A stretch of 63,323 nucleotides of DNA, the filler included, from Sphacelaria rigidula (lineage: Eukaryota): assembly GCA_964200075.2 (NCBI GenBank). It is 5 parts of 5 records of this genome, joined end to end, with 100 filler letters (N's around TTAATTAATTAA, not from the genome) between each part and the next. Parts side by side here need not be neighbours in the genome. Positions count along the whole stretch, not along the records: positions 1 to 12,587 come from CAXNAA020003599.1; 4 more parts are not named here. One strand, given 5' to 3'. Shown piece by piece: positions 1-63,323 of this stretch (the stretch's first letter is position 1; the number at the start of each line of letters is the position of its first letter). Under the pieces are notes generated by a model. It was not told the origin of the DNA. It did not search any database and saw only the letters and a program-made list of their open reading frames with translations. A program made the translations under genes and the position numbers.

Positions 1-136
1 CGACGATGCACGGCGGCCGAAGAACGTGAAAGTGACCTGTCGATATTCCTGAAGAAAGTCGCTGTCGTAACCCGGTGGCCGAAGGATCTCTGAAGCGAGG
101 CGTATTTCCTGCCGTGCTGTGTAGGGCAAGGGTTCG

Positions 137-397
137 AGGGTCGGACGAATAATGAGTTGTCTGAAAATTACTTGATTATAGTGTAGGTGTTCCGTACCGC
201 ACAACTCTCCTTGGACTTACTTTCCGCCTTGCACCCCAGGTACAATACGCGCACCCCAGGCGCGTGGAATAGCGAAAAATTTGCGTAGACTTTTTTCACC
301 CGAGGTGGACTTTTTTTTTCTTTTTTTTCTCTCGAGAAATCAGGCCCCATGAATCGTTGATTTGGTTATTCCAATCAGCCATGACTCCTCCGACCCT
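137..397. mobile_element. ~260-bp MITE-like element; related copy at ~48149-48420 and fragment at 25373-25417
   Basis: Imperfect terminal inverted repeats AGGGTCGGACGAATAATG ... CATGACTCCTCCGACCCT. Internal blocks (AAATTACTTG, AATCAGGCC..GATTTGG) recur at the other sites. Confidence 0.5.
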
Positions 398-876
398 TGT
401 GAGGTGGCCGTGCGCCGGGGTGGTATGTAGTAGAATCGAGTACAGAGCAATAGTGATCCCCCGAGTCTTGATGGTGGCTCTCTTGCGTTGAGTTCTTGCT
501 ACCGACGAAACCCGTTACCTGAGGTACCAGCGATTAATCTGTACAGATGTGAGGGTTTCGCGATCTCTCACTCTTGCCACTGTTGGACCAGTTCATGTGA
601 AGTACTCATCTCTGACTTAAAAGTGTACAGAAGTGATCATTATGCATACACATGTCGTTGGACTTCCGCAGTTGGGTCCATGTAACTTAATATCAGAAAT
701 CGTCCGTGTTTTGAGAATTGTAAGCAACAAAAAAGTACCCTACTGATGGCCTTCAAATGGCTATCAACCTAGTATTTTGATAGAGTGTAGTTGTTGACCC
801 TTGCTTACCCTTATTCAGGTTGAAGGTCGGCCTGCTGTTGGCCAACTTTTTTGCACGTCTGTGTCGTCGCTTTTCT

Positions 877-914
877 TGTGTGTGTGTGTGTGTGTGTGTG
901 TTTGTGCGTGTGTT
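877..914. repeat. (TG)n microsatellite just upstream of the b561 exon acceptor
   Basis: Direct TG dinucleotide run. Confidence 0.9.
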
Positions 915-926
915 TGTTTTGTTCAG

Positions 927-3900
927 GCATCCAACCTTCATGTCCGTCGCGTTCGTAGTGCTGATGCCGGAGGGCGTCGTCGCGTATCGAAACCACCTGC
1001 TGCTCGACTCGTTCGGTCCTATCATGCAGCACGGCACCAAGCACAAGAATAGAACCATCCACATGACCTTGCTGGTGCGTAAATGATGGATTGGCCGTCA
1101 GGGATTACAGCATTCGCTGGGGAATCAGGGGAGGGCGTGCTTATGTGTCGCTTGCCTCAGTCCGTTGATCATGGTCTACGCATCCCGTTCGAGACGGAGC
1201 ACCGTCCCTACTCCTCATAGGAACACCTCGAACATTTGGGCGCTCATGAAGTTTTTTTCATGCGCTAAATGAAAACCCTTGACGTATCTTTCCCCCTTCC
1301 CGTTTCGCCGCCTGTGGCCACGGTCTGTCTCCTAGTATAGCGATAATTCTCTCCCCACTATCTAGTGTACCACACGATTTCATACCACCGTTGTTTACTT
1401 CCTACACTCCCTCCTCTAACACGTCTCATTCCTCGCTGTACAGTTCATATTCTGCCACCATATAACTTGTACTCGACATGTTTCTTTGCCACAGAGGCAA
1501 CTCTGTGCGTCTACTTACTCTTCCCCCCGACTAGTGGTACACCTATTACACGTCGTTCTTCTTCCTGACGGATCCATGTCCCCCACCCGAAATCGCACTT
1601 TCAACGTATTCGCGTGGTCCGTCGGGCAGTGCAAACATACCATCATCTTTATCCCTTCCATGAATCCTCCGTAAATCCTCAGGTGTACTTCTTCGTCTAC
1701 TTTCCGTCTTTGCGCTTCTTTCCCCCTTCTTTCTATGATGTCTCTTACTTGAGTCTTGTACACTCCACATTCACCTATGGACATTATCTCGTCTTGGTTG
1801 CTTCCTATATCCTTCCATTCTTTCTCGACTACGCTATCCCACCTTGTTCCAATTTTTCAGCGCAGAGTTGACTTATGTGCCCATTATTTACCCCGGAAGT
1901 CATGGGAAGGTATGAAGCGAGAACCTTCGGGTTATACTGAGCCATGCACAAGCTAAGAAGCTGTATGAAATACAAATGATGTACGACTAGTACAATCTTT
2001 TCATTGAAATGATGGCTCTGGGTTGACTAAGAGTCATCATGTCACATCGCCAAAAATTCTGAAAGCATCGTGTGCGCAGTCGGGACCGTCACCGTTCACA
2101 GTACGGTAGGGTATCACAGTAATGTTCTGTGTTATACTGTGCTGCTCTGCGTTGGGCTTGTTCTGTTGTGGTAAGTGTAGTGAGCCCGTGAGTGTAGTGT
2201 AGTGCAGCGTACAGTGTTGTGTTGTGGGAGAACACAGTACGCTGTCGTGCTGGTTTGTGCGGAACTGTGTCGTGATGTGCTGTAGTGTGTATTGTAGTCT
2301 AGTCTAGTGTAGCGTAGCCTAGCCTAGCCCAGCGTAGTGTATCCGTGTTGCTGTGCTAGGCTTTGTTGGCCCCGGACAAGAAAACCCCTGGTGGGTTCTG
2401 TCAAGGTCCGTTTTTACACAGCAATTGCCAACTGCGGTGAACCACCATACACCACTGCGCAACTTTGTTGACGATGTGCAATCTACCATATCCTCGATGT
2501 TTTTTCCCCGTACTATGGTACCGGCCACATCCCCTTCGCTGTCGGTTAGTCTGAAGCACACAGAAGTGAATAGTGCTTCGTGTACCGGCACGGCGGAGCA
2601 AATCGTACAGGTGCTTTCAGTACAATATTGCGTGTTGCCTTCCTGTGAGGGCCCAACACATCAGCATACGACCACGCCGTCGATGGTTCTTGATTGGAAG
2701 AACGCATCTTTCCACCATTACGCAGAGGTGCCGCTCGTGCACGGTACTAAACAGCCGCGGCGAACTACCGCGCCTCCTTGTACCTGCCGGATCTGGTGTC
2801 ATGTTGACTCGCCATGATACGCAAGCAATCATGCTGTATAAACCATTGGTCCGCTGAGTCGAGGGTGGATTACACATATGCAGCGCATTACGCATGGGAA
2901 AAAAATAGGCGTGATACAGGCCCCATGAACATGAAGTGGCAGAATTCAACTCTTTGCCGAGTGTTGGTGCCACATTCACTCGAGGGTGGATAACATATAA
3001 CATATTGTGCAGTGCAGGCATCTTGCGCGCATTGCAGGCTTGAGAAAAGTCTGTGTGGTTCAGGCCCCATGACTGCAGATTAATTAACCTTGTTGACTTA
3101 GGTAGGTCCCGCATTCATCCGAAGGTGGGAAACATATACGGGCGCTCACGTCGAACTTGTCGCACATGGCGTGCATGTACAAGCCATTCACGCCTTGAGT
3201 CACGAAGAAGGGTTGACTGCGTGAATTACATCACGCCTTGAGTCATGAAGAAGGGCTGACTGTGTGAAATACAACTGATGTACGAACCGCATGATTTATT
3301 CATTGAGATGATGACTTTGAGTTGACTCACGAGTTGATTTGTCCTAACCGTGCAACTATGGCTGGCAACCTTTTTCTTGGCATGTTCGTTGCGCTATCAT
3401 GCCGTTTCAATTTCCCAAGGTTTCTATCTGGTTCACGTGGGTACATTCCGAATGCTGCTCTTGATACTGTATTTCTCGTCGTTTTTAGGCATCCAAGTAT
3501 TTTCTTAGCTGCTGTCATTTGTGCTGGCATGCAAGTATTCAGTACTTGAGGTCTAGCGCAGCAGCCTTTGTTCATTAGTCACCTGACAATGATGGGTGAA
3601 GATGGGGAACAAAGAAGTAAGCATATGTAGGGGGGCACATGACCCGTCCACCCAGCTCATATATATATATAATTATATTTTTCATCTCACACTTGTATTC
3701 AGGAAAATATTTGTACCGTATACTTCCTATCGAATACCACTTTACGCAAGTATTCTATTCGTGGAAACATGGAACAAAATCATCCTGAAGTATATTGTTC
3801 GTGCACAGAGATCCAAAATATGAACACTCTCCCTTCGGCGTTTGGTGTAACAAAAAAATCCGCTTGAAATGTTTTACCAAAAAACTCGAAACCAAAAACG

Positions 3901-6900
3901 TACAGTCACTCTTTAACCAGCAAGAAATTTCTGCGAGCTATCAATGCTTCACGGGGCAGCGCCTTTGTAAAAATGTCAGCGTGCTGATTTTCATTATTTA
4001 CGTGCTCCACCAATATCTTTGTTTCTCTACGAACCCTCTAAGAAAATGGTAGCGTGCATCAACATGTTTACTATTCGACGAACTGATTGGATCCTCTGCT
4101 AATGCAATCGCTCCCTCGTCGTCTTCTAACACCCTGATGCCCTTCAATTTCTTGCCTGGTAGAAGAAACTCTACTACTTCATTACCAAACAAGGCTTATT
4201 TCATTCCGTCGCCCATCGGTACATACGCTACTTCTGTGGTTGGAGTAAACACACATTTCTGCCTCCTAGAAAACCAGGGTACTGGTGAACTACCACATAA
4301 CACTGCACCACCGGATACCGACCGCCGCGCCGCGTCTTCCTTGCCGTAATCCACATCTACCTATGCTGTCGTTCTCACGTCTACATGTGATCCTGCGTGA
4401 TACGTGAGTCCCAAATTTGCAGTTGCATGAAGATACTGTAGAATCTTCTCGGTTGCTTTCCAGTGAATTTCCTTCGGGTCATGAGAATGTCGCGCCACCT
4501 CTTTTACTGCGTCAGCGATGTCAGGTCGAGTCCGGTTGGCGATCCAGATCAAGCGCCCCACCACTTCGTGAAACGGAACATTTTTTACGTCATTGTTGTC
4601 TCTCACGGACCTGAGGTTCACGGACGGAGAAGCAGGGAGAGAGCTGCAGCGAAAAAATCATCTCGTTCGAGCACACTTCTAATATACCTTGTTTGCGATA
4701 ACTCAATGACCCCCTTCTCCCTATTACGTTTGTACTCTACCCCCGTGTACCACGCGAAATCTACCAAGTATGTTGTCGGTAGTCTATCGTTTAGAACGTC
4801 GACCACTGTCCTGCTCACACTCCTTGACCCCCCCCCCCCAATAATTTCATCAACGTGCAAAACCACCGCCCCTACCGAGTTACCATCAATTACCAAGCGC
4901 ACTATGCACGGGTCTGACAGACACTGCTCATACTCAATTTCCATGAGCCTTCACGCTAACAGCTTGCAAAATTGTCTGGCTCTTTGTTTCAAACTGTTGG
5001 CGCTTTATTCAGGAGAACGATTTTGCCTGTCGTTGATCCGCAATCGGGGGGTAGTTTCATATACACTTCATCGTCCAATTTTGACTGTATGATATGCCTG
5101 TTCTACGTCGAAATGACTTAGATCCCATCCATGTATGTTCGCCAACGCTACAGGAATACGAAGTGTTGCAGCACTTGCGGTAGGTGAAAATACCCCTAGA
5201 AAATCAATCTGATACCGCTGACTAAATCCCTTTACTATTAACCTAGTTTTAGAGCCTAGCTTTTGCCTTCAAAATTTCGCCGTTGACACCTGTTTTCCAC
5301 TTGAAAACCCATTCAGCGTCTACTATATTCCTGCCTTCTGCAAATGACCCTACTAACGCAAATGTCCCTGCAGCTAGTAACCCTCCTAACTCTAAGTTAA
5401 TAGCCTCCTCCCAGGGTTCAGCATGTATAGAGGCGCGGGCTTCGGCAATTGTTGTTGGCTCTGGCTCGGCGGCCTTGGTAGGACATGCAAGTATCTCGCT
5501 CGATATCTTGCACGGCCTTCGCTCAGCAATCAGCACGCGCAAAATCTGGTCCCCGCTGATGGATCCCAGGGTGGCCAACAAACCGGTCGCTTGCTGTTGA
5601 TTCAGCGCCCGCGTGTGATCTTTCATCGGAAGATGATGATGATTCGCTGTTGGATGATGATGGTGATGAAGATGGATTTTTGCTTGATGATGAGGCCAAT
5701 GGTTATGGAAGATCAATTGGCAACGTAACGTCTATGTCGTTGAGCGCACTCATCTGTTATGGACTGTTCTCTACCGTCTGAGACGGTACTCGCACACGGG
5801 GTACTCCTCTTCCTGTCAACGGCCATATTCCCGCTGAGTCGTCGTCGCAGTGCCCATCCCCCCTTCCTGTTGCCGTTTCCTCCGTTAAAAGAGATTGCGG
5901 TGGCGGCAAATATTGCGGCGGTGCCTTCCAGGTGACATCTCGAGTCTCAATGACTTTCCCTTCCCGCGTCAACACACGGTAGGAATCGCGTCGATGTTCA
6001 AGTGAAGGCCCTAGGTAGAAGCAGCTCTCAGCTTTGGGCAAGTGAGTTCGATGGCCCCTTCCATCGACAGTAAGCAGACTCGAGGAAGGGGTGTGGTTTA
6101 GCCGGCGTAGCCGTGCCGAACCGCATCTCGTTCGGTGATTTGTTGTCGGGGTTTGAAGTCGAAGCGGTGTAATAGAGCTGTTTACACGCCCAATGCATGG
6201 CCTCGGCCCACAGCTTGTCGGTTATGGGAAGCTGGACGTGGCCGAACAAGACCTTAGCCTGAATCCTGGCCGCCGTTGCTGTTGCTTCGCTGATACCTAG
6301 ACCGCGCTCTGCTACGCCGTTGAACTGGGGACTGTCTGCGGGTGTGAATTCTTGCGTAATCAAAAGTAGCGCATACTGATCTCAACTTATTTCCGGAAAA
6401 TGCCCCTCCATTATCAGATCGTACTCTGTGTACTGTTGAAGGAAAGCCGTCAGCTCGTACGTTCGCGAGGAAACAGTTGAAAGCCAAATCAGAACCAGAC
6501 TTCCTTGTAAAAAAATACAGCCAATATTTTCGATTGTAGCCATCCTGGACGATCATTGCCAAATGTTCTTACCCCAGCGAGGCCACATTCTTTTCATCTT
6601 GTACATCTCCGAAAACTCCACCAAGCATGTTTTGAGCTCTATTCTCAGCTTGACGAGGAACACCCTTTCCGTATCCTTTGCCATTGAGCATGCAGTGCAT
6701 GCGTGCATTTGTCCTTCAAGTGTAACATTAAGTTTTCGAGCGGTATGCTTCAAGAAGGTTTCGTCAGCATGATCGTAAATACAGTGGAACAGATTGATAT
6801 CCGTAATGAATTTTGGAGGGGGGATTCGATGGCATGGGTGCTGGTAAAGCAGAAGCATCATGTTGCTCTCCGAGTTGATATGGTATGACCAATGACATAC

Positions 6901-9164
6901 CATCCCGCTTTGCAAATGTCACACTTCCGTTGAATGTAGTCATTACACCATCTGGACCACCTCAACGGTCCTAACTGTTAGCACCAAATTCCTCACTGGA
7001 TGAGATAAGGTTGTATCCGATATTAGGCCCGCACAGTACATCTTTCAATTCTGCAACGTACTCATTCTCCTCTGTTTTAAAAACTGTTAGATTACCCTTC
7101 AACGAAACATCACATGTTACGCCTCCTACCCCTGTTACGCTGAAATTTACCGGTCTGAGATCTCTCATACATCTCAAGGAATCGGTTCAATGCCGAGATG
7201 CACAAGTATTACCGTACCACTTTTCATGAAAAGGTCTGGAAACAGAAGCAGCCACTGCTCTCAATTTGACAAGCTTCCCACTGTCGCTCTTGAACTCCGC
7301 CACAGTCTCCTTGGATGGAGCCTTCATCACCCGGGCTTGGCAATACCGAGGCATGTGCGAAAGACCACAGCGAAAACATTCGGACGGCTTTCTGTTCTCC
7401 TGGTTTCGGGAACTGGTTCTACCCGATTTGCTGCCTTCATTTCTGCTCGTATCTATACCATTGGCAACCAGTGCCTGCCCATTCTGTTTTCCCATTCTTC
7501 CTTTTACTGATAGATCTAGGTACCTGTCCCATGCATGTTTCTTTATGACCTCTCTATTACGAGGGTAAATGATCCTCATGTTTTCTTTTACGTTGTTGTA
7601 TTCACGCATGAATCCATTCAGCATCAAAGAGCATACTACAACTATCCTCTTTCTCCACTCCTAGCATGGGAAATACACCGAGAACTTCGTTGAGCTGCAA
7701 GAATGTGTGAGGGTCTTCCCCGTGTTTCATCTGTGGGCTATCCTAGCAGCTGGATGGGTTGCAGGACCCAGGTCTTCTAATCCTGCTGATACCGCCCGGA
7801 CACCTGCGGTTGCAAAGCCGCAGGTATCCTGTCGGTGACGTCTGCAACACGTTCCCCGGCATACTCCACAGTTGTTGCTCCCCGCGCGCTAACCCCTGTG
7901 GAGGACTCCTCGCGACCCACACCCTGGTCGCTGTTTCCCCCCTGTGCCCGTGTACTGAGCTCAACGACATTCTTCAAGTCATTCATCATTTTCTTGGGAT
8001 TTATCATTTTCGCTCTGTGGACGGGCAAGGTCTTCATCCCGTGTAGTTGAGGAGCTACTGCCGCCTACTTGGCTCCCAGGCGTAGAAATCATGCCACAGG
8101 TGATCAATCTGTGCTGTCGGCCGAATCGCTAGCGTATTCAGTACTTGAGGTTTACCGCGGGCAGCTTTTGTCCATTAACCAAGGACGGTCGCCTGACAAT
8201 GATGGGTGAAGATGAGAAACACAAAAATGAGCTTGGTAGGGGAGCATATGCATCGTTCATCCAGCTTATCCATTTTTCATCATATTATTCTACTCACACT
8301 TGTATTCAGGAAGACCGTTCTACTGTACGTACACTTCCTATCGAACACCGCTTTACACATATATTCTATTCCTAGATATATGGAACAAAATCATCCTGAA
8401 GTATATTGTTGGTGCACAAAGAACCAAAATATGAACAGCAAGGACTCGGAAGGCAATATATTGCTTGCCTTGAGCACCATTCGTTGAAAGTTGCGTGCGA
8501 AAGTGACGTCTGGGTGCTAGAGTAAGAGCTTCTGGGCGATCGTTTTTTTTGTCGACGTGTGCTTCAATTCCTAATGTGATGTGATATTATTTATAATTGA
8601 TTCATTATTATTATCACCATATATTTGTTAGTACTACTGTTGTTACCGATTACTAATCGTTTTCCTTGTTACTGTCTACGAAGTGTTTATTATTCTTATT
8701 TTTACCATTTCCATATGATATTTTGTTACCAAATACTCGTTGCTGTTACCAAATCTTTATTATTTTTGTCACCATTTATTATTATCTTTATTGATATAAT
8801 TTACTTATAATTGTGTTTGTTATCATTTATATGTCAGTTGTTGCGGTTACCTTTTTTTTTTTATCTTCTATCACCGTTTGCCCATCATTCGTGTTACCAC
8901 TTCTATCAATGTTTTTGTTGTTGATGGTGTTGATGGTGCTGATGTGAGGTTGATATTTCGCGTGAAGAACAAGCGGAGGTGAAATAACGGCGGCGATACA
9001 GCAGGAGCAAGAGTGAATTATGGAATCCCCCTTGTCATTGCTGTGCGTTGCAGGTGCTATCTTCCATGTTTGCTGGACTGGGCTTGGTATTTATTTTGGC
9101 GAACAAAATTTTAACGGGGAAGAGCCTTGCGCCACACTCGCTGCACGGGTACATCGGCATCATC
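927..9164 (+). CDS. Cytochrome b561 domain protein (CYB561D1/D2-like), partial: exons 927-1074 and 9054-9164; other exons not found on this contig
   Basis: Exon 927-1074 (ttcag|...|gtgcgt) reads (W)HPTFMSVAFVVLMPEGVVAYRNHLLLDSFGPIMQHGTKHKNRTIHMTLL. Exon 9054-9164 (ttgcag|...|gtgagt) continues in phase 0 as VLSSMFAGLGLVFILANKILTGKSLAPHSLHGYIGII. The WHP..M, R.IH and SLHG..G motifs supply three of the four heme-ligand His of the b561 family. Confidence 0.8.
1090..1860 (-). mobile_element. Decayed 3' end of a non-LTR retrotransposon (LINE), C-terminal part of the RT ORF plus 3' end
   Basis: Minus strand gives frameshifted RWDSVVEKEWKDIG..IMSIGECG..LRIYGG..TLKVRFRVGDMD. The 3' end matches a second copy at ~35320-35400 (+). 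Confidence 0.7.
2100..2360. repeat. Degenerate (GTGTA/GTGTT/GCCTA) pentamer low-complexity tract
   Basis: Visible gtgtagtgtagtg and tagcctagcctag periodicity. Confidence 0.7.
3340..3530 (-). mobile_element. LINE fragment (post-RT region)
   Basis: QMTAAKKILGCLKTTRNTVSRAAFGMYP..MPRKRLPAIV is the segment expected just upstream of the 1090-1860 piece. Confidence 0.65.
3536..8437 (-). mobile_element. Ty1/Copia LTR retrotransposon with both LTRs, degenerate (multiple frameshifts and stops), inside the b561 intron
   Basis: 5' LTR 8135-8437 and 3' LTR 3536-3826. Exact 5-bp TSD GCAAG at 3531-3535 and 8438-8442. PPT GAAGGGAGAG abuts the 3' LTR. Domain order is gag (CFRCGLSHMPRYC knuckle), PR (WYGNTCASRH), IN (RSDNGGAF, PQFNGVAER), RT (WVFKWK..KAKARL, LHVDEII), RNaseH (EDDEGAIALAEDPISSSNSKHVDARYHFLR). 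Confidence 0.95.
8575..8960. repeat. AT-rich low-complexity tract of TTA/TTG/ATT triplets
   Basis: Strong T-rich trinucleotide periodicity. Confidence 0.7.
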
Positions 9165-9924
9165 GTGAGTATCGAATCCGTCAAGTTTGGCTAATGTCTC
9201 CGATGAGGATTTTGTTGTCGTCACCACTTACTTGGATATAAAATGCATGCACATGTAACCAATGACAGGAGCAGGGCAGAGTAAGTCAAGGCCTCGCTAG
9301 TGCAGTATAACAAGCTAAGTTCTTCTGAGTGCTGTTTTATGGACCGGTCTTTTTTATGTACTGAAAGTCTGGCCGTTACCCATATATATACATATGTATT
9401 TCATATTACATTAGTATTGATGTGAGAACCCCCACGTCGAAGGAAAACATTCCCACAAGTGTCCGTCGATAAATCACGTTTTCACATTGGCGACACCATG
9501 AGATAACTCGGACGTTTCATGAACAGGAGGTCCCGGGTTCTTATCCCGACTCCCACCAAAATAGCAACTTGAAGTTCATATGGAACGAAAAGGGCGTACA
9601 ACTGGTGGACCACACAACTGGTGGGATGACTGCGAAGCAGAGTTCAACGACTCACGGAAAATGTACTGTGGAAATTGTTGGCTTGGGAATATGTCACACG
9701 TGGAAGACATGTGATAATGGTGAGCGTCCTTGCGGCTAGCCGGCGAAAAAGATGACTCCTGCAAAGCTTGTTCTCGATATAAGGACGTAATAAATACGCC
9801 TGTTGAAGGGAGGGTGATGTGGGAACCACTGCTTAGGAGGGAAGAGTTTTCATAAGTGTCCGTCGAGGGATTACCTTTCACATTTCATGTATGATCGTGA
9901 TTTTCATCATCTTGTATATATATA

Positions 9925-10094
9925 CAAGGTTCCCCTTCGGGAGGTCGGTACGTCCTCCCGGAGGTGACGCAAGTCGAAAGTAAAGAATATACTTCGTACG
10001 AGTATGCCTTTTCAGTGCGCTGCAAAAGAAGGCGTGGGGAAAAATGCCTTGCTGGCAGAGAAAACTCGGCAAAAGTGGTGAACATGTGAAATGA
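9925..10094 (-). mobile_element. Internally deleted copy of the Helitron-like family seen at 53741-54631
   Basis: The reverse complement joins the 5' end (TCATTTCAC..TTTTGCCGAG) directly to the 3' end (GGGAGG..CCTCCC hairpin, then GAACCTTG|T). Confidence 0.6.
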
Positions 10095-11334
10095 TACATG
10101 TACATAATACACATGGGTTGAATGAAGGGAGAAAAAGCACGCGAGTCATCGCTTTGTCCGCTTCGATCGAGGAAGTGTATATTGCCCTCCGCGAAAAATA
10201 AACAGACGTGGACAAACAAACACAACTGATGAGGGAGCCTCCAATTACATAAAACGATGTTTTCGTGAGATCGAGAGTAGAGGATACGGTTGAGAAGGAA
10301 AAGCGGTCAATTAGTGATTTAATCGTTTCAGTTCCGAAATATCCCTCCGCGAGGCCCTTACCGAAGCAGCGGGCTAACTCACAGTTACTAACCTGCCAAG
10401 CACCGGCATAGAGATGATCCTGTGGAGTCAGTGTTGCGCCAAAAGCAAAAACGTTTTTTCGGAACAAAATCTAACCGTTTTGCCCTCTAGTGCGCACTGC
10501 TATCGCACAGCACCAGATATATCGACTTGGAACTGTTGACTGTGGTTTGCACAGCCTATGAGCGATGTTTCAGCACCTCGCAGCGGCTGCAGCGCGCTTA
10601 GGGCCGTGCGCCATGAAGTGCGCAGCTCAACAGACTGTATACCGATCGGTGCACTACAGATGGTCATGATCCAGAAAGGACCGCGGTACAGACCGGCGCC
10701 TGTTTACTACCGCGTCGGCCGTCCAGTCGATCAACATGCCTAAGTTTATGCATCTGCCCATGCATATATGCATTCGCCTATAGTGCGACACTGGTAGACC
10801 TAAAGAAATGTACATGAACAACGATTGGTACTCGATTTGACTTGGTTTCAGACTACAGAAAGTTCTGATGGAAATCATGATTTGGGGCAGGTGAGTAGTG
10901 GTGAGCAGTAGAACCAGGTCGTCCAGAACGTGTTTTGGTCCAAAATCGGCTCGAAGGCGTCGATTTGAGCTCTCGAAAGGCGTCGATTCGAGTTCTCGTA
11001 ACGAACGCTTTAGCTGCGAAACTGCACCCCCCTTGCCCGAGAGTTCTCGGTATGCCTTGGTCGATGTTAGTGCTAGGGTTAGCGTTAGGGTTGGTGGCAT
11101 CTGCATAAGCACCAACCATTGTTTACGTACATTTCTTCAAGCCCCCTCGGTGAAGTACTTGTGCAGGGGTGCATCCTTGTCTAAAGGACATCCTTGCGCC
11201 GGTACTTCACAAAGGTGCATCCTTTGAGGAAACTCTCTGTTACGGGTTGCATGACCACAGGAATTTGTTCACCCCCCTGCGCTTGTCGAGCACAACTGCG
11301 ACCGACAGTGAGGACGTTTGCCCACGTGTGTGCC

Positions 11335-11766
11335 TGGTTCAAGTCGCCAACAGCTCATTGCACGGTCTTGGTTTTGCTGGTGACTAGGGCGAAGGCAATG
11401 TTCAATTGTTTTCAACTGCTTTGCTTTCATGTTCTTGTGACATTCGCTACACAACCGCTGTCTTCGTACTCCCGAATCAACGAGAACGCAAAGAAATACC
11501 CCGCCATGAACAGGCTTTTGTGGTTCGGGTTCTTGTTTGAAGTTTTCCATGATGAGGCTTTTGTGGTTCGGGATCGACACCCCGCGAAGAAGAGCCAGTT
11601 TGAGCGACTTTCGGTGGCCAGAACACGCGCCACAGGTATCAGATGACACCCAAACCTGAAAGGTAATGTACCACTGCACCTTCTTCGTGCACTGCAAAAG
11701 AAAGCGCGTGATAAGATGCCTTGCCGCCTGAGGAAACTCGGCAAAAGTAGTGAAAAAGTGAAATGA
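11335..11766 (-). mobile_element. 5' part of the same Helitron-like family
   Basis: The reverse complement aligns by eye with 53741-54230. Confidence 0.65.
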
Positions 11767-11807
11767 TACATGTACATATATATACAAGCTGTTCGAGACC
11801 GAGGCTA

Positions 11808-12050
11808 CCGCCCCGGTCCCGTCCGTCTTCTTCGAGGGTCACGGTATTCATACCTTGCCAAGCTCTCGTGAGAAATAATTAATGCGTCGCACGAGTCATT
11901 GCTCGTCGAAACGAGTGCACTCGTGGATATTCTGAAAACACAACGAGCATGACTCGTGTGCTCAAGTCATTATTTGCCGCCCCGGTCCCGTCCGTCTTCT
12001 TGGAGGGTTGCAGTATTCTTATTTTGCCAAGCTCTAGTGAGAAATGATTC
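11808..12050. repeat. ~72-bp direct duplication (11808-11880 and 11977-12050) flanking a repeat also present inverted at ~15015-15135
   Basis: CCGCCCCGGTCCCGTCCGTCTTCTT..CCAAGCTCT.GTGAGAAAT occurs twice. The spacer ACGAGTGCACTCGT..ACGAGCATGACTCG recurs in ISCU intron 1. Confidence 0.7.
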
Positions 12051-12587
12051 TCGGTAACAGTTTTATGTTCATGGAAGAAACAAGACGTCGTACAAGAAAG
12101 AGTCCTGCATTGCGGGTGGAACGATGAGGAAAAGTGCATACGAAAAGATTGCAGCGGGACTGAGTAAGAGGGCAACGGTCGATATGTCGTAGAATTGCCT
12201 CCGCTCGCACCGATGTCTTCGGTGTTATTGTGTTTGTGTACAGAGAAGACGATGTTGGTTGGTGGAAGTGGGAAGGGATGGTATTATGATGATGGGAACA
12301 AAATTTGCGAGACGAGGATCAGGACCGCGGGCATGAATATTGAGAGAGAGTGTGGAGATTGCAGTGGAAGACAAAATCGACTCCCGGTCGAGAGTGCCCC
12401 CAAAAACCCCTCCGAGACCGTATGTACCCCCCCTCGGGCGGTCGTGGTATTTTTAATTTTTTCACATCAAGAAACACTCAATAAATGGCAATTTTAGGGC
12501 GACTTGGGTGAGGTAGCGCTCATGACTGTTGGCCCTATCTGCCACCACAACATTGGATGCAAACTGGCGGTGCAGATAGATGCGTTT

Positions 12588-12687
12588 NNNNNNNNNNNNN
12601 NNNNNNNNNNNNNNNNNNNNNNNNNNNNNNNTTAATTAATTAANNNNNNNNNNNNNNNNNNNNNNNNNNNNNNNNNNNNNNNNNNNN
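12588..12687. other. Artificial contig linker (N44-TTAATTAATTAA-N44)
   Basis: 100-nt spacer with stops in all six frames, repeated four times in the window. Confidence 0.97.
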
Positions 12688-13620
12688 CCTGGGTGGGGGG
12701 GCACTCCCACCTTGGTGCCTATCCATACATTCGCCGGACATGCCTACCCCCGGGTGGGCATGTCTGACGGGTGGAGCGACTTGAAGCGCCGCACGAAACT
12801 AGAAATAGCGAAGTGCACGGTTTAAGGTTCCTTCCTGTCCTCTGGGGACCAAAAGAAAAAATCATCTGCCTCGTAATATAGAGGCGTGTTAGTTTTAGTA
12901 CGGAAAGGGGGACATGATGCCTCGCTTAATCCTGTTGTCATTATCCTGATATTGGGCCTCCCCACCGTGGGTCTGAGAACGAGGGGGATCTATACAACCC
13001 ACGAAACCGGCGTGCAGTACTTGTAAACCGACCTCGGTTGCAGTAGGAGCAGGCTCACGGTAGGAAGTACTCTGACAGCCCGGGCCGAAAGGTGAACTTT
13101 TTTCCACGCATGTTGTAGTTGTAATTTTATCTTGAACTTCATTGTTGATGTGGTTATTCAAAAGAGAATGCTGCTCTTCCGGCAGTCGTTCGGTGTACTG
13201 TGTTGTACATGCCACGTGCGTGGAATGACCTCTCTCTGTGTCTGTGTGCTCGCAAACCTTCCAAGCACGCTCTCCGAGCTACGCAAGGAGCACCGCTCGT
13301 TGGGGCAAAGTCAAAACCTCACCTGGTAGAATTCAGGAGTTCTGTTCGTCAGTCTTCACGTTGCCAGATGGAGTTCAGCACTTTGTTACGATCACAGAGC
13401 TGGAATGCTGAGTTGGAAACGTCGTCTAGAATGTAATACCGTATGTAGAAATCAGCGTCAGAGCGTCTCTCTCTCCTCCGTCCTATTTCACACTTGCACT
13501 TTCCTCCTACTAATTTCGAACACTCCGTCTCGCTGTATCCCCACTCAGACAAAGGTGAACTGCGAAGTGCGAACCCCAGCAAAACGACAGCCAGTAGATT
13601 CATTCTGTCACCAAATCATC

Positions 13621-16600
13621 ATGCAAGGAGTAACGCGCCGAGCACTTGGGGGAGCCTCGCTTGTGAGGAGAGCGGGTGGGGCGACCGTGCCTGTAGCTTC
13701 CGCAGGGCGACGAAGCTACCATGACAACATCGTGGAGCATTATGAAAACCCCCGCAACGTTGGCTCTATGGACAAAAGCGACAAGTTCGTGGGCACGGTA
13801 AGTAGAGAGGGATTGATTCATTTTTGATGATCTATGAGATGCGCTGGGACAGTAGATGTGGGTCCGTTCGATCCTAAATTTTTCAAGTACTCGTGGAGAC
13901 GGTGGTTTACACGGCTTCATTGTTTCGCGTTTGCCTGGTGTATGATTTGTGTTCCACAATGAAGACACCAAACAGCAGCCTAAACTACTCTAAAATGTTC
14001 ATGAAGGCGGGGCATTTCCTCTCATGAGTTTCTTGTAGTGAGGGGGAAAAGAGGGTAGTGTGAGGTCACCAAAATGGCCATACTACCGTCGTCACGATCA
14101 GCAGTTCGCCGTTCAATTGCCGGCAGTACCGTTACATAGCAATACTTTCGTCTGCTGGAGAGAGGGGCCGCGGTTCAAGGGAAGTATGTTGAAGAATTGC
14201 CGCTCCAACAGAGGTCAAAATGGCTTGGCACCCCCCTCTCAACAATAAAACCGAACCTCGTTTATTTTAGACCGCACCTACCCGTCATTCCCCTGCTCTT
14301 ACAGCCCGCCGTTGACAACCAGTGCAGCAGTCTGTCGTCATACTGTACATCAGTACAGTAGTTGATGGATAGCTCACAGCTTCACAGGCTGCAGCACGAT
14401 TCCTTGCGTAGCCGAACGGTGCGTAGCCGAGGTGTCTCACTATCTTTGTAAGGCCAAGCTGGCCTGGATGAAAGAGTTTGGGTCAAGGAAAAAGAAACAA
14501 ACTTGCGTGGCAGACTTTGTGTAAAGTTGCATGTGCTACCGACGGGCACATCCTTGATGTCCGTCGCCGGGTACCGTAGGAAAGATGTAGGCTCTTGATC
14601 GTCACGGATAAGATTTGTTCGCACCCTTCTTGGCTTCAGTCGGTTTCTGTACTGGTTGCTGTAGCACTTTCTGCGGTTTTCGATTTTTCGGTCCTTGCGT
14701 TTTTTTTTTTTGTCGGACGAGGACGAGTATGGCTCGTGGTACTCGCACTCGTTCGGCTGCTCGTGAGCCGTTGTTGGAGGTCCTCGAGGACTCGAATCAT
14801 TGCTCGTGGTGGAAAAAAATAGTAGGGCGAGAAAGTGATGCCACGTTAGGGGTGCATTTTTCAGCCCAAACGCTTCTGAGGCTGTATACTGAGGCCCAGA
14901 TACTTGTCACCAGGCGGCTCCTACAACGAAGTCCCACAAGAAAAATAGGCACCCTTAACGTGGCATTGCTCCAGTACTAGAGCCATCGCTCGTGGAGGGA
15001 TTGTGAATAACTCGAGCACGCGAGTCATGCTCGTGGTGAAAAAAATAAAGAACTCCAGCACACGAGTCATGCTCGTGGTGTTTGAAGAAAACATCAACGA
15101 GTGCACTCGTTCCGACGTGTAATGACTCGTCCGACGTGTGCTTTTTTGCTTCCGAGATGTAACGTGTGTGATGCCGGTACAGTAGACGCCATACAGAAGT
15201 GCACAGCAGTCAGCTGTACAGCAGTACTTCTGTACTCGTTCTCGTGTTCTCTTGACAGCTCTTTTTAGATATTAAAGCAGCTTCTGTACCACGAAATAAG
15301 GCTGCGGTGTTTTTCCTCATCACAACAAGGAGGAATCGTGCTGGGTGTGGGTCCTGTATCGCTCCATAAAGAATTGAATACGTCAACAGTTCAATGAGGG
15401 CCACGGCACAAGCGTACCTTCCGGATCTCTTGATTTCACCCACAGTTCATTCTAAAACCCATATATGGCAATCGGTTTACCAGAAAATCTCTTGAAAAAA
15501 CGATACAAAAAGTCATATTTAAGAAAGGTGAAGAACATCTTGGCGCACCTCTCTTTTGGACAGTGGCCCCCACTCTACGCGATTGGCATGCCTGCCGGTC
15601 CGATGGTGGTGGCGATACTGTACTGTGCTCTCGTGAAGGTCTGGAATCAGCCTCACCTCAAGGAGGCAGTGGAACTCCTGTTCCGTCCTCTGCTGTACGG
15701 TGTTCATGGCGGTCTCTTGTATGGTGCGAGGGTGCTTTTGCAAATAAGGGGGGGGGGGGGGGGGGGGCGTTTTTGACAAACTATCGTCAGTTTTTTTTTC
15801 AAACCAATGTGTGTGTGTTTCCCGGGGATCTCTGACGCCCAAAATTAATGACGCCTGTCGAAAACCCGCCTAACGATGACAGGTTTTCACTGTAAGTCTC
15901 GCCTCCTATTATTATATTTTTTTCATGCTGAGCACTACACCCATGTTGCCGTGCCACCCACATCAAAGCATCACACCTACGGTGAGCTTCGTGCTCAGAC
16001 CCATTATTCTTGTGCAGCAGCTGACTTTGTAGTGCGGTGTGTTTGTGTTGCGTTTGAACCCTGCAAAGGCGGTTTGATCTGCTCTGGGGATTGCCTGAGA
16101 TCATATTTTATGGCAACCAATCTCGATTTGTTCACATACGAGGATTCCGGTCCATCTACAGGCGATTTTCTCCCATGGATTGATTTTTCGGACTCCAGTG
16201 CGTGGGTCGATATTTTTCCGGTTAGCTGTGAGAAAACCAGATGAACTCTCCGATTCTGATGACGTTGACTTTTGATACATGGTCTTTCTGCTCAAATCAC
16301 TCCCGCATTCCCCCCGATTTTTTGAATCGGGGGGAATGCGGGGGTGCCCCGATTTGAGCAGAAATGTGATGAGCCGAAAGTGAACATCCAGAGAATCGGA
16401 GAAGTGATCAGGTTTTCTGAAAGCTAACCGAGAGATATTGCCCAACGGACTGGAGTCCGAAAAATCAATCCACGGGATTAAATCGCATGCAGACGGGGAC
16501 TGAAATGCTCAAATTTGTACAAATCGAGATTCGTTGCCATGAAAGGTGGTCTTGGCTGCTGTGCCGTATTTGTGTCCCGGTCGGTGCAAAAATGAAAATT

Positions 16601-18577
16601 TGTAGTCGGCACGAAGTGCTGTGTACACGCCGTTGAGAACACCATGGTGTGTTGACAGGTCGCTGCAGTCAGTAGCAAACTATAATGGTCCAACCGGTTG
16701 ACCCATAGGCGGCGAGAGCAGGTCAACTGATGAATCGGCGTTAATTTCACTTGAAGAAAGTATGCGTGATGCGGATAAACTACCCTCGCTGAGGTTTCAC
16801 CAGCATGCACCGAATAGATGGAAGGAAGTGAGCCACATGTCGCACTGGACCCCGTGTGATTTTTGCTTCACCTACGGCGATATATATCATTCGTGATAAT
16901 CGGTGCAGTTTCCCACTGATTGTGTGACGAACCAAGAGGCATGCGTTGACTATGTCGCAACTTTGTTAATACGATTTCGTGAGCCCTCATCTCCAGTAAA
17001 CGTACACAACGCGGCTGCAGGACGGCTCAGTACAATCAGCAAGAACTTGGGACTTGATGATCGTAGCTTCTTGTAGATCGTATGTCCATGGACAGACACA
17101 TGATACCGAGGTTGGGGTGACATGGTGGTGCCCGATGTACACAGCACATGCCCGCGCTACGATACGGCCACACGTCGTTTCCAACCCTTCGCTGAAGTGT
17201 ACCGTACTGTCGCGCCCTGTTGACGCTATCAACTGAAGACCCAGCTTGGCCTAGATTAACAGTGTGGCGGACGTACGGTCAGATTTCATGCCCATCATTA
17301 TGGACAGTGCTTTTCTGGACATCTCGGAAATCTTCGGACGTTTCGGACCAGGCGCGTGTGACTTCTCCGAAAATGAAGCGGCTTGAGTTTTTACCCGAAG
17401 CTTCATTTCTGGAGAAGTCCAAGAAATATATCAACGCAGTAATTCGGAGAGTTGCCTTGAGTGTACGCCGAGAGTCATGAAGTACCCTGCCAGTCCCGAT
17501 TTTTTCATAAATTTCAAAATCAGTGTCAATAATAATGGGCCTTACACTCCTCAATGATTTTTTTTTTCATCTGTGTTATTTGTCTCTGCCCCACTTACTC
17601 TCCTCTCCCCTCTTCCCCGCTTCCATACACAGGGTCTGGTTGGCGCACCGGCATGTGGCGATGTCATGAAATTGCAAATAAAGGTGAGCACGTTTGTTTG
17701 GGGTCGCGTCTCCCGTAAACCGGGCTCAGGCACGTTTCGCATGTGCAGTACACAGAAGAGTACGATGTTTCGGTCGTTGGCTTCCACGCATCGTGTTGGC
17801 TTTCAAGTCACGCTTCAACGCGGAGGAGTATCACTGGACATTCAATTGCACCAGATGTCAGTGCTCGGGTGGTTCGTATTTCCAAGTGACATGAACCTGT
17901 GTAACCCGTGATGTCACCCTTGTCTCGAGTTCGTGGTTTGCCTCGGCTTGTCTGGAACGAAAAACTGAACCCGAGCAAGCGCTGAACTATTTTGTACTTG
18001 TTTTGCACCGCGAAAACGAACGGGAACACACAACAAAATCAGGTGGATGAGAACGGCAAAATCACAGAGTCGAAGTTCAAAACCTTCGGTTGCGGGTCAG
18101 CCATTGCGTCAAGCAGCGTCGCGACGGAATGGCTAAAAGGCCGTACAGTGGACGAGAGCCTCAAGATCAAGAACACCGACATCGCGGGCCACCTCAAGCT
18201 TCCCCCCGTGAAGCTGCACTGCAGGCAAGTCAGTCGCTACTTAAAGTCCCAGAGGGGTGGTGGAGCGACTCATGGATGAGGGGTGGGGATTCCGCATTAT
18301 TGTCGGGGTGTCGAGAAGACGTTGGGAAGGACACGAGAGTACCCCAATGCGGAACTGCCCTTATCGGTATCCACATCACATCGGAGTTGCTGTTTGACTG
18401 TTTGAAATAGTTTGACTTTTACTGACTTATTTTGGCTTGTATTTTCCGAACGGTCTTTTGCTTGTTGGTGCGTTTTTGTTTGGTCTCGACAGCATGCTGG
18501 CGGAAGACGCCATCAAGGCGGCCATCAAAGACCTCCGAGACAAGGGAGCTCTCAAGGATGCTGAGGCAACAGCGTGA
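13621..18577 (+). CDS. ISCU: Mitochondrial Fe-S cluster scaffold IscU/ISU1, complete, 164 aa; exons 13621-13797, 17633-17683, 18043-18224, 18493-18577
   Basis: Arg-rich presequence, then YHDNIVEHYENPRNVGS..VGT|GLVGAPACGDVMKLQIK|VDENG..FKTFGCGSAIASSS..LPPVKLHCS|MLAEDAIKAAIKD. All three Cys and the LPPVK motif are present and exon phases are consistent. Intron 3 has a GC donor. Confidence 0.97.
16106..16544. repeat. ~440-bp imperfect foldback (MITE or hairpin locus) in ISCU intron 1
   Basis: The two halves are reverse complements along their whole length, with a central stem CCCGCATTCCCCCGATT/AATCGGGGGGAATGCGGG. Confidence 0.85.
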
Positions 18578-19118
18578 TGTCTCGTTCATTTCTGTGAGCG
18601 ATGACACGCAAAAAGGGAGCGAGGCAGAGGGACAGGGAGACAAATGTAAAGCGGAATCCGGCACAGGGAGTCGCTGAGCTGACAACAACAGCATGGTATC
18701 ACCTTCTCTCTTTTGCTCTCTGGCTTGTTTCAAATGTCAACTGTGGCTTGCGCCACACGACGGCCAGTGCAAGGTTGCGCAGAGGAAATTGGAGAGTGGC
18801 GACGATGTGTGAGGCAGGCACGAATCGTGAGTGGTTCACAGGCAAGACGCACAAGGCGAGGGCCCCCTCACGATCGCGCATGCCGTAGTCAATCATTGGC
18901 TAGGCGTTCCCACGATGCTGGGACGGAGATATCCTGGGGGAGGGAGGAATGGAACGGGTGTGATGTGCATCGCGCAGGCTTTTCTCGAAAGCGTGGATGG
19001 CGGAGCTCCCCAGTAGTCACGTTTTTTTATCTTGTAAGGGGTAGTGGAGAGCTATACGTTGGCTTGTCTACCTACTGAAATACTGTCGAACTATCAAACC
19101 ATATCGTGTTTCGTGTAG

Positions 19119-19158
19119 ATTCGGTTCGGTTCGGTTTTGTTCGGGTCGGTTCGGTCCG
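19119..19158. repeat. (TTCGG)n microsatellite
   Basis: Direct pentamer repeat. Confidence 0.85.
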
Positions 19159-20789
19159 AAATGATGGCCTGCATGACGATGGTAAAAACGTCGATATACC
19201 TCCGTTGCTTTAGCATCGATTGGTCACCGTAAGCTTGAAAAAGGACCATGGATTATAGAGTGTGATGTCACTGTTCTCATTATACAACAAGTTTCGTCGT
19301 GCTTGTACTTGGGCTCTTTCATGGGGGAAAGATATTCTGGATTAAGAGATGGAGTTGGAGCATGGTAATGATCATGGTCGCACTCTTCCGTGTAGGGGCG
19401 TGCCCTGAGGCTATGCTCAAACAGTGTGGAGTGGGGACAACACACGACTTGTTCGCATCCCATGTTTTCATTAGATTTTTCAGTTCGTGTTCTGCTGGCT
19501 CATACGCCCGGACGTTTTCGTTTTGGCGATCGTACGTACGCAAGTGGCTCTTTTGCGTCCAAGTGTTTGAATCATTCAAATGTACAGTTGTATGTCGTAT
19601 AGACGTGAAAACATATGTTCCCTTGGTTCTACCCGGCGCGAGTTTGAAGGTTTGCAAAACATACAACCGCTTTTGGTTTTCAGGTCGTTCATCTTTTTAT
19701 CTCAGCAGTAGATTCACGACTCACCGATGTTTGAACGGCGACGCGCTCGTTCAACAATGAATAACGACTTATGACAAACGTGCGGAGATTCGTCACGAGC
19801 TTCGCATATGTCAACACGTCAAATATACAACGTTGGGTTTTTTGTCACGTCGGGTAGTGGAACTTGCATCTTGATCTCATCGCATCTCTCGTCATATTGC
19901 CCACCTCGTCCACTTGGTCTAGACGGGGCCGCAAAATCACGAGATTAACCTTTTTTACTCTCCGGTACCTTCCTGACATTTTGGTATTTCCTGTTGAGCT
20001 ATAATAGCACTCCTGCACCCCAGCATCGACCGTCAACTTTCCGCCCATGACGTCCGTCTACTCTCGAAGACGGAAACGAGGTGATACTTGACAGGACGGC
20101 AGGTCTATCGGGACTCGAACCTCACCCCCACCTGCAGCAGTCTCAGCTGGCCATTGATATATGAATCAGGCAACTTGGGTGCGGAAGTTCTGCTTCTGAA
20201 GCCTCGAACGGCAATTTAACTCAGCGGGGCACGAGCTTTTCTTGAACGACTGAAAACTGCAGTGGTTCGAGAGAGAGTCGGCAATGTCTCTCGGTTTTAG
20301 CACCTCCGCCCTCCCTCCAATTCCAACCTCGGAGGATTGACTGTCTTGCATTTGATTTAGTGTGAGCTCGTAATAAGGAGATATTGATATGTTTTCCATC
20401 AATGCGTGGATGGATGGAGCATTGCATATTTTCGTGCGGGAGTTTCGTACTGGCCGTGAGATCGCTCACCCGGTAACCAAGATGAAAATTTATCCGGAAT
20501 TTGATTTGGTTGCCGCGTAATAGTCGTGAAGACGACGACTCCGAACCCAGTAGTGCTTCATTGCTTTACCCGTTTCAATCCGTATTCATGAAAAAAATGG
20601 GCCCGTCGCAAAAAGCAGGAGACGAGAAGACGGCAGCCGTGCACAAGGAGGGGGAGGATGGGGGGTGTACTCATGATCATGCATGCCAGTCATGAAACCA
20701 TTGACCTAAGATCAGGAGCTGTATGGCCGTGTTTTTTCGTGACGCTTTTTGGCTGGTGTTGGGGGGGGGGGCTACCGTAGAAAGTGTCA

Positions 20790-21039
20790 CCGGTTCGATT
20801 GACCGAAAATACCGAAGAGGAAGAATCTGGGCTGAAACGTCGCAGGACCCCCGATGACCGGTCAGCCCGTGAGTCACTCAATAGTGAGTACATATGATTT
20901 TTTTCTCTTGGAATATGGAGCAGAAACAAATATCTTCAGATCCCCAATGTGGTGATCGGGGCAGGCGAAAAGAGCCTAAAACAATCCCCAATCACGAAGA
21001 AATCACCAAATGCCTCAATAGTTAGACCGTCTACTACTG
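20790..21039 (-). mobile_element. Truncated copy of the ~550-bp Tc1/mariner-type MITE
   Basis: Ends AATAGTTAGACCGTCTACTACTG|TA. The body is the reverse complement of the 5' half of 59695-60243. Confidence 0.75.
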
Positions 21040-22354
21040 TACGTTATCAGAGGTGTCTCTGGTCTTATTCCAAAGTAAGCCTGACTCGCATGCAGCCGAT
21101 GTGCTTGAGCACCTGCGTGACAACCCGCAGCCTCTTCGCTGCTGAGCATGATGTGCGTACCGCGAATTCGGTGCGAATCGTTGGTACTCAAGTTTGCATG
21201 AGCCCTACCGATGGTGCTCAGGTGCCCACAGACTGGCACCCCTTTTAACCTCTGGGTCTTCACCATCGATTCGCGACACAAGTATAGCAATGTAAACGCT
21301 TTGTCTTGTGCCTCGTTCGAATCACGTGTTTCATGCTAGTAATAAAAACTATCTGTACTGCAGTATGGTTGCGCCCTTGCATTCCTTGACAAAAACTACG
21401 CTTTCCGCGCCTCGTACACAGTTCATGATAACCGGAGCATGTCGGTGCCGTTTATATCAGGCATAATATCCATTTTTGAACTGGTACGGTATACTATTTG
21501 GTACAGCACGCAGCATGCGGCAATACTAGATCGAAAAAATGGGTTCACCATACCTCCAAGTACAACAACGATGGACTCGCTATCATCTCTTCTGCGTGTT
21601 TTCGAATGAAACGTGATGAAACATGAGGAGCACTACCGTGACGGGCTGCCAGAGGAAAAAAAGAGGGGAGTATAATGCTGTAGTGCACAAGCGCGCTGGC
21701 ACGACGTAAGCAACACGGAAAATCGCGCACGCGCTAGCGCGCGTGCCGCTCGAAAAGAACGCGCTCCGCGCGCTTAATTTAATTCGGTGCATTTCTTAAT
21801 TTAATGCAGAGGTTAACCGATGGGTGTAGAGCCGGTACTGCGTACCAACCGCAGCGTGACGCCTTCGGCGGTACTCCCTGCTCACAGCGGCAAGGTGCAC
21901 GGTTAAAAAGCACATCGCAGGACGTGACATCCTTAGCTCATCCCTGTCCTGCATTGGTTTCGCGTTCTCCTCTGCAGTTTGCCACATCATGAATGCAGCC
22001 GCTTGTATCGCGGCCAACTTGTACGCGGGATAACACGCCTCGCTACGCGCTATATCGCTACGTCACATTGTGTCGAGCTGTCCATGTTGCAGCTACAGCG
22101 TGCGTTTTCCCCAGGTGGCGCACGCAGGAGTGAAAGGCCGCCTCCGCCGCTATAATGGCTGCCGGTATCTTGGGCAAAGCTGTATGGTAACACAGCCGCG
22201 GCTGGTGCGCCCACATATACCTAAAGGTGGAGACCGGCGTCGAGAATAGATGGGACGACAACACACACAACACACTGACTTTGTGCAGTACACTTTCAAC
22301 ATCGTGTTCGTACTGACTGTCGAAATCGTCTGTCCACGGTTGGGTACATTTCTA

Positions 22355-23776
22355 TATATAATGCAGGGTCTAGTACATCTCCACTTATAATGTAACGGAG
22401 GTTCTGGTACGTTTCCACATGTAAATGTATGTAATGTTACTCAGTGAGATCGTGAAAAAATCCGCAATATCCGGGCGAACTGCAGGTAAGGCAATCGCCG
22501 AAATACCCACCTGCAAACTCTGCTCCAGTGCACTGTAAGTTGATATCGCTGGAAGGACACTATCATAACCACCTTGCCGGCTGCCCGACTGTCAGGACGC
22601 AGGATCCACTAGCATTGCTACTGTCTGTATGGGGATATTGCCCCCTTGTAGGGTACGTTTTGGAGCGTGATACTAGATGTAGATCATCCTTGTACATGGA
22701 CACCAAGCGCTGGGGTTCTCACTCGAGACTTCGATTCGGAGGATGATACTAGGTAGGCAGCAGCAACTGCTGTGTGTTCAGGTATCCCTTGGAGCAAGAT
22801 GCGTTTGGTTTCTGTTTGACAGAGTTTCCCCCCGAAAACCGAAATCAAAAGGGGTTTTAGAGTGGAAAAATGTAGCAATAAACGAGTCGCAAGAATCGAG
22901 TCGCAGGAATAAAGTCGCAACAACGGAGTCGCAAAAAACCAGTTAGTTGAATTTTTACCCGCACCAGAAACTAAATTCACTTTGTGAAATTGGAATAAAT
23001 TGCGTCCGTGTTATCATCATCGCCCTACACTCACAAGGGCCCCTAGCGAGCCGGCGCTGATACGCCAGCCGTTTCCCGGCAAATTCCCGCTAGGTCGTCC
23101 CGCACTAGTCCCAGTCACTACCATGCCTGTTTTTAAGTACACATTTTCACATATAATGCAGGGTCTGGTACATTTCCAAATGTATGTAATGTTACTTTGT
23201 GAGATCGTGAAAACATCCGCAACATCTACGAGAGCTGCAGGTGAGGCAATCGCCGAAATATTCATCTGCAAACTCTGCTCCAGTGCACTGTAAGTTGATA
23301 TCGCTAGAAGGACACTGCCATAACCACGGTGCCGGCTGCCAGACTGTCAGGACGTAGGATCCGCTAGCATTGCTACTGTCTGTACGGGGATGTTGTCCCC
23401 TTGTCGGGTACGTGGGGAAGGTTCCGTGGCAGAACGTAGTGGTCGCGTCAAGCAGCTGCACGCTGGGCGTTTTCACTCGAGACTTCGATTTGGTGGATGG
23501 TACTAGGTAGGCAGCAGCAACTGCCGTGTGTCCAGGTGTCCCTTGGGGCAAGATGCGTTTGGTTTCTGTTTGACAAAATTTCTCCCCAATCGACCGAAAT
23601 CAAAAGGGATTTTAGAGTAAAAAAATGTAGCAAAAAACGAGTCGCAAAATCGAGTTGCAAAAATGAAGTGGCGAATATTCAATCGCAAAAACCGAGTTGC
23701 AAAAATCGAGTCGTAGAAATTGAGTCGCAAAAAACGGTTAGTCGAATTTTTTACCCCGAGCAGAAACCAAATTCAC
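22355..23776. repeat. Diverged direct duplication of a ~630-bp unit (22355-22980 and 23150-23776)
   Basis: Shared blocks include ATATAATGCAGGGTCT, CTGCAAACTCTGCTCCAGTGCACTGTAAGTTGATATCGCT, CAAGATGCGTTTGGTTTCTGTTTGACA and CAGAAAC.AAATTCAC. Confidence 0.9.
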
Positions 23777-24731
23777 CAAATGAAATTCAAAAAGGAAATC
23801 GTTCAAGTAAAACAAATGTTAACTTCCTTCATAACCATGCTCCGCTAGGAGATTGGATTTTTATCAGCGAGAATAGCAAAAAGTGTACACCTTGATTGAG
23901 TGACTCACAGTATGGTCTTGTCTCACAATACGAACTCCCGCCACCCGATACATGTCTGTGTATGCGAGATGATTTCACACGTACGTCGGACGGATCGAAT
24001 CGTGACAGATCCGGGTCGGCTCATGTGGGGCATGGATTGTGATCTGTCCGAGGCGTGCCGTCACCCGTGCACGTTTGTCCGATGGAGATCTGCAGGACCC
24101 GCTTGACCCGTAGATAATTTGCCGAGTGACGAGCTATATGACCCGCTTCATACACATTTCATCATAAAGATCTGACCCACAGAACAGTGTAATCTGTACA
24201 TCACATTGTTGTCATCTATATACCTTGGCTCATTCAAACGCAGCAGCTTGTCGTGGACCCGTGTGATTTGAATCTCACGTATACCAAAGCTACCCCTTAT
24301 CTGCGGAATCCGAATCCAGTACACCAGAAACGGTGAACACTATTCAGAACAGGCAGCGACATTTCTCAAGAAACTCTAATTTGGGGCGAGGATCGTTCCT
24401 TATTTTATGCCCGAACCAAGCGTATTTCTCAAAGCCAATCTCATACTTTCCGCACACGTGCAATGATGGATTTAATTAAGGTCAATTCCATATTTTTCCC
24501 AGACTCGTAGAAAATGATGGAATTCTGGAAAGCAGTAAAAAATGTCGTTTTTTGCCCACGGATGCGGCACTACAGCATAGCAACACATTTCATTTTTGCT
24601 GCAGTGTTGCTTGGATAGATTATCCGCAGGAGGCCTCCAGTAGAGAAAAATGTTGAGGAGTACAGTAAAGGTGTACTGTATTGCTGTGCAGTATATGTTG
24701 ATAGAGACTATCATGCCGGGTAATCGCAATA

Positions 24732-25140
24732 CAGTAGTGGGCAGTTTAACTATTCAGTTTGTGGCATTTTGTGATTTTTTCGTAATTGGCGATTTTCTTG
24801 GGCTCTTTCCGCTTGCCACCGCTCATCACATTGAGGATCTGAAGATATTTGTATCCCCTCCACATTCTAAGAACAAAAAAAGATATCTGTACTCAATATT
24901 GAGAGGGTTACGGGCTGACAGGTCATCGGGGTTCCTACCACGTTTCGGCCCGGATTCTTACTCTTCGGTATTTTCGGTCGATCGAGTCTTCTATCCCGAT
25001 CATATTTGTGAAGACATGTCAAGTTAGAGCCTACATGTTTTTGAAATTTTACCTACTCATTGCACTAGAGCCGAAAAAGCGTGTTTCACGGTTAATGACA
25101 TCCTCCTGGTAAACGGGGTATTTCTCGTATCGCCCGATAG
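24732..25140 (+). mobile_element. 3'-truncated copy of the Tc1/mariner-type MITE
   Basis: Starts TA|CAGTAGTGGGCAGTTTAACTATT; body matches the other copies. Confidence 0.8.
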
Positions 25141-25272
25141 AGTGATGCTACGGTAGGGGTACACAAATATTTTCTGAGGTTAGAATTGTTAGGAGCCCTT
25201 TAAACAGCCAATCATCTATGTTGAGGATGGTGCTTTTGATTGAGGATGAGAACCCGGAGGATTAAAATCTTC

Positions 25273-25372
25273 NNNNNNNNNNNNNNNNNNNNNNNNNNNN
25301 NNNNNNNNNNNNNNNNTTAATTAATTAANNNNNNNNNNNNNNNNNNNNNNNNNNNNNNNNNNNNNNNNNNNN
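25273..25372. other. Artificial contig linker
   Basis: N44-TTAATTAATTAA-N44. Confidence 0.97.
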
Positions 25373-27924
25373 AAAACCAAGTAATTTCCAGACGAATAAT
25401 TATTTGTCCCACCCTTGCAACAATTACTCAGGTGTTGCTCTCGTATTTCAAACTATTCCGGCAGAATTTTCAAAACCCAGAATGGGTTCGGACCTCAATG
25501 CGATGTTGAACACATTTTTGAGAACTTTTTCACATACACTGAAAGGTGGAGACTGGCGTCCAGGATGCATGGGATGACATCGCAACAGCCACACAGGTGA
25601 ACGGCCCCCTGCAGCATCCGATTTCCGTTTCTTGCTGCAACGATGCAGGTGGGGATAACTCTTACCGGTTACATCTTATACGATCACTGCTGAAGGTAAG
25701 GTTTTCGTGAGATGGAGAGTATGGCATTCGACTGTCAGCTCTTCAGTGCTTTGCGGAATCGGCATGTTCGCATAAGAGGCTACCGTGTGACTCTGACTCC
25801 TGACCCTGGCGGTGAAGGGGTCAAGATTATGACGATTCAGTCGTTATATATTTCGGAACCAAACAAACGCCGACAGACGACTCTTTGAAATCGCGGCGGT
25901 TCAACACCTACACTCGCAGTCACTGTATAAATCACAACATTCTTGGAACGCATGGCATCACGTCCAAAGTAAAAGTACAACCAGCCTAACATATAGCGGC
26001 ACATTGCGATGAGAGGAATGTTTTAATGGTTGATATGCTTGTTTCCCTTTCCATACGTCGTACGTGAAAAACTAGTCATTCCCTGAGTCACTCGTCAGTG
26101 TTTTTTCCACTAGTGAAACGCACAACAACCTTCTTCGGTTTCAAAGCTGACGCTCAATCATATCATACACTCTCGTTCCCACAAAAGCCTCGTCGAGTAC
26201 AATTTTCGGAGCGGTCGATTCATGTTGATGTGTTGTCCCACCCGAGGTATTGCCGCTCAGGGAGTGACAAAGCCATACCACAAGTACGCGTGTATGGGAC
26301 ACCGCACGCGGACAACGAATCACGGTGCCCACGCTTTGACCACATGGCGAAATTGCGGCCGTCTTCCTCCCTTCCTTGGGGCAAACACGAGACAGAAACA
26401 AAAACTCGCACATGGCAGGGACCAAACTATCACAGAAATCCGATACCGCGCGCCTGAATGTGTTCGAATCTTGTGCTTCCCTCATGGATGTTTCCTCAAT
26501 CGCCACCCGTCCTCGAAGACCACGCAGTCACGTGCCGAGAGAACCTGACCCGCTCAAAAGTGCACGCGAGGTTGGCGTCGAGCGAATACCAGCGGCAATC
26601 ACCTCTCCTCGGGAACTCCTAGCAGGACAATGTGTCGAGCGCTACTCTAGGCCCACCAAGACAAAACTGTACGCGCGTCGGCACGCGAAGCAACCTAGCT
26701 ACGACGGTATCCACAGGCAGCAACGTGCACACGTACCGTGCACGACTGTCGCGCCTACGGTACGGCCATCTGTCCAAAGCAGGTCAACGTTTGCACAGAC
26801 CTTTCATTCATCACCGGGTCCGGGTGGGAGCAGGCAAGACTGTCATCGTCCACCGCACTCCGGTCGACAACAGAAAGAGAGAGCGAAACGTGCTCGACCG
26901 GGGGTACGCTTTCAGCCGTTCGTAGTTTACAAGTGGCATTTAAATGAACCTCGCGAACCTTTCATTACCTAGCCAACAGTAAACGTACGTTGCATGCTAC
27001 AATACAGGACGGACGGCGAATCGACTGCAACCTTATTTCGTTTTCTTCGTGCTCGTTCAACGCCTTGTGGGAAAGTCATGCTCGTAGTCCCTCGCAATCT
27101 CCTCTTCTTCACGACACCCTCCTTTCCTACAAGCTTGAAAGTACACCTCTTTACAGGTTGACAGAATGATACCAGCCAGCGCCAAAGAATAGTCGAGGGC
27201 AAAGCCAATCTGAACACGTACAACATGCCCTTGAGCCGTACACGTTTTTGTCCCGGAGGCGACCTTGTGTACACAATTTTGCGAGGGGTATTGGGACAAC
27301 AATACTTCCTTCATTCTTTTGTGCTCTGGGGGTTACACCGATTCGCTGCAAAAGAAAATAAGCATCGACCGCGGGATGAGACACACTCCAAGCCAGCGAA
27401 AAAATACGACGGGCTGAGAAAAAAGGCGAGAAAGAAAAAATGGGTGAAAAAACACACTACGACTCTCCCAGTGAAACAGACATGAAGCCAACACCAACTA
27501 TTGGCGATCAAGCTACCATGCTGTGAGCGCAGAGCTACCGGTGTAGTGTCTTGTCAGGAAACGACGCAAAACGCACTTCGTAAACATCCAAAAGGGCCCA
27601 CAATTCACCAGCGAAGACGTCGCCGTAGTTGTGCCGTACCCTGGGTCCCCTCCCAAAAATCATCTCATCCTTACCTATACCACTTATCCCAGTCTCCATT
27701 TTTCAGCACTACACACGCAAAACATGCCCACGACCCGGTTCACGAAAAAAAAAAAGAGCACCTAAAACGTCGACGATCTCCGCATTCCCCCGTTCCGGCG
27801 GGACATCCCCTCACACCACCCCTAAACCCCGTCGCCCTTCCGCATCACGCTCGCCCTTCACCATCACCCCCACGCCGACAATATTACACACTGGCCTCCT
27901 TTCATCCTCTACAAAAATCCCACA

Positions 27925-37546
<9,622 letters not shown>

Positions 37547-37956
37547 CTGTACCGAAATAAAACACAAAATACGGATGAAAACCAGGATGAAGCGATTGTC
37601 GGAAATTCGGCTTGAGCCAGCAAGCGACGACAATTAGATTTCGAACAAGAGGTGGTATCCTTTCAAGCTTCGGCACCACACCCACAGTTTTCTTTTCCGA
37701 CTATAAGCACGAATTTGGCGCGTGGGGGGGTTAAGGCGGGGTAATCTGAACCCTGGTGATTGGGCTGTCAGACATGCTCAGACTACTGAAACTGAAATTG
37801 GTTCACGTCTTCAAATCACGTTCCTGGAGTCGCAGCAAAGATTCAAAATGTTTTTGATATTTTGGTACGAAGTGACGGCGAGTCGGGGAGGTCGAACTGA
37901 TGTATGTGTGTGTTGTCCCATTTATTCTGGGCGCCAGTCTACACCTTTCGGTGTAT

Positions 37957-38056
37957 NNNNNNNNNNNNNNNNNNNNNNNNNNNNNNNNNNNNNNNNNNNN
38001 TTAATTAATTAANNNNNNNNNNNNNNNNNNNNNNNNNNNNNNNNNNNNNNNNNNNN
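37957..38056. other. Artificial contig linker
   Basis: N44-TTAATTAATTAA-N44. Confidence 0.97.
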
Positions 38057-38475
38057 GTTTCGTGCAGACGCCAGACACGTCATCCCTGACCAGCCCCCTT
38101 GGTCGTTCTGGAGGCTCGGTCCCAAAAGGGTTAATAAAAACCTTGAAGAAAGTGGGTCATAACGTACATCCTTGTGCAACTCCTTGTAAGATATCAGAAT
38201 ATTTCGATATTTCCCCGTCTAACATCATGGCACTTTTGGCACATTCTGTCATCTTCATCATTCTCCACATCTTTCCTGATCCCAGTTTCCCACCACTTTT
38301 TCCACAACCCATTTCTCCATACTGTATCGTGAGCCTTTTGCACGTCCAGAAAAAAACAGTACGTTGTAAGCCCGGTGTCTTTCGTACCCTGAATAATCTT
38401 CCTTAGTGTGTACACATGGTCTACGCAACTAGGGTTTGGTCTAATTCCTGCTTGTCCCTCGCTGATTTTCTCTAC
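38057..38475 (-). mobile_element. LINE reverse-transcriptase fragment, decayed
   Basis: TTYCFFLDVQKAHDTVWRNGLWKK, same family as 61690-63323. Confidence 0.85.
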
Positions 38476-38907
38476 AAGGGGGGCGGGATTGTGGAAGAAT
38501 AGTGGTGCAATAGTTCACTTTTTCAGCAAGATCATTTTGTGGAGCACAGTTTGAGAGGCTATGCCGTTCTCCAAGCTGTTTTTAGACTTGTTCGAAACAT
38601 GAAAACTCTAGTGGGATGGCGAAGGACAAGCCCCCCCCATCCCAGCAAAAAAACAAAAACTTTCAGGCTGCTGCTACTGACGTGCAAGAACCGAAATGCC
38701 GAAATGCCAAAATACTTGAGCACGTTGAGCAGAGATTGCCCCAAAAGCATGTCAGATTATTCTCCTCGACTATATCGATTTCTCAAGCCCCATAGACAGT
38801 GGCCTAACCGAAAAAGGAAATAAGAAACGCTCACCGCCACTTTTTGTCCAATGGGGGTACCCAAAGGACTCTTCATATTTTGTCGATTGATCCAACCGGC
38901 GACTCAC

Positions 38908-41900
38908 CACCGACGCCGCTGTAGATCCGAAGGATATTAAAAGCACCACGTTCACGTTGTCTGCTCGAAAGAAACGCCCGCGGGTACGAGCGCGTATCCC
39001 GTGCATTTTTTTAGGAACAAGATCAAAAGCGAGAGCAAAAGCAAACAACAGCAAACAGCAGCAAACACATATACACAGAGAGAGAGCACAGGATGGAAAC
39101 AAGCGCAGAGGGAGTTAACGCTGTAAATTATTTCCACTGTCCATGCTAATCGTTCCGATTTTTCGTGTACAGATAGTCTCGCGAAGTTTTCGAGGGTGAC
39201 CTCTGGTAGTAGCGTGCATACACGGCAGCCGGATGAATGTGGGGGTGGTTTGAGAAGCCGCACTGATGCGGGGGTAATTGTCCGCACAACTCAAGGGTGC
39301 GTGAACGGAAGTCGATAGGCCTGGTTCAGGGCAAAGAACAGTTGTAGAACGGTTCGTGTTATTTCTGGTCAAACCCTCTTCTCTTCTGCACTCAATCTCT
39401 CACACTCACTCACCAAACACTTTCATGCAAACCCCAGAGCAAGGCACGATGGCAGAAGCACCCAACCAGACTGAGGACGTGGGGCCGCCCAGCTGCTTGT
39501 GGAGCAATCGTATTGTACTCGCATAACATACGTCATTGGACACTGCTCTTCTGATTGGCTACCATAATCCTCCGCAGTTCCAACATGCTTGATGCCACAT
39601 GTGCCACACCATCCCTTACATCGTTATCGTTCATGTCTGAGGGTGAGCGTATTTGATCACCCCCCCCGCTCACGGCTGAGTCGTGATCTAAAACCTATAC
39701 TGTTGAAAATTGGAAAGAAAAACACCAATCTGGCGAAAAATAAAAATATCTTCGGTCATGCTCAAACTCCGTAAGTACATCATATTAAAGGTCCAATTTA
39801 TCCAGAAAACAGTACCTACTGTATTATACGCCCCGTCACCCTTTATCACTCTTCCCTTCGCGGAAGTATACTCCATGGTGGCACTACAATAGAAACTGAG
39901 GTTAATACGATCAAACTCGAACTGAACTACGGTAGCAAAACGATACAATTCAAAAAGATCTGACCGGGATTTCCACGTAAAATCAAAGTCATAAAGCCTG
40001 AATGTTCAAACATTCTAGAGCCACGCCAGTTCCTTGTACGCAGCATGATCTCCAACAAATCCTGAAATTCCCAGTGAAACTGACTCTCCTGGGGAGGCGG
40101 AAAGCGCCATTTACATGTTTATAACAGGGTCATCAGCAGGCGGCAGCTCAGCAGTGGACGTAGGATGGGGGCGTCACCGGTTGCGAATGTTGAGCGGATG
40201 ACCCGTAGGGATAGAATGAAGAGTATGGCGGTGATTGTGCAGCTGAGGAGGGATCACGGGGGAATTGGTTGGGCGATGGAGTTGGTGACGGCTGATATGG
40301 TGCGGGTGCAGGCGATAAGGGATGGAATAGGGATTGGCTGAGTTGTGGGAGGCGGTGGCAGGTGATATGATGGCGGTGCAGCTGATGACGGATGATAGAG
40401 GCATTGGCTGTGAGGTGGTGTCGGTTATCATTGATACGATGGAGATGCAGCTGACGAGGAATGGTGGGTGTAATCGGATGTGGGATTCGGTCGAAGTTGA
40501 TCGTAGGATGACAGAGGTGATGTGGAGCAAGGGAGATGTTCGGTATCAGGAGTAGCCTGCGACTGCAACTGATGCTGAGGGGTATCGTACTGTAAAGTGT
40601 GAGCAAAATCGGCCTCGTCAAAGGCACTGTCTTCGTAAACAAAGTTATCAATACCCTCGTCGTGATGCTGCCTGGGGGTATCGGTTTGCTGTACTGTATT
40701 GGCGTGGGGTGGATTGTCGTTAATGTGGTGTTGTTGATGTGGGTGAGATGAATGTTGGAATGAGCCCTGCTCATCTGGAAATGGGTGGGTGTCTAGGCGT
40801 GGATTGGTAGGGTGGATATGTTGTCGATGAGGAGGACAATTAGGGCGGTTGAAATGTGGGTGAGATGAATGTTGGAATGAGTCCTGGTTGTCTGGAAAGG
40901 GGTGGGTGTCTGGGCGTGGATTGACAGGGTGGATATGTTGTCAGTGAGGAGGACAATTAGGGCGAATGTTGGAATGAGCCCTGATCATCTGGAAAGAGGT
41001 GGTTATCTGGGTGTGGATTGGCAGAGTGTATATAATAACGGTGAGGAGGACAAGCAGGGCGGTTCTCTGGGCGTGGATTGGTGGGGTGGATATATTGCCG
41101 GTGAGGAGGACAACTAGCGCGGTTGAACCGCCCTTATTTCCCTCATCAACGACAACATATCCACCCTACCAATCCACGCCCAGACACACATTTTTCCAGA
41201 TGATCAGGGCTCATTCTAACATTCATCTGACCCACATCAACAACATCGCACAACGGAAATCCACCCCACGCCAATACAGTACAGCAAACCGATACCCCCA
41301 GGCAGCATCACGACGAGGGTATTGATAACACCTCCCTTGCTCCACATCACCTCCGTCATCCTACGATCAACCTCAACCGAATCCCACATCCGACTACTAC
41401 CCCCACCATTCCTCGTCAGCTGCATCTCCATCGTATCAACCATCACCGACACCACCTCACAGCCAACGCCTCCACCATTCCTCACCAGCTGCACCGCCAC
41501 CATATGACCTATCACCGCCTCCACAACCCAGCCAATCCCTCGTCGCCCCCCCCCGTTCTGCCTTTTGCCTGGTGAACCATGTCCCCCTCCACTGCCGGTA
41601 GCAGTAGCAGAGAGGGCGTGATGTGAGGGTTTCCTTTCATTCTCCTTAGAGAAGTGCAACTCTGCATACGCATTCTCTATTTGATGATTCAGATCCTCAA
41701 TCCTGATCACACGGTTTGCCAATGATGACCTGCGATCGTGCTCGTACTCAGACGAAAGGCATCTTACGATATGTCTGTTCGCCTCTGAGTCCGAAAGGAA
41801 AACGTCAAATCCTACGCGTTTTTTGCGAATAAATATAGCCCGAGCAAGGAAAGTCATCGGCAATTCTCTGTCAGCCATCTGCAGTGTCTGCCATTCGTAC

Positions 41901-44900
41901 TCGAGTCTGGCTTTTTCCGTGGCTGGTGAGGTACGGTCGTACTTCACCGCATAGTTCCATTGTGTTTTTCTTTTCACGTCTGAGTCTACTATGTCGTTCT
42001 GTACGACTTCTTCTGTTCGACTCTTTCTGTTCCTTTTTTTCTTCAGCGAGTGTTTTTAGTCTTGTTTCTTCTCGGGTACGTCCATCATCTGAGCACGGCT
42101 GGATCCATGGGCAGTCGGTCAAAGTGCGACAATCAATCCATCAATAAATCGAACCCGTCCCATGATTCGCAAGGGCCCCCAAACATGTCGATCTGCCTAA
42201 CCAAGGGGGGAAACGCGATCTTATCGAGGACGATCTTGATTGCCGGTTTAGCTTTATCGACAGCTAGGTTACGGAAATGCGCTCTCGAGGCATCATCGTT
42301 TTCACGGTGTACTCTTCGGGGACTGTGAGTTTCCAACGCGTCGTAGCAGTCCTCGTCGTTAAAACACGCGCACATCTGTAGATAGAATACATCGAATCTG
42401 TCCCTTACATCATGTGATGATGCAACCTTGCCATCCCAAGGGGATACGCTTTTGTTGGTGCGTACACGATAGGATTGGTAAGTGGGATACGGGGTGGTCT
42501 GAAAGTAGGAAACTGGGGGAAAGTTGGATGCTGTCGTTGCAGCAGGCATCACGGGTATGCTATTAAACGCCTGCCTCATATTTTCTAGTTCCTCTGTCAC
42601 TTTTCTGAGCTGTTCTGCCAGTCTCTCTTCGACTGGCTGTATTATCTGGTCGGGGCTGTCCGCCATGGTTAACCTCACTCTTTACTCAATCACTATCTGA
42701 TGTTCTCCTGGAAAAAACTATTTCACCAGTCTGTATAACTCAATCAAATCACCGGCCTTGCTCAATCCTGTTACCTGAAATCTCGCTGCCGCCTCTCACT
42801 CAAATTTTCTCTAGACTCAAACTCTTGTCGTGCTTAAACTCTCTCCAATCTCTAACCCAACAGCTAAAGCGGCAAGTCTCTCCGCTAGCGTGAGAAGCCG
42901 CACTGATGCGGGGGTAATTATCCACACAACTCAAACGTGCGTGAACGGGAATCGCTAAGCCTGGTTCAGGGCAAAGAACAATTCCAAAACAGTTCGTGAT
43001 TTTCCTGGCCAAACCCTCTTCTCTCAAGCACTCAATATCTCTGATTCAACCACCCAATCTCAATCCCTCTCTTAGTCAATCTCTCACACTCACTCAACAA
43101 ACACTTTTATACAAACCTCAGAGCAAGGCACGATGGCAATAGCACCCAACCCGACTGCGGACGTGGGGCTGCCCAGCTGCTTGTGGAGAAATCGTGTTGT
43201 ACTCGCATGACCCAAGTCATTGGACACTATTCTTCTGATCGGCTACCAATATCCTCCGCAGATCCAACATGGTTGATGCTACACGTGCGCACCATATCTT
43301 ACATCGTTCTCGTTCATGACTAAGTTTGAGCATGTTTGATCACGTTTAGCAAAATTTCACCCCTCAGAAACTTCGAACCGTGGTTAGCCAATAGGCATTC
43401 AGCAACCTTTTCTGTTGTGGTTGAAAGGGGGGGATGGGGGGGGAAAGGCACGATTTGTGTTCCTTTCATGTCATCATTCACTTGCGCAAATAGTTTCAGC
43501 ACTGTGCAATCACGTTGTACGCACGTTCTTAATCTGACGATTTTTACATACGGGGAACGTTGGAGGACGAAGCGCCGCTAACGTCACACAATTTATACCA
43601 GCACTCCAATCGTGGAACGTACGATACCTGGGATGCTGACCTCCACCATAGCCACCAGCGCGAAGCCTGCAATGAGTGCGGACAGGGAAGCCACTTGCTC
43701 GAGCTGCTTCGCCTTTTCCTCCACCTCGCGCTTGCGGTCGTTTACCCCACGCCACCACACCTGTGTTTCCGTTATTATTGTTGTTGTTGCGTGTATACAA
43801 AATTGAGCATATGTACACACACATTATAAGAGAACAAACAAATAAGCATACCCGCATTGCTTGGTAACGCCTGTATTTTGCAGTGTTCTAAGCAATATTT
43901 CGGGATCTACCACTCCATCGGCCCGTTCATTCAAACGCACACAAACGTATCCGTTTTTTTTGTCCGAGGCACCTATAACACCTCCCGTGCCTCGGGAAGA
44001 GTCCGCAGTCTGGAGAGATCAATTCATCTCTCCCACGATACAAGCCTCACATTGCGTTACCGTGGATTGAACCATGACGCACTCCCGGTCCGCGCAGACA
44101 CACCCATAAATATACTCTCTGCCTTCTAACAATGGTAGACCCAGAATAGGCGGTGAAGAATATCATGTAGCAACATACCACAAAGGCAGGACTGTGTATA
44201 GTACGCATCAACACTTGAGAATCTGGCAGTCGAGAGTTTGAGGCTGAGATTTCCGAAATTTCAAGAATTTACCGGTAAGCATTTGTGCCGAACTCGACGA
44301 AAGAAATAAGAACTAGAAATAAGCGGGGAAGAGACGACAGCCAGTAGCAGGGGAAGGGAATTGACGCCCAACGTGCGTAATGTAGACCATGCCGATTGAC
44401 ATGAACTTTAATGCCCACCGTCCTGACGAGCATCCTGTCCAACTGATGAATACTCTACAGCAGTGAGGGATAGATGCCATGTGGGAAGTAAATGCTTTTG
44501 GCAACCGCTCAAGAAAAAAAAGTTGCATTGACCGCCTTTCCAATAATAAACGAATACGAATTTGAAATTCAAGAATTTGGCGTTTTGCACCTCTCCGCCC
44601 AATGAGAAATTGAACTTGAGCATTTGTGCTGAAATTGGAGAGAAAATAAGGCGCGAGCCTCAGCCAAAATAGGAGTTTCTTAAATGCTGACGCGTACTGT
44701 GCACAATGGTGATCATCGCACGCCATGAGAAGAACAAAGCCTCGTAAAACGAAGCAAAAAAAAGAAGCTTTTGATATCATCCCATCATATCATCAGTGAA
44801 TCAAAAAGTCCATATCTCGCGATCATATCATATAATCGGAAGCAAGCAATAGGAAAGAGATACAGAATGTTTTGTCATGTCCCATGGATCGACGTAAAAT

Positions 44901-47900
44901 ATGGAGATTTTTCACAGAATAGTTCGCGCGTTGCCATTATATGCGGAGGTCGCCGTGACCGCAGGCATACTGCGGTAGATATGACGATGGCTCTTGTTGA
45001 GCTACTTACACTTTGCCGCGCCCCGGTGGTGTAATGGTCCGATTATCGCCATTAGGGCGGAGAGAACGAGGGTTCGATTCCCCATGCGTTGTGCTTTTTC
45101 TTCGTAATATCTTATTTCTCCCGTGGATTGCGTGAGAACGTGAGTAAACAAAGTAGTCGACTGAGTTTGTTTGACGTGAGTTGACGCGGTGCCGGAGAGC
45201 TGACCCAATCCACGAGACCAAAATGCAAGGGGTGTACCAGGGGAGAGATGAGATGATCCCTTGAGACCACGGATAGGTCCCGAGGAAGGGGAGGGGTTCA
45301 AAGTGCGACAAAAACAAAATACACCCTAGTAGCTTCGACTCCGCGAAAATCCGTTTAGCAGTGAAATGAGCAATGTCAAAAACACGCGAAAGTGAAAAAC
45401 GGGAACGGGTGCGTCGTTGCTCGCCGTTTGCCTGACGAGGCGGGGTACATGGCTAGCCAAAAAATCAACATCCCGCTCAGTTTCATGTTAAATCCAACCC
45501 AACGAAGTTTACCGTTATTGATCGATCAAGAGCTACGCAAAGGCGTGAATTTTGCGGCACTGCTGCCTAGAAGACTTTACATGGCCAAACTTGAGGTGCT
45601 GTTGATTGGTTTGATCAACTGTTTTACACTTGTTGACATGCTGCGAATCTAGCCATGGTGGCAACATGCATACATGTCCCCATGGTAACTAAATCGAAAC
45701 GTCCACGAACACAAAGCTCGAGTAGAAGAAAGAAGGACGTCTCCAGTCACACCTTCTTTGGCCCTTATGGGGCTGTCACGATTCCGTGTATGTTCCTGTG
45801 CAACCCCGCTATTTTCAAGTGTTTATTCAAACTCTCTCGTGAGGGCTTCGCTCCTTCGTCCAAAAACTGCGTTGAAACGATTACCAAGCAGAAAGCGTGG
45901 ATATGACATGAGAATAACAACCAAGGTCTCGAATCAGCGTTACGCTAGCATTCCCCCTCCCTCTTTCAATCGATCCGAAAGTCACTGCTAAATCTAAAAC
46001 TTGAGACATGGCCTCACACGACGTACCTCCTTGTCCCGGGTAGAGTACACCAATAGTCACTCCTCACGACGGTGTACTTCACCCTAGAGGTTGGATTGAG
46101 CACGACAGCTCAGGTGTTTGGATTCAGAGTACAGGCTGGGCAGCCGAAGATGCGAATAGAAATGTTGACACACGATTCCCGAGCTCAATTTTGACTCGTT
46201 TTCTAAATAAATTTTGACACGATGTACAGGGCGTATGTGGAAAGATCCCTTTTTACACCCCCTGTTTCGTTTTGTTTTTTTTCGTGAATTATTGGCAATT
46301 TTGTTCCGAAAAATGTTTCGCCGCCAATAACTCACGGAAAAAAACAAAAAACAGGGGGAGGTAAAAAGGGGGCTTTGCACATACGTCCTATACATCATGT
46401 CAAAATTTCATCGAAAACGACTCAAAATTGATCTCGGGAATCGCGTCATTCTCTCGCAAACGGATTCCTACAGTATGTGGAGATGGACCTGCCACGAACA
46501 ATTCAAACGCAATTATGCTGTTCAATTTAAAGTACGGAAAAAACTGTTCTGAAATGTTCCGTTGCCAATACCTCACGAAGGAAAAAAAATGGAGGAAAGA
46601 AGGGGTATTCGTACGTACGTCCTGTACATCGTGACAAAATTTAATCGAAAACAACTCAAAATTGAGCTCGGGAATCGTGTCATTCTCTCGAAATCGACTT
46701 GTCTTTTACTTTCGGCTCAGAGGTCTTCACAAACTGCTCGTTGGTTCGCACGCTACTACCAGACGCCTTGGAGCGCTGGGGGCCTCGCCTGCGTGCCATC
46801 TCAGACACTGGACGCCTAGTGCGACATGTATTGTTATACAATCACAGGTTGTGCGGCACCACGCGGCGCAACCAACTGTGCCCGAAAATCCAATTTCAGC
46901 CGTTTTTTTCACTAACACCGCCGCACATGGTACCCTCAATTCTCTACACTTCCCATTTGACTTTTTTTTCTTCCTCACACTTTGAACCCCTTCCCTTCCT
47001 CGGGATGAAACCGTGGTCACAAGGGATCAACCCATCTCTCCCCCGGTACGCGCATTTAATTTTGGTCTCGCGGGTTGGGTCAGCACTCCCGCACCGCGTC
47101 AACTCACGTCACACAAATCCAGTCGATTACTTTTGTTTACTCACGTTCTCACGCTATAGTTTGGTATTTCGTTTGATGAGACCTTGTCGGATCGCAGTGC
47201 TGCATGAATTTGAAGACGCGGCTTGATTTTTCGATCACCACGATGTGTAATGGTAGGCACAGCTCGCGATACATGGTCAGTTGGAACGGGCTGAAGGAAA
47301 GTGAGCTTCTCTGGCGGCCCAGCCTATATCTTTCTCCCCCCTTTCAAACAAACAAAAACTCTTCCTGATTGTCATCATCGCGGGTATCCAAGAGAAGTTT
47401 TACGCCAACGTTCAAGCAGCCTGACGTCATTAGCCCCTCATCAAGGCAAGGTACGCTTGCGTCGAGGCCGGGAACTGTAGGAGGGGCGACGTATAGACCA
47501 ACTGACAAAAGCTCTTGTTCCTTGATAGTGTGCCGACCTTTACGGTGAAGCCCTCCGTGTCCGAGGCTCATTGGTGTGTTTCGTTGGGGCGAGGGATTTG
47601 TGATATATGGAAGGTTCACGTGAATTCGAATACAGAATTTCATGGTCGGATACATGTTGTTTTCGCTAAGCCCCGCAACCCACGGATAGGGCAAGGGGAG
47701 GAGACACAGGGTGCCCTAGATAGAGTATGTGTTGGCAGAGCAAAACGCGTGCTGCGCATGCGGGGCGAGTCTATGGAACTGTGACCCCTCTGAAGATCCG
47801 AATATGATGCTACGTACCAAAGTCAGTCGTGTTTCAACCATAGAACCTTGTCGCCGGGTTCGCGTGAACTCTACAGAGGCTGTAAGGGTACATATAGGCC

Positions 47901-49698
47901 TAGCCCCACTATTTGACCCCAAAAAATGTGTCTCCCGGCGCAAGTAGGGCGAACAGGAGAAAAAGTAGCACAGCAGGTAAGTTTCCTGCAAACGTGCAGT
48001 ATAATCAACGTGGAGTGCGCCCTCGCGCTCTAATCAGACATCGGGTCACTTTCATCATTTCACACTTCCTGGGACACCAGAAAATAGCCTACTGGCGGTA
48101 CCCGTTGGTGGTGGTTTCGAATAAAATCTAGGATACTCGAATTGTTGCAAGGGTCGGACAAAACGATGATTCGTCTGGAAATTACTTGGTTTTAGTATTA
48201 TGATTCGAATCATCACGAAACAATCCCTAGGCTTGGTTTTCAGCGTTGCAACCCAGGTGCACGCAGCCCAGACACGCGGAATGGCGCAAAAGTTGCGTGG
48301 ATACCCCTTGGACCAGCGGTCAATTTTTTTCTTCTTTTTNNNNNNNNNNCTTCTTTTTGGGCAATCAGGCCGAAGAAATCGTGGATTTGGTGATTCGAAC
48401 CCGTGATGATTCGTCCTAACCGTGAATAATTGCTGATATCAAGGCGAAAATAACGACACCTGTTTCGGATCGTCGCTCGTTGTACTTACCAAGTTACGGC
48501 GAAAGCACATGTTGGCGGAATTATTGACAATATTGGACCTTGCGCTAGAAACAGATAAGTCACGGTAGTAATGCCATTCGAGATGTCAACGTGTCAATAC
48601 GCACCTCAGGTACTTCCGTACTCTGTATAACCTCTCGTGAGGTATCGTGGGAGACACTTTTTTGGATCAACTACTTGAAGTGGGTGGGACAGCCTATAGT
48701 AGGTAGGGTTGAGCTGATTTGGTAGGGTGGCCAACAGTGGCACAACAAACAGACTCGTAAACCAGTCATGAAATCTTCGCACACGAAATTGTTCATTTTG
48801 CGAGGTTTTCAACCTCTCTGGGGAGTTTTTCAGCATATGGGGTTACGGGGAAGGGGGGCGTTCTGATCGGCCCGTGACGAAAATTCTCACCTCTTCCTGG
48901 TGCCACTGTATCTCAGTCTGACGGAAATTCATGTCCTCTTCTCGACATTTGATGTTCCAAGCCATGTCCGCCATCTGCTAGTATGTCATCCATGTGTACA
49001 ACGTGGACCCATGCAGGCCAAGGACAAGGGCAGCCGTTTCATTGCACCAACCCCCACGGCATCGAACAGCGGGCCGAGGACAACGAGGATTTTGAATTTT
49101 TGACGTGTCAACGACGTGGATCGATTATCGGGAGGCTTATTTTTGGTATGGACTGTAGTTTTGTATGGCACTAGACTCGATTGGACGCCCGTTCACAAGA
49201 CCCTATCCCAACTCGAGGCTGGAAACAAATACAGAAACTCTGCAGTACAACAGTTTTGTGTAACATGCCGTACTTTCAAGGTCAAGACATGCAAGTAATA
49301 CGGTACACAAGTAGTGCGGGGCTCTTGTATCTATTTGTACGTATCGATTCCGAATCCAGTACAAGACAGACGAAAAGTAGCAGATGCAGAAGTGTGTAGG
49401 ATGTGAGCAGCAGGGCCGTTGCACCATGTCATTAGCTAATGATCTCAAAGCGGAAGTTACGCCAGGCCGTCTCCATTGCAGGATTCCCGTCAGAAATGTA
49501 TCTGCACAGCATAATCAGTGCAGTCATGCACAGTACGGTAGGGGAACCCACATCTGCTGGGAGCAACACTACAACTGACAGAAGACTAGACAGCAACACA
49601 GGTCCGTTTTTGTTGAACCCATACACTAGTAGAAGCAGAATCGAAAACCCTTCGCTTACCCCCATCCCTCCACTCCCAAGTGCCCCGAGTATATCCAT
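38908..49698 (-). CDS. Orai-family (CRAC) calcium channel-like protein, 3'-partial; exons 49698-49660, 48974-48891, 43760-43628, 38960-38908; the rest is probably beyond the contig end
   Basis: In-phase GT-AG splicing gives MDILGALGSGGMG|MADMAWNIKCREEDMNFRQTEIQWHQEE|VWWRGVNDRKREVEEKAKQLEQVASLSALIAGFALVAMVEVSIPD|NVNVVLLISFGSTAASV. SALIAGFALVAMVEV matches Orai1 TM1 (SALLSGFAMVAMVEV), and LLISFGSTAASV resembles TM2 (LLIAFSACTTV). Exons 1-2 are less certain than exons 3-4. Confidence 0.85.
39251..43342 (-). mobile_element. Non-autonomous (gag-only) Copia-type LTR retrotransposon in Orai intron 3
   Basis: 5' LTR 42891-43342 and 3' LTR 39251-39659, both TG..CA. A G8 PPT abuts the 3' LTR. Frameshifted gag lies at about 42670-41540 (EKARLEYEWQTLQM..ELPMTFLARA..HIVRCLSSEYE). 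No RT or IN is recognisable. The TSD is not exact (TGGTT vs CGTTT). Confidence 0.85.
40328..41540. repeat. Large inverted duplication inside the LTR element (arms ~40328-40835 and ~41140-41540) around a tandemly repeated spacer
   Basis: The + ORF at 40334 and the - ORF at 41237 share AVQL..GCEVVSV..DTMEMQLTRNGG..RMWDSVEVDRRMTEVMWSKG. Confidence 0.9.
45020..45319 (+). mobile_element. tRNA-derived SINE-like element; headless copies at ~46963-47154 (-) and ~50472-50640 (+)
   Basis: Box A TGGTGTAATGG (45027-45037) and box B GGTTCGATTCC (45071-45081). The middle is tRNA-Pro(AGG)-like, but the acceptor stem does not pair. The body GCGTGAGAACGTGAGTAAACAAA..GGGTTCAAAGTG is repeated and ends in an A-rich tail. 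Confidence 0.7.
46165..46690. repeat. Foldback (46165-46265 vs 46345-46455) with a further direct copy of the right arm (46540-46690)
   Basis: CGATTCCCGAGCTCAATTTTGA..ACGATGTACAGG is the reverse complement of CCT.TACATC.TG..CTCAAAATTGA.CTCGGGAATCG, which occurs twice. Confidence 0.8.
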
Positions 49699-50640
49699 GG
49701 CTATGCCAGGCCGAGTTTTCCGCTGAGTTTTCTATCAAGTCTGCACCGCGTTTCCGTGTCAGCCGAAGTGTTCGGCGTCCCAAGCGCGGTTATACAAGAG
49801 CTAAATTTAATCTTTTTCATCGTCATTTTTGGTAATTATGGTGTCAAACATTCCCGTCGGTCGGAAAGAATCATGAATGGAAGATCTCATCATCTCAGTG
49901 TACACATTTTTCAATTGCAAGTCTAGGTTGATACATGACCACCGTCGTTTTCTTCTGACTATTTCCCCCCACTCGTTCATCTGTATATTGAGGAGCTGTT
50001 TTGTATTTGCGTAGCTGTACATGATGCCAGCCGTTTTCTTGTAGTTTCGGCTGGCACCCGTTATCTTCCTCTGTGTGGGTGTACATCGTCACGCTGTAAT
50101 TCTGAAACCTCACGCTTGCTGATATGCGCGAGATACCACTGTGTGCAATGCCTGTACTCCAGAAGAAAATAAATACTAGTAGTATTCAAATGTCATCCAG
50201 TGAGCATCTGAGATACTAAATAGAAAGAATTGTCAGCTACCGCACTGTAACCTGCGAGTGTCAATTGTAAGTATATACTCAATAGTTGCAATAGGCAAGA
50301 AACGTACCGCACAAAGTATAGATGTATTTCGACTATTGTCGGCCGGCAATAGTTACAATAACAGGCCTATACTTTATCCAGTGTACTTCTCGTCTGTTGC
50401 ATCTATCGTCCGTATATTATTCAGAGTGTGAAATATTTATGCGTGTACCCGAGCAATAATAGTAATGGTTGTTTTTTTCCTTCGTAATGTATGATATCCA
50501 CCGTGAAATGCGTGAGAACGTGAGTAAACAAAAGTAATCGACTGAGTTTGTGTGACGTGAGTCGACGCGGTGCGGGAGTGCTGACCCAATCTGCGAGACC
50601 AAAATGAAAGGCACGTACCGGGGGAGAGATGGGTTGATCC

Positions 50641-50740
50641 NNNNNNNNNNNNNNNNNNNNNNNNNNNNNNNNNNNNNNNNNNNNTTAATTAATTAANNNN
50701 NNNNNNNNNNNNNNNNNNNNNNNNNNNNNNNNNNNNNNNN
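50641..50740. other. Artificial contig linker
   Basis: N44-TTAATTAATTAA-N44. Confidence 0.97.
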
Positions 50741-52139
50741 TATCCGCACTGTGCTGTGCGTTGCTCCTTTCATCGGAGCACGGGGTCTGGCCCAGCCGGT
50801 CGAGCGGTGTATACCGACGCTGGTTGTGTGTCTTTACGCAGCCATCTTCGGTATCGGGCGAGTGATGGGTTCGGATAACATGAAGTTTTCAACAGACAGC
50901 CAAGTGTGTAGACCGCACTGCGTCCCGACTGATACTATACTTTACAGAGAGACGAACACAACCATAGAGCACCTTAAGCAATCTAAGCGGAGATCAAACC
51001 GTCTTAGTAAGGTCTAAACACACCGCAGAGCAGTGCTTCCTATGGCACATATGAGAGCGGACGTGAATGTGCTTGTGTTGCAGTACAGTGAAACAGGACA
51101 TGTCCCATGTTTTAGTTCTTCGGCTGATTTTAAACGGGTCCTCAGTGTGCCGGGTGCCGATCTTGAACGTTTGGCCATAATTGCGCTTCGCGGAAATAAT
51201 ATAATTCACTACAAAACCATCCCCATGTATGGGTCCTGTGCCGGGATTTCGATGTCTTTCGCAAAATACAGCAAGGGAATTTTGAGTACATTTTCTCCAA
51301 AAATCGAAGTTACTCTCAAACGTTGTTTCCATCGCGTATCGCGGCAGTGTTAGGTCAGCGGGCGCACTTGTTCTTTTTTGCATCAGGGTAATCTGGCTCA
51401 TTTTCTCTGGAACGATGAGCTCATCGTGAATTCTTACATATGTGACGACACACAGCACGTGACTACGCGGCGTGGTTCTTCACGCCAAAATCAAGGCCAA
51501 GTGACGCTTTCGCTCAGCACTGTGGGCTTACAGTATAGTTCTTCATGCACATAACTGCGCGACAGATTAGTCGTTTGTTGAGAGGACTGCCGTCGACAAG
51601 CGTACCTTCTTGAACATTAGTTCCACCTCTGAAATCGCTCCAAGAGCAAATGCCATAACTTATACCTCACGTTTGATTTTCCCAGAATGTTTCGAGTTTG
51701 GTCACTGGGTGGGTTACCTATTGATTAAACATTAGTTTTACACGGAACGGACGTGAAGATCGACATGACGCGCCCCGGCGGCCAGGGGGTTTACCGACGT
51801 GGAATAATATTTGCGCAAATATGATCTTATTTTTTCTTTATTTTGGTAATGTGTCTGGTGAGGAATAGCAAGGACGGTATTGGAAAAGCGAGCCTACGTC
51901 TGTGACCACGGGTTAGTGTCTATCGGGATGACTGACGTCCTTTCGCCCGTGAGGCAGGTTGACCACAAGGTCCGTGCCGGTGCAACATCCGTACGTGTAT
52001 GGTGGGCAGCACCTCAAATAAAATTTTAATGCAGAGGCTTCCAAATTTTGTCTCGAGTGCACTCCCAGCCCCACAAACCTTCGGGGGAGGGCAGTGAAAA
52101 CCTCATGGATCACCTCTTCTGAAACGGTGTGACCCCTCG

Positions 52140-53310
52140 CGCATCCGACGCTCGGCCACCAACTGGAGATTGCGCTGAGCACCTTCGCACCAACTATTTT
52201 TGCGAAGCGAATCATACCTGAATTTCAACATCACTAATTCAAGAATAGAGGTGATAGCGTCTAGGTATAGATGATCGATGGAATGAGGCAATCAGCTCCT
52301 CGAACCATGGCGGGAACTTCGACTTCATCGTGTGTATTGCATTCTGTCGTTAAACAAATTGTCTCCCACCTCCGTGACACCAGTGCTAGAGCTCGATTTC
52401 CGACCTCAACCACACCCAACATATATCTAGAAGCGCGTTTTACATTTTTTCGGTAACAACTATCTCGTACGAAGCGAGTGATACCTACTTTTCCAATCAC
52501 CAACTCGAAGAATAGAGGTGATTATGTCCAGTTATAGATGATCATGAGTGTGTGGATCATCGATGTGATGGACGGGTTTTAAGGATTTCCAGTACTGGCC
52601 GGTCCAAGTATATTCCATTTTGCGGAATTTTGTGATTTAGTCGTAACTGACGATTTTCTCGGGCTCTTTTCGCTTGCCAGCGCTCATCACATTGAGAATC
52701 TGAAGATCTTCATATCCGCTCCACATTCCAAGAAAAAAACAACTGTACTCAATAGTGAGTGACTTACGGGCCGACCGATCATCGGGGGTCCTGCTACCGT
52801 TTCAGCCCAGATTCTTACTCTTCTGTATTTTCGGTCGATCAAGCCTGGCCCGATCAAATATGTGAAGAAATGTACAGATGTAGTTTCTTCATTCTATCTA
52901 CTCATTGCACTACAGCCGAAAAACTGTGTTTTACGGTCAATAACACCCTCTTGATGAACGGGGTATTTCCTCGTATGCCCCGACAACACCAACTGACACT
53001 GACTCGGGCACTGTGTTTCGACGATGATATGTTCATGGTACCAAAAATGTACCGACGGTAGCAACTTCGAGTTCTATCCAAGAGTAGTACGCGAGGAAAA
53101 CCTCAAAACACCCCTGAATAGTTAGAATGCTCAGTACAGTAGTTCCTTGAACCATGAGGGGAAGTCACACTTCATTCTGTGTATTCATCGGTGTTTTGTC
53201 AAACTAATTCTCTGCCACCTCCGTGTCACCAGTGCTTGGGTTCGACTTCCGATATCGACCACGCCCGAAACATATCAAGAGGTGAGATACAATTTTTTTC
53301 GGTAGAGACG
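52140..53310 (-). pseudogene. Decayed, intronless, tandemly repeated F-box-like modules, interrupted by a MITE
   Basis: Three related units with frameshifts and stops: ..ALVTRRWQRI; DHL*LDIITSIL/ELV..RALALVSRRWETI; IDHLYLDAITSILELV..VLSAISSWWPSV. Confidence 0.35.
52590..53139 (+). mobile_element. Copy of the Tc1/mariner-type MITE
   Basis: Degenerate TIRs; body matches 59695-60243. Confidence 0.8.
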
Positions 53311-53740
53311 ATAATACTCATTTCGTATTGGCGGGTATGAGTAACATGCTAGTGTGCTGGGACAACACATGGAGACCGAGCTCCACGTTAAATTATACTT
53401 CTTCTGTCCGATAAGCCTGGTTGATTATGGCGTGCAATTCGTATCGCCCCCATAGTAGGCGTCATTTGAAGGAGAAAACCAAGGGGATCGTAAACAAGAG
53501 ATAATTACTTGATCAAGTACATATTGACCATGTGTAGGCAGCATAGCTTCAAGGTGAAACGAATTCAAGAATGTTTGCCGCGTTTTCTTGTGTCCCTCGC
53601 AACCTTTCCAGGCATTCCATTTTCTTCATTTTCTGTCCGAACAGGAGTAAAATCCAGCCATTTTCGGCCTGACTGAGTTTTTAGAGGGCGTTCGCCCGCA
53701 CGTGTCAGGCACAAACTTTCAAAGTATACATGTCCATGTA

Positions 53741-54631
53741 TCATTTCACATTTTTCATCACTTTTGCCGAGTTTTCTCTGGCGGCAAGGCATTTTTTCCC
53801 GTGCTTTCTTTTGCAGCGAACTGAGAAGGCTCAGCGATACATTATCGTTCAGGTTTGGGTGTCATCTGATACCTGTGGTGCGTGTTCTGGCAACCGAAAG
53901 TCGTCAAAACCGGTCCTTTTTCGCGGGGTATCGACCCCGAACCAAAAAAGGCTTTTCAAGATCATGGAAAACCTGAAACAAGGACCCGAACCACAAAAGA
54001 GTCATGTTAAAGATCATGGAAAGTTTCGAACAGGATTACTTTTGGGGGGGTATTTTCCCCCCGTGTTTTTCTTTGTCGCGCTCTCAATCATGTGGGAGCA
54101 CAAACACACCGGTTATGCCGCCAATGTCACGAGAACATGACATCAAAGCGTTGTAAACAATTGAGCATTATCTTGGCCTTAGTCAGCAGCAAACACAAAA
54201 CCGTGCAATGGGCCATTGGCGGGTTGAACAACGCACAGCATCACGGCAGCACAGGAATGTTTTGCCGCAAAAACAATCACCCTGTTTCAAAAAAAGGCCC
54301 GGTGATGTGGAAGCCACAGTGATGCACGAAGAACATACCGAGAATATTCCACGCAATCCAATTTTTCAGGAGTGCCTCCCGCTGCAGGGTCTTTGTGGCA
54401 CAAGAGCTACTTCACACTCTGGCACCTCGGAAATACCACACATATCCTACGCCGGCGGTTCCGCTCCGTCCGAATTCCCATATTTCCGAACGACATCCGA
54501 TAAAACATGCGATGTTGTATACAGCCACGATCACTACTGTACATCGAGATGCAACAGACTCTCTCAACCATATATTTTCGACTTGCGTCACCCCCGGGAG
54601 GTCCGTACTAACCTCCCAAAGGAGAACCTTG
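53741..54631 (+). mobile_element. Non-autonomous Helitron-like repeat (longest copy)
   Basis: A|TC 5' end, subterminal hairpin GGGAGG-N10-CCTCCC (54596-54617), 3' end CTTG|T, and no TIR or TSD. Three copies are in the window. Confidence 0.55.
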
Positions 54632-55457
54632 TATGTATATATTAGTTTCAACCCAAACACGCCAAAGAATGCACACGTCGAACAACTCATGAGTTACCTC
54701 AGTACAAGGTGGTTCAGATTGAAAACCCAAAATTCAGTCATCAGCAAATGCCTTCCGCAATACGCACCCAATAGTCGCATACATGGTATCATACTGACCG
54801 CAAGGAAGAGACGAAAACGGTGACATGGCCGGATTTTTGTTCAAGGCTAGAGCAGTGGCGCTATGGACAAAAATATGTCTCGACCAATCAGCGCCTATAA
54901 TATTGTTCCGAAATTGAAAACACGAATTCCAAGTCCAATATCCACCGGATCTCCACATGCTTCAAACCGTAGTAACTGTCGTCAGCTTAGGAGTCTAAGG
55001 GGAGAAACAGATTTGAAAACGGTTCCAATGCGGGCGATTGATGCCCGACCCCGTAATGTTTCGGTGATATGGAGCTATGGCGTCGTATGATTTCCACTCA
55101 TGATACGTACCAAAGACCCATGGAGCGTCGTGACGATTTCCCTTCCATCTGTTGTAGAAGAGCTCAGATCATCCTCAAACCTGGCAGTTCCGTAGGTACT
55201 GATGCTGCAAATGGAAAAAAATGCATTCTTGGCAAGATTTCAAAGTTTCTCCGATCTCTACCGGCTTCCGGGTGTCCCAGCATAAAGACCCCCGGGAGGC
55301 GGTACAGAATGCCTCAACCCCAAAAGGTTGACATCTGAATCGCCTGGGCCTTGAACCGCAAAAAACAACCCTCAAAAAGGGCGATTCGGTACTTCAATCA
55401 AGTAAATAGGGGGGGCGGCAGTCTTTTTTATACCTCGGCGCACGTTTTCGAATTTTT

Positions 55458-55728
55458 TCACGCCATTTTTTCGAGTTAGACCACGCAATTTGGAACACAT
55501 GTTCTCGAAAGCATTATCTGAAACTCGGAGAATGGGCTTTTTATTTTGTCGTTTGTTGACCGGTTATCTAGGGTTGCGGTTGACCAAGTTGACCGGGGGT
55601 GGGTGCGAATCCCGGTTGTTTCGACCCCTGAAGCAAAAATAAGAAAAGCCCATTCTTCGAGTTTTAGATAACGCCTTCGAGAACATGTGTGCAATTTTTC
55701 GTGGTCTAACTCGAAAAAACGGCGTGAG
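55458..55728. repeat. ~270-bp foldback / MITE-like inverted repeat
   Basis: TCACGCCATTTTTTCGAGTTAGACCACG pairs with CGTGGTCTAACTCGAAAAAACGGCGTGA, and ACATGTTCTCGAAAGC..AGAATGGGCTTTT pairs with AAAAGCCCATTCT..GCCTTCGAGAACATGT. Confidence 0.85.
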
Positions 55729-55794
55729 GAATCGCTGGGGACATACTTTTGGGTTTTCAACCTGAACCAGCTTGTATTGTGGTAAAACTAAGAG

Positions 55795-57693
55795 AGCGGG
55801 AAATGATACCACTGACTTGTACTACACCGCATAAATCAGACGGTGGAAAATGGTGCCGCTAAGTTGTACCGTATAACTCAGCCAGTGGAAAATGGCACCA
55901 CTGAATTGTACGGTATAACTTAGCCAGTGAAAAATGGTCTCGCGGAGTTGTACCATTTAACTCAGCCAGTGGATATGAGACCGCTAAGTTGTACCGTATA
56001 TCTCAGCGAGTATAAAATGGTACCGCTGGGCTGTACCGACAACTCAGATAATGGGAGCTTGTACCGGTGAGTTGTACCGTATAAATCAGTCGCTGCATGG
56101 CACGAGTGAGGTTTACCGTGTAAATCAGCCTGTGAGAATGGCACCACAGAGGTTTACCGCATAACTCAGCCAGAGAAAAACGGCACCGCTGAGGGTGTGT
56201 CTAGGGCGTGTCTTATCAGGAATAAAATATAAAAAAACTGCGGTGGATACTGAAATTTCGATCTGATGCGTCGTCAGTTTATCATGGATGACATCGGCAT
56301 AAATGACGGTGTATCAGATCAGATTTGTTTTCACCGTCGCACTTTTTCGATCGAAAATAAGATGGTAAGACACCGCCACAGCGGGGAAAACATTCCAGCG
56401 AACAAGTGCAGCGGGAACGAACAAAATGTATCTGATACGTCCGCACCATTCATGTTCTCAAGTGGCCTTAATTTCTGTATCTAATTATTCGCACTCGACC
56501 GGGCGGGTAAGAAAAGAAAAGCTCAGCTTTTTCGATCGAAAAAATCCGGTGGAAAAGAACGAAGGGGCACTCGACCCCAATCTCGCAGACCACCACGACA
56601 GATATCACCCGTTCTCAGAACCATGCAAACCCCACATCATTCTCTGCTATTACCGCAACCTTGCAGCCTAGAGCACGAGTTTAGCACAGGGGTACAGTGA
56701 AGTAACTAGGAACCGGCCCTAGCACCCTCTTGGCATCATATGAGCACCCTCTTGGCATCATATGTTTTTCCTTTGTTGGCGAAACGTTTAGCATGTTTTT
56801 TCATGGCCATGGCAAGGGCCGGCGACGGTATTTGCGTGGTGGGGTGGGTGACCGACTTGCATACACGCTCATGAACAGTACAGGCACTACGAAACTGCCC
56901 ACTGTTCGCATTCATTTCATATCCTACTATGTGTACGGGTACAGGCAGCTCTGTGCTGCCCGTGCTACACGGTTCCCGCTTTTTTCGCACATCTAACTGT
57001 AAGACATACACTCGACACACTGTATGCTGAACTGATCACACGTGATCAAGTGCCGCTTCACGACTTCCACCGTTTTTTCTCGATTGAAAGCTTGCCGATT
57101 CGCTCGCACCCCAATAAAACGAGTTCGATCAAATCAATTCCACCGCACTTGTTCGTTCGATCGGCCTTCTGTTGCGAAGACACGCCCTGAGTCGTACTGT
57201 ATAAATCAGCAATGAAAAATGGAACAGCTGAGTTGTATCGTACAACTCAGCCAGTGGAGAATGGTGCCCCTGAGCTGCGCTGTATACATCAGACAGTGAG
57301 AAATGGCACCACAGAGTTGTACCGTATAACTCAGCCAGTGAAAAATGGCATGCCTGAGGTGTATAACTCCCACAGTGGAAAATGGTACCGATGAGTTTCA
57401 CCATATAATTTCGACAGTGGGAAATGGCACCGCTGAGTTGAACGACATGAATCAGCCAGTGAAAAATATCACCAATGCATTGTACCATACAACTCAGACA
57501 GAGGAAAATGATACCGCTGAGTTGTACCGTAGAATTCAGCCAGTGGAAAATGGTACTACTGAGTTGTATCGTACAAGAAGACGATGGAAAATGCTACCGT
57601 TGAGTTGTACAATATAACTCAGCCAGTGAAAAATGGCACCGCAAAGTTGGACCGTATAACTCAGCCAGTGGGAAATGGCAACGCTGAGTAGTA
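55795..57693. repeat. 42-bp minisatellite (~22 degenerate units) split into two blocks (55795-56192 and 57188-57693)
   Basis: Consensus ATAACTCAGCCAGTGGAAAATGGCACCGCTGAGTTGTACCGT with internal inverted repeat AACTCAGC/GCTGAGTT. Confidence 0.92.
56193..57187. mobile_element. ~1-kb non-autonomous PIF/Harbinger-like DNA transposon inserted in the minisatellite
   Basis: TIR GGGCGTGTCTT / AAGACACGCCC, with the left end duplicated as GGGTGTGTCT. 3-bp TSD TGA at 56190-56192 and 57188-57190; removing the insert restores a repeat unit. Subterminal inverted GCGGTGGA/TCCACCGC. Confidence 0.7.
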
Positions 57694-59337
57694 CTAAAAT
57701 GACGAAACTTAGGTGAAGATGTGTCGAGTTGTCCGGCGTGTGAAAAATGCAACAAATATCAAAAAGCAAATGGGACACGGTTGAGGGCCAGTACATAACC
57801 ACCCAGACATGTGGGACAGAAAAATCACAGTGACTTCACGACCTTGCTGCTTGTTACAAGCACGAGAACACGCCTCAATGGGAAAACACACCCTGATACT
57901 GCTCAGCGGATGCATGGGCTAACTATGCTATAATTAGTAGCTTGTTTGTCGAGGATTATAAATTATGAATCGTCGCTCACGTTGGCTCTTCCACTTCCTG
58001 AAGATACTGCCACGCCTGCGCTCGTACTTGGACGCTGGTTAAAGCTAACCAAATGCGTGATGGAATTATTTGAACTCATCCGGCCGCTATCGAAACGGGA
58101 AGATACACAGCAACCTGACTGACGAGTAAGAGAAGAGTGTTTTCAAGCGAACATAGATGTGCACATCCTGATTTGGATTGTCTTTGAGCGAGATGGAACA
58201 AGATGGGGTCCTCATTGAGACGTTGCATGACATCTTGTCTCTGATGAACAGATGGAACGTCAGCAGTGCGGATCATGATTTATACGTACAATCTTGCTTT
58301 TCAGGACGGTTGATCGAGCCCCCCCGTCGAGATCACTATCCACCGCGACCAACATACAGCAACGAGGGCAACTTGTACGGTGGAATCAAAATATCTGTCT
58401 TGGGCCTCTTCTCCTTTGTTGCCTCCGGGTGTAACAGTCTCCATCAAGATGGACGTATTGTGAGTGAATTATCCCGACGGGATGGATGGGTGTCACTATT
58501 TATGTTCACTCAAAATGTTTTGAAGTGAGGCCCAAGCTGTCGTTCAGAGAGCTTACTTCTAGTACCAAGCATGCAGGGTTCGATCCAAGGACAACGGCGA
58601 TCACCAACGCCATCGAAATCCACAAAATACATGCACGGGCTCCGTTGTGCTGTAACCACGGTGCGACAACAGTGAAACACTAACGGTACTATAACCGAAA
58701 AGTAACCATGTACGCTAAGGGCCGGTGCACGATATCTCGGTGACTATATTCCACGGTGTTACACCGCACACGCACATCGTACAGTACAGTATCTGGGTAC
58801 AGCACGTACATCACCGCATCATCTAGTTACAGGTCGGTACTACTATACAATGTTGTGCGGTGGGTGGCAGACGGTCTCTGTGATGCTGCAAGCTGTCCAT
58901 ACAATGCGCACGTACCCATCAAACAATAAAACGACCACGACAAGCGTACGGCACGTGCGGGACAATCTCCGCGATGCTGCACCGTCGGCACAGAACCCAT
59001 GAACCCGTCAACACGCATACCAATCTCATAACCAGAGCATACCCCCAAAACAGCCGAAACATTTATGTATGTACTTCTTCTGCCCCATAATTTAGGTGAA
59101 CTATGTACGTACAAGCCCCTAACCGTGTCGGATTATGTTTTCAACATTTGTTTGCTTTTTTTTCTTTTATTGTTGTTTTGCTCCATTCCCCGTTCTCGAA
59201 CGAAGGCCATAACCGGTCTTGGTACGGCGTAGGGAGGGTCTTTTTGGCGGGTGTAGGTCCGGAATCACCCTTTAAGGAGTGATTCCTTCTAACTACTGCC
59301 CTTGGCCAAGCCGGTGGTGTGATGGTAGAGTTAGGCC

Positions 59338-59408
59338 AGCACGGTGCTCATCAGGCTTGGGTCAGCACGGTGCTCATAAGGCTTGGGTCAGCACGGTGCT
59401 CATCAGGC
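59338..59408. repeat. 26-bp tandem repeat, ~2.7 copies
   Basis: CAGCACGGTGCTCATCAGGCTTGGGT repeated. Confidence 0.9.
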
Positions 59409-59694
59409 ACACCCACCCCTGCTGTGATGCAGCAGTATAATATGTCAACACCCTGAGTGCGGGCGTACCCTGCATCACAAGCAGTGTGATGTGTCTACAC
59501 CCTGAGTACGGGCATGTTTGGGATTCATTGTGTGCGCGGAGGGAGATGATACCGCTGTCGAAAGCTGGCACGCACATATTTAATACAAAGGAGCTTATGG
59601 CGATGTGTAGACTGGTTTTGGCGACAAGGATGGAGGAGAAGCGGTCGTTGGCGGACGGGTTACGTCTGGTTGAGCCTCCTCGATGGGGCACTTA

Positions 59695-60243
59695 AAGTAG
59701 TGGGCGGTCTAACTACTCATTTTGTGGCATTTTCTGATTTTTTCGTGATTATCGATTTTCTTGGGTTCTTTTTTGCTCGTCACCCCTCATCACATCGGGG
59801 ATCTGAAGATATTTGTATCCGCTCCACATTCCAAGAAGAAAACATCATCTGTGCTCAATATTGAGACTCACAGGCTGACCGGTTATGGAGGTCCTGCCAC
59901 GTTTCAGCCCAGATTATTACTCTTTTAGATTTTCGATCGATCGAGCCCGTCCCGATTATATTTGCAGAGAAATGTACAGTTTTCTTTTTTTGAAATGCTG
60001 CCTACTGAGTGCGCTAGGGCCGAAAAACTGTTTTTCACGGTCAATAACACCCTCCTGATGAACGGGGTATTTGCTCGTTTCGCCTCGTAACACCAAGCAA
60101 CCCTGACTTGGGCACTGTGTTTCGAAAATGATCTGTTATGCTGTACCAATCTCTATCGAAGCTAACAATTTCGAGTTCTATCAAAGAGTAGTACGCGAGG
60201 AAAACCCCGGAACACCCCTCAATAGTTAGACCGCCCACTGCTG
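59695..60243 (+). mobile_element. 549-bp Tc1/mariner-type MITE (best-preserved of five copies)
   Basis: TIR (C/A)AGTAGTGGGCGGTCTAACTA / TAGTTAGACCGCCCACTGCTG flanked by TA on both sides; non-coding. Confidence 0.85.
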
Positions 60244-61089
60244 TACTGCAGACCAGAACCAGAGTGCATCACGAAAGAGGAAGTGTTCCATCACGAAATA
60301 AAGTAGAGGGGGCATTGTTCGGGATCATGGACACCGGCGAGGATGGGCGGTTGGGTTGGCCATGGACGCTGGTGAGGACAAATGGGGGCGTCAGGAGGTC
60401 AACTTTGAAGAGGACCTTGCAGCGGAGAAGAGCAGAGCAGGCGGCGAATGGATCAAAGTTTCCCCGAAAAAACTTAGACCCCCGGGAAACGGCGGAAAAA
60501 ATCAAGAAGAAGAAAACCCTCGGTCTCGGAAAGTTGCGTAATGACCCATAGAACACTTGTGCGAAATTTCAGCGTCTGACTCCTCAAAACGGCGTGAAGG
60601 TCTACCGACGAGTGTTTTTTTGGGTCTTTTCCGTGTACCAGCCTGTAGGGTAGTCCCCGTCAAGTACGTGCAGCTGCATGATAAGCTGTCTGCTGAGATA
60701 TGAATGTGACATTTACATGAGCCTAGGTCATGAGATATTCTCTGAAGTATGACTATGGCTGCTTGACATATGATGCGTGTGCGATGAGGTGCAAAGGTCA
60801 CTTCCGACAACGAAGGCTGTGTGCTTGTAAACAATATCTGCCTTGAAGTCTCCAAGCCCTGGTGAGGAAGGAAGCCCTTAAGCTGTCCTGTGACCTTGTT
60901 CTGAGTCCATCAGGGATCTACAATGAACGTTTGACTCGTGCCCCACTGGTTTCTGGCAAAGGGCTCCCGCTGCGGAGAGTGTGGGTCGATTTTTGTACAC
61001 AGAGGTGTGCAGTCTGTCAGGCGAGGACGCTCGCTGTACAAAAGAGGGACAGCTAGGTTTGCTGGAAGCACTGCGTGAAGCTATTTCAG

Positions 61090-61660
61090 GACGAATGGCA
61101 GCGCGCGGGAGAGGTGGTGAGAGCGATACAGCAGATGAGGTGAAGTTTGAATTCACTGAGCTTGTGCCAAGCGGCTCGCTTAAAGCACCAGAGTACGGGC
61201 GGCATTTCAGTGAAAATGCGTCCAGACGGTTTGTCCATCAGTGTATGGAGTACGAGGAAGCCTTACAACTGAGCAACATGGAGCGCACTGTGCAGGCTGC
61301 CTTGCCAACAGTAACAGAACTCGTGCCCAAGCACATTCGCGCGCGTCTGTCATGTACAATTTTAGACGGATCGGTCCTCGATGACGGTTATCTGAAGGAG
61401 GCACTCGGCAGACATGCAAAATGTTGGAAATATACATAAATCGATCGTTCGATTGCTGCAGATGGTGTGCGTAAGGCATTGGCCTCCCGAAACGAGCCAA
61501 CCGCCATGGGTCGAATTGAAAGACAGTGGGGTACCCTCGAGGAGTATTTCGCCAATCATGCGAGCGTTGGGCGCGCGTTCCGCGATGATCAGACGTTTAG
61601 AGCAGGACCCACTCAAATTATGACGCGGGACTTGCTCGACAGTATGACCCCTCCCCCCCC
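61090..61660 (+). mobile_element. Possible decayed Ty3/Gypsy gag remnant
   Basis: Frameshifted, intronless, protein-like reading (RRFVHQCMEYEEAL..VTELVPKHIRARL..AMGRIERQWGTLEEYF). The resemblance is from recall only and no diagnostic motif is present. Confidence 0.3.
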
Positions 61661-61689
61661 CGCCCCAGACTTATCACAGATCACCGCCT

Positions 61690-63323
61690 AATATGAACAG
61701 AAAGCCAACATACACGAGCAAAAATAAATAGGCGGGGTGGGAAGTTATACGAACGGAGAATCGATAAACTAGATATGGAAGAAAAACAGCAAGAGTTCCC
61801 AAAGGAGATGACCCAAAACGCAGTGAAATTTTCCGAGCTGTTGGAACGCGTAGGTACAGTTGATACCGAAATGGAAAGAAACCGGGCAGGAGCGAGGATT
61901 GTAGAAGGATGGCAGCAGTTGGTCAAGAATACAGCGAGTAAAGACATAGGAAGTAAATTGATAGTATACAACAGAGCAGTAAAATGGTGGGGATGAGGAA
62001 GTAAAAGAGGCTATCAGAGTAAGGAACGAGGCCCACGCGAGATGGATGTCGAGCAAAAGTACGGTAGGATGGGAGGAGTATACTTGAGCTCGAGAGGAAG
62101 TAAAAAAGATGGTACAGCAGCAGAAGAAGGAAGTATGGGAAGACGTGGTGGATAAAGCAAATGAAGATTTCGATGGCGGAGTGAAACAAATGTGGGTGGG
62201 GAAAAGGGGAATTATGGGAAACCAGGCAAGGGAGATGGTTAACGGGATAGCCGCACTACGGGTACAGGACGGGAAAATGGTCAGCAGTTCGAAGGGAAAG
62301 AGAGAAGTGCTAGTCGAGCACTACCGTAAACTAGAAACACCAAAAACTGGTACGAACTTCGACATGGAATCCGAAAAAGAGATCAACGAGTAGGCAGAAG
62401 CAAATGTAGAGACGTCGAAACGGGAGGATAGTGGCTCGAAAGAATTGCAGAGAAAATTGCCAGATATGAAGTAAAGGAGTGCGTAGCTAAACTCAAGAAC
62501 AAAAAGGCAGCAGGGGCAGACGGAATAATGAATGAATTTCTGAAGCACGGGGGGGCAGGAATGATTACCACGATGGTCATGCTGTACAACTGGATCTGGG
62601 AAAACAAGTACACGCCCAAGAGATGGAGAGAAAGGAGTAGTGGTCAATCTTTTCAAAAGGGAGACAAGGCTGACCCAGGGAACTACAGAGGGATAACGCT
62701 ACTGAGCACGGTAGCAAAAAACGTTTTGTAAGATTCTGAATGTTCAAGTAGGAACGATGCTAGAAAAGGAAGACAAAATCAGCGAGGCACAAGCAGGATT
62801 TAGACCTAACCGTGGTTGCGTAGATCATATGTACACAATAGGTGAGATTACTCAAAATAGGAAGGACGCCGGGCTGACAACGTACTGTTTCTTTCTGGAC
62901 GTGCAAAAGGCTTATGGCACAATATGGAAAAAATGGGCTGTGGAAAAAGTTGTGGGAAACTGAGATCAGAGGAAAGATGTGGAGAATGGGAAATATGATG
63001 ACAGAATGTGCCAAAAGCTCCATGATGCTAGACGGGAAAATATCGCAATATTTTGATATCTTACGAGAAGTTGCAGAAGGATGTACATCATCACCCACAT
63101 TATTCGAGGTATTCATTAATGGCTTGATAATAGCAATAGAAGCAGAAAAGCGAGGGGTCGAAGTGGGTGAAGATGTGGTATCAGGATTGATGTTCGCAGA
63201 TGATTTTGTGGGGACTTCAGAATACCAGAAGGATTGCAAAAACAGATAGACAAGGCGCTAGAATACACTAGGGAATGGAGAGTGACAGCGAACGTCAACA
63301 AATGCGCGGTATTCGTCTGTAAC
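61690..63323 (+). mobile_element. Decayed LINE (non-LTR retrotransposon) RT ORF, running off the window end
   Basis: KWW*DEEVK, KNKKAAGADGI, KGDKADPGNYRGITLLS, QAGFRPNRGC.DH, FLDVQKAY, GC..SPTLF and GLMFADDFVG occur across several frameshifts. Confidence 0.93.

Follow-up and report, generated by a model that had tools for sequence, protein, structure and literature searches.

How reverse transcription begins in a Copia element that carries a short palindrome at the position of its primer-binding site (PBS) is the question raised by this window, a stretch of 63,323 nucleotides of Sphacelaria rigidula which consists of five segments with runs of N between them. Whole tRNAs, half tRNAs and the self-primer of Tf1 are the known primers of LTR retroelements. 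A sequence-only reading of the window had described two Copia elements, here called A and B, in which the same perfect palindrome, CGCTAGCG, adjoins the 5′ LTR, and had proposed an unusual priming mode. For element A the following features were found:

3536-8437, minus strand: element A, a degraded Ty1/copia LTR retrotransposon, recognized by its LTR pair, domains and target-site duplication
8135-8437, minus strand: 5′ LTR of A, TGTTCA...CTGAATA, from the alignment with the 3′ LTR
3536-3826, minus strand: 3′ LTR of A, from the alignment with the 5′ LTR
3827-3836, minus strand: polypurine tract GAAGGGAGAG, preceding the 3′ LTR
3531-3535 and 8438-8442: target-site duplication CTTGC (GCAAG on the plus strand), 5 bp
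8127-8134, minus strand: octamer CGCTAGCG, directly past the LTR
8136-8141, minus strand: arm 1, CTGAAT, the end of U5; the final A of the LTR (8135) is unpaired
8121-8126, minus strand: arm 2, ATTCGG, directly past the octamer and complementary to arm 1
8117-8124, minus strand: perfect palindrome TCGGCCGA, downstream of the octamer
8095-8113, minus strand: possible hairpin CACAG-ATTGATCAC-CTGTG, read from the sequence

The corresponding features of element B are:

39251-43342, minus strand: element B, an LTR retrotransposon, recognized by its LTR pair and polypurine tract
42891-43342, minus strand: 5′ LTR of B, TGATCA...CTTCTCA, from the alignment with the 3′ LTR
39251-39659, minus strand: 3′ LTR of B, from the alignment with the 5′ LTR
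39660-39671, minus strand: polypurine tract GAGCGGGGGGGG, preceding the 3′ LTR
42883-42890, minus strand: octamer CGCTAGCG, directly past the LTR
42892-42896, minus strand: arm 1, TTCTC, the end of U5; the final A of the LTR (42891) is unpaired
42878-42882, minus strand: arm 2, GAGAG, complementary to arm 1
42897-42901 and 42869-42873, minus strand: outer stem GCGGC/GCCGC, extending the hairpin

Element A shows the features of Ty1/copia elements, namely two LTRs (78.5% identical over 307 nt), a polypurine tract, an integrase upstream of RVT_2 and a target-site duplication, the last being the 5-bp GCAAG that had already been taken as its boundary. Its reading frames are interrupted by many stops. 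The remaining ORF pieces contain a gag zinc knuckle CX2CX4HX4C (7187-7660), rve (6254-6562, E 7.8e-6), SH3_retrovirus (5757-6041) and RVT_2 (4618-4944, E 0.0069), with rve and RVT_2 of this decayed copy both scoring under the Pfam cut-off. In minus-strand orientation, rve is located 5′ of RVT_2, which is the Copia order, and a further piece (4361-4657, RNase H) is 77% identical to P0002, an intact RVT_2 protein of 451 aa with PF07727. Element B, with LTRs that are 78.9% identical over 454 nt, has an interior of 3.2 kb with tandem and inverted duplications. A domain search yielded a pol match in none of its ORFs; the sole family match, TYA in ORF 41543-42055, was sub-threshold (E 0.037; 13.5 bits vs. 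a cut-off of 22.9), and protein relatives of the B ORFs were not found among longer proteins. B is apparently non-autonomous or rearranged. The assignment of both elements to Copia hence stands for A, with its Copia-order domains, but not for B, and A is the only demonstrable Copia element of the two. Neither the LTRs, which had been called dissimilar, nor the interiors of A and B share detectable similarity. A five-copy repeat (52591-53126 and elsewhere) was considered as an LTR and rejected, being a terminal-inverted-repeat element.

The position of the octamer is exact. CGCTAGCG forms the first eight nucleotides past the 5′ LTR in both elements, and the LTR-LTR alignments stop at it: the 5′ LTR of A reads ...CTGAATA/CGCTAGCG and the 3′ LTR ...CTGAATA/CTTGC, with ...CTTCTCA/CGCTAGCG and ...CTTCTCA/AACCA in B. 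All eight positions are self-complementary, so that the adjacency to both LTRs and the shared perfect palindrome reported before are confirmed. Together with a third copy at 21732-21739, the window contains three occurrences vs. 0.39 expected, and at least three were reached in 0 of 100 shuffles. Two more diverged copies of family A span the LTR-octamer junction; in other LTR copies of A the contigs end exactly at 8135. As a weak indication, no difference of other family A copies fell at 8093-8143 among the 40 of 140 variants listed. The best explanation for these observations is that the octamer is the core of the start site of minus-strand DNA synthesis, i.e., that it occupies the PBS position. 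Literature searches for the octamer in its DNA or RNA form matched only cloning primers and unrelated papers.

The two elements had been said to diverge right past the octamer. This is literally correct, but the bases that follow, ATTCGG in A and GAGAG in B, complement the end of the element's own LTR, with the last A of the LTR unpaired in each case; this complementarity to U5 is new relative to the sequence-only reading. Since the bases past the octamer complement the element's own U5, the site is an interrupted palindrome of 18-20 nt. The arms of A form six pairs, all of them Watson-Crick except the fifth, which is G:U. With A and B in the same register, pairing is found in 15 of 16 cells, and 4 of the 8 pairs are changed on both sides, that is, the arms carry compensatory changes. 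Sliding the registers by 1-3 columns reduced pairing to 30-56% with at most one doubly changed pair, and with zero or two unpaired bases there was no comparable run of arm pairs. The observed values were reached in 27 of 500 shuffles, a control that is weak with two sequences. The predicted B hairpin (-14.7 kcal/mol vs. a shuffle mean of -10.1) was equalled in stability by a fraction of 0.06 of the shuffles, and that of A is weak (-5.5 kcal/mol, a fraction of 0.08 being as good). Predicted homodimers reach -26.0 (A) and -28.0 kcal/mol (B). Local folds of the wider junction regions were not better than those of shuffles (z-scores 1.5 and 0.2). The element-specific complementary arms nevertheless strengthen the case for a putative self-pairing structure.

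The lack of TGG had been pointed out as well. The site indeed has no TGG in either element, and according to the LTR and comparison-locus checks it is neither a half-tRNA-Met nor a Tf1-type site. In A, no PBS matching a tRNA 3′ end or half tRNA-Met follows the LTR, and the site is not built for binding the CCA end of a tRNA. For the Tf1 type, neither 5′ LTR contains a match of at least 6 nt to the complement of the first 24 nt past the LTR, and LTR-site duplex energies were weaker than for shuffles. No other candidate PBS lies next to an LTR of A or B. Neither ARAGORN nor Rfam detected genes for tRNAs or other RNAs in the window, and at the two junctions a permissive Rfam scan listed chance snoRNA or sRNA matches only, without a tRNA or snRNA among them. 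Compared with several eukaryotic tRNA regions, the site showed partial resemblances only, from which nothing is concluded. The palindromic site is absent from 34 PBS junctions of other Copia elements. Flanking arms do not characterize the tRNA-type Copia junctions examined: even with 36 registers tried, runs of at least five consecutive arm pairs occur at 4 of these 34, vs. 628 of 3000 random positions. As no TGG, half-tRNA-Met or Tf1-type site is present, an unusual start of reverse transcription is a reasonable reading, and the site hints at a start without tRNA. The earlier proposal of an unusual priming mode is retained to this extent and gains from the arms, although the mode itself is not demonstrated.

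We tentatively favor the reading that the primer arises from annealing of the element RNA with itself, probably in the form of a dimer. The putative signal would comprise, in this order, 5-6 nt from the end of U5, the last A of the LTR, which stays unpaired, CGCTAGCG, and 5-6 nt of leader complementing the U5 end. Two copies of the element RNA would pair via the interrupted palindrome, and in this duplex the unpaired A of one strand would face the bond past the last G of the octamer in the other. If the bond opposite the A were cut, much as RNase H does in generating the Tf1 self-primer, the strand would end with a 3′ OH on ...CGCUAGCG, base-paired with the octamer of the partner, and from this end reverse transcriptase would start by copying the A, the exact end of the LTR. 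To our knowledge, Tf1 is the only element for which cleavage within an RNA-RNA duplex is known. Formation of the RNA structure, intermolecular pairing, cut and priming are all four steps that we infer. Self-priming is in accordance with the coincidence of the LTR end with the unpaired A, and with the presence of the same 8-mer at +1 to +8 past two unrelated LTRs. Moreover, a dimer requires the octamer to be palindromic over all eight positions, whereas a hairpin would require only the outer pairs and a host primer none. A precedent at the same position is the palindrome that replaces the PBS in GalEa elements, as given in the cited part of PMC5445492. On the other hand, the evidence comes from two old, dead copies with LTR pairs that are approximately 79% identical, the monomer folds have no clear advantage over those of shuffles, and palindromes at a PBS may be incidental, as the cited part of the MMTV study indicates for that virus (PMC8096270).

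Somewhat less probable is the possibility that the octamer is a short PBS for a host RNA ending in ...CGCUAGCG, either at its 3′ end or at a processed internal end, with the arms forming a stem of U5 and leader for presentation of the site, as in Rous sarcoma virus. This RNA could be a fragment of a tRNA that is cleaved outside its anticodon loop, or a small RNA of another kind. The PBS of Ty3, with 8 nt, is a precedent for the length. A host primer predicts that unrelated elements of the same genome carry one short motif at the PBS position, and unrelated comparison Copia elements indeed share such sites, half tRNA-Met in 20 of 80 loci and the tRNA-Met 3′ end in 13 + 2 loci. Sites for half or internal tRNAs other than tRNA-Met are on record in the cited parts of two reports, for 1/2 tRNA-Ile in Bianca (PMC6317226) and for an internal tRNA-Lys site in FunCo1 (PMC5445492), and the latter source also mentions the extra stem-loop of Rous sarcoma virus that is required for initiation. 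However, a perfect 8-nt palindrome would be expected by chance in only 1/256 primers, and the shared tRNA sites of the comparison loci extend over 12-14 nt whereas the shared complementarity of A and B ends at 8 nt. The lack of TGG and of the half-tRNA-Met motif, the lack of tRNA or snRNA matches in the permissive scan, and flanking arms that are atypical of the 34 tRNA-type junctions argue against a host primer as well.

It appears unlikely that the site is a monomeric hairpin closed over a CUAG loop, or a signal for dimer linkage or packaging at the U5-leader border that would be read by Gag or reverse transcriptase, with priming achieved by other means; such recognition has been proposed for the fungal Conserved Hairpin Site. 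Compensatory arms would suit a hairpin and a dimer equally, and B adds the outer GCGGC/GCCGC stem. Hairpins or palindromes without a clear PBS are described for GalEa elements and at the place of the PBS in bivalve TRIMs, and palindromes have been proposed to mediate dimers of Ty1 RNA, in the cited parts of the respective sources (PMC5445492; PMC6934838; PMC4974528). Yet the outer two octamer pairs would suffice for a hairpin, while all eight positions are palindromic, and the fold of A is weak. As no alternative PBS adjoins either LTR, the element would under this reading still be without a primer site. Finally, chance sharing of an 8-mer by two decayed elements with functionless arms is highly improbable: the sample is of only two copies, perfect palindromes of at least 8 nt are common (292 per 63 kb) and one-mismatch octamers are not enriched (17 in the window vs. 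13.7 expected), but we infer a chance of about 4^-8 that an unrelated second element carries the identical 8-mer at an identical offset, to which the same-register arms in both add roughly (266/62816)^2, 4-bp Watson-Crick arms over a 9-nt spacer occurring at 266 of 62816 window positions.

In searches for relatives, metagenome data yielded at least 80 loci, among them one close locus (50% identity, 1182 bp) that is too short, and 79 general Copia loci with 32-39% identity among the matches listed. Among the metagenome loci listed, none has the octamer after an LTR; it occurs in them twice, both times away from any junction. Viral contigs contained no close relative, only one distant locus with its 5′ side missing, and bacterial and archaeal genomes yielded no relatives. 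The Protein Atlas returned general RVT_2 clusters only. A single tRNA was found within the comparison loci. P0002 carries the motifs KARLVA, DVEQAF, HVDD, TRPDI, ADAD, and ADILTK, and in a tree computed without named GalEa sequences the A/P0002 family forms its own clade, apart from two loci with a PBS of the metazoan GalEa type. Since intact relatives of A exist, P0002 being one, experiments on an active copy may be possible.

Among known systems, the palindromes of MMTV (PBS pal), HIV-2 and Ty1 (PAL) resemble the A/B site in being self-complementary sequences at or near the PBS that are discussed as dimer contacts, but they are part of, or adjoin, a regular tRNA site of 18 nt. According to the cited parts of the respective studies, the PBS palindromes of MMTV are dispensable for dimerization (PMC8096270) and palindromes of Ty1 are proposed to mediate RNA dimers (PMC4974528). 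Half-tRNA priming, as in copia, Ty5, Osser, Bryco, and Bianca, likewise concerns the Copia superfamily and a TGG-less site directly past the LTR; those sites, however, correspond to the anticodon stem-loop of tRNA-Met or tRNA-Ile, and the Met motif is absent from A and B. Self-priming of the Tf1/Sushi type and the TAR type shares with A and B the lack of a tRNA primer and a site that complements the element's own RNA. In contrast to Tf1, where the PBS is complementary to the very start of the transcript, the complement in A and B is the adjacent U5 end and the site itself. The cut within an RNA-RNA duplex is mentioned for Tf1 in the cited part of PMC5445492.

The closest described counterpart is the Conserved Hairpin Site of fungal GalEa Copia elements, a site several of whose defining features are lacking in A and B. 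The question whether such a site had been described before can thus be answered in part: in the cited part of PMC5445492, a palindromic site replaces the PBS of GalEa by a mechanism that is unknown, with another sequence and layout. There, CHSeq1 is CTGATCAGT or CTAATTAGT, palindromic including the final A of the LTR, and CHSeq2 is its inverse complement 2-41 bp downstream (PMC5445492). Like GalEa as characterized in this source, A and B have a palindromic motif directly past the 5′ LTR and no tRNA-type PBS or Tf1-type complement, the final A of the LTR would take part in the structure, conservation runs from the LTR end into the leader, and a larger structure is predicted in which a bulge falls at the LTR junction. 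Unlike GalEa, the motif is CGCTAGCG, the final A is unpaired instead of lying within the palindrome (the base past the octamer is A in element A and G in element B, not T as a GalEa palindrome with the final A requires), and the pairing partner is the U5 end instead of a downstream CHSeq2. No convincing CHSeq2-like partner was found downstream of the octamer, the best in A pairing at 5-6 of 8-10 positions and the only one in B being a bulged CTAGCGG...CCGC(TT)TAG. Host and reverse transcriptase lineage appear to differ as well: P0002 has ADAD, whereas SDAS or TDGS is found in GalEa, next to DVKAAY or DITQAY and ADCLTK (PMC5445492, cited part). The mechanism is narrowed by the finding that in A and B the palindrome extends into the U5 end of the element, with the terminal base of the LTR left unpaired. 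It is conceivable, if rather doubtful, that this lineage primes without any host primer, in that two packaged genomic RNAs would pair via the interrupted palindrome, a nick would arise opposite the bulged U5 A, and the 5′ fragment of one RNA would prime the other; a non-autonomous element with unrelated LTRs would then have copied the site for its mobilization, and GalEa would be a second case, independent or homologous, of such a third mode of priming. A fourth, palindrome-based solution to priming is already hinted at by the fungal GalEa elements, and its recurrence, apparently in a different Copia lineage and type of host, suggests that this solution is more general.

The palindromic octamer CGCTAGCG occurs three times in the window (starts 8127, 21732 and 42883) against 0.39 occurrences expected, and none of 100 shuffles of the window, which consists of five segments of about 12.6 kb each with N runs between them, contained three or more copies. 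Two of these copies lie in LTR retrotransposons on the minus strand, element A (3536-8437) and element B (39251-43342), whose LTR ends were set by aligning the 5′ and 3′ LTR of each element. The sequence-only reading had placed the octamer directly against both 5′ LTRs, and the LTR-LTR alignments confirm this, since similarity stops directly before the octamer in A and B alike (/ marks the LTR end):

A, minus strand, 5′ LTR junction with the octamer at 8127-8134: CTGAATA/CGCTAGCGATTCGG
A, minus strand, 3′ LTR junction: CTGAATA/CTTGC
B, minus strand, 5′ LTR junction with the octamer at 42883-42890: CTTCTCA/CGCTAGCGGAGAGA
B, minus strand, 3′ LTR junction: CTTCTCA/AACCA

The third copy (21732-21739) has no recognisable LTR adjoining and forms part of a larger imperfect palindrome rich in GC, GCGCACG-CGCTAGCG-CGCGTGC (21725-21746).

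Element A is a decayed Ty1/copia element. It shows a target duplication of 5 bp, the polypurine tract GAAGGGAGAG, a CX2CX4HX4C knuckle in gag and pieces of rve, SH3_retrovirus and RVT_2 arranged in Copia order. Three public-collection proteins share 74-77% identity with its RNase H piece, and one of them (P0002) is an intact RT-RNase H of 451 aa. Element B has a G-rich polypurine tract, flanks agreeing at three of five positions and an interior between the LTRs of just 3.2 kb, in which tandem repeats accompany a large inverted duplication (within 40329-41540):

40737-41121 and 41400-41537: tandem repeats
41123-41329 versus 40853-40644, and 41327-41540 versus 40540-40329: inverted duplication, 89-90% identical

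No pol domain matched the ORFs of B, one ORF gave a sub-threshold TYA match (E 0.037), and searches for protein relatives of these ORFs, one of them partly out of frame, found none. Comparison of A with B by blastn and tblastx yielded nothing above chance-level matches. The initial description of two Copia elements therefore holds for A and is only half shown as a pair, because B has no pol match, no relatives and no likeness to A; B is an LTR retrotransposon, superfamily unassigned, and probably non-autonomous. With LTR pairs 78.5% (A) and 78.9% (B) identical, the two are old, dead copies.

That neither element carries an ordinary tRNA primer-binding site (PBS) was borne out. TGG is absent, so the octamer site is not one for a tRNA CCA end, and it has no match to the half-tRNA-Met motif. 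A Tf1-type site was rejected as well, as neither 5′ LTR has a complement of at least 6 nt to the first 24 nt past the LTR; predicted duplexes of the post-LTR leader with its own LTR were weaker than those with shuffled LTRs.

The sequence following the octamer had been described as divergent. The bases do differ between A and B, but in each element they complement its own U5 end (the last bases of the 5′ LTR), with the LTR's last A left unpaired. Beyond what had been noticed before, the octamer is thus the core of an extended, interrupted palindrome in both elements (U5 arm, unpaired A, octamer, leader arm):

A, minus strand: CTGAAT-A-CGCTAGCG-ATTCGG
B, minus strand: TTCTC-A-CGCTAGCG-GAGAG

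With one base unpaired, four Watson-Crick pairs followed by G:U form in both, A having one pair more; with zero or two bases unpaired, neither element shows a comparable run. In the two-row alignment of A and B, 15 of 16 cells pair and four of the eight pairs are changed on both sides; with the partner slid by 1-3 columns, pairing is 30-56% and no more than one pair is changed in this way. The observed values were reached by 27 of 500 shuffles, a control that is weak with just two sequences, and 266 of the 62,816 window positions have arms of four Watson-Crick pairs separated by 9 nt. Element A also has a second perfect 8-nt palindrome, TCGGCCGA, two bases past the octamer (region 8095-8124), followed by a possible hairpin, CACAG-ATTGATCAC-CTGTG, whose loop contains the palindrome TGATCA; the predicted fold of this region is no better than that of shuffles.

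At least half of the words of a unique window part were found in five public runs from two studies, one run being labelled 'algae metagenome'. When contigs from four of the runs were compared with 7700-8600 at 80% likeness, two further diverged copies crossed the LTR-internal junction of A (differing at 47 of some 440 nt and at 51 of some 360 nt), and other LTR copies stopped exactly at 8135. Among the 40 of 140 variant rows listed, no well-supported difference falls at 8093-8143 (arms and octamer); single-copy changes fall mostly in the other 100.

P0002, aligned with its nearest representatives, served to retrieve 80 Copia loci from metagenome contigs as a baseline. Among these listed loci, the LTR is adjoined by the half-tRNA-Met motif in 20, by the plant-type tRNA-Met 3′-end site in 13 and by the metazoan-type site TGGTAGCAGAGC in two, and is followed in none by the octamer or the fungal Conserved Hairpin Site (CHS) motif. 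Copia junctions with tRNA-type sites are without arms of the kind found here: at least five consecutive pairs occur at 4 of 34 such junctions (36 registers tried) versus 628 of 3000 random positions. A tree built quickly by maximum likelihood from 82 RT-RNase H rows, with one locus (L001) omitted because it covered fewer than 330 residues, places P0002 and five representatives in a separate clade (SH-aLRT 97-98), joined only by the long branch of a viral-contig locus, L081. Its Copia-like RT-RNase H match (786-2189 of a 120-kb viral-collection contig, 32% identical to P0002) belongs to an element that runs off the contig end, so that its PBS is out of view; the contig also carries two tRNA genes side by side.

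Since the octamer offset is fixed and the differing arms still pair, a chance sharing of the octamer at this position is very unlikely, and the pattern points to a selected structure where minus-strand synthesis must begin. Our tentative preference is for an element RNA that anneals to itself, in the simplest case as a dimer, because the octamer is self-complementary at all eight positions, the arms extend the same duplex, the unpaired A faces the bond after the partner's octamer, and the LTR ends exactly at this A, the start expected from such a primer. Two element RNAs would anneal through the palindrome, with the arms prolonging the octamer duplex; a cut at the bond past the partner's octamer, facing the unpaired A, might then provide the end from which DNA synthesis would be primed, beginning at the LTR's last A. 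Predicted homodimers reach -26.0 kcal/mol (A) and -28.0 kcal/mol (B); monomer hairpins with the loop CUAG are predicted at -5.5 kcal/mol for A and -14.7 kcal/mol for B, which gains an outer GCGGC/GCCGC stem, and are equalled by shuffles at fractions of 0.08 (A) and 0.06 (B). Somewhat less probable is a host RNA primer whose site would be presented by a U5-leader stem. A hairpin or packaging signal with priming by another route appears rather unlikely. Coincidence, given the fixed offset and the paired arms, is highly improbable. The value of the finding is limited in that it rests on two dead copies.

Elsewhere in the window, a repeat of about 570 bp occurs in five copies that are roughly 80% alike:

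52591-53126, 59690-60246, 30583-31106 and 24730-25139: repeat copies
20789-21044, reverse: repeat copy

Both ends carry terminal inverted repeats, each about 23 bp long (TACAGTAGTGGGCGGTCTAACTA ... TAGTTAGACCGCCCACTGCTGTA), and the repeat resembles a miniature inverted-repeat DNA transposon, not an LTR. An open frame at 13330-13827, whose end matches the start of NifU_N (ISCU-type iron-sulfur scaffold, E 1.2e-5), is probably a host-gene exon. Inverted repeats between segments link 62771-63119 with 38131-38473 (84% identical) and 53725-54237 with 11329-11782 (74%).

A search of the full-text literature on the octamer, CHS and palindromic PBSs or dimerization found no description of the octamer site. 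For plant Copia, one study gives tRNA-Met 3′ end, half tRNA-Met and half tRNA-Ile as primer types and predicts self-priming for the TAR lineage (PMC6317226). Further papers propose palindromic sequences as mediators of Ty1 dimers (PMC4974528), report palindromes within the MMTV PBS to be dispensable for dimerization (PMC8096270), and describe bivalve TRIMs that likewise have no clear PBS, with hairpins or palindromes present (PMC6934838). The closest parallel comes from fungal GalEa Copia elements, which are described as having a CHS in place of a PBS: a 9-bp motif, CTGATCAGT or CTAATTAGT, straight after the LTR, palindromic when the LTR's last A is counted in, with a second, inverse-complementary motif (CHSeq2) 2-41 bp downstream; some of the elements are predicted to form a larger hairpin with a bulge at the LTR junction (PMC5445492). 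The authors saw no Tf1-type complement and could offer no mechanism, assign TGGTAGCAGAGC to metazoan GalEa elements, and mention GalEa elements in red algae with the PBS there not described (PMC5445492). The defining sequence of the CHS differs from the octamer, which also lacks the CHSeq2 of the fungal site, and the RT family of the window is not assigned to GalEa. In both systems, however, a palindrome stands in for the PBS, the LTR's terminal A takes part and a Tf1-type complement is absent.
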